From the IMG/VR virus record IMGVR_UViG_2684623061_000001, positions 1,800-65,799 of that record: a stretch of DNA of 64,000 nt; one strand, written 5' to 3'. The notes below the pieces were generated by a model, which saw only the letters and a list, made by a program, of their open reading frames with translations, ran no database searches and had not been told where the DNA came from. The position numbers were made by a program, and so were the translations under genes. How positions within the stretch are numbered: the first letter of the stretch is position 1; each line of letters begins with the position of its first letter. Shown here one piece after another: positions 1 to 64,000 of this stretch. The stretch is from a virus (Duplodnaviria > Caudoviricetes).

Positions 1-328
1 TATAGACCGACTGGTGGCTCGCACCGAGCAAAGGGGCGAAGGCCTCTCGCGAAAGACCGAACTTCTCACGCAACTTGCGCAAGCCACTGGGCGAGAAGCG
101 TGCCCGCGTGGTGGGTGCCGTCGGGTCGCCGTCCACTTTCCCGTTCTTGCGCGGCTCTTTGGACAGCACCTTGATACCACGCTGGAGCTGATCGATATCA
201 GCCTTGAGCGAAGTGATGGTCTTGCGCTGGGCGAGAACCTGTTTGCGAAGAGGCTCCACCTGCTGCCGGAACTCCTTTCTCGTCAATCGGACAATTTTGT
301 CTTTCAGCACAGAAGCAATGTTTGGCAT
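1..328 (-). CDS. XRE-family HTH regulator with N-terminal coiled coil (3' end runs off the window)
   Basis: Read manually from ATG at 328: MPNIASVLKDKIVRLTRKEFRQQ...RFSPSGLRKLREKFGLSREAFAPLLGASHQSVY, open to the window edge; absent from the ORF track. Confidence 0.8.
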   Translation of the reverse strand, partial: MPNIASVLKDKIVRLTRKEFRQQVEPLRKQVLAQRKTITSLKADIDQLQRGIKVLSKEPRKNGKVDGDPTAPTTRARFSPSGLRKLREKFGLSREAFAPLLGASHQSVY

Positions 329-383
329 GGAGCGTCCTCTATCTCTCAGGGTGGATCGAACGGTTCAGTGTGTGGGAACAAAG

Positions 384-812
384 TCAACGCGCTTGCAGGC
401 CGACACGCTGGAGTTGGTCCTGCCAGAGCAGTGGCGGGCTTACCACCAGCCGCGTCAACCGTATATCGGGGAGCGTATCGTCCAGGATCGCTTCGACGAT
501 CTGCGGAGCCAATAGGGTCATGTTGATCATGCGGGCGACATAGCTGTGGTCGGTGTTTTCTTTTGCCGCGATCTCCTTCATGGAGGCCACCTCGCCGGCA
601 TCTAGCATGTCCCGCCAGCGAAAGCCGCGTGCCAAGGCCTGCTGCATGGCGGTCAGCTCCGGCGAGACGCCTGGATGTCCGACGCTGGCTGGCCGCATCG
701 TCCTGCGCCCCGAACGCCGCCTCAGACGAATCGGAATCGTCACTGTGGCCGCGCCGTCGCTGGTATAGAAGGTACTGACCTCCCCGTTGGGGTGAATGAC
801 GGCGTTGGTCAT
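384..812 (-). CDS. Recombinase-associated hypothetical protein (HTH-like)
   Basis: ALARGFRWRDMLDAGEVASMKEIAAKENTDHSYVARMINMTLLAPQIVEAILD resembles proteins found beside large serine recombinases; overlaps the recombinase stop (ATGA). Confidence 0.75.
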   Translation of the reverse strand: MTNAVIHPNGEVSTFYTSDGAATVTIPIRLRRRSGRRTMRPASVGHPGVSPELTAMQQALARGFRWRDMLDAGEVASMKEIAAKENTDHSYVARMINMTLLAPQIVEAILDDTLPDIRLTRLVVSPPLLWQDQLQRVGLQAR

Positions 813-2143
813 GCGGCGTGCCTTTGCAGGTCATCCGCCAGTAGCTGGATGCCCAACGGGTGGAACCGGATTTCAAGGCGTTCGGGCGCGACGATGATCT
901 TCTCGATCAGTTGCCGGGCGATGAGTTGCTGTTCGGCCGGGAACAGCGAGTCCCATATCCGGTCCATCTGCCGCATCGCCACGGTGATCTGTGCTTCGTC
1001 CAATGCTGTGTCCTGGAACCGCGCCGCCGACAAGGTAGCTTGAATCATCTCAGGAGACTGAATAATCCGCCGGAACTGCCTCACCACCATGGACTCCAGC
1101 TCATTGGCAGGCAGGCGCGGCAAGGGCGATCGCGCGAGCTTGCCCCGGTCCATCAGCTCCTTGCTCAGGTAATAGCGATAGAGCTGTCCGTTGCGCTTGG
1201 TGGTATGCCACGGAGTCAGGGCTGCGCCGTCCGAGTCGAACAGCAGGCCTTTCAGCAGAAAGGCTACGTTGGCCCGCGAGTGGTTGGTGCGCGCATGGGC
1301 GTTGACCGCGAGTATCTCGCGCGTTTTCTCCCACAGCGCAGCATCGATGATGGGTGGGTGGGTGTTCTCGAATTCTGTGTCCTTGTGCTTCAAGTGGCCG
1401 AGGTAGGTTCGATTGTGGAGAATCTTGTGGATCGCGCCTTTGTCGAGCACCTTGCCCGGCGTGTGCCGGCCTGCGGCGCTGGTCCACGCCTTGTTGCGGT
1501 GCTCGGCGTGCGTCGCAAGCTCCGCCACCTTCTGCATCGAGCGTTCCTGTGCAAAGCTTTGGAATACCCAGCGAACCACTTCGGCTTCCGGTCCGTTGAT
1601 CGCGAGTCGCCTTTCCTTGACGTCGTATCCGAGCGGTGGAACGCCATGCATCCACAGCCCCTTCTTCTTGCTGGCCAAGAACTTGTCGCGGATGCGCTCG
1701 GCAGTCAGCTCCCGCTCGAACTGGGCGAAGGTCAGCATGATGTTAAGCACCATGCGACCCATGGCATCGGTGGTGTTGAAGTGCTGGGTCACCGCGACAA
1801 ACGTCACGTTGTGTTCTTCGAGGATCTTGAACAGCTCAGCGAAGTCGAACAGCGACCGGGTGAGGCGGTCAATCTTATAGGTGACGACGATGTCGATCTT
1901 GCCGGCGCGAATATCGTCCAGCAGACGCTTGAGGGCTGGGCGTTCCAAATTGCCACCGGAGTACCCTCCGTCGTCATAGTAGTCGCCGACCGGAATCCAG
2001 CCTTCAGAGCGCCGGCTGGCGATGTACGCTTCGCCGGAATCGCGTTGGGCGTCGATGGAGGTGTAGGCCTGCCCAAGCCCTTCCTCGGTGGAGACGCGGG
2101 TGTATACGGCACACCGCTGCCGCTTGGGCGGGAGGGTGTTCAT
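809..2143 (-). CDS. Large serine recombinase (integrase)
   Basis: AVYTRVST catalytic motif, DDGGYSGGNLERPAL, YKIDRLTRS, FAQFERE, PLGY, HPPIID; ATG at 2143 overlaps the upstream stop. Confidence 0.95.
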   Translation of the reverse strand: MNTLPPKRQRCAVYTRVSTEEGLGQAYTSIDAQRDSGEAYIASRRSEGWIPVGDYYDDGGYSGGNLERPALKRLLDDIRAGKIDIVVTYKIDRLTRSLFDFAELFKILEEHNVTFVAVTQHFNTTDAMGRMVLNIMLTFAQFERELTAERIRDKFLASKKKGLWMHGVPPLGYDVKERRLAINGPEAEVVRWVFQSFAQERSMQKVAELATHAEHRNKAWTSAAGRHTPGKVLDKGAIHKILHNRTYLGHLKHKDTEFENTHPPIIDAALWEKTREILAVNAHARTNHSRANVAFLLKGLLFDSDGAALTPWHTTKRNGQLYRYYLSKELMDRGKLARSPLPRLPANELESMVVRQFRRIIQSPEMIQATLSAARFQDTALDEAQITVAMRQMDRIWDSLFPAEQQLIARQLIEKIIVAPERLEIRFHPLGIQLLADDLQRHAA

Positions 2144-2529
2144 GCCGCGAGCAGCACCAGCCGTGCCGGCGTTGTTTTGCACTCGATCACCAAGGTATCG
2201 TGCTGATAGAAGAATCGCAGCAACTGCCCCATGTCGGCATCGGTCGTCGCCAGTCGTCCCCAGTCGCACACGGCGATGACGTCGATCTTTCGCGCTGCCA
2301 CATCGAGCAACAGTCGCTGGAAGTCCGGCCGGATCTGCGTGTTCGCGCAGTAGCCGTTGTCGATGTAGGTGCTGAGCACTGGCGGCACGTCGGCGCAGCG
2401 CCGCAGGGTATCGGTGATCACGGTCTTCTGGTAGCCAATGAAATCGGTGTCGGCCCACAGCGTCTGGCAGTACATCGCGATGCGCAGCGGCTCACGCGGA
2501 TCGGTCGGCGGGATGATGAACGGGTCCAT
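2140..2529 (-). CDS. Stand-alone resolvase N-terminal domain lacking the catalytic serine
   Basis: YIDNGY..RPDFQRLL..KIDVIAV..GRL retained; YxRVS replaced by YCQTL. Confidence 0.75.
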   Translation of the reverse strand: MDPFIIPPTDPREPLRIAMYCQTLWADTDFIGYQKTVITDTLRRCADVPPVLSTYIDNGYCANTQIRPDFQRLLLDVAARKIDVIAVCDWGRLATTDADMGQLLRFFYQHDTLVIECKTTPARLVLLAA

Positions 2530-2996
2530 TAGGGTTTGTCCTTGGTTGAGGGATTGCGAAGTCCGAAGAAGGCCGGGCCGGACCAGCGGGTGCCGGTGAT
2601 CTCGCGGGCGATGACAGACAGGCTCCGGTACTGCCTACCGCAGTACTCAAAGCAGCGTTCGTCCAGCACGCGAACGGAGTGCAAAGCGCCGTGGTAATTC
2701 CGGGTGAGCACTGTGCCGGTGCGCAGCGCTCCATTCTTCTTGGGTTGGAGGGCGCCGGTTTCGAGTAGATGCCGAATCCGTCGCTCGTTGGATCGAAGCA
2801 GGTCTGAGTGGCTCTCTTGGGCTGCCAGCTCTTGCAGTCGATGGGTTAGCCGGCGCTCGACGTACTTGCGATTGTTGATGCCGGGTTCGCGCCCAAACAG
2901 CTCTTTCCACATCGCTTTGAGTTCGCTCCAGCCCAGACTCTGCAGCGCGGCGATCCTAGGACTGACCTTGCTGGGTGGTGCGGTGGATCGTTTCAC
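2529..2996 (-). CDS. DUF2924 domain protein
   Basis: ELKAMWKELFGREP...GTVLTRNYHG...FEYCGRQYRSLSVIAREITGTRWSGPAFFGL. Confidence 0.9.
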   Translation of the reverse strand: MKRSTAPPSKVSPRIAALQSLGWSELKAMWKELFGREPGINNRKYVERRLTHRLQELAAQESHSDLLRSNERRIRHLLETGALQPKKNGALRTGTVLTRNYHGALHSVRVLDERCFEYCGRQYRSLSVIAREITGTRWSGPAFFGLRNPSTKDKP

Positions 2997-3187
2997 GTCT
3001 CTCTCCGTTGGGGTTTGAAGGTGCGGACATACACCCTCGGTTCGGAGACGTTTGCAAGTCCACGGGTTTCTCCAGCCGATGCATCGATATCGGCGCGCAA
3101 TCGAACGACCGCGAGCGCCAACAAGTTCGCTACTGCATCGAGTCGGGCGTGGGCTTCAGCCTGCTTAGGGTCTTCATTCATGGTCAT
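2993..3187 (-). CDS. Small hypothetical protein
   Basis: MTMNEDPKQAEAHARLDAVANLLALAVVRLR; overlaps both neighbours; start could be 3181. Confidence 0.55.
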   Translation of the reverse strand: MTMNEDPKQAEAHARLDAVANLLALAVVRLRADIDASAGETRGLANVSEPRVYVRTFKPQRRET

Positions 3188-4106
3188 CAGGGGATGGGGC
3201 ATTGGACGTGCTCGGCGGACCGGCACGCGAGGGCGGCAAGGCTTCCTTTCTGATCCAGACATCGCCCTTCGCCGTATCGATGAAGCGACGCAGTTCAGAG
3301 GGGAGGGCCTGCCACAGCGAGGTGTACTGACCGCCGTAGCGCGCTTGGCGCAGGAGCGGTTTCCATTTGACGGATTGATGCCCCGCTTCGTGTGCCGCCG
3401 CGAGCAGACCGACGACCTCCTTCTGACTGCGCCGGAGCACGATGGCTTCATCGCCAATCGCCAGCCGGCCGCTCGCGGGGTCGTGATCGAACCAGACCGG
3501 GTAGGGCGCGGTGATGGCATCGCCCAGGCGCCGGAAATCCAGCCAGAGCCCTTCGGTTTCCATGCGCGCGACTTCGTCGAGGGCCAGGATCGTACGATGG
3601 GTGTCGGCGAGTTGGGTGTTGATCAGCGGCGAGGAGGTCAGCACGATTTGGCGGCCAACCGAGTCGAGCTGCAGGCACGAGAGGATCGGCGCAAAGTCGA
3701 TGTACCAGCCGGCGCGCAGCAGATAGACCGGCACATCGCCCGCGGCGGTGTTGAGGCTCGCCAGGCGCCACAGTCGGTTTTCGATCAGCATGTCCGGCGC
3801 CGCATTCGGCCCCGCAAGCCGGCGCGCCAGCAACGCCGGCAACCAGTCGAGCTGGACCTGCGTGGACATGTACTCGGACGTCATCTCAACCTCGGCCGCG
3901 CAGACCACGCATTTCACGTCGCGCTCTTGATACGAGTGCAACTGGAGGGCGAACTGATGGCCGCCCCGCGCGCAATGGATTCGCCGGGTGCGTCGGGTCT
4001 TCGCCAACGCTCCCAGCGTGACGAAATCGCTCATGGCGTCGCCGTCGTAGGGCAATAGGGCATCTGCCGGTTCGGATTCGAACCAGTTCAAGTATCGGTA
4101 CAGCAC
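3174..4106 (-). CDS. Hypothetical protein with Cys cluster and probable C-terminal winged HTH
   Basis: 310-aa ORF with GAAGGA RBS; CxxC motif; C-terminal LRRSQKEVVGLLAAAH segment. Confidence 0.65.
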   Translation of the reverse strand: MLYRYLNWFESEPADALLPYDGDAMSDFVTLGALAKTRRTRRIHCARGGHQFALQLHSYQERDVKCVVCAAEVEMTSEYMSTQVQLDWLPALLARRLAGPNAAPDMLIENRLWRLASLNTAAGDVPVYLLRAGWYIDFAPILSCLQLDSVGRQIVLTSSPLINTQLADTHRTILALDEVARMETEGLWLDFRRLGDAITAPYPVWFDHDPASGRLAIGDEAIVLRRSQKEVVGLLAAAHEAGHQSVKWKPLLRQARYGGQYTSLWQALPSELRRFIDTAKGDVWIRKEALPPSRAGPPSTSNAPSPDDHE

Positions 4107-4556
4107 GATGTGTCCTTCGAAATCGTAGGCAATAGCTGCCCGTCAGGCCTAAGCGGCCTAGGTACAGGTGCAGCCGATGAAGCGACTCAGCGGATCAGGG
4201 AATCAGCGAATCGTTAGATTCGGAATCAGATCAGGTATCTGTCCGCCGCCATGGGCGGCAAGTTCGAGTTTGCTCCGCAGTACAGGAGCAACGAGAGAGT
4301 GAGAAGGTTGAGCTGAGTCCGTGAACGTCGCCGCCGTGGCAGTTTGAAACAATCCGTTGTGCATAAGTTTGGCCTTTGGAGAGAGCCACTTTTAGTTGGT
4401 TCTGTCTTGCTGAATAGCAGCCTATCCTGTCGCCGAAGCTGTGCGCAATATCACTTGCGCATCCGTTGACACGTGATCCGCGTTCCGGTCGATTGTGTTC
4501 ATGCTTCGTTTGGATTGAGGGCGGTCACGAGCGAATTCAGTGAGCAATCGGCGTCG

Positions 4557-4661
4557 GTTCCTCACTCGAATGCGCGAATCTCTGTCAGAGAGGAATCGAC
4601 CCTCGATTCCTCATGCATTCCTCACTGATTCCTAGCTCGTTCCCCCCTTACATTCCTCACT
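4557..4661 (+). repeat. 11-bp-periodic (A/G)TTCCTCAC direct repeats plus an inverted copy in the divergent control region
   Basis: ATTCC/GTTCC units at 4557, 4606, 4617, 4628, 4639, 4652; IR GAGGAATCGA/TCGATTCCTC at 4590-4612. Confidence 0.65.
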
Positions 4662-4716
4662 GCGCTTGACCGACGCTTCTTGCACGGCAGAACACGCCGC
4701 ATACAAGGAGCAGAAC

Positions 4717-4923
4717 ATGAGCAGTGGTTTCTACTCGCCCGAGGAGTTGTCGGCGCATTGGCGCGTTCCGGCGAAGACCTTGGAGCGCTGGCGCACCGAA
4801 GGCATCGGGCCGCGCTTTTGCAAGATCGCCGGTCACGTGCGCTATCGGCACGACGACGTTGAGCAGTTCGAGACCGCCTCGATGCGGTCGTCCACGACGA
4901 CTCCGGCGCAGGTGTCTGCATGA
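4717..4923 (+). CDS. AlpA/excisionase-like HTH protein
   Basis: YSPEELSAHWRVPAKTLERWRTEGIGPRFCKIAGHVRYRHDDVEQFE; AAGGAG RBS. Confidence 0.9.
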   Translation: MSSGFYSPEELSAHWRVPAKTLERWRTEGIGPRFCKIAGHVRYRHDDVEQFETASMRSSTTTPAQVSA

Positions 4924-5390
4924 CGCTGCTGGAACAATGCATCGGGCGCCCCGCATCGGAGCTGGCCGAGTTCGCGCCCGAGCAGTTGCTCGACCTGAAG
5001 CAGCAGGTGGTCGACGCGCTCGCGACCGCAAAGGCGAACGCCGACTGGATCGATCGCGCGCTCGAGTTGCGCTATAGCCGCATCGCGGCTCAGGCACGCC
5101 TGGCCGCCGGCAAGGACGCCGGCACGGTGAGCTTTGCCGATGGCGACGTCCGTGTCAGCGTCGAGCTGCCCAAGAAGATCGAGTGGGATCAGACCCGGCT
5201 CGCGCAGATCGTCCAGCGCATCCGCGCCGCGGGCGAAGACCCCGGTGAGTTCGTCGAGATCAGCTACCGCATCAGCGAGAGCAAATACAGCGGCTGGCCG
5301 GTGTCGATGCGCGCGAACTTCGACGCGGCACGCACGCTCAAGACCGGCAAGCCCACGTTCCGCCTCTCTACAACGGACGGTGAACTGTGA
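4920..5390 (+). CDS. Conserved phage protein (recombination module)
   Basis: 156-aa ORF coupled to the previous gene; GKDAGTV..LPKKIEWDQ..ARTLKTGKPTFRL. Confidence 0.75.
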   Translation: MTLLEQCIGRPASELAEFAPEQLLDLKQQVVDALATAKANADWIDRALELRYSRIAAQARLAAGKDAGTVSFADGDVRVSVELPKKIEWDQTRLAQIVQRIRAAGEDPGEFVEISYRISESKYSGWPVSMRANFDAARTLKTGKPTFRLSTTDGEL

Positions 5391-5424
5391 CCACACTCGC
5401 AATTTTGAGTGGGGGTTGCCGCTG

Positions 5425-6252
5425 ATGGTCCTGCCTATCGTGACCGCCGAGCAGCGCTTGGCCGAAGTCCGTGGCGTCAAGGGTGTGCTGATCGGACGCT
5501 GGGGTCTGGGCAAGACCTTTCAGCTATGGAGCCTCGACCCGGCGACGACCTTGTTCGTGGACATCGAGGCCGGCGACCTGGCGGTCAAGGACTGGCCGGG
5601 CGACAGCTTGCGCCCGCGCACCTGGGAGGACTGCCGCGACTTGGCCGTTTTTCTGGGCGGCCCGAACCCGGCCTTGCGCGATGGCCAGCCGTTCAGCCCT
5701 TGGCACTACGAGCAGGCGTGTGCGCGCTACGGCGATCCCGCCGTGCTTGATCGCTACCGCACGCTCTTCATCGACTCGATCACCGTCGCCGGTCGGTTGT
5801 GCCTGCAGTGGTGCAAGGGGCAGCCGCAAGCGTTCTCGGAAAAGACCGGCAAGCCGGACACGCGCGGTGCCTATGGGCTGATGGGGCAGGAGATGGTCGG
5901 CTGGCTGACCCACATCCAGCACACCCGCGGAAAGCACATTTGGTTCGTCGGCATCCTCGACGAGCGGATCGACGACTTCAATAAGAAGATCTACGAGCTG
6001 CAGATCGACGGCTCCAAGACCGGACTGGAGTTGCCCGGCATCGTGGACGAGGTGATCACGCTCGCGCAGATCACGTCCGGTGACGGCCCGCCGTACCGCG
6101 CCTTCGTCTGCCACACCGCCAATCCGTGGGGATTCCCCGCCAAGGACCGGTCCGGCCGACTCGATCAGATCGAGCCCCCGAACCTGGGCCAACTCATGCG
6201 CAAGCTCGGCGCGCCCGAAGCGGCGGCGCCCAACGACACCCCTCTTCACTGA
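5425..6252 (+). CDS. AAA ATPase, Sak4/AAA_24-like
   Basis: Walker A GRWGLGKT, Walker B-like FIDSIT, C-terminal AKDRSG. Confidence 0.85.
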   Translation: MVLPIVTAEQRLAEVRGVKGVLIGRWGLGKTFQLWSLDPATTLFVDIEAGDLAVKDWPGDSLRPRTWEDCRDLAVFLGGPNPALRDGQPFSPWHYEQACARYGDPAVLDRYRTLFIDSITVAGRLCLQWCKGQPQAFSEKTGKPDTRGAYGLMGQEMVGWLTHIQHTRGKHIWFVGILDERIDDFNKKIYELQIDGSKTGLELPGIVDEVITLAQITSGDGPPYRAFVCHTANPWGFPAKDRSGRLDQIEPPNLGQLMRKLGAPEAAAPNDTPLH

Positions 6253-6267
6253 TTCGCAGGAACCCCC

Positions 6268-6876
6268 ATGACGGCTTGGAACAATTTCAACGACGCGGAT
6301 AGCCCGTCGTTCGCACTCATCCCCAAAGGCACGCTGGTCAAAGTCCGCATGACCATCAAGCCGGGCGGCTACAACGACGTTAATCAAGGCTGGCTGCATG
6401 GCTGGGCCACGCGTGGCGACAGCGGCGCGGTCTATCTCAACGGCGAGTTCGTCGTGCTCGAAGGCCAGTACGCGCGGCGAAAGCTGTGGTCGTTGATCGG
6501 CCTGCACAGCGACAAGGGCCCGACCTGGGGCCAGATGGGCCGCAGCTTCATCAAGGGCGCGCTGAACTCGGCGTTCGGCCTGCATCCCGACGACGTGAGC
6601 GCCGCCGCGCAAGCCGGTCGCTGCATCGAAAGCTTCGCCGATCTCGATGGCTTGGTCTTCGCCGGCAAGGTCGACTGGGAGCGAGACCAGCATAACGAAG
6701 ACAAGGCGGTCATCAAGACCCCGATCATGCCCGACCACCCCGGCTACAAGGAGGTCATGGGGGTGGTGCCCGAGCCGGGCAACGGTCAGGCCGGGGCGTC
6801 CGTGCCCGCGCACGTCGCACACGCAGCTCAAGCCGCGGCGTCGCCGGTGGCCGGTCGCCCCGTCTGGGCGCAGTGA
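6268..6876 (+). CDS. Putative phage ssDNA-binding protein (DUF669-like)
   Basis: Follows the Sak4-like gene; LIPKGT..EFVVLEGQYARRKLW, low-complexity tail ending PVWAQ. Confidence 0.65.
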   Translation: MTAWNNFNDADSPSFALIPKGTLVKVRMTIKPGGYNDVNQGWLHGWATRGDSGAVYLNGEFVVLEGQYARRKLWSLIGLHSDKGPTWGQMGRSFIKGALNSAFGLHPDDVSAAAQAGRCIESFADLDGLVFAGKVDWERDQHNEDKAVIKTPIMPDHPGYKEVMGVVPEPGNGQAGASVPAHVAHAAQAAASPVAGRPVWAQ

Positions 6877-6889
6877 GGCGCGACGAGCC

Positions 6890-7084
6890 ATGAAGCGTAC
6901 CCGGCTCGAAGATCGATACCCCAACCGCGAAGGCATCTATACGGATCTGCGGAAACTCGGACGGAGCGAACTGGAAGTGCAGATCCAACACCTGCTGCGA
7001 TCGGCTCAGCAACTTCACGAGCACGCGAAGGCGTTGATGGACTACCGCGACCAAATGGTTGAGCGGTCCAGACAGGGTCGATGA
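6890..7084 (+). CDS. Small hypothetical protein
   Basis: 64-aa ORF filling the gap, GAGG RBS, ATGA overlap with the next gene. Confidence 0.55.
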   Translation: MKRTRLEDRYPNREGIYTDLRKLGRSELEVQIQHLLRSAQQLHEHAKALMDYRDQMVERSRQGR

Positions 7085-7509
7085 CGTGCTGCTGGGCGTG
7101 CGGAAAACCTGCACGCGGCTTCGGCCACCTGAACCTGCGCCGCCGGATCGGTGATCCGCGGCGCGCGCCCTACCGATGGGCGTTCTGTTCGACAACCTGC
7201 CAGAACGCCTTCCACCAACTCTACGACACCCGACGCCGGAGCGATCCGGCGTCGATAGAGGAGCTTTTGCCTATGACCCACCCACTGACCCAGGACGCAC
7301 AGCGTTCTTGCCTGCGAGCGCTGGCATCGGTCGCCGACCGCATCGGCTTCGACACCCCCCTTGGCCACTACAACCAGGCGCAAGCCACCGAAGTGATTGA
7401 GGCCATCACCCAAGCCTACGAAGCGTCGGTTCGAGGTCAGTCCAATCCGGTCGGCTATCGGCTTGCGCCGCCGTTCGACGGCTTCGAGAACGACACGATT
7501 CCTTTCTGA
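7081..7509 (+). CDS. DUF6511-like zinc-binding phage protein
   Basis: CWACGKPARGFGH...WAFCSTTCQNAFH; ends DTIPF. Confidence 0.7.
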   Translation: MTCCWACGKPARGFGHLNLRRRIGDPRRAPYRWAFCSTTCQNAFHQLYDTRRRSDPASIEELLPMTHPLTQDAQRSCLRALASVADRIGFDTPLGHYNQAQATEVIEAITQAYEASVRGQSNPVGYRLAPPFDGFENDTIPF

Positions 7510-7519
7510 CCATCGACCA

Positions 7520-8269
7520 ATGCTCGATTTCAACACCCACGATCTGTCCGAACTTGTCGGCACGCTGATCGACGCGGCCATGGAGCGCGAAGCGGCGTTG
7601 CTGCCGCCGCGCGCGTATCTGGGCGCATCCAGCTTGGGCGAAGACTGCGCGCGCCGACTGCAGTTCCAATACTTCAACGCACCCAAGGACATCGGCCGCC
7701 ATGTTCCCGGTCGGGTACTCCGTGTATTCGCACGCGGCCATCGCGTCGAGGACTGGATGGCCGACTGGTTGCGTCAAGCCGGCTTCGACCTGCGCACGCG
7801 CAACGAGCGAGGTGAGCAGTTCGGCTTCTCCACCGCGAATGGTCGCGTTCGTGGTCACGTGGATGGTGTGATTGTCGCCGGTCCGGACACCTTCCGCTAT
7901 CCGATGCTTTGGGAAACCAAGGCGGTCGGCACCAAGACGTATCGTGAGTTGCAGAAGAAGAAACTCGCCACCAGCCGCCCGGTTTACGCCACGCAGGTCG
8001 CGCTGTACCAGGCCTACCTCGGCCTGCACGAACACCCCGCGTTGTTCACTGCGATCTGCACCGACGACATGGAAATCTACGCCGAGCGCGTGCCGTTCGA
8101 CCGCGGCTTGGCGCAACGCGCGTCTGATCGCGCCGTCCAGATCCTGCGCGCCTGCGACGCCGCCGATCTGCTGCCCCGCATCTCCACCACACCGACCCAC
8201 CAGACCTGTCGGCAATGCCCCTGGCAGGACCGTTGTTGGTCCCTGCCTTCCCCCACCACGCTCCACTGA
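7520..8269 (+). CDS. PD-(D/E)XK exonuclease (Cas4-like phage nuclease)
   Basis: YLGASSLGEDC, GHVDG, WETK, QVALYQ, C-terminal CRQCPWQDRC. Confidence 0.85.
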   Translation: MLDFNTHDLSELVGTLIDAAMEREAALLPPRAYLGASSLGEDCARRLQFQYFNAPKDIGRHVPGRVLRVFARGHRVEDWMADWLRQAGFDLRTRNERGEQFGFSTANGRVRGHVDGVIVAGPDTFRYPMLWETKAVGTKTYRELQKKKLATSRPVYATQVALYQAYLGLHEHPALFTAICTDDMEIYAERVPFDRGLAQRASDRAVQILRACDAADLLPRISTTPTHQTCRQCPWQDRCWSLPSPTTLH

Positions 8270-8283
8270 GCTAGAGACCCCCT

Positions 8284-9180
8284 ATGAGCACCCTCGCTGA
8301 ACTGTTCGGACTTGACGCAAACGCCAGTGCCGACGACCTGCAACACGCCGCGCTGATGCTGCCGGAGATCCGGGACTACCACGCCGTGCCGGTGTCGGTG
8401 ACCCCCGAGATTGCCGGCCATTGGCTGCGGCGCAATGACACCAACCGCCCGGTTCGCAAGAAAGCCGTGACCCAGTACGTCAACGACCTGAAGAACGGTC
8501 GCTGGCAACAGAACGGAGAGACCGTGAAATTCGGCCGCTCCGGGCGCCTGCTCGATGGACAGCACCGGATCGCCGCCATCGCCGCCGCCGGTGTCGCCCA
8601 ACCGATGCTCATCGTCACCGGCGTGGCCGATGGTGCGTTCGACACGATCGATACCGGCCGTCGCCGCACCAGCACCGATGTGCTGATCATCGAAGGCATC
8701 GGCGTGTTTGAAGCCAGAATTGCCGCGGCGGCGCTTCCGATGATCATGAACTATCGCAGCGGCCTGCTGCCGCATAGCTCCATGCGCTACCCCAATCACG
8801 AGTTGCTGGATTGCTGGGCGAGCCTGCCCCAGGTCCGAGCCAGCAGCCAGTTCGTGACCAAGCTGCCGCACCGGATGGTGCCGATCAGCCAGTCGAAGAC
8901 CCTGTTCCTGCATTGGGCCTTCGCGCGTCACGATGTGGCCGCCGCCGACCAGTTCATCGAGGGCCTGTTCGTGGGCGACCGGCTCGATCGGACGGGGGCG
9001 GTGTTCCATCTGAGAGAGCGCCTGCTGCTGGATCGCGTGGAACGACGCAAGGCCGACGACGGCGCCCAACTGCATGCCTGCATCAAAGCCTGGAACGCCG
9101 AGCGTGCCCATAGGCGCGTGCGCGGCTGGCGGGCGCTGTTCCCTTCGTCGGACGAAGCCTTCCCGGAGGTGTCGGCGTGA
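8284..9180 (+). CDS. ParB/Srx-like domain protein
   Basis: VTPEIAGHWL..NRPV..GRLLDGQHRIAA. Confidence 0.7.
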   Translation: MSTLAELFGLDANASADDLQHAALMLPEIRDYHAVPVSVTPEIAGHWLRRNDTNRPVRKKAVTQYVNDLKNGRWQQNGETVKFGRSGRLLDGQHRIAAIAAAGVAQPMLIVTGVADGAFDTIDTGRRRTSTDVLIIEGIGVFEARIAAAALPMIMNYRSGLLPHSSMRYPNHELLDCWASLPQVRASSQFVTKLPHRMVPISQSKTLFLHWAFARHDVAAADQFIEGLFVGDRLDRTGAVFHLRERLLLDRVERRKADDGAQLHACIKAWNAERAHRRVRGWRALFPSSDEAFPEVSA

Positions 9181-10025
9181 GCTACGAATTTCATCCGCTG
9201 TGTCAGGTCTTGCCTGACATGCCCAAGGGCCAGTTTCAGGAACTCGTGGCCGACGTCCGGGCGAACGGGCTGCTGCATCCGATCGTCCTTCTTGACGGGC
9301 AGATCCTGGACGGGCGGCACCGGTACCGCGCGTGCATCGAGTGCGGGATCGAGCCGCAGTTCACGCCGTTCGCTGGCACCGATCCGACGACGTTCGTGGT
9401 GAGTGAAAATCTGGCTCGGCGTCATCTGACCGAATCCCAGCGTGCGATGGTCGCATCCAGTTTGGCGCTGCTCCACCCGGGTCGACCGAAAAAAGCGCCG
9501 AATTCGGCTATTTATTCGGCGCCGAAAATTGAGGAAGCTGCGAGGCTGGTCGGAGTGTCGAATTCGTCCGTGCGGGAGGCCAATCGAGTCAAACGCGAAG
9601 GGGTTCCTGCGCTGGTGAAGAAGGTCGTCGCGGGCGACATCACTCTGCACGAGGCCCGTAAGATCGCCAAGCTCGGTGCGCCGGCACAAGCGAAGATCGT
9701 CGCGATCGATGATCGGCGCGAACGCCAGCGGGCGCTCGGGACCGCGCACAAACGCAGTGCCGGGCGGGCGGTGGCACCGCGAATCGACATGATGGAGGCG
9801 GTGCCGGGCACCGCGTACGTGCGCGACACCTTGCGTCGACTGGACCAAATCACCAATGAGCTGCTCGACGCGGAAGGTAGCGCGGAAGCGTTCGCGACCC
9901 GCTTTCTGAACGAGTTCGATTGGAATGAACCGATCTTGCGGCAGCGGCTCGACCACGCGCGTCGCGGGATCGACGCCGTCGCCAGGCTCCAGCAGGAACT
10001 GGAGCGGAGGTCGGCCGTCGCATGA
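9177..10025 (+). CDS. ParB N-terminal domain protein with HTH
   Basis: LVADVRANGLLHPIVLLDGQILDGRHRYRAC, ENLARRHLTESQRA. Confidence 0.85.
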   Translation: MSYEFHPLCQVLPDMPKGQFQELVADVRANGLLHPIVLLDGQILDGRHRYRACIECGIEPQFTPFAGTDPTTFVVSENLARRHLTESQRAMVASSLALLHPGRPKKAPNSAIYSAPKIEEAARLVGVSNSSVREANRVKREGVPALVKKVVAGDITLHEARKIAKLGAPAQAKIVAIDDRRERQRALGTAHKRSAGRAVAPRIDMMEAVPGTAYVRDTLRRLDQITNELLDAEGSAEAFATRFLNEFDWNEPILRQRLDHARRGIDAVARLQQELERRSAVA

Positions 10026-12304
10026 TGGATTTCAATGACGCCGAAGTGCGGGCGGAGCCGCCGGGGCCGCAGCGACCGTCGCGCGATGCGGTGCGCATGC
10101 TGTTGCTGCAACGCCTGGATGGCGTCCTCCAGGCGTTGTACCCGAACGGCCGTGCGCGCCGAGGGCAGTTCACCATCGGCGATGTCCACGGCGCGGCCGG
10201 CGACAGCTTGGAGATCGCCCTGAGCGGGGACAAGGCGGGACTGTGGAATGACCATGCCACCGGCGAGGGCGGCGACATCTTCGACCTGATCGCGGCGCAG
10301 GCCGGCTTGGATGCCCGGCACGACTTCGCTTCGGTGCTCGAACGTGCCTCCGAATTGGTGGGGCATGTGCCGACGCCCAGTACGGCGTCGGCGTCCAAGC
10401 GGCGCCCGTCGGAGCCGGCCGTGGACGACCTGGGGCCGCACACGGGGCGCTGGGACTACCTGAGTGCGGACGGCGACTTGATCGCGTGCGTGTACCGCTA
10501 TGACCCGCCCGAGGGCAAGCAGTATCGCCCGTGGGATGCGAAGCGGCGCAAGCACCAGGCGCCGACGCCCCGGCCGCTCTACAACCAGCCCGGCATGGCG
10601 GCGTCGAACGAGGTGGTCCTGGTCGAGGGCGAGAAATCGGCCGATGCGCTGATCGAGCGGGGGGTCTGCGCCACGACCTCGATGAACGGCGCGAACGCAC
10701 CGATCGACAAGACCGACTGGGCACCGCTGTGCGGTAAGCACGTGCTGATCTGGCCGGACAAAGACAAGCCCGGCTGGGAGTACGCGATGCAGGCGGCGCA
10801 GGCGGCGTTCAACGCCGGCGCCGACTCGTGCGCGCTGCTGCACTTGCCCGACCACCAGCCGCAGGGCTGGGACGCCGCCGATGCCGCCGAACACGGCTTC
10901 GACATCGATGGGTTCCTGCGCGCGGGCGAGCGCACGTTCCTGTCGCCCGGGAACGATGCCGCGCCGCCGAACATCGACTTCGACGGTCTGGACTGGAGCA
11001 GCGACGACGGCCTCGGCCTGGCGTTCACCCGTCGCTATGCCGATGACTGGCGCTACTGCGCGGCCTGGGGCCAGTGGCTGAGCTGGACCGGCACGCGCTG
11101 GAATCCAGATCGGACCCTGGTCTTGCAGCACCTGGTGCGCGGTGTCTGTCGTGCGGCGCAAGCGTTCGCCGACAAGCCGACGCAGCGTTCCAAACTGGCG
11201 TCGGCGTCGACCGTTGGCGGCGTTGAGCGCCTGGCCCGTAGCGATCCGCGCCATGCCTCCTGGGCAGAAGACTGGGACCGCGATCCGTGGGCGTTGAACA
11301 CGCCACAGGGCATTGTGGACCTGCGTGACGGGGAGCTGCGTCGCCATGCGCGTGGCGAGCACATGACCAAACTGACCACGGCCAGCCCGCAAGGGGACTG
11401 TCCGACCTGGCGAAGTTTCCTGGGCGACGTGACCGGCGGCGATGAGGCGTTGCAAGCGTACTTGCAACGCGTGGCCGGGTACTGCCTGACCGGTGTCACC
11501 ACCGAGCACGCGCTGTTCTTCTTGTACGGCACGGGCGCCAACGGCAAATCCGTGTTCGTGAACACCCTGGCCACGATCCTGGGCGACTACGCCACCAACG
11601 CGCCGATGGATACGTTCATGGAGAGCCGCGGCGAACGTCACCCGACTGAGCTGGCCGGACTGCGGGGCGCACGCTTCGTCGCCGCCGTGGAGACCGAAGA
11701 AGGCCGACGATGGAACGAGGCAAAGCTCAAGGCCATCACCGGCGGAGACAAGATCAGCGCGCGCTTCATGCGGCAGGACTTCTTCGAGTACATCCCGCAG
11801 TTCAAGTTGGTGGTCGCGGGCAACCACAAGCCGGCCATTCGCAACGTGGACGAAGCGATGAAGCGACGCCTGCACATGATCCCGTTCACCGTGACCATCC
11901 CGCCGGAGCGGCGCGACGGCCGGATGACGGAAAAGTTGCTGGTCGAGCGAGACGCCGTCATGGCCTGGGCCGTGCAGGGTTGCCTGGATTGGCAGCGCAT
12001 CGGGCTGCAGCCGCCGCAATGCGTGCTGGATGCCACCGACGAGTACTTCGAAGCCGAAGACGCACTGGGGCGTTGGACGGATGAGCGCTGCCAAGAACAT
12101 CCGCAGGCGCAAGCATTGGTCTCCGATCTGTTTGTCGACTGGAAAGACTGGGCACAGGCAAACGGCGAATTCGCCGGTTCGATCAAACGCTTCGCCGAGA
12201 TGCTGGAGTCGCGGAAGTTCGGGCGACGTCGCGGGGCGAAGGGGGCGCGGTACGTGATCGGCCTTAGTTTGCGGCCCAAAAGCTTCAGTCGATACGCGAC
12301 CTAA
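10022..12304 (+). CDS. P4-family primase-helicase (TOPRIM + D5/SF3 helicase)
   Basis: VEGEKSADAL and WPDKD TOPRIM motifs; GTGANGKS Walker A; LKAITGGD. Confidence 0.95.
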   Translation: MMDFNDAEVRAEPPGPQRPSRDAVRMLLLQRLDGVLQALYPNGRARRGQFTIGDVHGAAGDSLEIALSGDKAGLWNDHATGEGGDIFDLIAAQAGLDARHDFASVLERASELVGHVPTPSTASASKRRPSEPAVDDLGPHTGRWDYLSADGDLIACVYRYDPPEGKQYRPWDAKRRKHQAPTPRPLYNQPGMAASNEVVLVEGEKSADALIERGVCATTSMNGANAPIDKTDWAPLCGKHVLIWPDKDKPGWEYAMQAAQAAFNAGADSCALLHLPDHQPQGWDAADAAEHGFDIDGFLRAGERTFLSPGNDAAPPNIDFDGLDWSSDDGLGLAFTRRYADDWRYCAAWGQWLSWTGTRWNPDRTLVLQHLVRGVCRAAQAFADKPTQRSKLASASTVGGVERLARSDPRHASWAEDWDRDPWALNTPQGIVDLRDGELRRHARGEHMTKLTTASPQGDCPTWRSFLGDVTGGDEALQAYLQRVAGYCLTGVTTEHALFFLYGTGANGKSVFVNTLATILGDYATNAPMDTFMESRGERHPTELAGLRGARFVAAVETEEGRRWNEAKLKAITGGDKISARFMRQDFFEYIPQFKLVVAGNHKPAIRNVDEAMKRRLHMIPFTVTIPPERRDGRMTEKLLVERDAVMAWAVQGCLDWQRIGLQPPQCVLDATDEYFEAEDALGRWTDERCQEHPQAQALVSDLFVDWKDWAQANGEFAGSIKRFAEMLESRKFGRRRGAKGARYVIGLSLRPKSFSRYAT

Positions 12305-12325
12305 TCAAATCAACCACTTACCCGG

Positions 12326-12425
12326 CTGGGTGACGGATGTGACAGGTCTGCTAGTTACCCCTCACGTGTGCGCGCGCGCACACACATAAGGGATAACCGA
12401 CAATCGCGTCACATCCGTCACCCAG
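12326..12425. repeat. Nested palindrome, candidate replication origin
   Basis: Perfect 18-bp IR CTGGGTGACGGATGTGAC (12326-12343) / 12408-12425 around central palindrome GTGTGCGCGCGCGCACAC (12366-12383), directly after the primase. Confidence 0.7.
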
Positions 12426-12450
12426 TCATGAAATCGACAAGGAACGATTC

Positions 12451-12714
12451 ATGGATTTCACCACGTTGCTCGAACAACTCGTCACCGACTTCGAAGCCGA
12501 GATCGGCGTACTCCCACGCATTACGCCGATGGACGAGCTCTACGCTCACTACCGCCGTTGGTCGGACGAGCCTGGCTACCGAATCGCGGACCTTGCCGCC
12601 TTCGCACATCGGCTGGCCCGCGACGGGTTCATGCCCTGTCGGATGGCGGACGGCAGTTTGGCGTTTCTGGGATTGTCGCCGAAGGGCCCCATGGCGATCG
12701 GAGGCCGGGCATGA
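12451..12714 (+). CDS. Small hypothetical protein
   Basis: AAGGA RBS; ATGA overlap with the next gene. Confidence 0.55.
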   Translation: MDFTTLLEQLVTDFEAEIGVLPRITPMDELYAHYRRWSDEPGYRIADLAAFAHRLARDGFMPCRMADGSLAFLGLSPKGPMAIGGRA

Positions 12715-13235
12715 CCGCGCTCGCTTCGAATGCTGCGACCTCCCCGTCGCCGCAGGTTGCTCTGGACGCGCACGCCCCGCTGATCGTGGCATTGGATCTG
12801 GGTACGACGCTGGGCTGGGCGCTGCGCTTCTCCGGCCAGGCCATGAGCGGCACCGAGCACTTCAAGGTCGGCCGCTTCGAAGGCGGCGGCATGCGCTACC
12901 TGCGCTTCGTGCGTTGGCTCGATGAGCTGTGGCGCTTTGCCGGTCGGCCTTCGACGCTCTACTTCGAGGAGGTGCGCCGGCACCGCGGCGTCGATGCCGC
13001 GCACGTCTACGGCGGTTTCCTGGCGCAACTCACCGCCTGGTGCGAGCGCCACGGCGTTCCGTATCAGGGCGTGCCGGTCGGCACGATCAAGAAGTTCGCC
13101 ACCGGCAAGGGCAACGCCGACAAGGCGGCGATGATCGAAGCGGCGAAGCGATGGGGTCATCGGCCAGAGGACGATAACGAGGCCGATGCCCTCGCGCTGC
13201 TGCATTGGGCCATCGCGAAGGAGGCGAAGGCATGA
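12711..13235 (+). CDS. RuvC-like Holliday junction resolvase
   Basis: IVALDLGTTLGWA, YFEEV, IKKFATGKGNADK, DDNEADALA. Confidence 0.85.
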   Translation: MTALASNAATSPSPQVALDAHAPLIVALDLGTTLGWALRFSGQAMSGTEHFKVGRFEGGGMRYLRFVRWLDELWRFAGRPSTLYFEEVRRHRGVDAAHVYGGFLAQLTAWCERHGVPYQGVPVGTIKKFATGKGNADKAAMIEAAKRWGHRPEDDNEADALALLHWAIAKEAKA

Positions 13236-13441
13236 TCGTGTCCGAGTTCCAATACCGATCGCCGCTCGGGCGCTTCGTGCCGCAGACGCTGGACTTGGAT
13301 CGGCTCAAGCGCCAGGGCTGGCGCGAGCAGGGACTGCTCGTCGTGTCTGCCGAGGACACGCGTCTGGATTGGGTCGAGCGGCAGCTGCTGAGCCAGATTG
13401 CCGAGCGCCTCTACGGCAAGCGGGAGCAGGCGCATGGCTGA
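13232..13441 (+). CDS. Small conserved phage protein
   Basis: YRSPLGRF..DLDRLKRQGWREQGLLVVS; overlaps both neighbours. Confidence 0.7.
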   Translation: MIVSEFQYRSPLGRFVPQTLDLDRLKRQGWREQGLLVVSAEDTRLDWVERQLLSQIAERLYGKREQAHG

Positions 13442-13859
13442 GTGGACCGTGCAGAAGGTCGCCGATCAGTTCCAAGAAGCCGCCATCACGGCCCGCAGGT
13501 TGCCGACTGCGAAGGTGCAGGGTTATGCATCGTACTGGCCGGATATCCAACGACAGTCGTGGGAGGGCTATGCCGACGAACGCATCGTCCTGCGCTTTGC
13601 GGCGTCGCCGGCCGCCATCGATCGCTTCGGCGAGACCGTGCGTTGGTTGCGGTGGCTGGACGAGGAGCAACGTCGCCTGATCTGGCTGCGCGCCCAGCTG
13701 GTGCCCTGGCGTGAGGTCTGCGTGCGCACTGGGTTGATCCGCAAGACGGCCTGGCGTCGCTGGCAGCATGCACTGGTGCTGGTCGTGACACATCTCAATG
13801 GGCCGTTGCCGCGCTTTGCTCAGCCGTCGCCGGTGCTTTCGGAAGCGAAATCGAGATGA
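13434..13859 (+). CDS. DUF6362-like HTH protein (candidate late transcription regulator)
   Basis: WTVQKVADQFQEAA..RRLP..WLRWLDEEQRRLIWLRA..TAWRRW; last gene of the early operon. Confidence 0.75.
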   Translation: MAEWTVQKVADQFQEAAITARRLPTAKVQGYASYWPDIQRQSWEGYADERIVLRFAASPAAIDRFGETVRWLRWLDEEQRRLIWLRAQLVPWREVCVRTGLIRKTAWRRWQHALVLVVTHLNGPLPRFAQPSPVLSEAKSR

Positions 13860-13986
13860 CTTTGTGCCGTTGGGGGCGGTTGGGGGTGATTGGGGGCTAA
13901 TGCGAAAACCGGGGGTGTCCCAAAATCCCCGGTTTTACCCTAGCCTAGTCGGCATGCTGATCGTGGTGCGCCGGCAACGCGACGGA

Positions 13987-14217
13987 TCAGCAGTTCACTT
14001 CGAGGCCGAAATGGTGCAGGTGCTCGTCGGAGATGATCGGCACACCGTGACTTATCCAAACAAACGAAATTTCCACGGAAAATATAGTCTCGTACTCGGC
14101 CTTCACTTCCATCGTGCCGGCCAGGTCGTCCAGCGCAGCAACACCGAGCTCACCCAGTGGCACGGCGCTGAGGAGCCTGTTGCTATCTCGCTTTAGTGAG
14201 ATGACATGTCGGTTCAT
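13987..14217 (-). CDS. Small hypothetical protein (moron; paralog 3 of 3)
   Basis: 76 aa MNRHVISLKRD...FGLEVNC, similar in pattern to the two neighbours. Confidence 0.6.
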   Translation of the reverse strand: MNRHVISLKRDSNRLLSAVPLGELGVAALDDLAGTMEVKAEYETIFSVEISFVWISHGVPIISDEHLHHFGLEVNC

Positions 14218-14233
14218 GGCATCGCTTAGTGAA

Positions 14234-14488
14234 CTAGGAGTGCCAATCGCACAGTTCGGCATAGTCCAACGCCATCCCTCGGTCGGCGAGCTTTGCGTCG
14301 AGCCAGTGCGGCAATTCCGGCTTCTCGGTTTCAAAGCTGAGCGTGGCCTCGCCGGGCGCTCCTTTCAGGAGCTTGCAGTTCCAAACACCGGGGATGCGTT
14401 CGAGAGCGCATCGAGCTAACTCGCCGAGGTCACCGACCGAAGTCTCTTGGCCCTGCCTTCTTTTGACAACAACGAGATGCTTCTTCAT
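14234..14488 (-). CDS. Small hypothetical protein (moron; paralog 2 of 3)
   Basis: GGAGG RBS; 84 aa MKKHLVVVKRR... Confidence 0.65.
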   Translation of the reverse strand: MKKHLVVVKRRQGQETSVGDLGELARCALERIPGVWNCKLLKGAPGEATLSFETEKPELPHWLDAKLADRGMALDYAELCDWHS

Positions 14489-14722
14489 CGGTCGCCTCCT
14501 CCAGAGCGTCGACCCATCTTCTCGCCGCACGACGACCCTTTGGCTACCGCTGGTCGGCAGGTGAATCAGTAGTGTGCCTTTGATGAGCAGGCCAGTGCTT
14601 TGTAGCTGGGCAAGCCGATGCGCTGAAGGTGCGGCTTGCAGGGTCAATAACTGACTTTATGGCGTTCTTTGCGCGGTACGTCCTCGTGATGACTAGTTTG
14701 TGTTGTCTCATCGAGTACGTGC

Positions 14723-14989
14723 CTATTGTATCTGCGAAGGCTTACGAAAGACTTCGTTCTTCAACCAGACCAGCCCGAACTCGTCAAATACTTCCGGGGC
14801 AGTTCTCTCGGGATTTCGTCGCGACAGCCACTTATAGCTCAGCACGACTTGCGCATGTGATTCCTGTAGAACCGAAATGCTCCAAGCTAAACGCAATCTC
14901 GAAAACGCGGCCAGTGCTATGTCGCTGAGCGGAAAAAATTCTAAAGCTGGACCAGTCGCGCGTAATAAGGTGACTACGTATAGTTTCAT
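14723..14989 (-). CDS. Small hypothetical protein (moron; paralog 1 of 3)
   Basis: GGGAG RBS; 88 aa MKLYVVTLLRA... Confidence 0.6.
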   Translation of the reverse strand: MKLYVVTLLRATGPALEFFPLSDIALAAFSRLRLAWSISVLQESHAQVVLSYKWLSRRNPERTAPEVFDEFGLVWLKNEVFRKPSQIQ

Positions 14990-15228
14990 GCTCCCCCCGG
15001 ATCGGATCGAGGCCATCGACAACCGGCCGCGGTATTGTCCCCCAACCGAGTTGACTTGGGAGCCGCGAGTTAGCTTATCGACCCGGCGCAGCAAAGCTGC
15101 AGAAGCACCACGATGTAGCCTCTGCGGCGCTGCGCATCCCCTGCGTCTTGCTCGCGCCCCCTCCCCCGCGCCAAGCCGGACGACGGCCCACTGAGGGTCA
15201 CTCGCTGCGCCGTGTGGCCGAAAATCGC

Positions 15229-15282
15229 GGGTCCTTCCCACAGCATAAACCGCACGGGGGGCCAAGCCGCAAAACCCCGCTA
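15229..15282 (+). other. Candidate cos site (cosQ/cosN-like)
   Basis: GGGTCCT (identical to lambda cosQ) followed by ACG-GGGGGCCAAGC-CGC-N7-CGCTA, echoing lambda ACG-GGGCGGCGACCT-CGC-N7-CGCTA. Confidence 0.6.
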
Positions 15283-15342
15283 GCGTCAATCTTTTCATTC
15301 GGGTTTGCAGTCCCTGCAACCCGGTTCGCATCCGGACATCCC

Positions 15343-16599
15343 TTGAGCCTTCAGATCGAACAGCGCCCGATCGAGGCGCTCATTCCGTTTGCGCGGAACG
15401 CAAGAACGCACTCCGATGCGCAGGTCGCGCAGATTGCGGCCAGCATCGTGGAGTTCGGTTGGACGAATCCGATCCTGGTCGATGGCACCAACGGCATCAT
15501 CGCCGGCCACGGTCGACTGCTGGCGGCACGCCAACTGGGACTCGCGCAGGTGCCGGTGATCGAGCTGGCTCACCTGACCCCGGCGCAGAAGCGGGCGTAC
15601 GTCATCGCCGACAACCGACTGGCTGAGAACGCAGGGTGGGACGAGGAATTGCTGAAGCTGGAACTGGCCGAGCTGCGCGATGCCGAGTTCGACCTGGACC
15701 TGCTCGGCTTTACGGAAGACGAGCTGGACGACCTGCTCCTCGACGACCAGGCCGGATTGACCGACGACGACGAAATTCCCGAGGTGCAGGACCAGCCGAT
15801 CTCGCGCCGCGGCGATCTCTGGATCTGCGGCGGTCACAAGGTGCTATGCGGCGACGCCACCAGCGCCGATGACTACGCTGCGTTGCTTGGCGATGAGCTA
15901 GTGGACATGACGTTCACCGACCCGCCTTACAACGTCGACTACGCCAACAACCCCAAGGACAAGCTGCGCGGCAAGCATCGTCCGATCCTCAACGACAACC
16001 TCGGTTCCGACTTCGGCGCCTTCCTGCAGGCCGCCTGCCAGCAGATCCTGACGGCGACCAAGGGCGCGGTCTACATGGCCATGTCGTCGTCAGAATTGGA
16101 CCGCCTGCAAGATGCCTTCCGCGCAGCGGGCGGTCGCTGGTCCACCTTCATCATCTGGGCCAAGAACAAGTTCACGATGGGGCATGCCGACTACCAGCGG
16201 CAGTACGAGCCCATCCTCTACGGCTGGCGCGACGGCAATGATCGGTTCTGGTGCGGCGCGCGCGACCAGGGCGACGTCTGGTTCATCGACCGCACCAGCA
16301 AGAACGACCTGCACCCGACTATGAAGCCGGTAGCGCTGATGGAGCGGGCTATTCGCAACAGCAGCAAGTCCCGCGATCTGATCCTCGATCCGTTCGGCGG
16401 CTCCGGAACGACGATGGTCGCCTGCGAGAAGACTGGTCGCCGCGCGCGATTGATCGAACTCGATCCGAAGTACGTCGATGTCATTGTCCGCCGCTGGCAA
16501 GATCACACGGGCCAGGCGGCCACCAGGCAATCGGATGGAGTCGTGTTCGAGGACGCCGCGCGCAATGATGAGGCCGAAGCCAAGACCGAGCTCGCATGA
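15343..16599 (+). CDS. ParB-N fused N6/N4 DNA methyltransferase
   Basis: IIAGHGRL ParB motif, TDPPY, HPTMKP, DPFGGSGT; TTG start inferred. Confidence 0.92.
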   Translation: MSLQIEQRPIEALIPFARNARTHSDAQVAQIAASIVEFGWTNPILVDGTNGIIAGHGRLLAARQLGLAQVPVIELAHLTPAQKRAYVIADNRLAENAGWDEELLKLELAELRDAEFDLDLLGFTEDELDDLLLDDQAGLTDDDEIPEVQDQPISRRGDLWICGGHKVLCGDATSADDYAALLGDELVDMTFTDPPYNVDYANNPKDKLRGKHRPILNDNLGSDFGAFLQAACQQILTATKGAVYMAMSSSELDRLQDAFRAAGGRWSTFIIWAKNKFTMGHADYQRQYEPILYGWRDGNDRFWCGARDQGDVWFIDRTSKNDLHPTMKPVALMERAIRNSSKSRDLILDPFGGSGTTMVACEKTGRRARLIELDPKYVDVIVRRWQDHTGQAATRQSDGVVFEDAARNDEAEAKTELA

Positions 16600-17636
16600 C
16601 ACGGCCGGCGTACTACAACGAGAATGATCTCTACCTGTGCGGTTGGCTCCGTAATCTCATTGCGGCCGACCTGATTCCCCCGGGCGACGTTGATGACCGA
16701 GACATCCGATCTGTTTCCGCAGACGACCTGCGCGGCTACGGCCAATGCCATTTCTTCGCCGGAATCGGCGGCTTCGCCTACGCCTGCCGGCTCGCGGGCT
16801 GGCCGGACGGCAAGGAAATCTGGACAGGCGGCTTCCCCTGCCAGCCGTTCAGCGTTGCAGGCCGCCAGCGCGCTCAAGCGGACGACCGCCACCTCTGGCC
16901 GGAACTGCGCCGCCTTGTTGCATCGGCGCGACCCGCTCTTTTCCTGGGTGAGAACGTTGCTGGCCTCATCCCGCTGGGGCTCGACGGAGTTCTGTCTGAT
17001 CTGGAAGCCGAAGGCTACGCCAGCCGGGCGATTGTTGTTCCAGCTTGCGCCGTCAACGCCCCGCACCGACGCGACCGCGTCTGGATCGTCGGTCGCCGTT
17101 TGGCCGACTGTGGTGGCGAACGACGACAACAAGAGCCCGGCGGCGCACCTCGCGATGATGCGCCGGATGCCAGGCGGGCCTCGTCAGGCGATCACCAGCT
17201 TGCAAGTCGCGGCGAAAGCGGTCTGGCCGACGGCGACGGCGAACGACGCAGAGAAGCGCGGCGACTTTGCGGCCGAGCGACGCAATGGCCTGCCGGGAGT
17301 GGCGAAGGCGGTGTGGAGTACGCCTCGGACGAGCGACGGCGAGAAGGGCGGCCCCAATCAACAGTTCGGCAGTGGGTCGACCCGACCGCTGACGGCGCAG
17401 GCAGTCTGGGCGACACCGACGGTGCGCGATCACAAAGACGCATCGAGCATTGGCAGCGCACCGGAGAATGGGATGCTTGGCAGACAAGTCAAACCCTCGC
17501 CGGTCGCCGGGTACCTGAATCCGGAATTCGTCTTCTGGCTGATGGGATATCCGCCCGAATTCCTAAGCTGCGCGCCGCCGGCAATTCGATCGTTCCGCCG
17601 GTTGCCGCCGAAATCCTCCGCGCCCTGCGCGGCTGA
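16596..17636 (+). CDS. C5 cytosine DNA methyltransferase, alpha polypeptide
   Basis: FFAGIGG (I), GFPCQPFS (IV), ENV (VI), HRRDRVW (VIII), GNSIVP (X); motif IX absent from this frame. Confidence 0.88.
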   Translation: MTRPAYYNENDLYLCGWLRNLIAADLIPPGDVDDRDIRSVSADDLRGYGQCHFFAGIGGFAYACRLAGWPDGKEIWTGGFPCQPFSVAGRQRAQADDRHLWPELRRLVASARPALFLGENVAGLIPLGLDGVLSDLEAEGYASRAIVVPACAVNAPHRRDRVWIVGRRLADCGGERRQQEPGGAPRDDAPDARRASSGDHQLASRGESGLADGDGERRREARRLCGRATQWPAGSGEGGVEYASDERRREGRPQSTVRQWVDPTADGAGSLGDTDGARSQRRIEHWQRTGEWDAWQTSQTLAGRRVPESGIRLLADGISARIPKLRAAGNSIVPPVAAEILRALRG

Positions 17637-17679
17637 CGCTGCGCTCGGATACGAAGTTGACGAGGGGGCTCCGTCTTAG
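16693..17679 (+). CDS. C5 methyltransferase beta polypeptide in the overlapping +1 frame (TRD repeats + motif IX)
   Basis: Four W-x-T-x-x-x-x-D modules and LNPEFVFWLMGYP; start uncertain. Confidence 0.75.
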   Translation: MTETSDLFPQTTCAATANAISSPESAASPTPAGSRAGRTARKSGQAASPASRSALQAASALKRTTATSGRNCAALLHRRDPLFSWVRTLLASSRWGSTEFCLIWKPKATPAGRLLFQLAPSTPRTDATASGSSVAVWPTVVANDDNKSPAAHLAMMRRMPGGPRQAITSLQVAAKAVWPTATANDAEKRGDFAAERRNGLPGVAKAVWSTPRTSDGEKGGPNQQFGSGSTRPLTAQAVWATPTVRDHKDASSIGSAPENGMLGRQVKPSPVAGYLNPEFVFWLMGYPPEFLSCAPPAIRSFRRLPPKSSAPCAADAALGYEVDEGAPS

Positions 17680-17993
17680 TCAGCGGCCAGCCCGATGTAG
17701 CGGGCATACTTGTAGCCGTCCGTGCGCACGTATAGCGTCGCGCGGCCGGGCGACCGAATCTCCATAGCGTCGGTGAAGATGCCGCAGAAGTCGGCTAGCC
17801 AGTCGCGGCCGCGAAGCGGTTGCTTGGCAAATGCGTCGTACTCGTCGGCAGTCAGCTCCTTCACCTCGACGATGCGAGCGAACTCGGCCGGCACGTTGGT
17901 ATCGCGCAGTTCCCGTTGAACCCAGGACAGGCTCTCGGCCTTGCGTGCGAATCGGACCTTCTGGATGCGGGGCTTGATGTGCGTGGTGATCAT
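17676..17993 (-). CDS. Hypothetical phage protein (cassette 1)
   Basis: VRFARK...ELTADEYDAF...LYVRTDGYKYARYIG; downstream of the repeated motif. Confidence 0.75.
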   Translation of the reverse strand: MITTHIKPRIQKVRFARKAESLSWVQRELRDTNVPAEFARIVEVKELTADEYDAFAKQPLRGRDWLADFCGIFTDAMEIRSPGRATLYVRTDGYKYARYIGLAAD

Positions 17994-18020
17994 GATGGTC
18001 TTCCGCAGTGGGCGTGCCGA

Positions 18021-18051
18021 CATGAACGCTTCCTTCCCAATGGAAGCCAAG
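18021..18051 (-). promoter_or_regulatory. 31-bp repeated promoter-like motif, copy a
   Basis: RC = CTTGGCTTCCATTGGGAAGGAAGCGTTCATG. Confidence 0.8.
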
Positions 18052-18160
18052 TGGAACATCGCCATTTCGAGCGAAAACCCGAAGCCGTTAAGGTGTCAGA
18101 CGAGAACGACCGTTCTCAACAATGGGCGCTGGATACGTGCTAGCCGGCGCGCTGCGCCGG

Positions 18161-18193
18161 AGACAAGAGAACCGCCGCGCTGAGCGCGGCGGT
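18161..18193 (-). terminator. Intrinsic terminator
   Basis: ACCGCCGCGC-TGA-GCGCGGCGGT stem with pyrimidine-rich tail on the minus strand. Confidence 0.6.
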
Positions 18194-18200
18194 GCAGGAG

Positions 18201-18482
18201 TTACGTGATCTCGTACTCGCCCGTGGTCCGGTTGCAACGAACTCGGACGGCGCTACGAATCGGCGTGTAGCAGTCGATCCACAAACTGAGGCGGTATACG
18301 TCGCGGTAGCTCACCGCATGTCGGGCTAGGACGTCGGTCAGACCGATGTCCAGCAGATACTGCGCCATCTCAGCGTCGGTGGACGACTCATCATTGGACA
18401 GGGCGTCCTCGACCACCACGAGAACGCGTTCGGGTAATGAAACGAGGACTGGGTCCGGCCCTTTGATGTCGTATAAGTGCAT
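18201..18482 (-). CDS. Hypothetical protein (cassette 2)
   Basis: GGAG RBS; LSNDESSTDAEM motif; its upstream motif (copy b) is interrupted by the IS. Confidence 0.75.
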   Translation of the reverse strand: MHLYDIKGPDPVLVSLPERVLVVVEDALSNDESSTDAEMAQYLLDIGLTDVLARHAVSYRDVYRLSLWIDCYTPIRSAVRVRCNRTTGEYEIT

Positions 18483-18517
18483 CGTTTGTCTCCGTCTTGG
18501 GGAGCCCATGAACGCTT

Positions 18518-19887
18518 TATATGGACGCTCCCCATTGAGCAAGACGTAGCAGTTCCGGCATGTCGGAGGGTTGCAGTTTTATATCCGGCCTGTCGTGCAG
18601 GCGGATGCTTGCTGGCCCTGATGGAATTCGCTGATTCGCGCCTCATTTCATTCAAGAGCTCTAGAGCCCTAGCGTTCATTCAGGCTTGGCGAATCACGGT
18701 CCTACCTGCATGCCATCGCTGTCACGTACTTGCGCAATCGAACTAGCCCTCCAGAAAGAAGGTGGTGTGCTACTAAATTATGCGATTTGACTTGCGTAAT
18801 CGGATCGATATCGACGCGCATGAGCCAATAGCGCCCAGATGGTGCGAGCGATCTTGTTAGCGATCGCCACCACCGCAACATTGAACGGCCGACGCTGGGC
18901 TATCTTGGCGGCCCACGTCGGAGTTTCACTTTGACGGAAGAGCAAGCTTCGCGCGCCGTGAATCAGCAATGTGCGCACGTAAGTGTCCCCCCGCTTGCTG
19001 ATGCCAAGCAGTTGCACCCTGCCGCCGGTGCCGACCTGTCGTGGTACCAATCCGAGCCAGGCAGAAAATTCCCGAGCGGACTTGAACGCTTGCACATTGC
19101 CCATCGTTGCGATTGCTGCAGTGGCAGTCAGCATGCCGACGCCGGGGATCTCTGAAATTCTCAGGCAAGCGTCGTCCTGGCGGAGCCATTGCTTCAAACG
19201 AGATTCGATCTCGCGGACCTGCACGTCAAGGCCGCGAATACGGGCATATTGATCTCGCAACGTTTCAATCAGCATTCCAGGAAGCCGGTCGCACAAGCGA
19301 GCTAGCGCGTCAGGGAGATGCTTGTTGAGCCCGGCGCGCTGCTTTGGCATGACCTCGCCATACTCGGTGAGTAGCCCGCGCAAGGCGTTGATCTGTGCCG
19401 TGCGAAACTTGACTAGCTGCTGGCGCATGCGATGCAGTGCCAAAATGGCCTGTTGCCCTTCAGTCTTGATGGCAACTGCTTTGACTCCAGGCTGTTGCAT
19501 GGCCGTCCAAATCGCGCGGGCGTCTGCGGCATCGTTCTTGTTTCCGTGCACGAACGCCTTGACCTGCTTGGCAGGCAGTAGCACCGCGCGGTGACCTAGT
19601 GCTATCAGCCTGCGCGCCCAATGCTGGGAACCCCCACAGGCCTCCATGCCGACGAAGCATGGCCGGCGGTTTGAAAAGTGATCAAGAAACTTCGCTCGCT
19701 TAAGTCGCAGATTCACTATCTCACCAGTGGATGGCTCCACCCAGTGAAGTTGAAATACGTTCTTGGCGATGTCGACACCTACAATCGTCGCGATGCTGGA
19801 CATGGCTCTGCTCCAAAGCATGGGAGGTTTGGTCTACCACGCCGACTGTTATCGGCACGGCAGGAGCGGGGAGCGTCCATCCCATTT
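18518..19887 (-). mobile_element. IS110-family (IS1111 group) element, copy 1, 1370 bp
   Basis: 13-bp subterminal IRs ATGGACGCTCCCC at 18521-18533 / 19868-19880; removing it restores motif copy b (CATGAACGCTT|CATACCAACGGAACATCAAG). Confidence 0.93.
18778..19821 (-). CDS. IS110-family DEDD recombinase/transposase
   Basis: VGVDIAK, MEAC, KNDAADA, IPGVG, LGLVP..TGG, GISKRG. Confidence 0.96.
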   Translation of the reverse strand: MLWSRAMSSIATIVGVDIAKNVFQLHWVEPSTGEIVNLRLKRAKFLDHFSNRRPCFVGMEACGGSQHWARRLIALGHRAVLLPAKQVKAFVHGNKNDAADARAIWTAMQQPGVKAVAIKTEGQQAILALHRMRQQLVKFRTAQINALRGLLTEYGEVMPKQRAGLNKHLPDALARLCDRLPGMLIETLRDQYARIRGLDVQVREIESRLKQWLRQDDACLRISEIPGVGMLTATAAIATMGNVQAFKSAREFSAWLGLVPRQVGTGGRVQLLGISKRGDTYVRTLLIHGARSLLFRQSETPTWAAKIAQRRPFNVAVVAIANKIARTIWALLAHARRYRSDYASQIA

Positions 19888-20366
19888 CATACCAACGGAA
19901 CATCAAGTGGCTTGTCCCGAATGGAACGAAGGAGATGATCCAAGTTGGTCAATGCGGCCATTCGTCGCTTATGGTCCATGCCAAAGAACCACGCGCCCAG
20001 TAGCGCCGCCGTCCCATCTTCGGATGGATATAGGAAGAGCGTCGGACGTTCCGGCGTGGTCACCGCGATAAAGCGTTTGCGTCCCTCTGCATCTATTCCG
20101 ACGTAACCGGGCGGAACGTGTACTTTTTCGGGCAAGCGGCGAAAAAACTCCTCGTACTGCTCCGAGCGCGTGTATTGGATCACCTCGCCAACCACAACAT
20201 CCTCATACCAATAGAAGTCCTCATCTGAAAGCATGAAGGGCCAGTGGAGGATGGTGGGCGGCGGCCTGCAGATCCGGAGCGTCAGCACCTGGCCGACGGA
20301 AATGTCGCGAATAGTAGATTCACGCTCTGCGAGGGCCTGTATGGCCCTCTTGGAATTCTTCTTCAT
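19887..20366 (-). CDS. Hypothetical protein
   Basis: 159-aa ORF with GGAG RBS. Confidence 0.55.
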   Translation of the reverse strand: MKKNSKRAIQALAERESTIRDISVGQVLTLRICRPPPTILHWPFMLSDEDFYWYEDVVVGEVIQYTRSEQYEEFFRRLPEKVHVPPGYVGIDAEGRKRFIAVTTPERPTLFLYPSEDGTAALLGAWFFGMDHKRRMAALTNLDHLLRSIRDKPLDVPLV

Positions 20367-20389
20367 GGCTTAGGTCTCCGAAAAGTGGC

Positions 20390-20416
20390 GGCGGCCGGAG
20401 ACGGCCTCCGGCCGCC
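20390..20416 (-). terminator. Hairpin / terminator after the DUF3489 gene
   Basis: GGCGGCCGGAG-N5-CTCCGGCCGCC. Confidence 0.55.
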
Positions 20417-20423
20417 AATCAGG

Positions 20424-21095
20424 TCACTCGGCCTCGTCGCTGCGGCCCGTGCGCTCGTTCTCGGCTTCGGCCCGCGCTTCGGTCTTGATCCAGTAGACGC
20501 GCTCTTCCTTGCCGTTCTTGTCGCTGGTCAGCTCGTAGCCCTTCTTTTTCAGGGCGCCGGCAAAGAAGCCCCGTACTGAGTGCTGCTGCCAGTTGGTCGC
20601 TTCCATCACCTCCTTGATGGTCACGCCCTGAGGGCGCAAGAGCAGCGCGACGACTTGGTCGACCCGGTTCTGCTCCCGCTTCTTCTGCGGGGCGGGGACT
20701 GCGGAGCGGGCGTCGCTGGCGGGGGCGGTTTCGGGCTCGCTGGTCTCGGTGTTCGATTGGGCAGGCTCATCGCCGGCCGGAAGTGTCGGGTCGTCGGTAT
20801 GGTCGGCTTCGGTATCAGCGCGAACTTCGGCCTCGATGTCGGCGTCTGCTTCAGAATCGGCATCGGCATCAGTGTCGCTGCTCGCTTGCGGCGGGGTGCG
20901 GCCAACCGCCTCGTAGCCGGCGGCGGTGAGCGCGTAGCCGGAGCCGTCAGCGGCAATCAGATCCTCGCGCAGCAGGCCACGCACCACCGCCGTGCGCGCA
21001 CCGCCGCCGAGGTTCTTCGGATAGTTCTCGATGCGGCCATCGGTTTGCGTGGCGAGCAGGATCAGGGCGCGCTGGCTGTCGGTAAGCTTGGTCAT
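20424..21095 (-). CDS. DUF3489 domain protein
   Basis: MTKLTDSQ..GGGARTAVV..LLLRPQGVTIKEVMEATNWQQHSVRGFFAGALKKKG; AAGGAG RBS. Confidence 0.9.
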   Translation of the reverse strand: MTKLTDSQRALILLATQTDGRIENYPKNLGGGARTAVVRGLLREDLIAADGSGYALTAAGYEAVGRTPPQASSDTDADADSEADADIEAEVRADTEADHTDDPTLPAGDEPAQSNTETSEPETAPASDARSAVPAPQKKREQNRVDQVVALLLRPQGVTIKEVMEATNWQQHSVRGFFAGALKKKGYELTSDKNGKEERVYWIKTEARAEAENERTGRSDEAE

Positions 21096-21166
21096 TGCAG
21101 TCTCCTTGGTAGGTGATGGGCGAATTCGGGTAAGCGCGCCCCACTGCTGCGGGGCGCGCGGGGTGT

Positions 21167-21397
21167 TCAGCTGATCAGGACTTCGCCAATGACGCTGCGC
21201 ACATCGATGTCGCGGCTGGCGATGGCCTGGATCACTTCGTCCGGAAGCTTCTGCAGGAAGAAGGTGGCGCGGCGCTCGATTTCGCGTTGCGCGATATCGC
21301 TCCAGTCTTGGAGCACCGCGAGTTGTGCCAGCGCCGAGCGGTTTCCTGTGTTCAGGCCGGCGAGATAGTCCTTCAGGATTTGTGTTTCGTCTCTCAT
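21167..21397 (-). CDS. Hypothetical protein (cassette 3)
   Basis: GGAGG RBS; downstream of motif copy c. Confidence 0.7.
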   Translation of the reverse strand: MRDETQILKDYLAGLNTGNRSALAQLAVLQDWSDIAQREIERRATFFLQKLPDEVIQAIASRDIDVRSVIGEVLIS

Positions 21398-21430
21398 GTG
21401 TGGCCTCCGTGGCCGTCGTTGGTGTGGGGA

Positions 21431-21461
21431 CATGAACGCTTCCTTCCACCACGAAGCCAAG
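21431..21461 (-). promoter_or_regulatory. 31-bp repeated motif, copy c
   Basis: RC = CTTGGCTTCGTGGTGGAAGGAAGCGTTCATG. Confidence 0.8.
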
Positions 21462-21532
21462 CGAATACAGCGGAGAAGAATGAGCGTTCTTCATCGCGTA
21501 CAGCTGTTAGACACCTTCGGAACGCGGGAACA

Positions 21533-21554
21533 GAAAAGCGCCCCGTAGGGCGCT
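21533..21554 (-). terminator. Intrinsic terminator
   Basis: AGCGCCC-CGTA-GGGCGCT with U-tract on the minus strand. Confidence 0.65.
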
Positions 21555-21571
21555 CGGAGTGCTTCGGTAGA

Positions 21572-21970
21572 TCATTCGCCGCTGATAGCTGTCTTCGCGT
21601 GCTGAAGCCCCCGGCGTGCCAGCCGCAGGCCAATGCGGTACTCGGCATCGCGCGGGCTGGTTTGCAGGTGCTCATCTATGCCGCTGAGCATTTCCTCCAA
21701 ATTGGGCTCCGACGTCGACGCGCTCGCGTTGAGAAGGTTGAGAATCTCCGGAACATCGCGGGCAACATCTGCCAAGTACACTGCGTGGCCGCCGGTTTCG
21801 GCGAGCATCTCGACGATCGCGACGCTGTTCGCCACCAGCTCGGCGGCGGCCTCAAGCTCAGCGGCGAGCAGCGCGGCATCGCCTCCGGCGTTCAGGGCTT
21901 CGAGAGATGCGCGGCACTCTTTCAAAGCGACGATGGCGTTGCGAAATCGGAAGGTGTTGTTCGTGTTCAT
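21572..21970 (-). CDS. Hypothetical protein (cassette 4; RFRN family paralog)
   Basis: GGAG RBS; FRFRNAIVALKECRASLEAL resembles 23370-23627. Confidence 0.75.
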   Translation of the reverse strand: MNTNNTFRFRNAIVALKECRASLEALNAGGDAALLAAELEAAAELVANSVAIVEMLAETGGHAVYLADVARDVPEILNLLNASASTSEPNLEEMLSGIDEHLQTSPRDAEYRIGLRLARRGLQHAKTAISGE

Positions 21971-22002
21971 GCTGGTCTCCGTGGGTGTCGTTGGTGTGGG
22001 GA

Positions 22003-22033
22003 CATGAACGCTTCCTTCCGCGCCGAAGCCAAG
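22003..22033 (-). promoter_or_regulatory. 31-bp repeated motif, copy d
   Basis: RC = CTTGGCTTCGGCGCGGAAGGAAGCGTTCATG. Confidence 0.8.
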
Positions 22034-22102
22034 CGAATAGAGCGACTAAGAACGAGCGTTCTCCAACGCGTACAGCTGCCAGACAACTTCATCGAACGCG
22101 CA

Positions 22103-22127
22103 GAAAAGCAGCGCCCCGAAGGGCGCT
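22103..22127 (-). terminator. Intrinsic terminator
   Basis: AGCGCCC-CGAA-GGGCGCT, near-copy of the one at 21537. Confidence 0.6.
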
Positions 22128-22143
22128 TCGCGAGCGACGCAGA

Positions 22144-22539
22144 TCAGAGGATTCGGCGCTGCAAGATGGCCGTCGGGATCAGCTCCGTGCGTGCGCGGTC
22201 CGCTTCCCAGCGATTCCCAAGCAGGGATTTTTCGGGGATGGGCGCGGTGAAGATGGTTCTGGCGCCGGGGGTGCTCGGGAATTCGCTCGTCCCGCCCTCA
22301 CCGAGCCATGTGTTGCCCACCATCGTGTGCCGCTCAGTCGGGAGCTCATCGTCGGGGGTGCCGCTGCCGTTGGCGGCGCGCGCGCAGGCGGCGTAGCCAG
22401 CCAAGTAGGCGGCGGTCAGCGCTGCCTTAATACCCCAAACTCCGACGCTGGGGAAATCCAGCGAATCGCTACCTTGTTCTTCCAAGGTTTCCACGTCGAG
22501 GTGCTACTGCGCGATGGTGGTAAAAAGTTCGATGTTCAT
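22144..22539 (-). pseudogene. DUF6900-like gene with an in-frame TAG at codon 12 (cassette 5)
   Basis: GGAGG RBS then MNIELFTTIAQ*HLDVETLEEQGSDSLDF; the paralog has Q at this position. Confidence 0.8.
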
Positions 22540-22572
22540 GTCGGCCTCCGTAGCCTTGCGTTGGTGTGGGGA

Positions 22573-22603
22573 CATGAACGCTTCCTTCTCCGACGAAGCC
22601 AAG
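22573..22603 (-). promoter_or_regulatory. 31-bp repeated motif, copy e
   Basis: RC = CTTGGCTTCGTCGGAGAAGGAAGCGTTCATG. Confidence 0.8.
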
Positions 22604-22669
22604 CAGATTCCGCGATAAAGAACGATCATTCTCGGACGTAGACAGGCGTCGGACAGCTACAGCGGGCAG

Positions 22670-22697
22670 AAACAAGAAACGCCCCCGTTTGGGGGCG
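22670..22697 (-). terminator. Intrinsic terminator
   Basis: CGCCCCC-GTTT-GGGGGCG followed by TTTCTTGTTT on the minus strand. Confidence 0.7.
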
Positions 22698-22725
22698 CAT
22701 CGGTCGCGCTTCGTGCGATTAGGTC

Positions 22726-23115
22726 TCAGGCGATTCGACGTTGCCGGATGGCGGTCGGAATGAGCACGTCGCAGGCCTTTCGCTCGGTCCAGTGGTACGC
22801 CAGCAGCTCGACCTCCGGGATTGGTAAGGTGACCACGGTCTCCGCCCGCTGGTCGAGCGACCAGTCGGTGGCTTCGCCTTCGCCGAGCCAGATGCCGCAT
22901 AGCATGGTGTGTCGCTCGGTGGTCAGCGCATCGGCGCTACTGCCGTTGGCCGCGCGTACCGCCGCCGCGTAACCCGCGAAGTAGGCGGCGGTCAGTGCGG
23001 CATCGATACCCCAAGCCGGAACGCTATGGAAGTCCAGGCTATCGTTGCCGCGAGTCTCTAGCGTCGCTACATCCAGATGCTGTTGCGCGATGGTGGTGAG
23101 CGTCTTCTTGTGCAT
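22726..23115 (-). CDS. DUF6900-like protein (cassette 6)
   Basis: TTIAQQHLDVATLETRGNDSLDFHSVPAWGIDAALTAAYFAG; GGAGG RBS. Confidence 0.82.
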   Translation of the reverse strand: MHKKTLTTIAQQHLDVATLETRGNDSLDFHSVPAWGIDAALTAAYFAGYAAAVRAANGSSADALTTERHTMLCGIWLGEGEATDWSLDQRAETVVTLPIPEVELLAYHWTERKACDVLIPTAIRQRRIA

Positions 23116-23149
23116 GACAGCCTCCGTGGCCGTGCGTGTTGGGTGCACG

Positions 23150-23180
23150 CATGAACCCTTCGATTCGGCCGGAAGCCAAG
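23150..23180 (-). promoter_or_regulatory. 31-bp repeated motif, copy f
   Basis: RC = CTTGGCTTCCGGCCGAATCGAAGGGTTCATG. Confidence 0.75.
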
Positions 23181-23300
23181 TGAACCCGTCGTCATATCCA
23201 GGTTTTCACCGTCGCCAGACAACCGCTGTACAGCTAAGGCCGGATGGTTGTCTGGAGGCTAAACAGAACGGAAGAGCATTCGTTCTTCTCGCGATAACAG

Positions 23301-23331
23301 CTTGGCTTCCAAACAGAAGGAAGCGTTCATG
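23301..23331 (+). promoter_or_regulatory. 31-bp repeated motif, copy g (divergent from f)
   Basis: CTTGGCTTCCAAACAGAAGGAAGCGTTCATG. Confidence 0.8.
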
Positions 23332-23369
23332 TCGTCGCCGCACCGACGCGGCGACGCCAAGGACACGAA

Positions 23370-23627
23370 ATGCCGAACCTGTCGTACTGCCGGTTTCGCA
23401 ACACGCTGGTCGATCTGAATGAGTGCCAATCGGCGCTGGAGTCGTTGATCCATGATGAGCCGCTGATCCCACTGTCCCGCGAGGAACTAGCCGCCGCGAA
23501 AGAACTGGCGAGGACTTGCTTGGGCATCGTTTACCTGTTGTGCGAGGCCGGCGGTGAAGAGATTGCCGACGAGCCGGACATGGCGAAACTGGTCGAGAAG
23601 TTCAATAGAGAAGCGGCTGCACCGTAA
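23370..23627 (+). CDS. Hypothetical protein (cassette 7; RFRN family)
   Basis: AAGGA RBS; MPNLSYCRFRNTLVDLNEC. Confidence 0.78.
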   Translation: MPNLSYCRFRNTLVDLNECQSALESLIHDEPLIPLSREELAAAKELARTCLGIVYLLCEAGGEEIADEPDMAKLVEKFNREAAAP

Positions 23628-23643
23628 GCCCGGAAGAATGAAG

Positions 23644-23680
23644 ACCCCAGCGCCCACAGGGTGCTGGGGTATTCGTTCTT
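23644..23680 (+). terminator. Intrinsic terminator
   Basis: ACCCCAGCGCCC-ACA-GGGTGCTGGGGT then ATTCGTTCTT. Confidence 0.65.
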
Positions 23681-23746
23681 CCAAAACGTCGATCAGCCGC
23701 TTCCTGTCCGTCCGCTGTCTCGTCCCCGAGTTCTGCAGAGAAGTCG

Positions 23747-23777
23747 CTTGGCTTTGTCCCGAACGGAAGCGTTCATG
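23747..23777 (+). promoter_or_regulatory. 31-bp repeated motif, copy h
   Basis: CTTGGCTTTGTCCCGAACGGAAGCGTTCATG. Confidence 0.8.
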
Positions 23778-23815
23778 ACGACGCCGCATCGTCGCGGCTC
23801 GAAAAGGACAATGCC

Positions 23816-24346
23816 ATGAACAATAATGCGGCCTTCGCCGAAGCACAGCTGCGCAGCTTGAGCGATTGTTTGGAACGGGTACTGCTGTCCATCACGCCGG
23901 ATGAGGAAGCCGAGAACTGCCTGACGCTCTTCGCCTGCTACGGCCTCGCCAGCGTCCTCGCCGAACGCACCATCACGTTCCGGACCAACCGCCTCGGCGG
24001 CGATGTCCTTGAGCGGTTGGTGGAAGGTTGTCGGCAGGAGTTGGCCCCGCTGGAGTGGGGTGGCGATAAGGCGAAGGGCAGGTTGGCGAAGCGCCTCGTG
24101 CCAAGCGAAATCAGCGAAGACGAGATGACCCTGCGCTGGTTGCTCTCGACTATCGAGCGGTACCTCGAAGGACTTGAGCCGGAGTATGTGGCGCTTCCGG
24201 TGCATCAACTCCGGCGCGCGGTACGCGACGTCCGATTGATGCAGGTCTGGGATGTGATCGATGCCGGGTACCAGCCCAAGTTGAGGTTGGCCTTGCGTCA
24301 CTTGGAAAGTGCGATCGTGGGTGCGGAGTGCGCCCCGCGAAACTGA
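23816..24346 (+). CDS. Hypothetical helical protein (cassette 8)
   Basis: AAGGA RBS, 176 aa. Confidence 0.7.
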   Translation: MNNNAAFAEAQLRSLSDCLERVLLSITPDEEAENCLTLFACYGLASVLAERTITFRTNRLGGDVLERLVEGCRQELAPLEWGGDKAKGRLAKRLVPSEISEDEMTLRWLLSTIERYLEGLEPEYVALPVHQLRRAVRDVRLMQVWDVIDAGYQPKLRLALRHLESAIVGAECAPRN

Positions 24347-24456
24347 TCTCGCAGAAACGCTCGAAAAGCGCTTGGCTTCTGCTTGGAATGAAATGGGATG
24401 GACGCTCCCCGCTCCTGCCGTGCCGATAACAGTCGGCGTGGTAGACCAAACCTCCC

Positions 24457-25500
24457 ATGCTTTGGAGCAGAGCCATGTCCAGCATCGCGACGATTGTAGG
24501 TGTCGACATCGCCAAGAACGTATTTCAACTTCACTGGGTGGAGCCATCCACTGGTGAGATAGTGAATCTGCGACTTAAGCGAGCGAAGTTTCTTGATCAC
24601 TTTTCAAACCGCCGGCCATGCTTCGTCGGCATGGAGGCCTGTGGGGGTTCCCAGCATTGGGCGCGCAGGCTGATAGCACTAGGTCACCGCGCGGTGCTAC
24701 TGCCTGCCAAGCAGGTCAAGGCGTTCGTGCACGGAAACAAGAACGATGCCGCAGACGCCCGCGCGATTTGGACGGCCATGCAACAGCCTGGAGTCAAAGC
24801 AGTTGCCATCAAGACTGAAGGGCAACAGGCCATTTTGGCACTGCATCGCATGCGCCAGCAGCTAGTCAAGTTTCGCACGGCACAGATCAACGCCTTGCGC
24901 GGGCTACTCACCGAGTATGGCGAGGTCATGCCAAAGCAGCGCGCCGGGCTCAACAAGCATCTCCCTGACGCGCTAGCTCGCTTGTGCGACCGGCTTCCTG
25001 GAATGCTGATTGAAACGTTGCGAGATCAATATGCCCGTATTCGCGGCCTTGACGTGCAGGTCCGCGAGATCGAATCTCGTTTGAAGCAATGGCTCCGCCA
25101 GGACGACGCTTGCCTGAGAATTTCAGAGATCCCCGGCGTCGGCATGCTGACTGCCACTGCAGCAATCGCAACGATGGGCAATGTGCAAGCGTTCAAGTCC
25201 GCTCGGGAATTTTCTGCCTGGCTCGGATTGGTACCACGACAGGTCGGCACCGGCGGCAGGGTGCAACTGCTTGGCATCAGCAAGCGGGGGGACACTTACG
25301 TGCGCACATTGCTGATTCACGGCGCGCGAAGCTTGCTCTTCCGTCAAAGTGAAACTCCGACGTGGGCCGCCAAGATAGCCCAGCGTCGGCCGTTCAATGT
25401 TGCGGTGGTGGCGATCGCTAACAAGATCGCTCGCACCATCTGGGCGCTATTGGCTCATGCGCGTCGATATCGATCCGATTACGCAAGTCAAATCGCATAA
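24457..25500 (+). CDS. IS110-family DEDD recombinase/transposase
   Basis: Protein identical to 18778-19821. Confidence 0.96.
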   Translation: MLWSRAMSSIATIVGVDIAKNVFQLHWVEPSTGEIVNLRLKRAKFLDHFSNRRPCFVGMEACGGSQHWARRLIALGHRAVLLPAKQVKAFVHGNKNDAADARAIWTAMQQPGVKAVAIKTEGQQAILALHRMRQQLVKFRTAQINALRGLLTEYGEVMPKQRAGLNKHLPDALARLCDRLPGMLIETLRDQYARIRGLDVQVREIESRLKQWLRQDDACLRISEIPGVGMLTATAAIATMGNVQAFKSAREFSAWLGLVPRQVGTGGRVQLLGISKRGDTYVRTLLIHGARSLLFRQSETPTWAAKIAQRRPFNVAVVAIANKIARTIWALLAHARRYRSDYASQIA

Positions 25501-25539
25501 TTTAGTAGCACACCACCTTCTTTCTGGAGGGCTAGTTCG

Positions 25540-25745
25540 ATTGCGCAAGTACGTGACAGCGATGGCATGCAGGTAGGACCGTGATTCGCCAAGCCTGAAT
25601 GAACGCTAGGGCTCTAGAGCTCTTGAATGAAATGAGGCGCGAATCAGCGAATTCCATCAGGGCCAGCAGGCATCCGCCTGCACGACAGGCCGGATATAAA
25701 ACTGCAACCCTCCGACATGCCGGAACTGCTACGTCTTGCTCAATG
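25540..25745 (+). ncRNA. Predicted bridge/seek RNA of the IS1111 element (ends approximate; second copy on the minus strand at ~18533-18738)
   Basis: Long non-coding right end; stem TGATTCGC/GCGAATCA encloses ATGAACGCT and GAATGAA (target matches); ATTCCAT and ATATAAAA match the circle junction. Confidence 0.78.
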
Positions 25746-25768
25746 GGGAGCGTCCATATAAAGCGTTC

Positions 25769-26050
25769 ATGTCGTCGCCGCAACAACGCGGCGCAACGAG
25801 GAGCGCAGAACGGGACTTTCGCAGCACGGCTAAGCAGTTGGAGCGATTCGAGGTCTCCCTGCATGATTTACTGCACTGGGACGACACCTTGCAGCTGGAG
25901 TTGGACGACCTATTGGCGGCGCGAACAATGGCGTCTAGTTGCTGGGCAATCGTGAAGATGCTGTGCGAGCACGCGCGCATTGAACTGCCGAGCGAACCCG
26001 ATTGGTTTGCGATTCTGGACGAGGTCAACGAGGCGGCGGCGGTTCCCTAA
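25769..26050 (+). CDS. Hypothetical protein (cassette 9; RFRN family paralog), start uncertain
   Basis: DFRSTAKQL...AARTMASSCWAIVKMLCE..EPDW..NEAAAVP aligns with 23370-23627. Confidence 0.6.
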   Translation: MSSPQQRGATRSAERDFRSTAKQLERFEVSLHDLLHWDDTLQLELDDLLAARTMASSCWAIVKMLCEHARIELPSEPDWFAILDEVNEAAAVP

Positions 26051-26062
26051 CGCGGAGTAGGA

Positions 26063-26093
26063 AAACCCCAGCGTCCCTCGGGCACTGGGGTTT
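26063..26093 (+). terminator. Hairpin / terminator closing the cassette array
   Basis: AAACCCCAG...CTGGGGTTT. Confidence 0.5.
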
Positions 26094-26157
26094 GCGTGCT
26101 TCGCCTTCACTAACCTCCGCGCGGGGCCGGCGGGCACCGGATTCGATTGCTTCTATC

Positions 26158-26706
26158 GTGGGAATTTCCATCCGCGCCTACGGCCGCCATCGGGGCGTGT
26201 CGGATACGGCCGTACGCAAAGCCATTGCCGCCGGCCGCATCACTGCCGAGGCGGATGGGACCATCAGTCCCGCACGCGCCGACGCCGAGTGGGCGGCTAG
26301 CACCCGCGCGCCGGACCCGCCCCTGGTCGCGCCTGCGCGGCCGGCGCGGACGCGCGCGGCAACCGGCGCCGAGGACGATGTAGCCGGCGTAGCTACGGTC
26401 AGCACCAAGGGCGGCAGCAACACCTACGCGCAGGCTCGCACGGCCAACGAAGTCCTCAAGGCGCAGCACCACAAGCTGCGCATCGCCCAGCTCAAGGGTG
26501 AGTTGATCGACCGGTCCCAGGCGACGGCGCAGGTGTTCGCGCTGGCGCGGGCTGAGCGCGACGCCTGGCTGAATTGGCCGGCGCGGATCAGCTCGATGCT
26601 GGCCGCCGAGCTTGGACTTGACCCACACACCATGCATGTCGCGCTGGAGCGCGAAGTGCGGCAGCACCTGACTGAACTCGCGGAGTTCAACGCCCGACTG
26701 GACTAA
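26158..26706 (+). CDS. Terminase small subunit-like protein
   Basis: N-terminal HTH SIRAYGRHRGVSDTAVRKAI; coiled coil, GELID; directly upstream of TerL; GTG start. Confidence 0.8.
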   Translation: MGISIRAYGRHRGVSDTAVRKAIAAGRITAEADGTISPARADAEWAASTRAPDPPLVAPARPARTRAATGAEDDVAGVATVSTKGGSNTYAQARTANEVLKAQHHKLRIAQLKGELIDRSQATAQVFALARAERDAWLNWPARISSMLAAELGLDPHTMHVALEREVRQHLTELAEFNARLD

Positions 26707-26709
26707 TTC

Positions 26710-29700
26710 TTGTACGACGGCTTCGACCACGTTGAGAAGGCGTGGCGCGATGGCCTGACGCCCGATCCGTTTCTGGACGTGTCCGATTGGGCGGACCGCG
26801 ACCGGGTGCTGTCGAGCACCTCGTCCTCGGAGCCGGGTCGCTGGCGAACCGCGCGCACGCCGTACTTGCGCGACATCATGAACGACCTGTCGCCGGCTTC
26901 GGCGACCGAGCGCGTCGTGTTCATGAAGGGCGCGCAGGTCGGCGGTCCGCTGGCGCTGGATACCCCGCTGCCGACGCCGTCGGGTTGGATAACGATGGGC
27001 GAAGTGCAAGTCGGAGACGCCTTGTTCGATGAGCAGGGTTGGCCCTGCCGGGTCGTCGGCGTGTCGCCGGTCTACGTCGACCGCGAGTGCTTCGAGATCG
27101 AGTTCGACGACGGCGAACGGATCGTTTGCGACGCCGAGCATCGCTGGCCGACCCTGGATTTCACCACGGACGCGCCGCGTCGAAAGACCCTGCGGACGGG
27201 GCAGATGGTGGGGCGAACCCAACTTGGGGGTAGCCCGCGCCGACGCTTCGGCATCGACAACGGCGGCGCACTGGCCCTGCCGGAGCGCGATTACCCGGTG
27301 CATCCCTACCTTCTCGGGCTCTGGCTGGGCGATGGCAACGCCTGGATGAACCACCTGTCGGTGCACGAGGACGATCGCGAAGTCGTCGAGCACCTGGCCG
27401 ACTGCGGCGTCCGGGCATTGTTTCGGCTTCCGCACTGGCGCAAGGGCAAGTGCGCCAATGTCGTGATCGACCCAGTCTACGCAGTGGACCAGTCCGGCCA
27501 GGCACCGGCCAGCTGCGGCACCTCTTTGTTCTCGGTGCGGCTGCGGCAGCTGAACTTGATCGACAACAAGCATCTCCCAGCTGCTTACCTGCGCGGCGGG
27601 CACGAACAACGTCTGGCCCTGGTGCAGGGGCTGATGGACAGCGACGGGTCGATCACGCCGGACGGCAAGCGCTGCGAGTTCAGCAATACGAATTCGCGCC
27701 TGGTGGAGGGCATGGTCGAGCTGCTGCGCAGCCTGGGCTACAAGCCCGCGGTCTATCACCACGAGGCCAAGACCCCGAAGCGCGCGGACGGTCGGCAGCG
27801 ACCTTGCGCCGCGGGTTGGCGGGTGTCGTGGACGGCCTACGCCGAGGAGCCGATGTTTCGGCTGTCCCGCAAGCGGGCACGAATGCGCCCGCGCAGTGCC
27901 GGCCGCCCCGGCCGCGCGCTGCGTCGCCGCATTGTTGCGATCCGTCCGGTGCCATCGGTCCCGGTGCGTTGCATTGAGGTCGACACGCCCAGCCACCTCT
28001 ATCTGTGCGGGAAGGGATTCATCCCGACCCACAACACCGAGTGCGGCAACAACTGGATCGGCTACGTCATCGCGTGCGCGCCCGGGCCGATGATGGCCGT
28101 GGCGCCCACGGTCGAGATGGCCAAGCGCAACTCGAAACAGCGCATCGACCCGCTGATCGAGGAGTCGCCGTCGCTGCGTGAGCGCATCGCGCCCTCGCGC
28201 GCGCGGGACGCCGGCAACACGATCCTGGCCAAGGAGTTCCGCGGCGGCGTCCTGGTTCTGACGGGTGCGAACAGCGCGGTCGGCCTGCGCTCGATGCCGG
28301 TGCGGTATTTGTTTCTGGACGAAGTGGATGGCTACCCGCGCGACGTAGAGGGCGAAGGCGATGCGGTCGCGCTGGCTGAGGCCCGCACCCGTACCTTCAC
28401 CCGCCGCAAGATTCTGTTGGTGTCGACGCCGACGATTGCCGGCGCCAGCACCATCGAGCGCGAGTACCTGGCCTCCGACCAGCGTCGCTACTTTGTGCCG
28501 TGTCCACACTGCGCCCATGCGCAATGGCTCCGGTTCGAGCAGCTGCGCTGGACCTGGGGCGACCCACGCTCGGCGCGCTACATCTGCGAGTCCTGCGAGC
28601 AGCCCATCGGCGAGCACCACAAGACCGCGATGCTGGCGGACGGCCGATGGGTCGCCACGGCGCCACAAAACCGCGGCAAGACGGCCGGTTACCACCTCTC
28701 ATCGTTGTACTCGCCGGTCGGCTGGCGCAGTTGGGCCGACATCGCCGCCGCATGGGAAACCGCGCAGGGATCGGCGACGGCGCTGAAAGCGTTCAAGAAC
28801 ACCGAGTTGGGCGAGACGTGGGAGGAGGAAGGCGAGGCCCCGGACTGGGAGCGCTTGCTGGAACGACGCGAGGACTACCGCATCGGCACCGTGCCGGCGG
28901 GCGGCCTGTTGCTGGCCGGCGGCGCCGACATTCAGAAGGACCGAATCGAGGTATCGGTGTGGGCCTTCGGCCGTGGCCGGGAGACGTGGCTGGTCGAGCA
29001 CCGCGTGTTGATGGGCGATACCGCCCGCGCTGCGGTCTGGAATGAGCTGGGCGCCATCTTGTCGGAGCAGTGGACCCACGCGAGTGGCGCGCTGCTGCCG
29101 CTGACCCGCCTGGGCCTGGACACCGGATTCGCGACGCAGGAGGCCTATGCCTTCGCGCGCGGCGTCAACGACCCACGCCTGCTGCCAATGAAGGGCGTCG
29201 GCAGCGGGGCGGCGCTCATTGGCACCCCGACCGCGGTCGACGTCAGCGTGCCGGGCAAGCGGTTGCGGCGGGGGCTGAAGCTGTTCGCCATTGCGGGCGG
29301 CATCGCCAAACTGGAGTTCTACAACGCCCTGCGACTGTCGATCGAGATCGGCCCGGACGGACAGCCGGCATTCCCGCCCGGCTATGTCCACCTGCCGAAG
29401 ATCGATGGCGAGTTTCTGCAGCAGCTGACCGCCGAACACCTGATCACCCGCCGCGACCGCCACGGCTATCCGCAGCGCGTGTGGGAGAAGCGCCGCGACC
29501 GCAACGAAGCCTTGGACTGCTACGTCATGGCACGCGCTGCGGCGATGCAGGCGGGCGTCGATCGCTTCGAAGAGCGGCATTGGCGCGAGCTGGAGCGAAC
29601 GCTCGGCATCGAGATCGGCCCGCCGCCCCTGCCACCAGCCCCGCCGTCTTATCCCACACCACAGGCCGCCCCATCGGGCGGCCTTTCCGTTTCTGGACCC

Positions 29701-29745
29701 GCGCGCCGTGGGCGCCGAGTCATTCCGAGCCGTTTCATGCGATGA
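26710..29745 (+). CDS. Terminase large subunit (lambda gpA family) with intein
   Basis: WRTARTPY, KGAQVGG|T, LFLDEVD, STPT, CPHC, GADIQ, RNEALDC. Confidence 0.95.
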   Translation: MYDGFDHVEKAWRDGLTPDPFLDVSDWADRDRVLSSTSSSEPGRWRTARTPYLRDIMNDLSPASATERVVFMKGAQVGGPLALDTPLPTPSGWITMGEVQVGDALFDEQGWPCRVVGVSPVYVDRECFEIEFDDGERIVCDAEHRWPTLDFTTDAPRRKTLRTGQMVGRTQLGGSPRRRFGIDNGGALALPERDYPVHPYLLGLWLGDGNAWMNHLSVHEDDREVVEHLADCGVRALFRLPHWRKGKCANVVIDPVYAVDQSGQAPASCGTSLFSVRLRQLNLIDNKHLPAAYLRGGHEQRLALVQGLMDSDGSITPDGKRCEFSNTNSRLVEGMVELLRSLGYKPAVYHHEAKTPKRADGRQRPCAAGWRVSWTAYAEEPMFRLSRKRARMRPRSAGRPGRALRRRIVAIRPVPSVPVRCIEVDTPSHLYLCGKGFIPTHNTECGNNWIGYVIACAPGPMMAVAPTVEMAKRNSKQRIDPLIEESPSLRERIAPSRARDAGNTILAKEFRGGVLVLTGANSAVGLRSMPVRYLFLDEVDGYPRDVEGEGDAVALAEARTRTFTRRKILLVSTPTIAGASTIEREYLASDQRRYFVPCPHCAHAQWLRFEQLRWTWGDPRSARYICESCEQPIGEHHKTAMLADGRWVATAPQNRGKTAGYHLSSLYSPVGWRSWADIAAAWETAQGSATALKAFKNTELGETWEEEGEAPDWERLLERREDYRIGTVPAGGLLLAGGADIQKDRIEVSVWAFGRGRETWLVEHRVLMGDTARAAVWNELGAILSEQWTHASGALLPLTRLGLDTGFATQEAYAFARGVNDPRLLPMKGVGSGAALIGTPTAVDVSVPGKRLRRGLKLFAIAGGIAKLEFYNALRLSIEIGPDGQPAFPPGYVHLPKIDGEFLQQLTAEHLITRRDRHGYPQRVWEKRRDRNEALDCYVMARAAAMQAGVDRFEERHWRELERTLGIEIGPPPLPPAPPSYPTPQAAPSGGLSVSGPARRGRRVIPSRFMR
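26947..28035 (+). mobile_element. Class 3 intein with LAGLIDADG homing endonuclease (363 aa)
   Basis: Starts P-LALDTP, ends PTHN before Thr+1; WCT triad (AEHRW, VRCIEV, PTHN); LLGLWLGDG and VQGLMDSDG. Confidence 0.88.
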
Positions 29746-29960
29746 CCAACCTGCCTTACACCCACGAACAATTGCAGGCGCTGCGCAAGGCGCTCGCGCG
29801 CGGCGAACGCCGCGTCAGCTTCGGCGACCGCCTGGTCGAGTACCGCTCCGTCGATGAGTTGTTGGCGGCGATTCGCGAGATCGAAGCCGCGCTTGCCGGT
29901 ACCGAAGGCCAGCCGCGACGCGTTCGTCGTCTGCGCGTGACCACGAACAAGGGATTCTGA
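29742..29960 (+). CDS. gpW-like head-tail joining protein
   Basis: YTHEQLQALRKALARGERRVSFGDRLVEYRSVDEL between TerL and portal. Confidence 0.85.
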   Translation: MTNLPYTHEQLQALRKALARGERRVSFGDRLVEYRSVDELLAAIREIEAALAGTEGQPRRVRRLRVTTNKGF

Positions 29961-31456
29961 TGAGTTGGTGGTCTCGCCTCCGAACCTCGATGTTCGGAGG
30001 TTCGCCCGTGCACGAAGCATCGGGCTACGGCCGCCGCTCGACCGCCTGGCAACCCAGCAACCCCGGTGCGGTGGCCGCGTTGCTGGCGACCGGCGACGCC
30101 TTGCGGGTGCGCTCGCGCGACCTGGTCCGCCGCAATGCCTGGGCCAATGCGGCGGTCGAGGCGTTCGTCGCAAACGCGGTCGGCACGGGCATCAAGCCGC
30201 AGTCCTTGCTCGCCGATCAGCCGCAGCGTGAAGCGTTGCAAGCGCTGTGGCGCGACTGGTGCGACGAGGCCGATGCGGCCGGGCTGACCGATCTGTACGG
30301 CCTGCAAGCCCTGGCCTGCCGCGCGCTGCTGGAGGGCGGCGAGTGCCTGGTGCGCCTGCGCCCGCGCCGCGACGAAGACGGCCTGGTCGTGCCGCTCCAA
30401 TTGCAGGTGCTCGAACCCGAGCACTTGCCGATGTCGCTGAACCGCGAGGAGCCGAACGGCAACCTGACCCGCGCGGGCATCGAGTTCGATCGGCTCGGTC
30501 GACGGGTGGCCTACCACCTGTATCTGTCGCACCCGCAAGACGGGGCGATGGCGCCGATGTCGCGGCACGGCGGCATGGAAACGTTCCGGGTGCCGGCATC
30601 GGAGATCCTGCATATTTTCCGGCCGCTGCGGCCGGGGCAGATTCGCGGCGAGCCGTGGTTGGCGCGCGCGCTGGTCAAGCTCAATGAGCTGGACCAGTAC
30701 GACGACGCCGAACTGGTGCGCAAGAAGACGGCGGCGATGTTCGCCGGCTTCATCACCCGCGACGGTCCGGAAGATCCTTTACCCGGCGATGGACCGCCCG
30801 ACGAATCCGGTAATGCACCGCTCGGCCTGGAGCCGGGCACGTTACAGATCCTCGAAGCCGGCGAGAACGTCACTTTTTCGCAACCCGCGGATGTGGGGTC
30901 GAGCTACGACCCGTTCCTACGTGCCCAATTCCGCGCCGTCGCCGCGGCGATCGGCATCACCTACGAGCAGCTCACCGGCGACCTGTCGGGGGTGAACTAC
31001 TCCTCGATTCGCGCGGGCCTGCTGGAGTTCCGGCGCCGCTGCGAGATGGTCCAGCACGCGGTGCTGGTCTATCAGCTGTGCCGGCCGATCTGGAATGCGT
31101 TCGTCGATGCTGCCGTGCTCTCGGGAGCGATCGACCTGCCCGGTTACCGCCGCCGCAAGCGCCAGTACCGCGCCTGCAAATGGGTACCGCAGGGGTGGAG
31201 TTGGGTCGATCCAGAGAAGGAGTTCAACGCGATGATCCTGGCGATCCGCGCAGGGCTGCTGTCGCGCTCCGAAGCGATCGCCAGTTCCGGCTACGACGCC
31301 GAGACGATCGACCGCGAGATCGCTGCCGACGCCGAGCGCGCCGATGCGCTTGGTCTGGTCCTCGACACCGATCCCCGCGTCGTCGCCCGCAATGGCGTCA
31401 AGCACGCCCCACCGCCGGCCGACGCGCCGGTCCAAGAATCGAAACCTACGCAATGA
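29960..31456 (+). CDS. Portal protein, lambda family
   Basis: RSRDLVRRN, RPGQIRG, LTGDLSGVNYSSIRAG, WVDPEKE. Confidence 0.95.
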   Translation: MSWWSRLRTSMFGGSPVHEASGYGRRSTAWQPSNPGAVAALLATGDALRVRSRDLVRRNAWANAAVEAFVANAVGTGIKPQSLLADQPQREALQALWRDWCDEADAAGLTDLYGLQALACRALLEGGECLVRLRPRRDEDGLVVPLQLQVLEPEHLPMSLNREEPNGNLTRAGIEFDRLGRRVAYHLYLSHPQDGAMAPMSRHGGMETFRVPASEILHIFRPLRPGQIRGEPWLARALVKLNELDQYDDAELVRKKTAAMFAGFITRDGPEDPLPGDGPPDESGNAPLGLEPGTLQILEAGENVTFSQPADVGSSYDPFLRAQFRAVAAAIGITYEQLTGDLSGVNYSSIRAGLLEFRRRCEMVQHAVLVYQLCRPIWNAFVDAAVLSGAIDLPGYRRRKRQYRACKWVPQGWSWVDPEKEFNAMILAIRAGLLSRSEAIASSGYDAETIDREIAADAERADALGLVLDTDPRVVARNGVKHAPPPADAPVQESKPTQ

Positions 31457-32637
31457 CCGGACTGCCTCAACTGGCGGCGCGCGTGTTCAACACGCCGCTG
31501 CTCATTCAACGCGCCAAGCTGGAAGTGATCCTGGGCGTGCTGGCGCCCAAGTTCGAGCTGCAAACCTTGCCACCGTCGCAGATGGCGCCGCCGGGCCCGC
31601 TGCCCCCGCCCACCTTGCAGACCCAGAACGGCGTTTTCGTCTTGCCGGTCCACGGCACCCTGGTGCAGCGAACGGTTGGGTTGGACGCGCTGTCCGGGCT
31701 GACCAGCTACCAGTCGATCGCGCGCCGGTTGGATGCGGCGTTGGCCGACGAGTCGGTCCGCGGCATCGTCCTCGACATCGACAGTCCCGGCGGCGAAGCC
31801 GCGGGCGTGTTCGATCTGGCCGACCAAATCTACGCCGCGCGAATCCGCAAGCCGATCTGGGCGGTGGCCAACGATGCTGCGTTCTCGGCCGCCTACGCGA
31901 TCGCCAGTGCCGCTGACCGCGTCTTCCTGACGCGCACCGCCGGTGTCGGTTCGATCGGCGTGATCGCCTTGCACGTCGATCAGTCGCAGTCCGATACGAA
32001 CGCCGGATTGAAGTTCACGCCCATCCATGCGGGCGCACGCAAGAACGACGGAACGCCGCATGGCCCCCTGACCGATGAAGCCCGCAATTCGATCCAGACC
32101 GAGGTCAACCGCCTCCACGAGCTGTTCGTCCTGACCGTCGCTGACCAGCGCGGTCTCAGCGCCGAAGCCGTACGCAAGACCGAAGCGGCGCTGTACTTCG
32201 GCCAGGACGCGATCAACGTTGGCCTGGCCGACCGCCTCGGCACGCTCAGCGATGCCGTGCAGCAAATGCACACCGAACTCGACGCCACCGTGCGTCTGCC
32301 TTTCCTGGAGAACCCCACGATGTCCACCCCCGAAGCGACGGCGCCGGCCGTTGTTGATCTTGATGCTGCTCGCGCGCAAGCCCGCAGCGACGCCCTCGCC
32401 ATCGCCGAGCTGTGCGAGTTGGCCGGCCAGCCACAGATGACCGCGACGCTGCTGGCCGAAGGCGTCACCCCGGCTGTTGCTCGTCAGCGCCTGCTCGCGG
32501 CCAAGGCCGATTCCGCCGAAATCACCAGCCATTTGTCGCCGACCGTGCCGATGTCGACCACCACTGCGTCGCTCGACGACAACCCACTAATCCAAGCCGT
32601 CAAGGCGCGCGCTGCGCTCGCGCGCAAGGAGCGCTGA
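31453..32637 (+). CDS. S49 prohead protease / scaffold (gpC-like)
   Basis: LDIDSPGGE, AFSAAYAIAS, GSIGV. Confidence 0.92.
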   Translation: MTGLPQLAARVFNTPLLIQRAKLEVILGVLAPKFELQTLPPSQMAPPGPLPPPTLQTQNGVFVLPVHGTLVQRTVGLDALSGLTSYQSIARRLDAALADESVRGIVLDIDSPGGEAAGVFDLADQIYAARIRKPIWAVANDAAFSAAYAIASAADRVFLTRTAGVGSIGVIALHVDQSQSDTNAGLKFTPIHAGARKNDGTPHGPLTDEARNSIQTEVNRLHELFVLTVADQRGLSAEAVRKTEAALYFGQDAINVGLADRLGTLSDAVQQMHTELDATVRLPFLENPTMSTPEATAPAVVDLDAARAQARSDALAIAELCELAGQPQMTATLLAEGVTPAVARQRLLAAKADSAEITSHLSPTVPMSTTTASLDDNPLIQAVKARAALARKER

Positions 32638-32638
32638 G

Positions 32639-33031
32639 ATGCGACTGACCACCTACCCACCGGTCCACGAGGGTCAGAACCTGGGCGATTTGCTCAAGTT
32701 CGAGGCCGACAACCTGTACTCGCGCGATCAGGTCACCGTCGCCGCCGATCAAGTGCTGAAGCTCGGCCAGATCATCGGTCGCATTACTGCGACCGGCGAA
32801 GTGGCCGCCCTCGATCCGGCGGCTACGGACGGCCGGGAAGTCGCGGCCGGTGTCGCCATTGTGCCGATCACGACCACGATCGACCCGAGTCCGGACGGCC
32901 TGATCGTCGCCCGGCACGCCACGGTCGCCGACCACGCCCTGGTCTGGCCGATCCGAGCCACCCCTGAACAACGCGCCGCCGCCACTGCGCAGCTGCGCGG
33001 CATCGGCGTCCTCGTGCGCCGCGGAGTCTGA
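32639..33031 (+). CDS. Head decoration protein (gpD-like)
   Basis: Between protease and MCP; LGDLLKFE..YSRD..LDPAATDG. Confidence 0.85.
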   Translation: MRLTTYPPVHEGQNLGDLLKFEADNLYSRDQVTVAADQVLKLGQIIGRITATGEVAALDPAATDGREVAAGVAIVPITTTIDPSPDGLIVARHATVADHALVWPIRATPEQRAAATAQLRGIGVLVRRGV

Positions 33032-33034
33032 TCC

Positions 33035-34042
33035 ATGTCGATGAACAACCCGTTCCACAACCCCGCGTTCTCGATGAGCGCGCTGACCACCGCGATCAAC
33101 ATCCTGCCGAACCAGTACGGCCGTCTGGACGAACTGAATCTGTTTCCGGTCAAGCCGGTGCGCACGCGCCAGGTCACGGTCGAGGAGCGCAACGGCGTGT
33201 TGTCGCTGCTGCCGACCCAGCCGGTCGGCTCGCCGGGCACTGTGGGCAAGCGCGGCAAGCGCGCCCTTCGCGCCTTCAACGTCCCGCACATTCCGCATGA
33301 CGATGTCGTCTTGCCGGAGGAGGTCATCGGCGTCCGCGCCTTTGGCTCGGAGAGCGAGCTGCAAACGGTGGCCGGCGTCATGGCGGATCACCTGCAGACC
33401 ATGCGCAACAAGCACTCGATCACGCTGGAGCACCTGCGCATCGGTGCGCTGAAGGGCGTGATCCTCGATGCCGATGGCAGCGAGTTGGCCAATCTGTTCG
33501 ATATCTTCGATATCGTCCCGAAGACGTTCGATTTTCAGCTGAGCAAGCCCGACACCGATGTAAAGAAGAAGTGTCTTGATCTCAAGCGCTATATGAGCAA
33601 GGCCTTGCTTGGCGAGCGCATGGTGGGCATCCACGTCATGGTGTCTCCCGAGTTCTTCGACGCCTTTACCGGGCATCCTGCGGTCAAGGACGCGTATCGC
33701 CTGTGGCAGGACGGTCTGATTCTGCGCGAGGACATGCGGTCGGACTTTCGGTTCGCCGGCATCCGTTTCGAGGAATACACCGGCGAGGCCGGCAACGCAG
33801 ACGGTACGACCCGCCGTTTCATCGAAGAAGGGGAGGCGCACGCGTTCCCGCTGGGTACGCTGGACACCTTCGCGACCTACGTGGCGCCGGCGGATTTCAA
33901 CGAGAGTGTGAACACGCTCGGCCAGCTCCTTTACAGCAAGCAGGCACCACGAAAGTTCGACCGTGGTACCGATCTGCACACGCAGTCGAATCCGCTGCCG
34001 ATGTGCCATCGCCCGGCGTTGCTGCCCAAGCTGAAGGCGTGA
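33035..34042 (+). CDS. Major capsid protein (lambda gpE family)
   Basis: FSMSALTTAIN, TLEHLRIGALKG, QSNPLPMCHRP. Confidence 0.93.
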   Translation: MSMNNPFHNPAFSMSALTTAINILPNQYGRLDELNLFPVKPVRTRQVTVEERNGVLSLLPTQPVGSPGTVGKRGKRALRAFNVPHIPHDDVVLPEEVIGVRAFGSESELQTVAGVMADHLQTMRNKHSITLEHLRIGALKGVILDADGSELANLFDIFDIVPKTFDFQLSKPDTDVKKKCLDLKRYMSKALLGERMVGIHVMVSPEFFDAFTGHPAVKDAYRLWQDGLILREDMRSDFRFAGIRFEEYTGEAGNADGTTRRFIEEGEAHAFPLGTLDTFATYVAPADFNESVNTLGQLLYSKQAPRKFDRGTDLHTQSNPLPMCHRPALLPKLKA

Positions 34043-34332
34043 CGTCTCCGTTCGAGAACATGGACGATGTACTCTTCGAGACGCTCGGCGTCGTCGCGCG
34101 GATTGAACGCGATGGCGGTCACACGGTGAGATCGCTCATCATGGTGCGCGACGGCGTCGAGCGCCTGGGCGAGTTCCAGCAGGTCATCGGCCGAGCCCGT
34201 CATGTCGTGGCGCGCAATAGCGAGTGGGTATTCCGGCGCGGCGATGAGGTCACCCTCGACGGCCGCACGCAGTCCGTTGAGACGTTGGTGCGGGACGATG
34301 GCCTGATCAACGAAGCCATCTTGCATGGCTAA
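34039..34332 (+). CDS. Head-tail joining protein
   Basis: 97-aa ORF after the MCP (GTG start), RRGDEVTLDG. Confidence 0.65.
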   Translation: MTSPFENMDDVLFETLGVVARIERDGGHTVRSLIMVRDGVERLGEFQQVIGRARHVVARNSEWVFRRGDEVTLDGRTQSVETLVRDDGLINEAILHG

Positions 34333-34753
34333 CTCCGCGCCGAGTTGGGCCTTGCTGCAGCGGATCGCCGAGCGCCTGACCACTATCCGAATCGACAGTG
34401 GATATCGAACCGAGGTGGGCATGGCCGTCGCCTTGGAGCCGGCGCAGCATCCCGACGAGTCGGTGGTAGGGCTGACGCTGGCATCCCTGGGCATCCAACG
34501 TGACACCCATCAGCCGCACGGCCGGCATCGACTATTGCGGGCCTTGGTCGAAGCCACCCTGCCGGCGACGTTGGCCGACGCCCATCTGCGTTCACACGAC
34601 ATCGCCGCGGACATCGAGGACGCGCTCGAAGCCTGGATACCGCTGCCGAATGCCTTGCCGGTGCAGGTCGAGGACATCGTGTTCCTGGATCGGCCTGAAG
34701 GACTGCCGGTGGTCGCGGTGCAAGTCGCCCTGACGATTCGTTACCGCCGCTGA
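34325..34753 (+). CDS. Tail terminator-like protein
   Basis: RLTTIRIDSGYRTEVG; position in the head-tail block. Confidence 0.65.
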   Translation: MANSAPSWALLQRIAERLTTIRIDSGYRTEVGMAVALEPAQHPDESVVGLTLASLGIQRDTHQPHGRHRLLRALVEATLPATLADAHLRSHDIAADIEDALEAWIPLPNALPVQVEDIVFLDRPEGLPVVAVQVALTIRYRR

Positions 34754-35301
34754 TGGATCTGTCGATCGATGCGAATGGCGTGCTGGATACGGCCAGGCGC
34801 ATCAGCGCAGTCCCGGCCAAGCTCGCCATGGCCCAGCGTCGCGCGCTGGGCACCCTGCGCCGCCGCTGGCCGGTGATCGCCCGTCGCGACATCCAGACCG
34901 AATACGCCTTGTCCGCGGCCCGTATTCGCGCGGGCCTGGGTGTTCGGAATACGGCGGAGGGCGTGGAACTGGTCGGCGTCGCGCGCGGTGTCGGCCTACG
35001 CAATTTCGCTTCCAAGCGCAGCGCCGATGACCGCGGCCTGGACTACACCGCAGTGCGTGGCCGGCGAAGTTTCAAACGCTCGGGCTTCCATCGGCGCTAC
35101 GGCGGCGCCGACATCGCCTTTGAGCGCACCCCGGTCGCGGGCGCGAAGCGCGTGCCGCGCACCCCGATCCGTCGCCTCTATGGCCCGTCGTTGGCGCAGA
35201 TGTTGCGCCACGGCGACCGGCCAGAGCGCATGGGCCAAGCCGGCCTGGATGTGATCACCGCCGAGATCGACCGGCTGCTGCTGCGCTCCCTGCGCCGCTA
35301 A
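34753..35301 (+). CDS. Minor tail protein (gpZ-like)
   Basis: Basic protein, PIRRLYGPS motif. Confidence 0.7.
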   Translation: MDLSIDANGVLDTARRISAVPAKLAMAQRRALGTLRRRWPVIARRDIQTEYALSAARIRAGLGVRNTAEGVELVGVARGVGLRNFASKRSADDRGLDYTAVRGRRSFKRSGFHRRYGGADIAFERTPVAGAKRVPRTPIRRLYGPSLAQMLRHGDRPERMGQAGLDVITAEIDRLLLRSLRR

Positions 35302-35354
35302 ACCGGCGGCCGTCTGGCCGCCCTGACACCATAGATATAGGAGCACGCGACCCG

Positions 35355-36113
35355 ATGGCCGCGCAGGATCTGTTTTCCTTCCAGGGCAAGGTTTACCTCG
35401 CCCAACGCCGCACCAACGGCAAGCCCGGCCCGCTGCGGTGGGTCGGCAACGCCCCCCAATTGCAGCTCGCGTTGGAGGTCCAGAACTCGGACAAGACCGA
35501 GTCCTTCAGCGGCAACCGCATGCTGTACGGCCGCTTGGTCCAGAGCAAGACCGCCAATGTCAACCTGACCCTGGACGAGGCGACGCCGGAGAACCTCGCC
35601 GAGGGCCTGTACTCCATTCCGGCGACCTTGCCGGCGGGCGCGATCAGTAACGAGCTACTGCCGCCGGGCCTGAAGGCCAACGACGTGATCGCGCTCGACC
35701 GCGGTTGGATCAGCGAACTGTCGATGACCGATAGCGCCACGCCCCCGGTCACGATTCCACCGGCGAACTGGTGGACCGAATCGGCGTCGTCGGGCCTGAT
35801 TGGCCTGCGTAAGGTCGATGGCCACACGCAGCCGTTCAAGGCCACCTACCAGCATGGCGAGACGGTCAATATCGCCCTGTTCAACACCCCGCCGCCGGAG
35901 CGGATGCTGTTCCTGGACGGCATCAACACGGTCAACGGCCGCCGGGCGAAGGTGACGCTGTACCGCGTCGCGTTCAACCCCATCGAGCAGCTCGACCTGA
36001 TCTCGGAGGAGTGGGGCAGCCTGCAGTTGTCGGGTGCCGCCCTGTTCGATGAGACCCGAGCGCTCGACCCGGCGCTGGGCGGGTTCGGCCGGATCGAGAT
36101 GGTGAAGGAGTAA
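35355..36113 (+). CDS. Major tail tube protein
   Basis: FSFQGKVY..WVGNAP..ESFSGNR; AGGAG RBS. Confidence 0.85.
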   Translation: MAAQDLFSFQGKVYLAQRRTNGKPGPLRWVGNAPQLQLALEVQNSDKTESFSGNRMLYGRLVQSKTANVNLTLDEATPENLAEGLYSIPATLPAGAISNELLPPGLKANDVIALDRGWISELSMTDSATPPVTIPPANWWTESASSGLIGLRKVDGHTQPFKATYQHGETVNIALFNTPPPERMLFLDGINTVNGRRAKVTLYRVAFNPIEQLDLISEEWGSLQLSGAALFDETRALDPALGGFGRIEMVKE

Positions 36114-36547
36114 TGGCACGCAAGATCAAACGCCCTGAGTCACCGCCGGCCGACGACCTGATCGTTCTGCAGCCCAACCGCGTACTGCCGCTGGGCGATC
36201 GCACCGTGACTGTTCGCGAGATGGGGTTCTTCGAGAGCCTGCGGCTGCACAGCGAGATCGCCGCGCTCGTCGCCGACCTAGTCGAGCAAACCGACGACGG
36301 CAACATCGACTTGGGCCGCCTGCATCGAGTCTGCGCGCAGCATCCGGATGCCACGGTCGAACTGCTGGCCCAGGTCAGCGATCAATCCGTCGAGTTCGTG
36401 CATTCGCTCAACGCCGCGCAAGGCGACTTGCTGCTGCTGACGTTCTGGGCGGTCAACGCCGATTTTTTTCTGCAGCGCGTGATCGCGGCGCTGGAGCTGC
36501 GACGCGCGGCGCCGGCAGCGACTGGCCCAGCGTCCTCGCCACCCTGA
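36113..36547 (+). CDS. Tail assembly chaperone G
   Basis: After the tail tube gene; W..NADFF with slippery T-run at 36463-36469. Confidence 0.8.
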   Translation: MARKIKRPESPPADDLIVLQPNRVLPLGDRTVTVREMGFFESLRLHSEIAALVADLVEQTDDGNIDLGRLHRVCAQHPDATVELLAQVSDQSVEFVHSLNAAQGDLLLLTFWAVNADFFLQRVIAALELRRAAPAATGPASSPP

Positions 36548-36732
36548 TCGACCACGGCCACGACTGGCCATGGATCGAGCGCGCCACCGCGCGCCAACTC
36601 GCCTTGTTCTACCGCGTCGCTATCCAACGCGAACGCGCGCTGCGCGCTGAGCGCATCGAGGACGTCAATGCCGGCTTCGCCGGAGGCCGTGACGTCACTG
36701 CCTTTGTCCAATCCCTTCGGAAATCCCCATGA
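36461..36732 (+). CDS. Tail chaperone GT extension reached by -1 frameshift
   Basis: -1 frame open from T TTT TTT to TGA at 36730: ...WPSVLATLIDHGHDWPWIERATARQLALFYRVA... Confidence 0.75.
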
Positions 36733-36950
36733 AACTGATCGAGAACTGGCGCCAGGCCTGGCGCTTCGTGAGTGTGCAAGCGATGACTCTGGCCATCGCC
36801 CTTCAGGGCGTCTGGCTGAACCTGCCCGACGACCTGCGGGTGCACGTACCCGACCGGATTGCGGCCAGCGTGACCGCGAGCTTGCTCGTCCTCGGCCTGA
36901 TCGGCCGTCTGTTCCAGCAGCGAGGACCGGATGGCACGACTCTCCGCTGA
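36729..36950 (+). CDS. Holin
   Basis: 73 aa, two hydrophobic segments, MKLIENWRQAWRFVSVQ; directly before the endolysin. Confidence 0.8.
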   Translation: MKLIENWRQAWRFVSVQAMTLAIALQGVWLNLPDDLRVHVPDRIAASVTASLLVLGLIGRLFQQRGPDGTTLR

Positions 36951-37407
36951 GCAGGCCGGCGGCCAGAACGTCCTCGCCTTCCTCGACATGATCGCGCACG
37001 CCGAGGGCGTCGAGCGCTTCAGCGAACACGGCGGCTACGACGTGCTGGTCGGCGGCGGTCGATTCACTAGCTACGCGGAGCATCCGCGCAAGATGATCTG
37101 GCTGCCGAAGTACCGCATCCACTCCACCGCCGCCGGTCGTTACCAGTTCCTGTGGCGCACCTGGAACAACCTACGCAACCGCCTGAAGCTGCCCGACTTT
37201 GGCCCTGCCTCGCAGGACCGCGGCGCCATCGAACTGCTGAGTGAGACCGGCGCCCTGGCCGACATCAAGAAGGGTTGGGTCAGTTCGGCCGTACGCAAGT
37301 CGCGCAAGACATGGGCGTCGCTCCCCGACGCCGGCTACGGCCAACGCGAGGTGCCGCTGGAAAGCCTGCTCGTCGTGTACCAGAAGGCCGGAGGCCAGAT
37401 CGCATGA
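36931..37407 (+). CDS. Endolysin, lambda R-like lytic transglycosylase (GH104)
   Basis: AFLDMIAHAEG, GYDVLVGG, STAAGRYQF, DFGPASQD, WASLP. Confidence 0.93.
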   Translation: MARLSAEQAGGQNVLAFLDMIAHAEGVERFSEHGGYDVLVGGGRFTSYAEHPRKMIWLPKYRIHSTAAGRYQFLWRTWNNLRNRLKLPDFGPASQDRGAIELLSETGALADIKKGWVSSAVRKSRKTWASLPDAGYGQREVPLESLLVVYQKAGGQIA

Positions 37408-37793
37408 TCGCTCTGAAAGTTTGGGCGACCACCCTCCTGACCGCACTTGCAGCCGTGCTGGCTGCCTTCGGCTGGGGACGCTGGAAGGGCGCGCAGCGTG
37501 CGCGCGATGACGCCCGTGAACGCATCGCCGACAGCGAGCGACAGGTTCGTATCGCCGACCGCGAGCGCGCCGATTCCAAAACCCGCACTGAGGTAGACAC
37601 CGATGTCCTGCAACTTCCGACCGGCGTCTTGGCGCCAGTGGCGATCGCTGTGCCTGATTCCGCTGCTGACCGCTTGTACGACGAATGGTCCCGTGACGGA
37701 GGCGACGACGGGGTGCGCCTGGACGCGTCCGATTCGGGTATCCCGGCAGGACCAACTGACGGACCTGACCGCACGCCAGATCCTGGTGCATAA
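37404..37793 (+). CDS. Rz-like i-spanin
   Basis: N-terminal TM helix then coiled coil; after the endolysin. Confidence 0.7.
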   Translation: MIALKVWATTLLTALAAVLAAFGWGRWKGAQRARDDARERIADSERQVRIADRERADSKTRTEVDTDVLQLPTGVLAPVAIAVPDSAADRLYDEWSRDGGDDGVRLDASDSGIPAGPTDGPDRTPDPGA

Positions 37794-37857
37794 CGAAACC
37801 GGCCGCAGGCTCTGCGGCTGGGGATCGAACCTCCCGGCGCCGGGTAAGCCGCACTGA
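37603..37857 (+). CDS. Rz1-like o-spanin lipoprotein (overlapping frame)
   Basis: Lipobox LLTAC; CAWTRPI..QILVHNE..C. Confidence 0.72.
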   Translation: MSCNFRPASWRQWRSLCLIPLLTACTTNGPVTEATTGCAWTRPIRVSRQDQLTDLTARQILVHNETGRRLCGWGSNLPAPGKPH

Positions 37858-37860
37858 TTC

Positions 37861-40800
37861 ATGGCCAACCGCGACACCACGATCACACTGTTGATCAAGG
37901 CCAACGCCGCACAACTCAATCAGGCGCTGGAACAAGCAGGGGTGCGCGCCCGCGTCTTTGGCAACGAAGCCGAGAACGCCGGCCGCCGGGGCAGCAAGGG
38001 ATTCCAGCAAACGCGGAACAGCGTGGCCGCCATCGGCCAGCAACTCGATCAAGCCAGGACGCAGCTTCTGGCGTTTGTCGGCCTGCAGAGCGCGGGCGAC
38101 GCGGTCGGCGGCCTGGTCCGTGCGGCCGATGGCTACGCCAACCTCTCGGCCAAGATCAAGCTCGCCACGACCTCGCAGGCCGCGTTCAATCTGGCCGAGG
38201 ACGCCGTCTTCGCGATCTCCCAGCGCACCTCGACCGCGCTTGATTCCACCGCGACGCTGTTTGGCCGGCTCAGCAGTGCGCTCAAAGACCAAGGCGGATC
38301 GCAGCGCGAAGTCCTCGGGCTGACCGAAACGATCAACAAGGCGCTGGCCGTCTCCGGCGCCACCGCGGCAGAAACGTCGTCGGTCATCGTGCAGCTGAGC
38401 CAGGCCTTCGCCGCCGGCCGCCTCAGTGGCGACGAGTTCAACTCGATCAACGATGCCGGCCCGCGCTTGATGAAGGCGCTGGCCGACAGCATGGGCGTCA
38501 CGGTCGGCGAGCTGAAGGCCTTGGCCGAAGCGGGCAAGCTGACCAGCGAGCAGCTCCGTATCGCCTTCTCCGGTGAGCAGGCGAAGGAGATCGCCGCCGA
38601 GTTCTCGCAACTGCCGCTCACGATCGAGCGCAGCTTGGTCCAGCTCGATAATGCGTTCACCCGATTTATCGGGCAGCAGGATCGGGCCAGTGGCGTTTCG
38701 GTCGCGGTCGCCAGTTCAATCCAAGGGCTGTCGCAGAACTTCGATAGCCTCTCGGCAGTGATCGGTGTGGTCGCGGTGGCGGCGCTAGGCCGGCTGATTG
38801 CGACGCTGGCCACGGCCGGTGCGGCGAAGGTATCCGCCCTGCGGAAGACGCAGCAACTGGCACAGGAAGAACTGGCGCAGGCGCGCGCGGCCGAGGCGGC
38901 GGCTCAAGCCGAGCTGGCACGCGCGCGCGCATTGGCCCTGGCCGGTGGCGCCACGACGCGGGTGACCAGCGCCGAGGCCGGGTTGGCCGCCGCGCAAACC
39001 CGGACCGCGGCGGCGACCCAGGCGGCTACGGCCGCCTCGGGCGCGAAGGCCATCGCGATCCGCAGCCTATCGTCAGTGCTGACGTTGATGGGTGGCCCCC
39101 TGGGCTTGGCGATTACCGGCGTGACCCTGCTCGCCGGCGCCTTCGCCACGGCGAGCGCGAACGCCAGTGCGGCCAGGGCCGAATTTGAAAGCACCATCAA
39201 AGCCGCCCAACGATTTCGCGAGCAGCAGGACGTCGATGCCGGGGTCGATGCCGGGAAGCGGTTGATTGCCCAGCGCGATCAGCTGCGCAAAGAGCTTGAA
39301 GATCTGGAAGGTATCCAGAAGGGTGGGGGTGGCTTCCACATCAACCAGGGGCAGAGCGCCGGGCGCCTTTTGTACGGCGGCGAGCTGGAAGGCGAAATCA
39401 AACGCGTGCGCTCGCAGCTGGAGCGCACCAACAAGGAATTCGACCAAGTTCGAGGCTCGCTGGGCGAGCTGCGGGCCGCCCAGGCCAGCGGCGGGCGCAC
39501 CCGAGTGCAAGTCACCAAGCAGGCCAATGACTTCACCAAGGCACTGACCGAGCAGAACGAATCGCTCAAGGTGGAGAGGATCGAACGCGAGAAGGGGCTG
39601 CGGGCGGCCCTGGAGTACCAGGCGGTGAAGGCCGCGGGCGTCAAGGACGCCACGCAGCTGACCGATGCAATGCGCAAAGCGATTGACGTGCAGGTCCGCG
39701 AACGCGAAGCGGCCGCGGCTGCCAGCAATGCGGGCCGTGCGCAGACCAAGGCCGTTCGCGATGCCGAGCGCCAGCGCAAGGCGGACGAGCGCAAGTTGGC
39801 TGCTGATCAGAAGAAGCAAGCGCAGGCTGACGCCAAAGAGAAGAAGGACGATGGCGCGCTGGATCGTACGGTCCAAGATGTCGACATCGCACTGTTGCGC
39901 AACCGCGGCGACGGCGCAGCGGCGCGCAGGAAGGAGCTGGATCTTGAGTACAAGCAGGCGCTCGCCGATCTGCAGGCGAAGGGTCGCACCGCCGATGCGC
40001 TCAAGGTTCAACTGCGCATCGATACCGACGTGGCGAAGGTGGAGCTGGAAGACCTGCAAGCCCAGGTCGACCGGGTGTTCGGCGAGCAATCCCGGCAGGA
40101 GCAATCCATCCAGACCCGCCAGCAGGCCGGTCTCCTGACCGAGATCGGCGCGCGCCGGGAACTGATCGACCTGCACGCCCGCACCGCGGCCGAGGTCGAG
40201 CAGCTGCTGCCGAAGATGGATCAACTGGCCGCCAAGACCGGTGCGCCGGAATCGATCGAACGAGTCAAAGATTTGACCGCGCAGGTCGCTGCGCTCAAGG
40301 TTCAGTCCAATGAGCTGGTGGTGACGCTTACCAACGGCTTCGAGTCTGGCCTAAGCAACGCGCTCGAAGGTCTGGCTACCGGCACGCTGACATTGCGCCA
40401 AGCGCTGACCGGCCTGGTGCAAGATATGGCGCAATCGCTCGCTCAGCTCGCATCGCAGCAGTTGGCAGCGATAGCGACCGCCAAGCTGATGTCGCTTGTC
40501 GGCAAACTGGCCGGCGGCAAGAACACCCCGGATCTTGCGCAACCCGATCCGGTGCAGGCCGCCGCTGCGGGCGCGGCCTACGCTGTGCCGATCACGGGCG
40601 CCGCAGTCGCGCTCGGGGCCGCGGGCGCTGTCGTGATGAATGCCGCGATCGCGATGCAGACGGCTGCAACCACGATGCTGGCGGCGAAGGCGACCAAATC
40701 TGTGACGGGGTTTTCGAGCGGCGGCTTCACCGGCATCGGCCCGAAGTACGCGCCGGCCGGCGTCGTCCATCGCGGCGAGTTCGTTCACCGCCGCGAGGTC

Positions 40801-41118
40801 GTGCGACAGCCGGGCGCGCGCACGTTCCTTGAGCGGTTTAATCGTATCGGTATGTCCGCGCTCGAAGGGTTGCGCGGCTACGCTTCCGGTGGCTTCGTGA
40901 CACCCGCCCCGCGCTCTCCAGCACCGGCTAGAAGCCCAATCTCTGATCGCTCGGTAACGCCGAGCCCAGGTGAACGGCGCGGATCGCAGATCACGAACGT
41001 CCTGTATTTGGACCCGCGCGAGGTCGTCAACGTGATGAGTACCCAGGCAGGGCGACAGGTCATCCTTTCGACGATCCGGGCGAACGCCCCCACTATTCGT
41101 CAGGACTTGAGTTACTGA
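37861..41118 (+). CDS. Tail tape measure protein
   Basis: QLSQAFAAGRLSGDEFNSI, long Ala-rich helices, FSSGGFTG..PAGVVHRGEFV. Confidence 0.93.
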   Translation: MANRDTTITLLIKANAAQLNQALEQAGVRARVFGNEAENAGRRGSKGFQQTRNSVAAIGQQLDQARTQLLAFVGLQSAGDAVGGLVRAADGYANLSAKIKLATTSQAAFNLAEDAVFAISQRTSTALDSTATLFGRLSSALKDQGGSQREVLGLTETINKALAVSGATAAETSSVIVQLSQAFAAGRLSGDEFNSINDAGPRLMKALADSMGVTVGELKALAEAGKLTSEQLRIAFSGEQAKEIAAEFSQLPLTIERSLVQLDNAFTRFIGQQDRASGVSVAVASSIQGLSQNFDSLSAVIGVVAVAALGRLIATLATAGAAKVSALRKTQQLAQEELAQARAAEAAAQAELARARALALAGGATTRVTSAEAGLAAAQTRTAAATQAATAASGAKAIAIRSLSSVLTLMGGPLGLAITGVTLLAGAFATASANASAARAEFESTIKAAQRFREQQDVDAGVDAGKRLIAQRDQLRKELEDLEGIQKGGGGFHINQGQSAGRLLYGGELEGEIKRVRSQLERTNKEFDQVRGSLGELRAAQASGGRTRVQVTKQANDFTKALTEQNESLKVERIEREKGLRAALEYQAVKAAGVKDATQLTDAMRKAIDVQVREREAAAAASNAGRAQTKAVRDAERQRKADERKLAADQKKQAQADAKEKKDDGALDRTVQDVDIALLRNRGDGAAARRKELDLEYKQALADLQAKGRTADALKVQLRIDTDVAKVELEDLQAQVDRVFGEQSRQEQSIQTRQQAGLLTEIGARRELIDLHARTAAEVEQLLPKMDQLAAKTGAPESIERVKDLTAQVAALKVQSNELVVTLTNGFESGLSNALEGLATGTLTLRQALTGLVQDMAQSLAQLASQQLAAIATAKLMSLVGKLAGGKNTPDLAQPDPVQAAAAGAAYAVPITGAAVALGAAGAVVMNAAIAMQTAATTMLAAKATKSVTGFSSGGFTGIGPKYAPAGVVHRGEFVHRREVVRQPGARTFLERFNRIGMSALEGLRGYASGGFVTPAPRSPAPARSPISDRSVTPSPGERRGSQITNVLYLDPREVVNVMSTQAGRQVILSTIRANAPTIRQDLSY

Positions 41119-42125
41119 CCTTCCTTAGATCACAACCATTGTTCTAAGTCCCTAGTCCCAATAGAACCAAATCGAATATCTGAGCGTAAGCATATGAGCC
41201 TCGGCCACGCCCTTTCGTCCGTCGTAATGTGCGATTCAATGCATCGGGATGAGATGGTACGCCTTCAGTTCCAGACGCTCCATTAGACTAGAGGATGCCG
41301 TATACGGCTATGCGGGCATCAGGCCCACGCGATCGGAGTCATTGCCGGTCGTGTCTTCTATTTGGACTTCTTGAAGCTACGAAACCATCTCGCGACCAGC
41401 AACTTGAAATTTCTGAGTCAGCTGGCATCCGGGCAGAATAGGCGCCCTCGCCTTCTCAGTTTTATATGAAGCTATCAAATTTTCACCATTACTAACGCAG
41501 TCTCACAAAAAGCCCTACCGTTTGTCGGGAGACATAGTTTATGCATCGACAGACATACTATTTGCGCGTAGTACTAAAGTACATTATGGACATTGGGGAT
41601 GAAAGTCTAATGCGATCCGTCCGCTTGGCGCGCTAACCACGTTCAATCGCGACTGCCATGCTATCTCTACGTGGTGCGGCCGGGCAAGGATGGAGAAAGC
41701 AGCAGTTCCGCGCACCAAGCACTACATCATGCTGGGAGCCGATGCTTGGTGACGCTGGGCAAAGGCAAAGGCAAAGGCAAGAACAGAGATGCTGTTATGT
41801 TCGCTGGCCAGATCTTCTGATGACAACACCATCGGGCGGCGCCGACTCGGCCTTGATGAATTAATAGTCGGAACGTTAAGAAGCTGACTAAGCGCAAATC
41901 TATAGCGCACTGCGCGTGATTATCCGAGCCTGGTTGGTAGCCATTGATCGCCTGGCAATTTCAAATGAACCATTTAAATATCCGACATGCTGCCAGCCGG
42001 CTCCATTGAGCTTGATCTCAGCCGCGCCAATCCTAATATTTTTTAGGCTGCTTTTTGCGGATGGTAAATCTCGCCAGCCGATGGAATTCGGGGGCGAGAC
42101 TTACAGCATACCAAGGGGAACATCG

Positions 42126-45100
42126 ATGCTTTCATTACGAATTTCCCGGCTGCTCTGCCTGTTTGGCGGTGGCGAACCAAGGCATCACGACACGATCTCA
42201 ATCGCAAGTAAAATTGTGCGCACAATAATAATTGCAACCACTTTACTACTGGGCGCAATTGGCTCTTTCAATGCGAAAGCTCAGCTTGCGACGGGAGGGT
42301 CCGGCATCTATAGAGATAATATAGTCTGGTTCAGCTGGGGAAGTGCGCAAAGTGCGCCCATCCCCCAGGCGGGAGTGACCCGAACTAACTCAGTAAGCGT
42401 TGGCGGACGATTTCTTCGCGTGACTTGCTCTTTGAGCAACATTAATGGACCAGATGCGGATCCTGACCTCAGGTCACATACTCCGGGCTTGGCGGTTGGA
42501 GGGTTGGATGAGCTGTACAATATTGGCGGAAACGACACATCCAACACTATGATTATTGGGCTCATGAATCGCCTCCCGGGCACTGGCAATATAATAATAA
42601 GCGCTGATTTTGCGTGTTCCGCCACTTACGGATTAACCAACACCGCTGCCGATCCGGCATTTGTGATTTCAGGACTGGTCATGGGGGATGCGGAGTCTCT
42701 AGGCGGGCCTTTTAGGGGCAGCGAATATTTGCAGGCCACTATTCCAGTTGGTGGCGTTTGGCGATTGATTGACCGCCTCACTTCCGCAGCGTGCAGTATC
42801 GACCAGGATATTACTCGCACGGGGCAAGAGCTAAGAATCAATGGGCACGCTGGCGGCAACTGCGCTGATGGAGGCCCAACTGGTATTGCTTTCATGGATG
42901 GCGCGGATAGCGCGCATCTTGATTTCGGATTGATACATAGTTCGCTCCCGCGAGGGGCGTTCGCTTTTGGTGTCTTTGTGGATGTAACAGATATGGGCGA
43001 TGCTCCTGCCAGTTATGGTCCGGCCGCTCATTTGCAGCGGCTTGATTGGATCGGAGGAGCGCTTCCCGATACCGGAACGCACGATCCGCCTGGCGGCGGT
43101 TCGTCGCTCCGGACTAGCGACTTAGCAGTTCAAGAAGCTCCGCAGATTCGTCTCGGTGCGAATCTTGATACCGAGCTGGTTCTGACCGGCGGTGGCAGCG
43201 CTGACGAGGATGACTCGGACGGTATCGATGACGAAGACAGTCTGAATGGATCTCTGGTCATTCCTTTATCGGGAAGCTATGCCCCGTCGGGAGTTATTTG
43301 CGCGGCTCCTAGCGGCACTCCCGTCTACGGCTATATTGATTGGAATCGTGATGGGGACTTTCTGGATTCCGGGGAGCAATCGACTGCGGCCAGTTGTCAG
43401 TCAGGAGTGGTAACGAATCTTTCCTGGGTGGGGCCAGGGGGAGCTAATGTAGGGTCAAGCTATTTGCGCCTACGCATTGGGTCGGTCGCTAGTGAAGTTG
43501 CCTCACCGTCTGCTCTCGCGACAGGGGGTGAGGTTGAAGACTACTTAGTGACGCTTGCAGTGCCTTCCGTTACCGTGAACAAGGCTGTGAGTACAGTTGG
43601 CCCTGTGATGGCGGGCGAAGTACTTACCTATACGCTGACGGTGGTGGTGGAGGATTTGCCAACCACCGGCGCTACTACGTTGACCGATACCCTGGGCAAT
43701 GGCCTGACGTTCGCGGCGGTGACCGCACCGGGCATCTTCATTTGCAACAGCACCGGTCCGAGCAACGTGACCTGTACGCTGCCGATCAGTACGGCCCCTG
43801 GCAGCTACCAGGTGAGCTATACCGCGACGGTGACGGCGGCGGCAACCGGTAGCGTGGACAACGCCGTGTTGCCGACGGGTCCGGACAATCCGGCCTGCGG
43901 TACCTGCACGACGACCACGCCGGTGACCCCATCGGCGGTGACGGTGAACAAGGCGACGCCCACGCCGGGTCCGGTGGTGGTCGGTTCCACGATCACCTAC
44001 ACGCTGACGGTGGATGTGGCCAACTCGCAGACCACGGGCGTAACCGAGCTGACCGACACCCTGGGCAATGGCCTGGCGTTCGCGGCGGTGACCGCACCGA
44101 GCATCTTCATTTGCAACAGCACCGGTCCGAGCAACGTGACCTGTACGCTGCCGATCAGTACGGCCCCTGGCAGCTACCAGGTGAGCTATACCGCGACGGT
44201 GACGGCGGCGGCAACCGGTAGCGTGGACAACGCCGTGTTGCCGACGGGTCCGGACAATCCGGCCTGCGGTACCTGCACGACGACCACGCCGGTCACCCCA
44301 TCGGCGGTGACGGTGAACAAGGCGACGCCCACGCTGGGTCCGGTGGTGGTCGGTTCCACGATCACCTATACGCTGACGGTGGATGTGGCCAACTCGCAGA
44401 CCACGGCCGTAACCGAGCTGACCGACACCCTGGGCAATGGCCTGGCGTTCGCGGCGGTGACCGCACCGGGCATCTTCATTTGCAACAGCACCGGTCCGAG
44501 CAACGTGACCTGTACGCTGCCGATCGGTACGGCCCCGGGCAGCTACCAGGTGAGCTATACCGCGACGGTGACGGCGACGGCAACCGGTAGCGTGGACAAC
44601 GCCGTGTTGCCGACGGGTCCGGACAATCCGGCCTGCGGTACCTGCACGACGACCACACCGGTAACCCCGTCGGCAGTTGCCTACGGCAAGACGTCGAGCA
44701 CGGCCGGTCCGGTGGTGGCGGGTGATGTGATCACCTACACCCTGACGACGACGGTGACGAACTCGCAGACAACAGGCTTGACGACGCTGACCGACACGAT
44801 GAGTTCGGGTCTGACGTTCGTGGCGGTGACGGTGCAGATCCCGGCGGCCGCGTACACCTGCAATGCGACCAATCCGCTTATCTGCACGCTGCCGGCCGGT
44901 ACGTTGCCGGGCGTCTATACGGTGACCTACACGGCGCAGGTGAACGCGTCGGCGACGGGCACGGTGACCAATGCGGTGCTGGGCACGGGCAACGACAACC
45001 CGACCTGTTCGGGCGTTTGCGACACGACCACGACGGTGACTCCGTCGGCGTTGACGTACGGCAAGACGGCGAGCACGGCCGGTCCGGTGGCGGTGGGCGA

Positions 45101-48100
45101 CGTGATCACCTACACCCTGACGACGACGGTGACGAACTCGCAGACAACAGGCTTGACGACGCTGACCGACACGATGAGTTCGGGTCTGACGTTCGTGGCG
45201 GTGACGGGTCAGACTCCGGCGGCCGCCTACGCCTGCAACGCGACCAATCCGCTGATCTGCACGCTGCCAGCCGGTACGGTGCCGGGCGCCTATACCGTGA
45301 CCTACACGGCGCAGGTGAACGCGTCGGCGACGGGCACGGTGACCAATGCGGTGCTGGGCACGGGCAACGACAACCCGACCTGTTCGGGCGTTTGCGACAC
45401 GACCACGACGGTGACTCCGTCGGCGTTGACGTACGGCAAGACGGCGAGCACGGCCGGTCCGGTGGCGGTGGGCGACGTGATCACCTACACCCTGACGACG
45501 ACGGTGACGAACTCGCAGACAACAGGCTTGACAACGCTGACCGACACGATGAGTTCGGGTCTGACGTTCGTGGCGGTGACGGGTCAGACTCCGGCGGCCG
45601 CGTACACCTGCAACGCGACCAATCCGCTGATCTGCACGCTGCCGGCCGGTACGGTGCCGGGCGCCTATACCGTGACCTACACGGCGCAGGTGAACGCGTC
45701 GGCGACGGGCACGGTGACCAATGCGGTGCTGGGTACGGGCAACGACAACCCAACCTGTTCGGGCGTCTGCAACACGACCACGACGGTAACCCCGTCGGCG
45801 GTGACATACGGCAAGACGTCGAGCACGGCCGGTCCGGTGGCGGTGGGCGACGTGATCACCTACACCCTGACGACGACGGTGACGAACTCGCAGACAACAG
45901 GCTTGACGACGCTGACCGACACGATGAGTTCGGGTCTGACGTTCGTGGCGGTGACGGGTCAGACCCCGGCGACCGCGTACACCTGCAATGCGACCAATCC
46001 GCTGATCTGCACGCTGCCGCCCGGTACGGTGCCGGGCGTCTATACGGTGACCTACACGGCGCAGGTGGACGTGTCGGCGACCGGCACGGTGACCAATGCG
46101 GTGCTGGGTACGGGCAACGACAACCCAACCTGTTCGGGCGTCTGCGACACGACCACGACGCTGACCCCGTCGGCAGTGACGGTGCTCAAGACCGCGACGC
46201 CGACCACGCCTGTCTCAGTAGGCGACACGGTGACCTATACGGTGACGGTGACGGTCGCGAACTCGCAGACGCTGGGTGTGGTGACCTTGACCGATACCTT
46301 GGGCACGGGCCTGACGTTCGGTGCGGTGACCAGTGCCGGCGCGGTTACCTGCAGCGGTGCGCTGACTTGCACTCTACCGGCCAACACGGCGCCAGGTAGC
46401 TACCCGGTGACCTACACGGCCACGATCAACAACCAGGCCACGGGTAACGTCACCAATATGGTGGTGCCGTCGGGTCCGGATGACCCGAGCTGTACTACCT
46501 GTACGACGACGACGCCTGTGGTGCCGCCGGCGGTCAGCTACACCAAGTCCGCCAGCACCGCCGGTCCGGTCGTGGTCGGCGATGTGATCACCTACACCCT
46601 GACGGCGACGGTGACCAACGCGCAGACGACGGGCGTGACCACGCTGACCGACACGATGGGGTCCGGTCTGGACTTCGTCGCGGTGACCAGCGCCGGTGCC
46701 TTCACCTGTAATGCGGCCAATCCGCTGGTGTGCACCTTGCCGGCCGGTACGGTGCCGGGCAGCTACGCGATGAGCTACACCGCGCGAGTCAACGGCCAGG
46801 CTGGCGGCAGCGTCAACAACGCTGTGGTCGGTACCGGTACCGACGCTCCGAACTGCAGCAACGTGGGTTGCTCGGTGACGACGGAAGTCGCGCCGCCGGT
46901 GGTCAGCTACACGAAGTCGGCCAGCACGGCCGGCCCGGTGGCGCAAGGCGACACGATCACCTACACGCTGACGACCACGGTGGCCAATGCGCCGACCCGC
47001 AACGCTCTGACCCTGACCGATACCTTGGGCACGGGTCTGGACTTCACCGCGGTGACCGGTGCGGCCGGCTACAGCTGCAATGCGGCCAATCCGCTGGTGT
47101 GCACCTTGCCGGCCGGTACGGTGCCGGGCACCTACACGGTGAGCTACACCGCGACGGTCAACGCACAGGCGTCGGAGACGGTGAACAACACCGTGGTCGG
47201 CACCGGTACGGACAACCCGGCTTGCGTGGGCGTGTGCACCACCAGCACCACGGTGGCGCCGCCGCCGACCCTGCGGGTGATCAAGCAGGCGTCGCCGCGC
47301 GACGTGAAGATCGGCGATCTGGTCCGCTACACGGTGACGGTCGAGAACACCGGCACCGTCGACGCGATCGACGCGACCCTGGTCGACACGCCGCCCGCGG
47401 GCTTTACCTTCGTCGATGGCTCCTTGTCGGTCGCAGATCGCGACGGCGTCGGTCGCCTGGTCGGTACCTATCCGATCCAGGTCGACCAGGTCGATATCGC
47501 CGCCGGTGAGCGCGCGACGTTCACCTACCTGCTGCGGGTCGGCGCCGGCGTGCGCGCGGGCATCCACTCCAACAGCGCGTTGATGCGCGACAACGGCAAG
47601 ATCGTGTCGAACGTGGCCACGGCCGAAGTGCAGTTTATTGCGGACCCGTTGCTCGACCATGCCCTGATCCTGGGCACGGTGTTCGACGACCGCGACGGCG
47701 ACGGCTGGCAGGACAGTGCGGCGATCGACGATGCGCGGGTCCAGGGCGGCTTCGCTGCGGAGGCCTACGTGCCGAACTCGACCACGGTCGATCGCGGCAA
47801 CGGTCCGAAGGCGGAACCGGATGCGAGTTCGCCGATGCTCCATGGCATCGTGTTGGGCAGCATCTCGGCCCGTCAGTCCGACGCCGATCCGGCCGATGCG
47901 CACCGCGGGGTGATCAGCCAGCGCCTGAAGGAGTTGAGCTTCAACGACGACTTCGCGCTGACCACCCAGCAGGGCGTGACGGTGCGGATGGATGCGGCCG
48001 GCACGACCCGGATCGAGCGCAGCGGCGACGCGGCCAAGAACCTGAGCGGCGCGGCGCCGACAGTGGAACGTCGGGTCAGCCCGACCGAAGGCGGCTACCT

Positions 48101-48983
48101 GGTCGACTACATCGTCCGCAACACCGGTGTCGACGAACGCGGTATCCCGGGCGTGCGTATCGCCTCGATCGAGGGCTTGTTGATGGAGACCGACCAGTAC
48201 GGCCGCTATCACCTCGAGGGCGTGGACGTGGGCACCCTGGAACGCGGCCGCAACTTCATCCTCAAGGTCGATCCGTCGACCCTGCCGCCGGGCACGGTGT
48301 TCACCACCGACAACCCGCTGACGCGTCGCGTCACCCCGGGCCTGCCGGTCCGCTTCGACTGGGGCGTCAAGCTGCCGGCCGGGCTGATCGAAGGCGGCGA
48401 GGAGCAGGTCGAGATGGAACTGGGCGAAGTCTTCTTCGCCCCGGGCAGCGCCGAGGTGCGTGCGCAGTATCTGCCGGCGATCGAGAAGATGGCCGAGAAG
48501 ATCAAGCAGCATCGCGGTGGTGAGGTGGTGATCAGCGCCAACGGCGATAGCGAGTCGCTGGCGTTCGATCGGGCTTCCGCGGTCAAGGCCGCGTTGGTCA
48601 AGCAACTGCCGGCCGACGTGCTGCAGGCGCTGAAGGTCAGCGTCCGCGGCAACGCCGACGACCCGGGTTCGCTGATCGTCGGCCTGGGCGAGGGCGGTGC
48701 GCTGCTGGGCACGGTGTTGTTCGACACCAACAAGGAGACCATCCGTCCGGAATTCGAGCCGCTGCTCGACAAGGTCGCTGCTGCGCTGGAACGCATGCAC
48801 GGCGGCGTCATCGCGATCGTCGGCCCCACCGATGTCCGCGCTTCGTACCAATACAACACTGCGCTCGACATGCGACGCGCCAAGGCCGTCTACGACGCGT
48901 TGGCCCAACGACTGAGCCCCGAAGTGCGCGCCAAGGTGCGAGTCGAGTCGCGTGACGATCCAACCGCCCTTGTCGACGCGTAG
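42126..48983 (+). CDS. Giant surface adhesin: signal peptide, CshA-type N-domain, GEVED, DUF11 Ig-like repeats, C-terminal OmpA-like domains
   Basis: AKA|QLATGGSG..WFSWG; GGEVEDY; repeated GDVITYTLT..LTDTL; VFDDRDGDG; VLFDTNKETIRP..RRAKAV; AAGGGG RBS before ATG 42126. Confidence 0.88.
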   Translation: MLSLRISRLLCLFGGGEPRHHDTISIASKIVRTIIIATTLLLGAIGSFNAKAQLATGGSGIYRDNIVWFSWGSAQSAPIPQAGVTRTNSVSVGGRFLRVTCSLSNINGPDADPDLRSHTPGLAVGGLDELYNIGGNDTSNTMIIGLMNRLPGTGNIIISADFACSATYGLTNTAADPAFVISGLVMGDAESLGGPFRGSEYLQATIPVGGVWRLIDRLTSAACSIDQDITRTGQELRINGHAGGNCADGGPTGIAFMDGADSAHLDFGLIHSSLPRGAFAFGVFVDVTDMGDAPASYGPAAHLQRLDWIGGALPDTGTHDPPGGGSSLRTSDLAVQEAPQIRLGANLDTELVLTGGGSADEDDSDGIDDEDSLNGSLVIPLSGSYAPSGVICAAPSGTPVYGYIDWNRDGDFLDSGEQSTAASCQSGVVTNLSWVGPGGANVGSSYLRLRIGSVASEVASPSALATGGEVEDYLVTLAVPSVTVNKAVSTVGPVMAGEVLTYTLTVVVEDLPTTGATTLTDTLGNGLTFAAVTAPGIFICNSTGPSNVTCTLPISTAPGSYQVSYTATVTAAATGSVDNAVLPTGPDNPACGTCTTTTPVTPSAVTVNKATPTPGPVVVGSTITYTLTVDVANSQTTGVTELTDTLGNGLAFAAVTAPSIFICNSTGPSNVTCTLPISTAPGSYQVSYTATVTAAATGSVDNAVLPTGPDNPACGTCTTTTPVTPSAVTVNKATPTLGPVVVGSTITYTLTVDVANSQTTAVTELTDTLGNGLAFAAVTAPGIFICNSTGPSNVTCTLPIGTAPGSYQVSYTATVTATATGSVDNAVLPTGPDNPACGTCTTTTPVTPSAVAYGKTSSTAGPVVAGDVITYTLTTTVTNSQTTGLTTLTDTMSSGLTFVAVTVQIPAAAYTCNATNPLICTLPAGTLPGVYTVTYTAQVNASATGTVTNAVLGTGNDNPTCSGVCDTTTTVTPSALTYGKTASTAGPVAVGDVITYTLTTTVTNSQTTGLTTLTDTMSSGLTFVAVTGQTPAAAYACNATNPLICTLPAGTVPGAYTVTYTAQVNASATGTVTNAVLGTGNDNPTCSGVCDTTTTVTPSALTYGKTASTAGPVAVGDVITYTLTTTVTNSQTTGLTTLTDTMSSGLTFVAVTGQTPAAAYTCNATNPLICTLPAGTVPGAYTVTYTAQVNASATGTVTNAVLGTGNDNPTCSGVCNTTTTVTPSAVTYGKTSSTAGPVAVGDVITYTLTTTVTNSQTTGLTTLTDTMSSGLTFVAVTGQTPATAYTCNATNPLICTLPPGTVPGVYTVTYTAQVDVSATGTVTNAVLGTGNDNPTCSGVCDTTTTLTPSAVTVLKTATPTTPVSVGDTVTYTVTVTVANSQTLGVVTLTDTLGTGLTFGAVTSAGAVTCSGALTCTLPANTAPGSYPVTYTATINNQATGNVTNMVVPSGPDDPSCTTCTTTTPVVPPAVSYTKSASTAGPVVVGDVITYTLTATVTNAQTTGVTTLTDTMGSGLDFVAVTSAGAFTCNAANPLVCTLPAGTVPGSYAMSYTARVNGQAGGSVNNAVVGTGTDAPNCSNVGCSVTTEVAPPVVSYTKSASTAGPVAQGDTITYTLTTTVANAPTRNALTLTDTLGTGLDFTAVTGAAGYSCNAANPLVCTLPAGTVPGTYTVSYTATVNAQASETVNNTVVGTGTDNPACVGVCTTSTTVAPPPTLRVIKQASPRDVKIGDLVRYTVTVENTGTVDAIDATLVDTPPAGFTFVDGSLSVADRDGVGRLVGTYPIQVDQVDIAAGERATFTYLLRVGAGVRAGIHSNSALMRDNGKIVSNVATAEVQFIADPLLDHALILGTVFDDRDGDGWQDSAAIDDARVQGGFAAEAYVPNSTTVDRGNGPKAEPDASSPMLHGIVLGSISARQSDADPADAHRGVISQRLKELSFNDDFALTTQQGVTVRMDAAGTTRIERSGDAAKNLSGAAPTVERRVSPTEGGYLVDYIVRNTGVDERGIPGVRIASIEGLLMETDQYGRYHLEGVDVGTLERGRNFILKVDPSTLPPGTVFTTDNPLTRRVTPGLPVRFDWGVKLPAGLIEGGEEQVEMELGEVFFAPGSAEVRAQYLPAIEKMAEKIKQHRGGEVVISANGDSESLAFDRASAVKAALVKQLPADVLQALKVSVRGNADDPGSLIVGLGEGGALLGTVLFDTNKETIRPEFEPLLDKVAAALERMHGGVIAIVGPTDVRASYQYNTALDMRRAKAVYDALAQRLSPEVRAKVRVESRDDPTALVDA
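43675..44670 (+). repeat. ~3 near-identical 369-bp intragenic repeats
   Basis: ACGCCGTGTTGCCGACGGG recurs at 43861, 44230, 44599. Confidence 0.9.
44671..46170 (+). repeat. 4 near-identical 375-bp intragenic repeats
   Basis: ACTCGCAGACAACAGGC recurs at 44761, 45136, 45511, 45886. Confidence 0.9.
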
Positions 48984-49002
48984 CGGAATTGAGGGGGCGG
49001 AC

Positions 49003-52000
49003 ATGAAGATGAAGATGAAATTGCTGGACTACACCCTGATCAGCCTGTTGGCGGGCGCAGCCCCGTTGGCGGCTGCGCAGCAGCCCACACAAGCGGCCGC
49101 AGCTCAGTCCGATATCGGCCAGTCCGATGCTGGCCGGTCCGAAGGCACCGCCGAAGCGATGAAGTGCACGGAAGCAGCGTGCAGCGGCGAAGACGGTTTG
49201 CTGTTCAAGCTGCGTACGCGCAGCTACAGCAAGCCGGTGACCGAGGGCACGACGACCCAATCGTCGTCGGAAGCCCTGCAGCCGGACCGCCGCGTGTCGG
49301 TGGCGCTGGAGCAGCCGGGCAAGGCGGTGGCGATCGGCAAGTGGTCGGTCAGCCTGCCCAACGGCGGGGTGATCTGGGCGACCGAGGATCCCACCCTCGG
49401 CCGGCCGGAGATGAACATCAGTAGCAGCAGCCTGGTGTCGTTCGACGGCACCAAGGTGCTCAAGCCGGTGCGCTTCTACGCCTACAACAACTACTCCTCG
49501 TTCATCCAGCGCGCCGAAGTGTTGATCTACCGCGCCAGCGACACCGACCTGGTCGATCCGCTGGCGAAGGTCGAGCTGCCGGTGGGCGCGATCAGCGAGG
49601 CCGAATGGGACGGCACCCTGCCGGCCGGTTACGAAGCGCGTGCCGGCGACGAACTGCTGTACCTGGTGCGGGCCTACGGCGCCGACGGTAGCGTCGACGA
49701 GACCTACCCGCAGCGCATGCAACTGGTCCGGCCGGAAGAGGCCGAACGCGGCCTGCAAACCATGCGCAACGCCATGGAGCGCAAGCAGGGCACCTCGCTC
49801 GGGGTCGAAGAAGCGCAGCGCAACAGCCTGACCGAAGCGGTGTTCGGCAGCAGCACCCTGCGCCAGCAGAACATCGGCATCTACGGCTCGCGCATCCGCA
49901 TCCAGGGCCGCAACATTCCCGAGAACTATTCGGTCACGATCAATGGGCGCAATTTCCCGGTCGACCTGGAACGCAAGCTGGTCGCCGAATACCTGGAGCC
50001 GATCGGCCGTCACGAGTACGACCTGCGCCTGAAGGGCGAGGGCGGCGAGATCAACCACAAGCTCGATATCGACGTCAGTGGGCGCTACATGTTCGCCGTC
50101 GCGATCGCCGATGTGACCGCGTCCAAGGGCAGCACCTCCGGTTCGATCGAACCGCTGGCCGGCGACGAGCATTTCGACAAGAGCTTCCTGCTCGAAGGCC
50201 GTCTGGGCTTCTATCTGAAGGGCAAGATCAAGGGCAAGTACCTGGTCACCGCCCAGGCCGACACGCGCGAGCGCGAGGTCAGCCAGTTGTTCAACGGCTT
50301 CTGGAAGGCCGACCCGCAGGACATCTTCCGCCGCCTCGATCCGGACCTGTACTACCCGGTCTACGGCGACGATTCGACCACCTACCGCGACGTCGACACC
50401 ATGGGCCGGCTGTACGTCCGCGTCGACTGGGACAAGAGCCAGGCGCTGTGGGGCAACTTCGAGACCGGCATCACCGGCACCGAATACGGTCAGTACAGCC
50501 GTTCGCTGTACGGCGGCGCGCTCAACTGGCGCAGCCGGCGCAGCACCGTGCTCGGTGAGCCGGGCAGCGAACTGCGCGTGTTCGGTTCCGAGGCACAGAC
50601 CGCGCCCGGCCATAACGAGTTCATCGGCACCGGCGGCAGCCTGTACTACCTCAAGCACACCGACGTGCTGCCGGGCTCGGACAAGATCGTGCTGGAAGTC
50701 CGCGACGCCACCACCGGCCGGGTCGAGAACCGGGTCGATCTGGTGCGCGGCGCCGACTATGAGATCGACGAGATGCAGGGCCGCATTCTGCTGACGCGCC
50801 CGCTGGCGCAGGTGACCCGCGAGAACATCCCGACCCTGACCCGCGACGCGCCCCTGGACGGCTTCACCCAGGTGCTGCTGGTCGATTACGAGTTCATCCC
50901 GAACGGCTTCGATGCCGACTCGGTCACCGCCGGCTTCCGCGGCAAGCATTGGTTCGGCAACCATGTCGCGCTCGGCGCGACCTATGTCGATGAGAACCGC
51001 GCCGGCGACGACTACACCTTGAAGGGTGCGGACCTGACCCTGCAGGCCGGCCGCGGCACCTACCTCAAGCTGGAGCAAAGCCAGACCGAGTCGACCAGTT
51101 CGCCGATCTTCTTCTCCGACAACGGCGGCCTGAGCTTCAACGAAATCAACTCCGGCCTCGACCAGCGCAAGGGCACGGCGCGCTCGGTGGAAGCGCGCGC
51201 CAACTTCAAGGAACTGGGCTGGACCGATCTGGATTGGTCGGCCGGTGCCTGGTGGCGTCGCGTCGATCCGGGCTTCTCGATCTCGCGCTACGACCTGGGC
51301 CAGGAAGTCGAGGAACGCGGTTTCGAAGTGCTGGGCCAGTTCAACCCGTCGTTCAACATCTACGGCCGCTACAGCCGCGCCGAACGCGGCACCGAATCCT
51401 TGACCCAGGCGCAGTTGACCGGCGAATGGCGGATCAGCGATTCGACCACCTGGGCCGCGGAAATCCGCCGCGTCGAAGAGAACCGCGCCACCCTCGATGC
51501 CGCCGGCGTGCTCGGCGCCCTGCAGTACAAGCGCCGCTTCGGCAGCAGCTTCGACCTGTACGGCACCGCGCAGGTGACCTTGGACGACGACGACGGCCGC
51601 TACGCCGACAACGACGCCTTCACCCTGGGCGGCAAGTACGTGTTCGGCAATCTGTCGAGTGTCGGTGCGGAACTGACCACCGGCGACCGCGGCGACGCGG
51701 CGCAGATCAACGCCGAGTACCGCATCCAGCCCGACCACACGGTCTACGGCAGCTATACCTACTCGACCGACCGCACCGACTACGACCCGCTGTTCAACAA
51801 CCGCCTCAACTCGGGCTGGACCCTCGGCCAGCGCTGGCGCCTGTCGAACCAGGTCAGCATGTACAACGAAAGCCAGTTCCTGAAGGCGCCGAACGAATCC
51901 GGCCTGGCCCATACCTACGGCATGGATTTCTATCCGAGCCAGGGCTGGAACCTGGGCTTCACCCTGCAGAGCGCTCGCCTGGACAAGGAGATCGGTGAAG

Positions 52001-52728
52001 TCGATCGCCGCGCGGTCAGCCTCAGCGGCGGCCACACCTCGGCCGCGACGCAGTGGCAGAGCAAGCTGGAATGGCGCGAGGACACCGGTGCGGAGCGCCG
52101 CGAGCAATGGGTCACGACCAACAACCTGACCCACAAGATCAACGAAAGCTTCCGCATCGCCGCACGCCTGAACTATTCCAAGACCACCGACCAGATCAAC
52201 GCCGAGGCTGGCGCCAAGTTCATCGAAGGCAACGTCGGTTTCGCCTGGCGGCCGTGGAACAGCACCAAGTACGCGCTGCTCGGCAAGTACACGTATCTGT
52301 ACGACGTGTCGGCGCTGCCGCAGATCGGCGACAACGTGGCGTTCTACGATCAGCGTAGCCAGATCCTGTCGCTGGAAGGCATCTACAACCCGAACCACCA
52401 CTGGGAGTTCGCCGGCAAGCTGGCGCGTCGCGAAGGCGAAGTGCGTTACGGCCGTCTCGAAGGCCAGTGGGCCGACTCGGCGACGACCTTCGCCGCGGCG
52501 CAGGCGCGTTACGAGTTCGCCGAAACCTGGCATGCGCTGGCCGAGTACCGCTGGCTGGGCGTGAAGGACGGCGGCGATCGCCAGGGCTTCCTGATCGGCG
52601 TCGACCGCGACATCGGCCGCAACTTCCGCGTCGGTGTGGGCTACAACTTCACCGAGTTCAGCGACGACCTGACCAACTTCGACTACGACCACAAGGGTTG
52701 GTTCTTGAATCTGGTCGGCACCTACTGA
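49003..52728 (+). CDS. Large outer-membrane beta-barrel protein, partner of the DUF11 adhesin
   Basis: Signal peptide, amphipathic beta strands over the C-terminal half, terminal aromatic residue (GWFLNLVGTY); GAGGGG RBS. Confidence 0.82.
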   Translation: MKMKMKLLDYTLISLLAGAAPLAAAQQPTQAAAAQSDIGQSDAGRSEGTAEAMKCTEAACSGEDGLLFKLRTRSYSKPVTEGTTTQSSSEALQPDRRVSVALEQPGKAVAIGKWSVSLPNGGVIWATEDPTLGRPEMNISSSSLVSFDGTKVLKPVRFYAYNNYSSFIQRAEVLIYRASDTDLVDPLAKVELPVGAISEAEWDGTLPAGYEARAGDELLYLVRAYGADGSVDETYPQRMQLVRPEEAERGLQTMRNAMERKQGTSLGVEEAQRNSLTEAVFGSSTLRQQNIGIYGSRIRIQGRNIPENYSVTINGRNFPVDLERKLVAEYLEPIGRHEYDLRLKGEGGEINHKLDIDVSGRYMFAVAIADVTASKGSTSGSIEPLAGDEHFDKSFLLEGRLGFYLKGKIKGKYLVTAQADTREREVSQLFNGFWKADPQDIFRRLDPDLYYPVYGDDSTTYRDVDTMGRLYVRVDWDKSQALWGNFETGITGTEYGQYSRSLYGGALNWRSRRSTVLGEPGSELRVFGSEAQTAPGHNEFIGTGGSLYYLKHTDVLPGSDKIVLEVRDATTGRVENRVDLVRGADYEIDEMQGRILLTRPLAQVTRENIPTLTRDAPLDGFTQVLLVDYEFIPNGFDADSVTAGFRGKHWFGNHVALGATYVDENRAGDDYTLKGADLTLQAGRGTYLKLEQSQTESTSSPIFFSDNGGLSFNEINSGLDQRKGTARSVEARANFKELGWTDLDWSAGAWWRRVDPGFSISRYDLGQEVEERGFEVLGQFNPSFNIYGRYSRAERGTESLTQAQLTGEWRISDSTTWAAEIRRVEENRATLDAAGVLGALQYKRRFGSSFDLYGTAQVTLDDDDGRYADNDAFTLGGKYVFGNLSSVGAELTTGDRGDAAQINAEYRIQPDHTVYGSYTYSTDRTDYDPLFNNRLNSGWTLGQRWRLSNQVSMYNESQFLKAPNESGLAHTYGMDFYPSQGWNLGFTLQSARLDKEIGEVDRRAVSLSGGHTSAATQWQSKLEWREDTGAERREQWVTTNNLTHKINESFRIAARLNYSKTTDQINAEAGAKFIEGNVGFAWRPWNSTKYALLGKYTYLYDVSALPQIGDNVAFYDQRSQILSLEGIYNPNHHWEFAGKLARREGEVRYGRLEGQWADSATTFAAAQARYEFAETWHALAEYRWLGVKDGGDRQGFLIGVDRDIGRNFRVGVGYNFTEFSDDLTNFDYDHKGWFLNLVGTY

Positions 52729-52976
52729 CGGGTATCCGGGCATCCATCCGGCGGAAATTCTATGCAGAACGGCCTCCATGATGTTCCTCAACAGCTTCTA
52801 TTGGCCCCTCCCACGTCATTTTTGTGTGGGCGCAGGATGATGCTTAAGGAGGGCGGGTGTAGCGAAGTGACGAATCTTGCACATGCGGGCAGCAGACACC
52901 CAAAGCGTCGGGGTCTTGCGCCAAGAAGCATCATAATCCCAAGCTGAAATGGCTACTACCACGGAGTGCATTTCGT

Positions 52977-53375
52977 ATGATGCAATATGAATTTACTCTG
53001 CTCGAATCGAGAGCTCACTTAAGCGACGCGCAATGGGATTGCATTGCAGCGTCTCTGCCCGGCAATACCGGAACGAGGGCAAGGCAGGATCGGCAACACC
53101 AGTACAGAGCCTTTGTCGAAGCGGTTCTTTGGGTGGCAATCAATCAGACATTTTGGAGTGAATTACCCGCCCAACATGACTCGTGGCGATCGATCTATGC
53201 ACGTTTCGGGCGATGGTGCGATAGGGGTATGTGGCTATACGTTGAGAGCGCACTGACTTCGAGTGAGTACGGCCCCCTCTTAGGCCAGCTCCGAGTTCAA
53301 CATCAGCAGGAGCAGCTAAAGCGTAGACTTTGGCGCGCGCGAAGAGCAGCTAGAGAAGCAGATGCTGTAGGGTAA
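52977..53375 (+). pseudogene. IS5-family transposase N-terminal (DUF4096) fragment
   Basis: LSDAQWDCIA..LP..RAFVEAVLWV....WSELP....WRSIYARFGRWCDRG; no DDE domain follows. Confidence 0.7.
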
Positions 53376-54318
53376 TCCGAGCAGCGAACTTTAGACTCGG
53401 CAGCCGAGTCAGATTAAGTTCGCTATTGCCTTGCAGTTTGCAACCTGGCGGCGGACGGCACATCGACAAGATACCAACTAGGCCTCGAAGAGTTCGCATG
53501 CGCACACCAGTTGACATGATGGTCGGTGGAGCGCGAGCCAGGGATACGTATGTCGAGTGTTCGATTTCAACCGCGCAAGATCGTCAATACCGTAAGCACC
53601 CAGGCGGGTGACAGATGATCCTCTCGACCACCCGCGCGACTACACCGACCGTTTGTCAGGACCTCTCTTAAACGCGATTTATATCGCACTATTTGTGATA
53701 CTTATGGGACGAGACGGAGCGCTTGTCCATGTCCGGGCGCCTCCTGTCGCGGAGGCGGCTTGTGTCCTTGGGGGGGCGCAAGCCGCCTCTCCCGTTATGA
53801 AGCGTGAGCTTCGTTTCGTGAGTATCAGTAGGGGTCTTTACGGCTGGAATCGGCACAGGATTCACTGCGGGCATTCAGTCCCCTCCCTCCGAAAGGGGCT
53901 GACGAGGCTGTCCGCCGGGGGGACGCGTCACTGGCGCGTCCCCCGTTCTATTCGCAGCCGCCACTCGATTCAATGACCTTTGACGTTACGACCGAGTCAC
54001 TCTGCTATGACCTGCGCGGAACGTGCCGATTGACCTACATTTTTCTTTTCTCATGCGATTGATAGCCTGAGCGGATGGTTGTTGCCTCCACAGGAGGCTC
54101 TAGCCCCACGCGACCGGAGCACACGCCGGTTGCGTTTTCATTTGTGGAGGCGACCGGCTTTCCCATGAGGAGTGGGGCGGGACGTTGGTGATGTTGTCCA
54201 CGATTCCGTCGATGCTTTGAGCGTCCGCTAAGACCTGGGTTGACGGTCTCATCCTATGCACAGGTAGACCGCCAGAATCTGCTGCGGCGGATAGGCTCCC
54301 CGTGTGCTCACCCGCTCT

Positions 54319-54351
54319 GCACGCCCGGCTCCCCAGCCGGGCGTGCTTTTT
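54319..54351 (+). terminator. Intrinsic terminator-like hairpin directly before the distal tail genes
   Basis: GCACGCCCGGCT-CCCC-AGCCGGGCGTGC-TTTTT. Confidence 0.65.
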
Positions 54352-54352
54352 G

Positions 54353-55936
54353 ATGCCTATGACTCTGCGAACTGGCGTTGCCCGCGACTATTACGATTTT
54401 CTCACGCAGTTGGAGGCCGCCCTTTGCGGCGAGGGCCATGCTTGGGGCCTGCTTTATGTCGGTACCGGCAATGGCACGCTGGCAGGGCTGGACGGCACGA
54501 CCGGTGGTTACCGCGGTAGCGCGGCGTCGATCGCCGAAGCCTTCAGCATCACCGCGCTTGATGCCGAGCGATTCCAGGTGATCGGTACCACTGCGGGCGA
54601 TCTCGGCACAGCCAGCGTCGGCCAACCCTTTGAAACGGACCGGCTGCGATTCAGGATCAACGCGGGTTCCGTCCCATTTGTCGCGGGCGACGGCTTCACC
54701 CTGAATACCTCGCCGGCTTGGACGTTGGTGCGACGCTACGGGTGTCGGAACGCCAACGCACGGACTACGAACCTCGCCAGTCCGATCGCCGTCTTCGACA
54801 ACCGCATGGACACTACAGCCACGCGTCCCGTCACAGACCTACCGGCTCACGCTACGATCGAAATGATCGGGCCGACCTCGGTCAGGGCAATGACACTCGG
54901 CATAGGCGACAACGGAGCGCGCGGCCCGGCCGCGTTCGCGCTTCAGCGCTCCGATGACGGCGCGACTTGGACGTCCGTGCAAGCCTGGTCGGGGCAGATG
55001 TGGCCGACTGCCAAGATGCGGCGCACGTACCCGGTTACCAGCGCGGCACCATCTGCACGGTTCTGGAGGGTGATGATCACCGCGGCAGCGGGGGGTGATC
55101 CGCTGGAAGTGAACGACGTCAGCTTCCACACCGATCTCAATGCCGACTTCGAGCTGGAGGATCGGGCGCAGTGGATCGTGCAGGCGCCGGGCCTCGACGG
55201 GCAGAAGGCGATCTTCATTGGGGCCGAGCTGTACGAGGACTCCGCGCGGGCAGCCTACAACCTCAATTGGTACGGCTTTCGCTCGCACAACCCACTGCGC
55301 AGCCTGCGCACCCAGGTCAACGCTAGCGGCCTGCGTTGTCTACCGCTGCGCAATGGCCCGTTCGCCTACTGGCTGGCGATCAACGGTCAGCGCGTCGTCA
55401 TCGTCGCCCGGATCGGCACGGTCTATGTCAGCGCCTACCTGGGCTTCGTCAATGCCTACGAGCCGCCGTCGATTCACGAGTACCCACTCGCAATCGGCGC
55501 GTGCGGCTCTGTGGAAGTGCTGACTCCGGACATGACCGATGCCAACTTCCGATGCTTCTTCGATCCTGGCCGCTATAGCCTGGTCGCAAATTGCCCGGAC
55601 AACGTCTGGCGGGTGCACGCCAATCGGTACGCCGTCGGAGCGAACGAGTATGGCGACAGTGAAACCCCGGGCAAGGTCTATCCGAGCGCCATGTCCACGT
55701 CCGGTGATCGCGCGTATCTGCGCGAGAACCTCGACGGCTCGTCGCCCGTACTGCCGCTGATCCTCGGCAGCTCGAATCCGCGGCATCCGCTCGGCGAGTT
55801 CGATGGCTGCGGTTGGACCACCGGGTTCAGTACCGCCTCGGAGTCACGCATCGACCATGAGAGCACAGCCTGGATGGCATTCCAGAACACGTTTCGCACG
55901 TCGCCCGACAACTACTTTGCCTTGAAGCTCGATTGA
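54353..55936 (+). CDS. Virion structural (tail) protein with inserted discoidin-like domain
   Basis: First gene of the coupled distal tail operon; ALQRSDDGATW..ARFWRV; YVSAYLGF..EYPLAIG..GEFDG. Confidence 0.7.
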   Translation: MPMTLRTGVARDYYDFLTQLEAALCGEGHAWGLLYVGTGNGTLAGLDGTTGGYRGSAASIAEAFSITALDAERFQVIGTTAGDLGTASVGQPFETDRLRFRINAGSVPFVAGDGFTLNTSPAWTLVRRYGCRNANARTTNLASPIAVFDNRMDTTATRPVTDLPAHATIEMIGPTSVRAMTLGIGDNGARGPAAFALQRSDDGATWTSVQAWSGQMWPTAKMRRTYPVTSAAPSARFWRVMITAAAGGDPLEVNDVSFHTDLNADFELEDRAQWIVQAPGLDGQKAIFIGAELYEDSARAAYNLNWYGFRSHNPLRSLRTQVNASGLRCLPLRNGPFAYWLAINGQRVVIVARIGTVYVSAYLGFVNAYEPPSIHEYPLAIGACGSVEVLTPDMTDANFRCFFDPGRYSLVANCPDNVWRVHANRYAVGANEYGDSETPGKVYPSAMSTSGDRAYLRENLDGSSPVLPLILGSSNPRHPLGEFDGCGWTTGFSTASESRIDHESTAWMAFQNTFRTSPDNYFALKLD

Positions 55937-56871
55937 TGGCGTACGCGACCTCCGCAGCAAACGATCCCAACGAGCTGCTCGACAAGCTGCGCTTGTTCGC
56001 CCACGGCAGCGGTTGGGCCATCGATGGCCTGCGGGACCGCACGGCCAAAGTCGGGAAGGCGCTGAGCTTGCATGCAGGCCCGCTGTGCGCGACGTTCCTG
56101 ACCGAGCTGAGCGGCGGCGATGGCAACCGGCCGCCGCCGTTCGTTGGGACCTTCGGCCATTCCGGCTATGTCGCAAGCGCCAATGCCGACGTACAGAACG
56201 AAGCCAGCGCGGTTGCCTGGACCAACTACGCCCAGGGGCCGTACAGCGCCGTTCACTTTTTCAGCCAAACCGCGCCCCAGCCTTACCTGCACATCGTGCT
56301 GGAAACCCAGGCCGGCACGTTCAAGCACTTTGGCACCGGCCGCCTGATCACGTCGGGGGCGGTTCACACCGGCCAGTACGTCTACGGCAGTCAGTGGTAT
56401 TACGACGCCAACTACATCAACAGTCCCGACGATCAACGCCACGCCGTAGCGTTTGATGACAACTGGTACAACTTCGTCTCGCCGGTGACGCGGGTGCGCG
56501 CCGACTACGACGGCGTTGCGCCACGTTGGCATTCCGTTTCGGACTCTGAAACCGACGCACGTCGGCTGCTGTGCGGCTGGCGGGGTAAATCGGCACCCAT
56601 TAATCTGCTGAAAGACCTGGGGCACAGCACGCTCACCGGGCGCGCACCAGGGCAGCCGCTGTGGTGCGCGGTACCGCGGGGCGCCGGCCTGTTCTCGGAC
56701 ATCGGCCATCCGCCGGATCTGCGCTTCATCCGCCTGGACAGCTACGCCCCGGGCGAGGAACTGACCCTGGGCAGCGACCGATGGAAATTGTTCCCGGTCC
56801 ATCGCAAGAACGGACCCGCCGGCACCCCCAACAGCGGCGTCTACGGCTACGCCTACCGCATTACCGACTGA
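55936..56871 (+). CDS. Virion structural (tail) protein
   Basis: MAYATSAANDPNELLDKL..GW; FKHFGTG; LGSDRWKLFP..SGVYGYAY, resembling D3112-type siphophage tail proteins. Confidence 0.72.
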   Translation: MAYATSAANDPNELLDKLRLFAHGSGWAIDGLRDRTAKVGKALSLHAGPLCATFLTELSGGDGNRPPPFVGTFGHSGYVASANADVQNEASAVAWTNYAQGPYSAVHFFSQTAPQPYLHIVLETQAGTFKHFGTGRLITSGAVHTGQYVYGSQWYYDANYINSPDDQRHAVAFDDNWYNFVSPVTRVRADYDGVAPRWHSVSDSETDARRLLCGWRGKSAPINLLKDLGHSTLTGRAPGQPLWCAVPRGAGLFSDIGHPPDLRFIRLDSYAPGEELTLGSDRWKLFPVHRKNGPAGTPNSGVYGYAYRITD

Positions 56872-56881
56872 GCCGACCCCT

Positions 56882-58591
56882 ATGCCGTGGACCGCCCTGT
56901 GGCCGCTGACCTTCAGCGGTCAGGGCGACTATTTCACCTCGCCGCCGGTCTGGGATGGCCGCGCCAGCGGCGCGCTCGGCTCGGAGCCGCGATTCGGTGC
57001 GCGCTCTGTGGCGGTGCCGCAGCACATCGCGGACCAACGCTGCGGCGCGCTGCAGGCGATGTTCGGCGACGACTTCTTCGACCGGATTCACGTCGAGCCG
57101 CGAGTACTCAACCTGGGCAACGTCAGCAGCGTGCAGCAGCGCGCTGTGCACGTCTGGAATTCCTACCGCGCCCGGGCCCTGACGCTAACCGATGCCGCGC
57201 TGGTGGCTGGCGAAGGCATCGTACTTACGGCGCCCGGTGCAACGCCGCTGCCGTTCGCTCCGCTATCGGAGCGGACGTGGCAAATCGCAGTCGGCACCGA
57301 TGGCCCTCCGGTCATTGCTGCGACGCTGTCGTTTCAGTTCGCCGGGTTCGGCGCGATCCCGATCGTCATCACTGGCCAGCGCATCGTCGCCTGGGCCTTT
57401 GCCCCGGATTGGTCGCGCGGCGTGCTTGAACGGCTGGCGTGGAAGACCGACATCCTGACCAGCCCGACGCACATCGAGCAGCGCCGTGGCCTGCGCTCCA
57501 CACCGCGCAGTTCGTTCGAGGCCACGATGATCGTGGATGGCCGCGAACGGGTGCTGCTGGACTTGGCCGTGTTCGGCTGGGGCGGACGGACCTGGGCGTT
57601 GCCGATCTGGCCCGACGTACAGTGGCTTGCAAACGAGCATGCACTCGGCGTGCGGGTCATTGCCTGCGATCCAGCGCATCGGGACTTCCGTGTTGGCGGC
57701 CTGGTGCAGTTGCGCGGCAAGACCGCCTTCGAGGTCGAGGTGGCTGAGGTCGAGGACATTGGTGCCGCCTCGATCACGCTGCGGCATCCTACGACAAGAG
57801 CCTGGCCAGGCGGCACGCGGCTGTATCCGGTGCGGACCGCCCGATTGGCCGAGCCGCCGAAAGTCACGCGCCTGTCCGATCAAGCTGCATCCGTCAGCGC
57901 CCGCTTCGACATTGTCGAGTCCTGTGACTGGCCAACCGTGGCGGACGCACCGATGTATCGCGGCCATCCCGTGTTGGCGAAGCGGCCGGATGAAACCGAG
58001 GCCCTGTCGAGCGGCTGGCAGCGGGCGTTGTTGACGCTGGACAACGAGTTCGGCCGACCCTTCGTAATGGACCCAGCCGACTGGGCGGCGGTATCGCAGG
58101 CCCACCATTGGCGCATGCACGGCCGCGCCGAGCGGGCGACGGTCCGCTCCTGGCTGTACACCCTGCGGGGCCGCCAGCGCGCCGTCTGGCGGCCGACCCA
58201 CGCCGACGACCTGGTCCTGGTCGCCAACCTCGCCGGCACGGCCACGGCGCTGGATGTGGCGAACGTGGGGCTGGCGCGGTTCGCTGGCCTACGGCCCGGA
58301 CGACGCGACCTACGGATCGAGTTGCGGGATGGCCAGGCCTTCCACCGTCGGATCACCGCCGCGGTGGCGTTGGACGACAAGATCGAGCGGCTGACGATCG
58401 ATGCGGCCCTCGGCGTGGATGTGCGTCCCCAAGCGGTCCAGCGCATCAGCTTCCTGGTGCTCAGCCGCGGCGACAGCGACGAGGCCGAGATCGAGCACCA
58501 CACCGACAGCGACGGCGCCGCCGACGCTTCCCTTGTCCTTCGCGCGGTGCGCGACCCCGATAGCGACGACAGCGGCCCCGCACCGGCATGA
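56882..58591 (+). CDS. Tail protein (distal tail/baseplate-like)
   Basis: DFFDRIHVEP, PDWSRGVLERLAWKTDIL..EQRRGLR. Confidence 0.75.
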   Translation: MPWTALWPLTFSGQGDYFTSPPVWDGRASGALGSEPRFGARSVAVPQHIADQRCGALQAMFGDDFFDRIHVEPRVLNLGNVSSVQQRAVHVWNSYRARALTLTDAALVAGEGIVLTAPGATPLPFAPLSERTWQIAVGTDGPPVIAATLSFQFAGFGAIPIVITGQRIVAWAFAPDWSRGVLERLAWKTDILTSPTHIEQRRGLRSTPRSSFEATMIVDGRERVLLDLAVFGWGGRTWALPIWPDVQWLANEHALGVRVIACDPAHRDFRVGGLVQLRGKTAFEVEVAEVEDIGAASITLRHPTTRAWPGGTRLYPVRTARLAEPPKVTRLSDQAASVSARFDIVESCDWPTVADAPMYRGHPVLAKRPDETEALSSGWQRALLTLDNEFGRPFVMDPADWAAVSQAHHWRMHGRAERATVRSWLYTLRGRQRAVWRPTHADDLVLVANLAGTATALDVANVGLARFAGLRPGRRDLRIELRDGQAFHRRITAAVALDDKIERLTIDAALGVDVRPQAVQRISFLVLSRGDSDEAEIEHHTDSDGAADASLVLRAVRDPDSDDSGPAPA

Positions 58592-59403
58592 GCTTCGAGC
58601 AACTGGAACGATCGACTGCCGCGGGCAACCCGCGGCGGTTATACGAGTTCGTGCGCGGCGCCCAGCGCTGGCGCTACACCGGGGGCGACCGCGACTTCGC
58701 CCTAGACACACAGACCTACCGGGCGGTTGCCGTTCGAGACGACGGTATTCGCCAGTCGGGGCATACCGCCAGCGACATGCTGACGATCACTGCGCCGGGT
58801 GATTTCGAGGTCGCACGTCTGTACCGCGGTCTGCCGCCGTCGAGCGAGGTGGCCGTTGTCGTCCGCGATGTCCACGAATCCGACGGCGATGCGCGGGTGG
58901 TCTGGATGGGCCGCGTCGCCGGCGTGAACCGGCCGTCACTGGAAAGCACCGAGGTCCGGTGCCAGTCGCTCGATGCCGCGCTCGGACAGCCCGGGTTGCG
59001 GTTGGCGTGGACGCGCGGTTGCCCCTACACGCTCTACGACCGCAACTGCCGGGTCAATCCCGAGTCATATCGCGTTCCGGCGTCGCTGACGACGCTCGCG
59101 GGCAACGTCGTCACCGCCGGCATCTTCAGCCAATACCCGGACGGCTGGTTTGCGGGTGGCTTCCTGGCGTGGGATCTGGGCGAGGCCGGTTTGGAGCGGC
59201 GCGGCATCCGCACGCATATCGGCGAGCGTCTGGTCCTGCTTGGCGCCGGAGACGGTCTGCGCATCGGCCAGACCGTGGTCGCCTATCCCGGCTGCGGCCG
59301 GTCGATGGCGATTTGCCACGCCAAGTTCAACAACGCCCCGAACTACGGCGGCGTGCCCGGGCTGCCGGGCAAATCGCCGTTCGACGGCACGCCCCTCTTC
59401 TGA
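58588..59403 (+). CDS. Phage BR0599/DUF2163 baseplate hub protein
   Basis: LYEF..WRYT, CPYTLYDRNC, YPGC..C..KFNN..NYGG. Confidence 0.85.
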   Translation: MSFEQLERSTAAGNPRRLYEFVRGAQRWRYTGGDRDFALDTQTYRAVAVRDDGIRQSGHTASDMLTITAPGDFEVARLYRGLPPSSEVAVVVRDVHESDGDARVVWMGRVAGVNRPSLESTEVRCQSLDAALGQPGLRLAWTRGCPYTLYDRNCRVNPESYRVPASLTTLAGNVVTAGIFSQYPDGWFAGGFLAWDLGEAGLERRGIRTHIGERLVLLGAGDGLRIGQTVVAYPGCGRSMAICHAKFNNAPNYGGVPGLPGKSPFDGTPLF

Positions 59404-59419
59404 TTCGCGGAATCTCGTC

Positions 59420-59656
59420 ATGAACATCTGGGTCCAGCTCGCGATCTGGGTCATCAGCTATTTCGTCTCGGCGGCCGCACGGCCGAAACCGCCGCAACCC
59501 AAGCCGGCCGCATTCGGCGATTTCCAGTTCCCGCAAAGCACCGAGGGCACGCCGCAGTCGGTGGTGTTCGGCGATGTGTGGACCCCGGACTGGATGGTGC
59601 TGGGCGTCGGCCAGTACCGGACCCAGCCAATCAAACAGAAGGGCGGCAAGAAGTGA
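59420..59656 (+). CDS. Small tail assembly protein
   Basis: FPQSTEGTPQSVVFGDVW. Confidence 0.75.
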   Translation: MNIWVQLAIWVISYFVSAAARPKPPQPKPAAFGDFQFPQSTEGTPQSVVFGDVWTPDWMVLGVGQYRTQPIKQKGGKK

Positions 59657-59874
59657 TCGTGACCCTGGATCACCTACGTCGCGCGCCGGGGTTCGGAGCG
59701 CGACCGGGCTTCTGTGCGCGAGGTGGACGCGAGTGGTTTGCCTACTACGGCCTGGACTGGAGCGCGTTCTTGCGCGACGGCATCGACGCCGAGGTCATCG
59801 AAGCGACTGGGGATGCCTTGGGCCTGCACCTGGTCGCGTTCGCGCGCGCGGAGGCTGAGCGTGGGCAGCAGTAA
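59653..59874 (+). CDS. Small tail-associated protein
   Basis: GFCARGGREWF..GLDWSAFLRDGI. Confidence 0.75.
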   Translation: MIVTLDHLRRAPGFGARPGFCARGGREWFAYYGLDWSAFLRDGIDAEVIEATGDALGLHLVAFARAEAERGQQ

Positions 59875-62074
59875 GAAACAGACGGTCGGACATCGATATT
59901 TGTTCGGGCTGCACATGGGCCTATCGCGCGGTCCGCTGGACGAGCTCGTCGAGATCCGGGTTGGCGATCGCGAAGCCTGGAAGGGCTCGCTCACCAAAAC
60001 CGGCCGCCTCTTCATCAACAAACCCGACCTCTTCGGCGGCGACAAGGGCGAAGGCGGGATCAAGGGCTGGCTCGATGTGCTGATGGGAGAAGCGGCCCAG
60101 GCGGTGCTGCCGGCATTGGGCGCGCTGCACGGCGTCCCCACGCCGGCCTTCCGCAACGTCACCACCCAATACTTCGACGGCCAGATCGCGGCCAACAATC
60201 CGTATCCGAAGCCCTGGAAGATGCGCGTTCGCCGCGCATTGGCCGGCTGGGACGGCTCGCCGTGGTACCCCGAGAAGGCGGTGATCTTGCTCGCCAACGG
60301 TGCGGTCCGGGCGATGAACCCGGCACACATCCTGGTCGAGTGCCTGACCAACCGCGATTGGGGCCGAGGCCTGGATCGGGGCGTGCTGGACGAGACGAGC
60401 TATCGTGCCGCCGCCGACACCCTGCATGCCGAAGGGTTTGGGCTGTGCCTGCGGTGGAACCGGCAGTCGTCGATCGCCGACTTCATGCAGGTCGTGATCG
60501 ATCACGTCGGCGCGGCGCAGTACACCGATCGCTCGACCGGTCGGCTGACCTTGAAGCTGCTGCGCGACGATTACCGGGTCGAAGACCTGCCGGTGTTCGA
60601 CTACGAGTCGGGCCTGCTGGCGATCGAGGAAGACGAGGGAGCAGCGCAAGACGGTGCGATCAACCAGCTGATCATCACCTGGTACGACCCCATCAAGGAC
60701 GAAGAGCGACAGATCCGCGTCGAGGATCTGGCCGGTATCCAAGCCACTGGCGGAGTGGCCTGCAGCACCACGGAGTACAAGGGCCTGCCGACCGCAGAGC
60801 TGGCGGGGCGGGTCGGCATGCGCGACCTGACTGTCGCCTGTTCCGGGCTCAAGCGGTTGAAGCTGCGCTTCGACCGCCGCGGCGGCATCCTTGCGCCCGG
60901 CGGCGTGTTCCGTATCCGCGAGCCGTTTCGCGGCCTGGACAACTTGGTCTTACGGGTCGGGACGTTTGACGACGGCAAGCTGACCGAGGGGGCGATCACG
61001 GTCGCCGCGGTGCAGGACGTTTTCGGCTTGCCGGCAACGGCCTATCTGGAACCGCAACCGCCGGTCTGGACGCCGCCGGATCGCATTCCGCAGCCGTCGC
61101 CCAATCGGCGCTTGATCGAGGCGAGTTACCGCGACTTGGCCACCACGCTCAATGCCACGGAGTTGGCGGCTGTGCCGGTCGATGCCGGTGCCGTTCTGGC
61201 GGTGGCCGAACAAGTGGGCGGCCTGGCGCTGAACTACGTGCTGACCACCCGTGTCGGCAGCGGCGAGTTCAGCGAGGCCGGCATCGGCGATTGGTGCCCC
61301 ACCGCGGTGCTGGCCGAGGCAATGACCGCCACCACGGTGGCGGTACAGTTGGCCGCCGGTCGAGGGCTGGACCAGATCACGGCCAGCACGGCCGCACTGC
61401 TGGAGGACGAGGTCGTCCGCGTCGTCGCCGTCGACCCGCAGGCGCAGACCGCGACATTGGCGCGCGGCTGCGCCGACACCGTGCCGGTGCCGCACGCAAC
61501 CGGCGCACGGCTTTGGTTCTATGACGACTGCGCCGCCGCCGATCCGAACGACTACAGCGTCGGCGAAACCGTGCAGGCGAAACTGCTGACGCGCACGTCC
61601 AGCGCGCAGCTCGATCCCGCGCTGGCGCCGGTGGACGTGGTCAAACTGGCCCAGCGCCAAGCGCGTCCCTATCCACCGGCTGATCTGAAACTCAACGGCC
61701 TGCGCTATCCGCCGTCGATCGACGGCGACCTGGTGGTAACCTGGGCCCACCGAGACCGGCGACTCCAAGCGGACCAACTAGTCGACCACGGGCAGGGATC
61801 GATCGGCCCGGAGGCCGGCACAGCCTATGTGTTGCGGTTTCTGGACGACATTGCCGAACGCGTGCTGGACAACCCGGCAGCGATGGCCGGCACCAGATAC
61901 TCCGCGCCACTCAAAGGCGCTTACCGACTGCGCGCGGAAGTGGGCTCGACTCGCGACAGTCTGACGAGCTGGCAAAAGGCTACCCACACCTTCGACTTCA
62001 AGAACGGACTGCTGCGCACGGAGACTGGCGACCAGTTGGTCACGGAGGCGGGCGACTACCTGCTCATCGAGTAA
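59861..62074 (+). CDS. Tail tip / central tail protein
   Basis: GSSKKQTVGHRY, LFGGDKGEGG, NNPYPKPW, MNPAHILVEC, EGFGL, RGCADTVP. Confidence 0.85.
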   Translation: MGSSKKQTVGHRYLFGLHMGLSRGPLDELVEIRVGDREAWKGSLTKTGRLFINKPDLFGGDKGEGGIKGWLDVLMGEAAQAVLPALGALHGVPTPAFRNVTTQYFDGQIAANNPYPKPWKMRVRRALAGWDGSPWYPEKAVILLANGAVRAMNPAHILVECLTNRDWGRGLDRGVLDETSYRAAADTLHAEGFGLCLRWNRQSSIADFMQVVIDHVGAAQYTDRSTGRLTLKLLRDDYRVEDLPVFDYESGLLAIEEDEGAAQDGAINQLIITWYDPIKDEERQIRVEDLAGIQATGGVACSTTEYKGLPTAELAGRVGMRDLTVACSGLKRLKLRFDRRGGILAPGGVFRIREPFRGLDNLVLRVGTFDDGKLTEGAITVAAVQDVFGLPATAYLEPQPPVWTPPDRIPQPSPNRRLIEASYRDLATTLNATELAAVPVDAGAVLAVAEQVGGLALNYVLTTRVGSGEFSEAGIGDWCPTAVLAEAMTATTVAVQLAAGRGLDQITASTAALLEDEVVRVVAVDPQAQTATLARGCADTVPVPHATGARLWFYDDCAAADPNDYSVGETVQAKLLTRTSSAQLDPALAPVDVVKLAQRQARPYPPADLKLNGLRYPPSIDGDLVVTWAHRDRRLQADQLVDHGQGSIGPEAGTAYVLRFLDDIAERVLDNPAAMAGTRYSAPLKGAYRLRAEVGSTRDSLTSWQKATHTFDFKNGLLRTETGDQLVTEAGDYLLIE

Positions 62075-62076
62075 CT

Positions 62077-62517
62077 ATGGCGAATCAGAAACTGTCCCAA
62101 CTGCCGGCCGCCAGCGCGCTGACCGGCACCGAGCTCATACCCGTCGTGCAAGGCGTGCAAACGCGAAGTACGAGCGCGGCAGCGATCGCCGACCTCCGTA
62201 AGGGCGCATGGCAGGTGCCGACGCTCAACGCGCCGTGGACGAACTATGGCGACGTTTTCGCGTCAGCCGGCTACCGACGCGATGGAGGCCGGGTCCAGTT
62301 GCGAGGCCTGGTCAAGGCCGGAGCTGGCGGAACCGTTATCTTCGTGCTCCCGTTAGGCTTCCGCCCGCCCGCGCAGCAGATTTATACGGCCGTGAGCGAC
62401 TCGAGCGCTCCGACTCGCATCGACGTCAAAACCAACGGCGAAGTGCTGGTATCGCAGCCGAGTTCCGGGGTTCTCGGCTGGCTATCTATTGATGGCGTGA
62501 CCTATTTCATGGATTAG
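62077..62517 (+). CDS. Short tail fibre / receptor-binding-like protein
   Basis: KLSQLPAASALTGTELIPVVQ; VQLRGLVK..IFVLPLGFRP. Confidence 0.65.
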   Translation: MANQKLSQLPAASALTGTELIPVVQGVQTRSTSAAAIADLRKGAWQVPTLNAPWTNYGDVFASAGYRRDGGRVQLRGLVKAGAGGTVIFVLPLGFRPPAQQIYTAVSDSSAPTRIDVKTNGEVLVSQPSSGVLGWLSIDGVTYFMD

Positions 62518-62527
62518 CAATCATACG

Positions 62528-62555
62528 CAAAAAGAAAGGCCCCGTTTCCGGGGCC
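62528..62555 (-). terminator. Intrinsic terminator
   Basis: GGCCCCG-TTTC-CGGGGCC followed by TTTCTTTTT on the minus strand. Confidence 0.75.
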
Positions 62556-62577
62556 CCTCTGATCATCTAGATCAAGC

Positions 62578-63255
62578 TTACTTCCAAGATGCAATTTCTT
62601 TTTTCAGATCCGGATCCTCAGCCAGCTCCGTTAGTAGTTGAGCAACCTCGGGATCTTTCTTGCGACGACTTCTAAGAACCTTGAGCAAAAGAACTCGGCT
62701 TTCGCCATTTGAGCGATCCTTAACGAGTGAAATGAACTCGGGCAATGTTTGCTCGGTCACCGCAGATCGTACCGCCAATGCTAAACCCTCTTTCGCGCAA
62801 AGAGCATATTCCTTAGTTTCACATGGCGCTATAAATCCCCTTCCCGTTGGGGCGTTTCGATATTCTGCGACAAGCATGGGCCAAGCAGCCCGGACAGCTG
62901 GTTCCGGAACTGCTAAACATCGCGCAATGCCATCGCGTGTAGCATCAGAGTAGGGAAGTTTAAGGTGCCTCAGGAGGATAGGTATTGCCTCGGGGTATGG
63001 TCCTGGATCATTGACAAGCCCCCAGATTGATTCCTCAACAACACCAACCTTCCGCAATTCCTCCAGGATTACTCTCTGTTCTTCCCTTAAACGAACTTCG
63101 CGCGCGGCACGTTCTTGCATCCGTCGGGAATTTATTGCTTTAAGCCTGTGCACTTCGTCATTCGTGAGCTTCAGGCGAATTGACTCATCAACAGTGAGAG
63201 CCTCTAGCTGCTCGTCCGTCAGTGGAATGCGGGTGGGCAGATTTCTATTGCTCAT
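62578..63255 (-). CDS. Hypothetical helical protein, tandem paralog 2 (possible immunity protein)
   Basis: AGGAG RBS; PYPEAIPILL.HL.LPYSD.TRDG; ends DPDLKKEIASWK. Confidence 0.8.
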   Translation of the reverse strand: MSNRNLPTRIPLTDEQLEALTVDESIRLKLTNDEVHRLKAINSRRMQERAAREVRLREEQRVILEELRKVGVVEESIWGLVNDPGPYPEAIPILLRHLKLPYSDATRDGIARCLAVPEPAVRAAWPMLVAEYRNAPTGRGFIAPCETKEYALCAKEGLALAVRSAVTEQTLPEFISLVKDRSNGESRVLLLKVLRSRRKKDPEVAQLLTELAEDPDLKKEIASWK

Positions 63256-63277
63256 CGAACCGCTCCTGCTATGGAAG

Positions 63278-63301
63278 AAAGGCCCCGTTGCCGGGGCCTT
63301 T
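63278..63301 (-). terminator. Terminator-like hairpin between the paralogs
   Basis: AAAGGCCCCG-TTGC-CGGGGCCTTT, near-copy of the 62538 hairpin. Confidence 0.65.
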
Positions 63302-63319
63302 GAACAGCACTTGCTCTTG

Positions 63320-64000
63320 CTATTTCCAGGATGCGATCTCTTTCTTCAAATCAGGATCGCCTGCTAGTTCCGCGATGACCTGAGCGATCTGGGGATCTTT
63401 CTTACGCCGCTTCTTCAAAACTGATAGCAATAAAACTCGGCCTTCACCTTGCGACCGGTCTCGAACAAGCGAAATAAACTCGGGAAGAGTTGCCTCAGTA
63501 ACTGCCATCGTAAGGGCGCAAGCCAATCCGTCTTTAGCTCCCAATGGCCATTCTTCGGTTTCGCCGGGTGCCACAATGCCGCGACCAGTTGGACAGGTAA
63601 TGTATTGCTGAACCAGGATTGGCCAAGCCGCGTGTACTTCAGGCTCAGGGACCGCAAGGGCCCGCGCCAATCCATCCCTGGTTACATCCGAATAAGGCAG
63701 TTGCAAATGCTTCAGGAGAATCGGAATTGCCTCTGGATAGGGTTCTGTTCGCTTCAACAAGCTCCAGATGGATTCTGTCAGTACGCCCACACCCCTTAGT
63801 TCGGACAGTATGGGCTTCTGCTCAATTCCAGTCATCTTCGCGCGGTATGCGCCCTTAACCTTTCTTGCCTCATTTATCGCCCGTAGCCTTGCGTTCTCAT
63901 CTTCTGAGAACTTACCGTACGCCAAATCGTCCGGACTAAGCCGCTCGAGCTCAGCGTCTGTGAGTGGCGCGCGGGACGCTGGTGATTTTCGGAGACTCAT
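63320..64000 (-). CDS. Hypothetical helical protein, tandem paralog 1
   Basis: Same motifs and identical C-terminus as 62578-63255. Confidence 0.8.
   Translation of the reverse strand: MSLRKSPASRAPLTDAELERLSPDDLAYGKFSEDENARLRAINEARKVKGAYRAKMTGIEQKPILSELRGVGVLTESIWSLLKRTEPYPEAIPILLKHLQLPYSDVTRDGLARALAVPEPEVHAAWPILVQQYITCPTGRGIVAPGETEEWPLGAKDGLACALTMAVTEATLPEFISLVRDRSQGEGRVLLLSVLKKRRKKDPQIAQVIAELAGDPDLKKEIASWK

Follow-up and report, generated by a model that had tools for sequence, protein, structure and literature searches.

An IS1111-family insertion sequence whose predicted guide RNA matches a repeated motif of one prophage group

In the window analysed here, a stretch of 64,000 nucleotides of viral DNA (Duplodnaviria; Caudoviricetes), two copies of an insertion sequence (IS) split a short, repeated phage motif at the same base. 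The explanation that we consider quite probable is that this is an uncatalogued element of the IS1111 family, that its target is picked by an RNA encoded by the element itself and that this RNA is aimed at the phage motif. The target is new and phage-restricted; the RNA-guided mechanism itself is known.

Results

Boundaries of the two insertion sequence copies

IS copy 1 occupies positions 18518..19885 on the minus strand and IS copy 2 positions 24393..25760 on the plus strand; the repeat arms, 18507-19895 and 24383-25771, are mutually inverted in window coordinates. Without the core dinucleotide AA, each IS body comprises 1368 bp, the 1370 bp given in an earlier, sequence-only reading of this DNA having counted one AA. 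The junctions of both copies read ..(A/T)ATG-AA-[ATGGGATGGACGCTCCCC ... GGGGAGCGTCCATATA]-AA-GCGTTCATG (IS in square brackets), and since this layout is identical, the two copies are oriented alike with respect to the motif. The core AA is found at 24391..24392 (plus strand, left junction) and 25761-25762 (right junction) for copy 2, and at 19886-19887 and 18516-18517 for copy 1. Orthologous empty sites prove the boundaries of both copies. The 150-nt flanks of copy 1 find matches of 100% and 98% in the IS-free prophage L088, where nothing but AA separates them, and for the flanks of copy 2, L082, L079 and L084 give matches of 83-93% and 86-87%, again with exactly AA between; it is the same AA that joins the flanks in the empty orthologues. 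Junctions and empty sites together confirm that, as the sequence-only reading had claimed, the two copies sit at the identical base of a repeated motif, in the same orientation and with AA at both junctions. The claim that a single difference separates the copies and that it lies in the non-coding end also holds: position 25669 in the non-coding 3' end is G in copy 2 and A in copy 1 (18609, T on the plus strand). The transposase gene of each copy is co-directional with the gene downstream. Intact ORFs follow copy 1 (102 aa; 18201..18509, minus strand) and copy 2 (93 aa; 25769..26050, plus strand), neither of them with a family match.

Assignment to the IS1111 family

The element is a previously uncatalogued IS1111-family insertion sequence and shows every family feature that was tested. 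According to the available text of PMC11187229, this family is marked by a GL-P----S(t)G motif, a long non-coding region 3' of the transposase gene and a match to the target segment T that lies 5' of the match to segment B. The transposase gene is located at 24475..25500 (plus strand) in copy 2, with its equivalent at 18778-19803 (minus strand) in copy 1. It encodes 341 aa, or 347 aa if started at the upstream ATG at 24457, either length falling inside the 330-350 aa criterion for the family. The protein is a DEDD transposase with the N-terminal domain PF01548 (1.9e-13) and the C-terminal domain PF02371 (1.3e-20), and the latter contains GLVPRQVGTG at residue 251, which fits the family motif. 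Non-coding DNA amounts to 260 nt 3' of the transposase stop as compared with 64-82 nt 5' of the gene. The inverted repeats are subterminal with short extensions: ATGGACGCTCCCC (24398..24410, plus strand) begins 5 nt from the left end and its perfect 13-bp partner GGGGAGCGTCCAT (25745-25757) lies 3 nt from the right end, a length inside the 7-17 bp criterion for the family. The two copies and their empty sites show that insertion is site- and orientation-specific, with no target duplication beyond the shared AA. Domains, motif, repeats and empty sites thus support the previous assignment to IS1111 and the site-specific insertion without target duplication. Further copies of the IS may occupy other targets in the host chromosome; an identical 341-aa transposase is already present in the database, on one 5.9-Mb contig, and an IS110-family transposase from P. 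aeruginosa is 68% identical.

A putative guide RNA in the non-coding end

To judge from its sequence, the non-coding end of the IS encodes a seekRNA or bridge RNA that spells the target site and that we infer to be produced and used. The corresponding region falls within the 260 nt of non-coding DNA that follow the transposase stop, at 25553..25705 (plus strand) in copy 2 and, equivalently, at about 18573-18725 (minus strand) in copy 1, and, alone within the IS, has megablast matches in plasmids. The sequence-only reading had overlooked it; it sits in the same non-coding end as the single difference between the copies. The T segment, AATGAACGCTA (25598..25608, plus strand; AAUGAACGC as RNA), is the complement of (A)GCGTTCAT, the top-strand sequence of the right target half, and matches both occupied sites at 8/9 positions. 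The B segment, TTGAATG followed by AAATGAGG (25623..25637, plus strand), contains GAATG-AA-ATG identical to the left junction; as RNA, GAAUG-AA-AUG runs from the final 5 nt of the left target half through the core into the IS, of which it covers 3 nt. In the positions adjoining the core, its agreement is 5/5 at copy 2 (GAATG) and 4/5 at copy 1 (GTATG). A donor-matching segment, GGATATAAAACTGC (25692..25705, plus strand), carries ATATA-A, which equals the right IS end plus core. When the single sequence was folded, both guide segments fell in an internal loop, the fold energy being unexceptional (z = -1.38; 15 of 200 shuffles fold as well). Rfam returned no family matching the region, and the sequencing runs listed as holding the sequence included no RNA runs.

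The same RNA scaffold was present in 64 of the 115 relatives that have a full 3' end, and in about 50 relatives with this common scaffold the guides covary with their own flanks. The 40 distinct T guides have a median exact run of 6 against their own flank, compared with a mean of 2.9 against the flanks of other elements, and the 23 distinct B guides agree with their own flank at a mean of 6.2 out of 8 positions as opposed to 3.05 for non-own pairs. The core base (the first one of the core) agrees across target loop, donor loop and both junctions (31/31, 28/28 and 17/17 cases), and the donor-segment triplet, ATA or ACA, equals the right IS end in 28/28 relatives. An RNAalifold consensus of 23 sequences comprises 28 pairs, 12 of which show compensatory changes. 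Targets in the clade consist of a purine-rich stretch, A, 5-7 nt and NTG; their shared TG is not specified by the guide (G stands opposite a guide A in 34 of 48 pairs), which could reflect read-out of this base by the protein or a systematic preference for the starts of genes.

Under the mechanism that we propose, the target would be picked by an RNA encoded within the IS, in the 260-nt stretch 3' of the transposase gene, with both guide segments held in a single internal loop. The 5' segment, AAUGAACGC, would pair with GCGTTCAT, the top-strand sequence of the right half of the target. The 3' segment, GAAUG-AA-AUG, has the top-strand sequence of the left half, the core and the first IS bases, so that it would pair with the bottom strand, and a second part of the RNA would bear the right IS end plus core (AUAUA-A). 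The circular IS junction would then recombine with the target at the shared AA, leaving the IS ends between ..GAATG-AA and GCGTTCATG and only the core duplicated. The 15-nt address would be provided by the motif CTTG-N16-AAGCGTTCATG, which occurs in 7 to 11 copies in one siphovirus-type prophage group. The site precision of both insertions would thus arise because the RNA encoded by the IS matches the site, a mechanism that is already known.

The target motif, its distribution and its possible function

The motif has the layout CTTG-N16-AAGCGTTCATG and is split by the IS at the AA between CTTG..N.. and GCGTTCATG. A census of the window for AAGCGTTCATG with at most one mismatch yielded 12 matches, compared with 1.27 expected and with 12 reached in none of 100 shuffles. 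Nine of them represent the motif, two fall within the transposase genes, and the match at 28787 is unrelated. Two of the copies are occupied: for IS copy 2 the upstream half, CTTGGCTTCTGCTTGGAATG, is at 24371..24390 and the downstream half, AAGCGTTCATG, at 25761-25771 (plus strand), and for IS copy 1 the upstream half, CTTGATGTTCCGTTGGTATG, is at 19888..19907 and the downstream half at 18507-18517 (minus strand). The empty copies with GAAGG before the core half are located at 18021..18051 (..GAAGG followed by AAGCGTTCATG), 21431..21461, 22003..22033 and 22573..22603 on the minus strand and at 23301..23331 on the plus strand. AACGG is found at 23747..23777 (plus strand) and a diverged copy, AATCG followed by AAGGGTTCATG, at 23150..23180 (minus strand). 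The census confirms what had been read earlier, namely AGG (five copies), CGG (one) or TCG (one) before AA in the seven empty copies and ATG in both occupied ones.

In siphovirus-type prophages, the copies precede small cassette genes in the interval from the replication module to the terminase gene. Two related proviruses contain 7 and 11 occurrences of the motif 11-mer where the control has 0; in two bacterial genomes its occurrence is at control level (6 vs 7 and 3 vs 2), and among 401 genomes of one family a single one contains the full motif. The motif is thus specific to this prophage group, and the part of the earlier proposal that described the IS as specialised for a prophage promoter family stands as far as the prophage group is concerned, whereas a consensus promoter scan did not call the motif. 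Our best guess is nevertheless that it is a promoter or another 5' control element that would be parted from its gene by insertion. It looks promoter-like, with its conserved CTTG and fixed spacing: when compared with sigma-70-type promoters, TTGGCT-N17-GTTCAT fits the 16-18 nt spacing and TTG is almost invariant, although the candidate -10 element GTTCAT has no A at position 2. An integron attC or REP-type folded target was also considered as an identity for the motif and rejected: pairing at the variable positions was no better than in shuffles, with no hairpin kept by compensatory changes save for one weak pair (22/1000).

A different function, which we regard as somewhat the less probable but which deserves serious consideration, is that the motif is no promoter but provides a short conserved leader peptide, M-S-(S)-P-H/Q-x-R-R, with its ribosome-binding site and start codon, such that the IS cuts between the Shine-Dalgarno (SD)-like GGAAGG and ATG. 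The spacing of GGAAGGAAGCGTTC-ATG is indeed SD-like, the ATG opens ORFs of 88-115 aa or leaders of 12-37 aa, one of which overlaps the next start as ATGA, and the copies, as we read them, differ by synonymous codons (CCA/CCG, CAC/CAT). The strongest upstream conservation, however, is seen at CTTG (-20..-17) and at T -13, with the SD-like stretch less conserved; several copies have a better second SD (GGAGG) plus ATG about 40 nt further on; and a terminator-like hairpin before each unit fits separate transcription units, each needing a promoter. The leader and promoter readings are compatible with each other.

ATG and AGG variants as insertion sites

A further insertion was found in run X1, a sediment metagenome with contigs about 98-99% identical to the IS. 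Its left flank, CTTGGCTTC-CACCGAGAATG-AA, and its right flank, GCGTTCATGTGGCC.., belong to a motif copy that is absent from the window. The element again follows GAATG, as judged from one or two metagenomic junctions on separate contigs, and the right junction lacks one A in comparison with the window. The predicted site, GAATG-AA-GCGTTCAT, was thereby found again in a metagenome contig. A joint of abutted IS ends, the mark of a circular intermediate in the IS1111 family, was not seen among these contigs, which are unsuited to showing its absence.

In the proposed mechanism, the guide reads AUG adjoining the core, and ATG copies of the motif would therefore be favoured over the commoner AGG copies, a discrimination that we infer. 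The core is preceded by ATG at all three left junctions, namely GAATG at copy 2, GTATG at copy 1 and GAATG in X1. As ATG precedes the core in 14 of 95 uninterrupted motif copies, three out of three would arise by chance with a probability of about 0.005; in the window alone, the chance that two random insertions among nine copies both fall on the two ATG variants is 1/36. It is nonetheless possible, if rather unlikely, that the occupancy is a sampling accident and that the IS uses any motif copy including AGG, its guide tolerating a single mismatch. The sample is very small (two insertions in the window and one or two metagenomic ones), the T guide matches the nine copies equally (8/9 each, one exception with 7/9), and the unoccupied GAAGG sites agree with the B guide at 4/5 positions, just as the copy 1 site does, the mismatch being at -2 and at -4 in copy 1. 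In addition, 3 of 23 relatives (L003, L005 and L171) occupy sites mismatched at -2, so such mismatches are not absolutely barred. Against an accident stand the three ATG junctions and the guide's own sequence at these positions, which is AUG. The earlier statement that only ATG variants are occupied consequently holds for the two window sites and X1, but not as a strict exclusion of AGG.

Site recognition by protein alone or duplication of one insertion

It appears very improbable that the transposase protein alone reads the motif, for example as a folded, palindromic target of the attC or REP kind, and that the non-coding region matches the target by coincidence. The motif does contain an imperfect dyad (CGCTT..CTTCC / GGAAG..AAGCG), and the shared TG without guide specification (34/48 pairs) hints at some protein read-out. 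On the other hand, guides covary with flanks in dozens of relatives that retain the same protein scaffold, the variable positions of the motif are without hairpin covariation apart from the weak signal at one pair, and in experiments on four IS1111 members the seekRNA was essential and reprogrammable (available text of PMC11187229). That the two copies are not independent, one IS having been duplicated or recombined together with its motif, might be suspected from their identity (1367/1368), inverted arrangement and distance of 4.5 kb, but is barely credible, as identity ends at the motif, the flanking cassettes differ, a separate, uninterrupted orthologue with exactly AA at the join exists for each flank pair in IS-free prophages, and order and orientation of the motif copies are, as we read them, those of L088.

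Discussion

The IS1111-family element described here would thus carry its own target-picking RNA. Its closest parallels can be drawn from the available parts of two publications. ISPa11, an IS1111 element in P. aeruginosa REP sequences, likewise has a DEDD transposase, subterminal repeats, a downstream seekRNA with T 5' of B and a multiply repeated short target (PMC11187229); here, no chromosomal REP is targeted but a motif limited to one prophage group, and the guide segments differ. The IS1111-attC elements ISKpn4, ISPst6 and ISPa25 share seekRNA-directed, site- and orientation-specific insertion into a recurring target that separates cassettes (PMC11187229), yet the motif described here is no attC, there is no integron, and the cassettes are prophage transcription units with their own terminators. 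An IS with its target on a transposon, known from a title cited in PMC11208160, resembles the present element in travelling with the mobile element that bears its target; in our case, the vehicle is a temperate phage, and each vehicle has 7 to 11 target sites instead of two. IS621 of the IS110 group also has one bridge RNA whose target- and donor-matching segments have the core base in common, but this RNA lies in the left end (PMC11208160), while here it lies in the right end together with long subterminal repeats, as the same publication describes for the IS1111 group. Among the titles and abstract openings that were covered, no publication names a control motif of temperate phages as a target, and the word 'phage' is absent from the available text of PMC11187229.

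A broader interpretation, which we offer tentatively and rate as doubtful, is that the guide has evolved to read a control element unique to one temperate-phage lineage with 7 to 11 copies per genome. The phage would then be habitat and vehicle at once, each hop would uncouple one cassette gene, and the minority ATG variants would be singled out.

The window brings together both guides, the donor segment, exact empty sites and near-cognate decoys within 8 kb and thus offers a worked natural example. The decoys, seven motif copies that differ mainly at one guide position, provide a ready test of specificity beside the core for IS1111 seekRNAs. With this element, a control motif of temperate phages joins the known natural targets, i.e., REP, attC, transposon ends and short linear sites. 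For phage biology, the insertions draw attention to an element that is conserved, phage-specific and placed in front of many small cassette genes.

Two insertions at one position of a repeated prophage motif

The window stems from an IMG/VR provirus record of 65.8 kb, and a repeat search reported one pair of inverted repeats in it (18507-19895 and 24383-25771), which contain two copies of an IS1111-type element. The body of copy 1 occupies 18518-19885 on the minus strand and that of copy 2 24393-25760 on the plus strand, both with a length of 1368 nt, and each copy splits a repeated motif that lies ahead of small cassette genes. In the orientation of the element, the junctions read ..GGTATG-AA-[IS]-AA-GCGTTCATGGGC for copy 1 and ..GGAATG-AA-[IS]-AA-GCGTTCATGTCG for copy 2. 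Relative to the motif the orientation is identical, and the inversion seen in window coordinates merely reflects that the two motif copies occupy opposite strands. A single base distinguishes them, G versus A at 25669, and it lies in the non-coding end, just as the sequence-only reading had it.

The boundaries of the element are proven by empty sites. When 150 nt of each flank were blasted against 26 motif-pattern stretches of other IMG/VR contigs, the empty site of copy 1 was found in the IS-free prophage L088 (left flank 100%, right flank 98%) and empty sites of copy 2 were found in the IS-free prophages L082 (93% and 87%), L079 and L084, in each case with nothing but AA between the two matches. 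This fixes the length of the element at 1368 bp and shows that the AA core, single in the target, recurs at both junctions. The ATG preceding the core is part of the target and not derived from the IS; it is present in the same cassettes of IS-free relatives. Junctions and empty sites together bear out that both copies sit at the identical motif position and in the same orientation to the motif. As inverted repeats 4.5 kb apart, the copies could allow homologous or IS-mediated recombination to invert 19886-24392; the order of the motif copies is the same as in IS-free L088, so no inversion has taken place here.

Affiliation and occurrence of the element

The transposase comprises 341 aa (347 aa from an upstream ATG), combines PF01548 with PF02371 and contains the motif GLVPRQVGTG. 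A perfect subterminal inverted repeat of 13 bp lies 5 nt and 3 nt in from the IS termini, and the long non-coding region of 260 nt is located 3' of the transposase gene. Such a transposase, subterminal repeats and a downstream non-coding region are among the marks of the IS1111 family in Siddiquee et al. (PMC11187229), and a long right end and long subterminal repeats are given in Durrant et al. (PMC11208160). IMG/VR contained no further copies of this IS, megablast of the IS against the phage collection gave no match, and a full copy was not found in the plasmid collection, where only the RNA region (query 1156-1324; window 25548-25716) matched by megablast, at ~81%, in four Bradyrhizobium plasmids. 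The plasmids have no annotated feature beneath these matches. The closest relative among one genome per species shares 68% aa identity and those in metagenome contigs 72-74%; in a database of 5.8 billion proteins, the identical protein occurs on one 5.9-Mb contig, followed by a next best match of 72%. Judged by these comparisons, the IS counts as new under every threshold in common use.

Because the collections contained no other copies, the occurrence of copies in unrelated targets could be tested only via four public sequencing runs (X1-X4). A sediment metagenome (X1, X2) contains the IS at ~98-99% identity. One X1 contig reads ..CCGGCTTGGCTTCCACCGA and then GAATG-AA at the left IS end, and another reads GCGTTCATGTGGCCACACCACAACGGCCAC at the right IS end, with one A fewer than in the window. 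This insertion occupies the same motif position, after GAATG, in a motif copy absent from the window. A motif-like insertion site as predicted from the window (e.g., GAATG-AA-GCGTTCATG) was thus encountered once more, with the left and right ends on separate contigs. X3 and X4 gave no IS junction: the pieces in X3 are short conserved parts, and X4 contains IS pieces and one uninterrupted AAG-variant motif.

A putative guide RNA in the non-coding end

Following the transposase stop, the element reads AAGCCTG-[AATGAACGCTA]-GGGCTCTAGAGCTC-[TTGAATG]-AAATGAGG. The first bracketed segment, AATGAACGCTA, is the reverse complement of (A)GCGTTCAT, the right target half, and is referred to as the T guide. 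The second, the B guide, forms GAATG-AA-ATG with the next five bases, which is exactly the left junction, running from the left target half through the core into the first IS bases. In IS1111 seekRNAs, according to PMC11187229, the top-strand match lies 5' of the bottom-strand match and the two overlap at the insertion point; the putative guides of the IS studied here show the same T-then-B arrangement.

Relatives for a test of the guides were fetched from the searches of one genome per species and of metagenome contigs, and among the 115 with a complete 3' end, 64 have the same scaffold with differing bracket sequences, which track each relative's own flanks. The longest exact run between a T guide and the right flank of its own element had a median of 6 (of 9 variable nt) over 40 distinct guides, compared with a mean run of 2.9 against the flanks of other elements, and 23 distinct B guides matched their own left flank at 6.2 of 8 positions versus 3.05 for others. 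RNAalifold predicted 28 pairs from 23 sequences, 12 of them with compensatory changes. The single-sequence fold, of unremarkable energy (z = -1.38), places both brackets within one hairpin-capped internal loop. A further segment, GGATATAAAACTGC, corresponds to the right IS end plus core. The ATA or ACA of this second segment equals the right IS end in 28/28 relatives, and the core base is the same in the second segment, the target loop and both junctions (31/31, 28/28 and 17/17 relatives). With guide segments and a donor segment, the putative RNA thus carries both target and donor addresses on one molecule and resembles the bridge RNA in this respect. In our reading, the G-to-A difference of copy 1 would fall in a stem of the donor part. 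A search of Rfam matched no bridge or seekRNA family and returned just two chance miRNA-like matches below threshold, and none of the runs listed as containing IS sequence is an RNA run. The earlier description of a site-specific IS stands; its account had missed the predicted seekRNA/bridge RNA mechanism.

Occupied and empty motif copies

A census of the window with AAGCGTTCATG, allowing at most one mismatch, yielded 12 matches versus 1.27 expected, a number reached by 0 of 100 shuffles. Of these matches, nine represent the motif, two fall within the transposase genes and one is unrelated. Ahead of AA, five of the seven uninterrupted copies have AGG and the other two CGG or TCG, and the two interrupted copies have ATG, so that census and junctions confirm the distribution claimed from the sequence alone. 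The T guide fits all nine motif copies alike, at 8 of 9 positions and in one copy at 7 of 9, which leaves the B guide, reading GAAUG beside the core, as the sole possible source of discrimination. The copy 2 site (GAATG) matches this guide at 5/5 positions, the copy 1 site (GTATG) at 4/5 with the mismatch at -4, five empty copies (GAAGG) at 4/5 with the mismatch at -2, and two empty copies at 2/5. The number of B-guide matches alone does not separate the copy 1 site from the empty sites. The mismatch in GAAGG is located directly beside the crossover, and the proposed ATG rule therefore has a mechanistic counterpart; sites with a mismatch at -2 are occupied by 3 of 23 relatives. Based on a sample of three or four insertions, the IS probably prefers ATG variants over the other motif copies.

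Targets were also compared across the IS clade (loci L003-L176; window equivalent 25598-25600). Among 48 distinct guide-target pairs, the first three guide bases face ATG in the target 31 times and TTG seven times. The G of this target triplet faces a guide A in 34 of these pairs, so pairing does not specify this G, which may be read by the protein or reflect a preference for the starts of genes. Left target halves are frequently rich in purines (GGAG, GAGG, GGGA). An ATG lies within 16 nt in 36 of 50 distinct clade targets; a reading of these targets as start codons proved weak, with 18 of the 36 ATGs opening an ORF of at least 50 aa versus 36% of 4052 control ATGs.

The motif and its prophage context

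The prophage has a serine integrase (809-2458), followed in the layout by a Sak4-like protein and then a primase, a ParB-methyltransferase (15148-16599) and a cassette region (17.6-26 kb), after which come the terminase, portal, major head and tape-measure genes. The terminase large subunit ORF (26710-29745) encodes 1011 aa, of which residues 442-1005 are covered by the main PHROG match and residues 8-80 and 70-484 by other terminase families; a fusion, a duplication or an ORF called too long could explain this. The motif copies are arranged in two divergent series that meet near 23.2 kb. Most of them come after a terminator-like hairpin, and every copy precedes a small gene without assigned function. 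In PHROGs and Pfam, the cassette proteins matched only families of unknown function (phrog_2555, 10315, 21303, DUF3489, DUF6900), no sigma factor or activator was recognised among ten early ORFs scanned, and a distant search of the cassette array against the phage collection produced just short unrelated matches (~2% coverage).

The motif is specific to phages, with 7 and 11 occurrences in two related proviruses versus 0 for the reversed control and counts at control level in two bacterial genomes; of 401 genomes from one bacterial family, 1 has the full motif. That sole full motif (G099:C16:28052-28082) is an uninterrupted GAATG variant (CTTGGCTTCCCGGCGGAATGAAGCGTTCATG). Across 93-95 distinct uninterrupted copies, CTTG at -20..-17, T at -13, A at -4 and G at -1 are conserved outside the searched 11-mer. 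A hairpin was rejected, as the variable positions show no covariation. TTGGCT-N17-GTTCAT has the spacing of a promoter and a poor -10 region, and the promoter scan did not call it. The motif ATG opens ORFs of 88-115 aa or leaders of 12-37 aa with the conserved start M-S-(S)-P-H/Q-x-R-R, and several copies have a better SD and ATG ~40 nt further downstream. The motif may be a promoter, a leader or both.

Alignment by eye revealed a second recurring element, TGTC-N8-10-CTGT(A/C), ~45-60 nt upstream of several motif copies (window ~21480-21500, 22050-22070, 22620-22640 and 23200-23290), which may be an operator common to the cassette units. Just after the motif ATG, one class of copies carries a strong inverted repeat of the GTCGCCGC..GCGGCGAC type, likewise found by eye (window 23329-23365, 23775-23810 and 25769-25800; loci L071-L096), which may form a 5' stem-loop of the transcripts. 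Copies at locus L075 have CCAG..CTGG at the same place, which by eye looks compensatory. At 22005, the motif ATG opens a 12-aa leader that ends in ATGA (21967-21970), overlapping the start of a 132-aa ORF (21572-21970), which suggests translational coupling; at the neighbouring motif copy (21431), leader and ORF are fused in frame.

Possible consequences of the insertions, and significance

The IS is inserted 9 nt before the motif ATG, points in the same direction as the gene behind it and moves the CTTG..N11 part 1370 bp away from AAGCGTTCATG. The 102-aa and 93-aa genes would lose their native control, provided that the motif is a promoter or combines an RBS with a start. Both ORFs are intact and the IS copies differ by one base, which argues for recent insertions. 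A speculative outward promoter at the right IS end (TTGCTC-N15-TATAAA, noted by eye) was not called by the scan.

The mechanism is one already known; the novelty lies in the element and in its address. PMC11187229 gives REP, attC, Tn21-type ends and short linear sites as known natural targets, and the word 'phage' is absent from its text. None of the literature titles and abstract openings searched names a phage-motif target. The IS and the motif copies constitute a tidy natural experiment on specificity and a rare case of an IS with a phage as its niche.

Follow-up and report, generated by a model that had tools for sequence, protein, structure and literature searches.

The 3' non-coding region of an intact insertion sequence carried by the DNA analysed here (the window, 64,000 nucleotides), at approximately positions 25539-25709, very probably encodes a bridge RNA or seekRNA whose guides specify a phage gene leader as the insertion target. 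The element is an IS110-family, IS1111-group insertion sequence of 1370 bp occupying 24393-25762 of the window. The first-pass annotation had proposed that bridge/seekRNA guides could be read at this end of the element, and this interpretation is supported with the exception of one (ATTCCAT) of its four guide assignments. The other three are supported by co-variation with the flanks and ends of the element.

The record that hosts the element is a provirus (prophage), in which the 1.4-kb sequence is present twice. The following features define the two copies:

24393 to 25762, + strand: IS copy A, 1370 bp counting the AA core once; boundaries taken from the empty site in contig L072 and from the second copy
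18516 to 19885, - strand: IS copy B, 1370 bp, found by searching the window with copy A
24393 to 24397: left terminal extension ATGGG, preceding the left inverted repeat
24398 to 24410, + strand: left subterminal inverted repeat ATGGACGCTCCCC, 13 nt, 100% complementary to the right repeat
25745 to 25757, + strand: right subterminal inverted repeat GGGGAGCGTCCAT, followed by ATA and the AA core
24475 to 25500, + strand: recombinase gene, 341 aa, with DEDD/RuvC-like and Tnp domains

Copies A and B differ by a single SNP (25669, G in A and A in B), located inside the hairpin termed P6 below, and both occupy a common motif in equal relative orientation. The junctions of copy A read ...CTTGGAATGAA / IS / GCGTTCATG, the left flank ending in ...GGAATGAA, and those of copy B read ...GTTGGTATGAA / IS / GCGTTCATG, the left flank ending in ...GGTATGAA. 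In the related viral contig L072, located via the upstream phage gene (62% amino acid identity), the same place is uninterrupted (...GCTTCTGCTCGAAATGAAGCGTTCATGTC) and constitutes an empty site, from which the target reads GGAATG-AA-GCGTTCATG. This empty site establishes a target with two A's and thereby fixes the element boundaries at 24393-25762, with one AA counted; a core and right flank composed of AA plus AGCGTTCAT, hence with three A's, is ruled out by it. A third copy was detected in a sediment-metagenome run (X1), with 10 differences over 948 bases (approximately 99% identity). It is inserted in a different leader carrying the same motif type, in the same orientation as the window copies. 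Its left flank ends in ...GGCTTGGCTTCCACCGA followed by GAATGAA and was absent when sought in the window, its right flank (GCGTTCATGTGGCC...) resembles three paralogous gene starts of the window with 3 mismatches, and its right junction contains one A fewer than those of the window copies. The two window copies, the metagenome copy and the uninterrupted target in L072 show that insertion is sequence- and orientation-specific.

Searches for further copies by the right end of the element returned no match in viral contigs (18-nt query) and 19 loci in metagenome contigs (17-nt query). These 19 loci were rejected as family members: they share only the terminal 30-40 nt with the family profile and most have no full recombinase ORF. 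In a naive search, flank complements in them averaged 5.6 nt against a background of 4.9 nt. The contigs of four DNA sequencing runs contained neither a circle junction nor a joint spanning the IS.

The general layout of IS1111-group elements, with subterminal inverted repeats and a long non-coding region 3' of the gene, is described in two reports (PMC11187229; PMC11208160). The repeats of the window element lie within the group range of 7-17 bp and carry short terminal extensions, and its non-coding ends measure 82 nt upstream of the recombinase gene versus 262 nt downstream, which agrees with the first-pass placement of an IS1111-type RNA-encoding region downstream of the recombinase. The recombinase itself matches the two IS110-family domains PF01548 (1.8e-13) and PF02371 (1.2e-20). 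Its residues 251-260, GLVPRQVGTG, fit the C-terminal GL-P----S(t)G motif of IS1111 transposases, which are 330-350 aa long (PMC11187229). In the PDB, the C-terminal domain matched ISCro4 (9t56) at 1.1e-7 and, weakly, IS621 (8wt6) at 2.4e-6. T259 was aligned with the Ser of the ISCro4 SG, and E54, D91 and D94 with acidic residues of ISCro4 in a weakly matching stretch, D11 being placed by eye. The nearest non-self proteins in a collection of 5.8 billion are 72% identical. A P. aeruginosa protein that may belong to a named IS is 68% identical, and a tblastn search with that protein against plasmids found no P. aeruginosa copy. Relatives of the recombinase occur in only 11 of 50,697 phage records, and a protein-pattern scan of one genome per species yielded 68 loci with 34-89% identity by best segment, the full-length matches among them being 45-69% identical.

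A family of small, paralogous phage genes provides the target, namely their Shine-Dalgarno-to-ATG leader. The target motif heads a unit of about 50 nt that occurs repeatedly and contains a GAACG..CGTTC palindrome, CTTGGCTTC, GGAAGGAA, GCGTTC and an ATG with conserved first codons (MSPHQR, MSSPQQR or MTTPHR). Some of the ATGs of these units open ORFs of 88-115 aa and others ORFs of 12-37 aa, one of the short ORFs overlapping the start of the next gene; none of six small proteins tested had a PHROG family. The block is bordered on one side by ParB/DNA-methyltransferase genes (15148-17633) and on the other by genes for the large terminase (26710-29745) and portal (29960-31456). At the right flank of copy A, a 93-aa phage ORF begins with the ATG at 25769-25771, and each insertion parts the ribosome site from the ATG. 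The occupied target halves of copy A and the unoccupied motif copies are as follows:

24386 to 24392, + strand: left target half of copy A with the core, GAATG-AA
25763 to 25770, + strand: right half of the target, GCGTTCAT
21431 to 21447, - strand: unoccupied motif copy, reading GGAAGGAAGCGTTCATG
18021 to 18037, 22003 to 22019 and 22573 to 22589, - strand: unoccupied motif copies
23315 to 23331 and 23761 to 23777, + strand: unoccupied motif copies

The three occupied sites read ATG-AA whereas five unoccupied copies read AGG-AA, with one mismatch to the left guide described below, a distribution that fits the ATG preference suggested at first pass. Since five sites that are one base off are unoccupied, the prophage constitutes a natural test bed for mismatch tolerance.

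We then consider the 3' end of the element. An nhmmer search with the window's non-coding region gave matches in 53 of 69 non-own loci, spanning from approximately position 39 of the query region to its end, i.e. window positions 25539-25763. When the IS was compared to plasmids by megablast, the RNA region alone was matched, at 81% identity in four Bradyrhizobium records, and in one of these plasmid records it lies directly downstream of an IS110-family gene. Because this search finds the RNA region and not the gene, the former is better conserved than the latter at the DNA level. The same megablast search against phage records gave no match. No family was found over 24300-25900 in Rfam 15 at E values up to 10, a collection that may or may not hold a model of the IS1111 bridge RNA. 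An alignment was built from 48 loci with a match spanning most of the region, minus one duplicate (L018), the partial matches L027, L032, L033, L038, L050 and L061 having been left out. The region and its helices are:

25539 to 25709, + strand: structured non-coding RNA region of about 171 nt, equivalent to a bridge RNA or long seekRNA, with P0 as its closing helix
25539 to 25544 with 25704 to 25709: closing helix P0
25561 to 25565 with 25654 to 25658: helix P1, compensatory changes at 2 pairs
25582 to 25589 with 25639 to 25646: helix P2, compensatory changes at all four inner pairs
25594 to 25596 with 25635 to 25637: helix P3
25609 to 25612 with 25619 to 25622: helix P4 (hairpin)
25661 to 25664 with 25688 to 25691: hairpin P5, within 25661 to 25691 (+ strand)
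25666 to 25671 with 25676 to 25681: hairpin P6, within 25661 to 25691 (+ strand)
25582 to 25646, + strand: target-binding module made of P2, P3, the internal loop and hairpin P4

The consensus fold obtained with RNAalifold from 41 distinct sequences comprises 25 pairs. In this fold 97.9% of the cells are paired, versus 27-45% after shifting the 3' partner by 1-3 columns, compensatory changes occur at 12 pairs, and the co-variation score is 0.352 versus 0.156 for shuffled alignments, none of 500 shuffles reaching the observed value. Extending the fold by P0 and P6 gave 35 pairs, of which 94.1% of cells are paired and 19 show compensatory changes, again reached by 0 of 500 shuffles; this extended fold was evaluated on 39 of the 41 rows, omitting L008 (5' part unaligned) and L036 (almost identical to L035). 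Of all the helices P0 is the weakest, being 86% paired and failing in the most distant relatives, and L008 is without its 5' strand. The stem TGATTCGC (25582-25589) / GCGAATCA (25639-25646), already pointed out in the first-pass annotation, is found in its place and corresponds to the covarying helix P2. We conclude that the non-coding end of the element contains a conserved structured RNA region, backed by compensatory changes.

The segments that match the target are the two sides of the P3/P4 internal loop and appear as hypervariable blocks in an otherwise conserved alignment:

25599 to 25607, + strand: right target guide AUGAACGCU, pairing with the top strand of core base 2 plus GCGTTCAT
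25625 to 25631, + strand: left target guide GAAUG plus core AA, followed by AUG (25632-25634), identical to the first 3 nt of the IS left end

At the level of DNA, ATGAACGCT at 25599-25607 is indeed the reverse complement of AGCGTTCAT at 25762-25770, and GAATGAA at 25625-25631 equals the left flank plus core, exactly in copy A and with one mismatch in copy B, both as first annotated. The left-side match is longer than first noted, GAATGAAATG at 24386-24395 being identical to 25625-25634 over 10 nt instead of 7. In the window, AGCGTTCAT occurs 10 times against 0.39 expected, a number reached in 0 of 100 shuffles; two of these occurrences are the guides of both IS copies and the others are motif copies. 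This excess excludes chance for the matches, and comparative controls in relatives agree. In these controls the aligned guide block of each relative was compared to its own flank, all mismatched guide/flank pairings serving as the control. The right guide was an exact complement of its own core and right flank over at least 7 nt in 29 of 39 non-redundant cognate pairs (25/30 when counted by distinct sequence), whereas only 0.15% of 1372 non-cognate pairs reached 7 nt. For the left guide, a run of at least 6 nt with its own left flank, read back from the junction, was found in 29 of 35 cognate pairs (19/23 by distinct sequence) versus 1.0% of 1106 non-cognate pairs. Relatives typically have a run of 7 nt, the length also found in the window (GAATG plus AA). 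The remaining 10/39 right-guide and 6/35 left-guide pairs fell below these thresholds. L024 was kept out of the left-flank counts (doubtful left repeat match), L052 out of the right-flank count (no right-end anchor) and L025 out of both (contig ends too soon). Furthermore, the right guide and its flank change together by single bases among close relatives: L013 (AAGATAATT with AATTATCTT), L030, L014, L042 and L017. The element thus possesses a loop with two guides that read opposite target strands and co-vary with the flanks, and for both guides the target-loop reading of the first-pass annotation is borne out.

The right guide covers core base 2 and 8 more bases, the left guide 5 bases and the complete core, which together define a 15-nt site; likewise, the two A's of the L072 target imply that AGCGTTCAT consists of one core base plus 8 flank bases. 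The AA core proposed initially therefore stands, and the proposed target length of about 14 nt is corrected to 15 nt (5 + 2 + 8). In published IS1111 seekRNAs, the top-strand complement lies 5' of the bottom-strand match and the two matches overlap in the target (PMC11187229); the window guides show the same order and overlap. The AUG at 25632-25634 was considered as a handshake guide and dropped, the handshake guides of IS621 flanking top-strand guides. This AUG is nearly invariant in relatives and is a junction-matching extension only.

On the donor side, two segments had been proposed as guides:

25694 to 25701, + strand: left donor guide AUAUA plus core AA plus A, identical to the predicted circle junction ...CCATATAAA/ATGGG
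25651 to 25657, + strand: candidate right donor guide AUUCCAU, 7 pairs with the left end ATGGGAT, one of them G:U

The first of these, ATATAAAA at 25694-25701, equals the predicted junction as annotated, tracks the right end, fits the circle junction and carries the same core as the target loop. This block is part of the multi-branch loop, where P5 and the 3' strand of P0 delimit it, and predicted donor-binding nucleotides are likewise situated in a multi-loop in many IS1111 orthologues (PMC11208160). In 40/40 distinct rows the first 5 nt of the block are those of the right end (ATATA or ATACA, the only two states), and the complete 8-mer equals the predicted circle junction in 19/30 rows versus the integrated right junction in 6/30. 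For the second segment, the pairing of ATTCCAT with ATGGGAT exists (6 Watson-Crick pairs and one G:U). We could not detect co-variation with the left end in relatives, the mean number of paired positions being 6.07 in cognate versus 5.75 in non-cognate combinations, with full pairing in 4/14 cognate versus 26% of non-cognate combinations. Four of its bases also form the 3' strand of the covarying helix P1 (25561-25565 with 25654-25658). Lack of left-end co-variation and overlap with P1 leave the guide role of ATTCCAT without support, so that only the ATATAAAA half of the donor loop originally proposed is borne out.

The core dinucleotide links the two loops. In 31 of 32 distinct RNAs, the left target guide and the left donor guide carry identical cores, against 10.4 expected from the marginals, and the matching cores are of four types (AA 15, AG 7, GA 7 and TA 2). 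Target and donor guides with a common core are the defining property of a bridge RNA. At the DNA level, the first core base is equal at both junctions in all 33 independent insertions of relatives, and the second in 20/33. As the second core base differs in 13/33 insertions, a strict 2-nt common core is not always present. Where it differs, the left junction is of donor type, as in both bottom-strand guides, and the right one has the base that the right target guide reads. Compared with L013 and L012, which occupy the same target, L022 and L030 are one A shorter, like the X1 copy when compared to the window, and the differences at core base 2 may partly reflect one-base slippage in A runs.

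The predicted circle would also bring together a promoter, as the first-pass annotation had noticed:

25736 to 25741, + strand: TTGCTC, -35 element of the promoter formed at the junction

On the circle, TTGCTC is followed after 17 nt by TAAAAT, which is composed of 25759-25762 and 24393-24394 (right end, core and two left-end bases). This arrangement is present in the window element and is a family feature at the sequence level: in a set of 19 distinct element types, agreement of the -10 hexamer with TATAAT averages 4.8 of 6 positions on the circle versus 2.7 of 6 in the integrated state, and TTG is found at 17-nt spacing in 9/19. No sigma-70-like promoter was found inside the integrated IS. 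Both IS copies point in the same direction as the interrupted phage genes, so that read-through from phage promoters would be possible.

Three other explanations were weighed against that of a bridge RNA. The most serious of them is a seekRNA that reads only the target and the target-derived flanks, the IS ends being recognised by the protein through the subterminal inverted repeats, while P5/P6 and AUAUAAAA would serve processing, protein binding or the junction promoter. Such an RNA would account for the lack of co-variation of the right donor guide ATTCCAT and for the 10-nt match of GAAUGAA plus AUG to the integrated left junction, and it has a precedent in ISEc11, for which a short 82-nt seekRNA with target matches only sufficed for transposition and donor flanks had to match the target (PMC11187229). 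It would leave unexplained why AUAUAAAA tracks the right-end variants ATATA/ATACA in 40/40 rows, and, if it had no role in pairing, the agreement of its core with that of the target loop in 31/32 RNAs of four core types would be difficult to account for; donor-binding nucleotides are moreover predicted in IS1111 multi-loops (PMC11208160). We therefore regard a target-only RNA as improbable. The guides might instead act as single-stranded DNA of the element with no RNA made, comparable to the transposon-borne DNA guides of IS200/IS605, and sequence analysis alone cannot separate an RNA from + strand DNA. This is very unlikely, in that the helices contain many G:U pairs on the + strand only (e.g. 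U:G in 16 cases at a P1 pair and in 10 at a P0 pair), which are C:A on the other strand, and relatives within the family co-purify with the RNA and depend on it (PMC11187229). Finally, the matches are short (7-10 nt) and a few relatives match poorly, but chance, or relics of earlier insertion sites inside the element without a guiding role, are scarcely conceivable when 25/30 right and 19/23 left distinct guides match their own flanks at fixed scaffold positions and mismatched pairings do so in only 0.15% and 1.0%.

The bridge RNA reading that we retain can be formulated as follows. On the 5' side of the target loop, AUGAACGCU would pair with the top strand of the right target half, and on the 3' side GAAUGAA would pair with the bottom strand of the left half and the AA core; the two guides would together specify the 15-nt site GAATG-AA-GCGTTCAT. 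On the donor side, AUAUAAAA in the multi-branch loop 3' of P5/P6 matches the right end, the core and the first left-end base, and would thus recognise the excised-circle junction with the same core dinucleotide as the target loop. Circularisation would assemble the TTGCTC-17-TAAAAT promoter before the recombinase gene. By analogy with published relatives (PMC11187229; PMC11208160), the region is presumably transcribed, and its RNA would bind the recombinase and direct recombination. Several observations speak against this reading: the missing Rfam match, the lack of co-variation of ATTCCAT and its overlap with P1, the unequal second core base in 13/33 insertions, the right junctions with one A fewer, the guide pairs below threshold, the incomplete pairing of P0, and the five vacant motif copies that are one base off the guides.

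A wider reading is possible, although we consider it rather unlikely as a whole: (i) the IS would be a dedicated hitch-hiker of one phage lineage, with a guide tuned to the Shine-Dalgarno-to-ATG leader of paralogous accessory genes, and (ii) in this subfamily only the first core base would have to be common to donor and target. If the IS were such a hitch-hiker, insertion followed by precise RNA-guided excision would switch single phage genes off and on, and two inverted IS copies could flip the 4.5-kb block between them. IS492 of Pseudoalteromonas, which inserts site-specifically and excises precisely to a circle, provides a precedent for reversible gene switching; it resembles the window element in its site-specific insertion and differs in belonging to the IS110 group, without long inverted repeats. 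IS4321 was the only named relative met in our searches (36% identity over 99% of the length, E 7e-50). IS4321 and IS5075, both of the IS1111 family, target the terminal repeats of Tn21-type transposons. They share with the window element a full-length transposase similarity and a target that is a repeated sequence of another mobile element, but they are distant in sequence, and the target is a transposon end in their case and a phage motif here.

Among characterised IS1111 elements, ISEc11, ISPa11, ISKpn4 and ISPst6 (Siddiquee et al. 2024, PMC11187229) are alike in their transposase of about 340 aa with the GL-P----S/T-G motif, their subterminal inverted repeats, the long non-coding region 3' of the gene, two short overlapping target matches in equal order, a long conserved RNA form of about 145-172 nt besides a shorter target module, and a circle junction promoter. 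IS1111 seekRNAs co-purify with the transposase and are essential (PMC11187229). The published IS1111 targets are attC, REP-like or other sites (PMC11187229), whereas the window element occupies a phage gene leader, and the published examples are known by RNA and transposition data, whereas ours is described from its sequence. IS621 (Durrant et al. 2024, PMC11208160; Hiraizumi et al. 2024, PMC11208158) is alike in having two guide pairs that each read both strands, an equal core dinucleotide in target and donor guides, and a circle intermediate with a junction promoter. Its recombinase is likewise a DEDD plus Ser/Thr composite, with a weak sequence match between the window protein and 8wt6. The differences are that the RNA lies in the left end in IS621 and in the right end in the window element, that the guide order is reversed, that the donor nucleotides occupy an internal loop in IS621 and the multi-branch loop here, that the inverted repeats measure 2-3 bp versus 13 bp, that the core is CT versus AA, and that the nucleophile position is Ser versus Thr (T259). 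The handshake guides of IS621 extend the top-strand guides, whereas the window element has a 3-nt AUG after the bottom-strand guide.

The element is new to the record, its protein being at most 72% identical to anything else, within the known IS1111 bridge/seekRNA kind; the RNA-guided mechanism has been published since 2024 and the element changes nothing known about it. It adds to these systems one more well-resolved natural RNA-guided recombinase, with boundaries taken from an empty site, three independent insertions, a 15-nt target, an AA core and three guide segments each compared with dozens of relatives, found in a phage, an uncommon home for such elements, and directed at the repeated leader of phage accessory genes.

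The two copies of the 1370-bp IS110-family element in the window (copy A, 24393-25762, plus strand; copy B, 18516-19885, minus strand) differ solely at position 25669, which is G in copy A and A in copy B. This change lies in hairpin P6 of the 3' non-coding RNA region, where the G:C pair of copy A is replaced by A:C in copy B. A close variant of the element was observed in sequencing run X4, carrying an A to G change at window position 25643, in the 3' strand of helix P2; the A:U pair formed with 25585 becomes G:U and the P2 helix is thus maintained. Run X1, a sediment metagenome compared over window positions 24386-25761, contained a third copy, ~99% identical and located at another leader of the same motif type, whose right junction has one A less than those of the window copies.

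In insertions of related elements, the second core base was found to be unequal between the left and right junctions in 13 of 33 cases. Among loci sharing the same target, the A run at the right junction differs by one A between L013, L012 and L014 on the one hand and L022 and L030 on the other. At the left end, the first bases of the element are ATG, immediately 3' of the phage ribosome-site remnant; this ATG starts a short ORF (24393-24557) in a frame different from that of the recombinase gene, whose start it overlaps.

A repeated unit of ~50 nt stands at the head of at least nine small genes on both strands of window positions 18021-25771, and also occurs in the related viral contig L072. 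It comprises, in plain terms:
a GAACG..CGTTC palindrome
CTTGGCTTC
GGAAGGAA
GCGTTC
ATG
conserved first codons

These codons read MSPHQR, MSSPQQR or MTTPHR, and the genes are arranged divergently about position 23200. Some of the ATGs start ORFs of just 12-37 aa, and one of these (23775-23819) overlaps the ATG of a 176-aa ORF at 23816. The repeated unit appears to be a promoter/leader cassette common to paralogous accessory genes. This accessory block is flanked as follows:
15148-17633, upstream: ParB-like/DNA-methyltransferase fusion and second methyltransferase
26710-31456, downstream: large terminase and portal

An 861-aa ORF (26110-28695) on the strand opposite to the terminase gene is probably artefactual, a consequence of high G+C.

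On the Bradyrhizobium plasmid NZ_CP088277.1 (L003, 111-2453), two IS110-family transposase genes form a tandem pair, with an RNA region that shares 81% identity with that of the window lying after the second gene.
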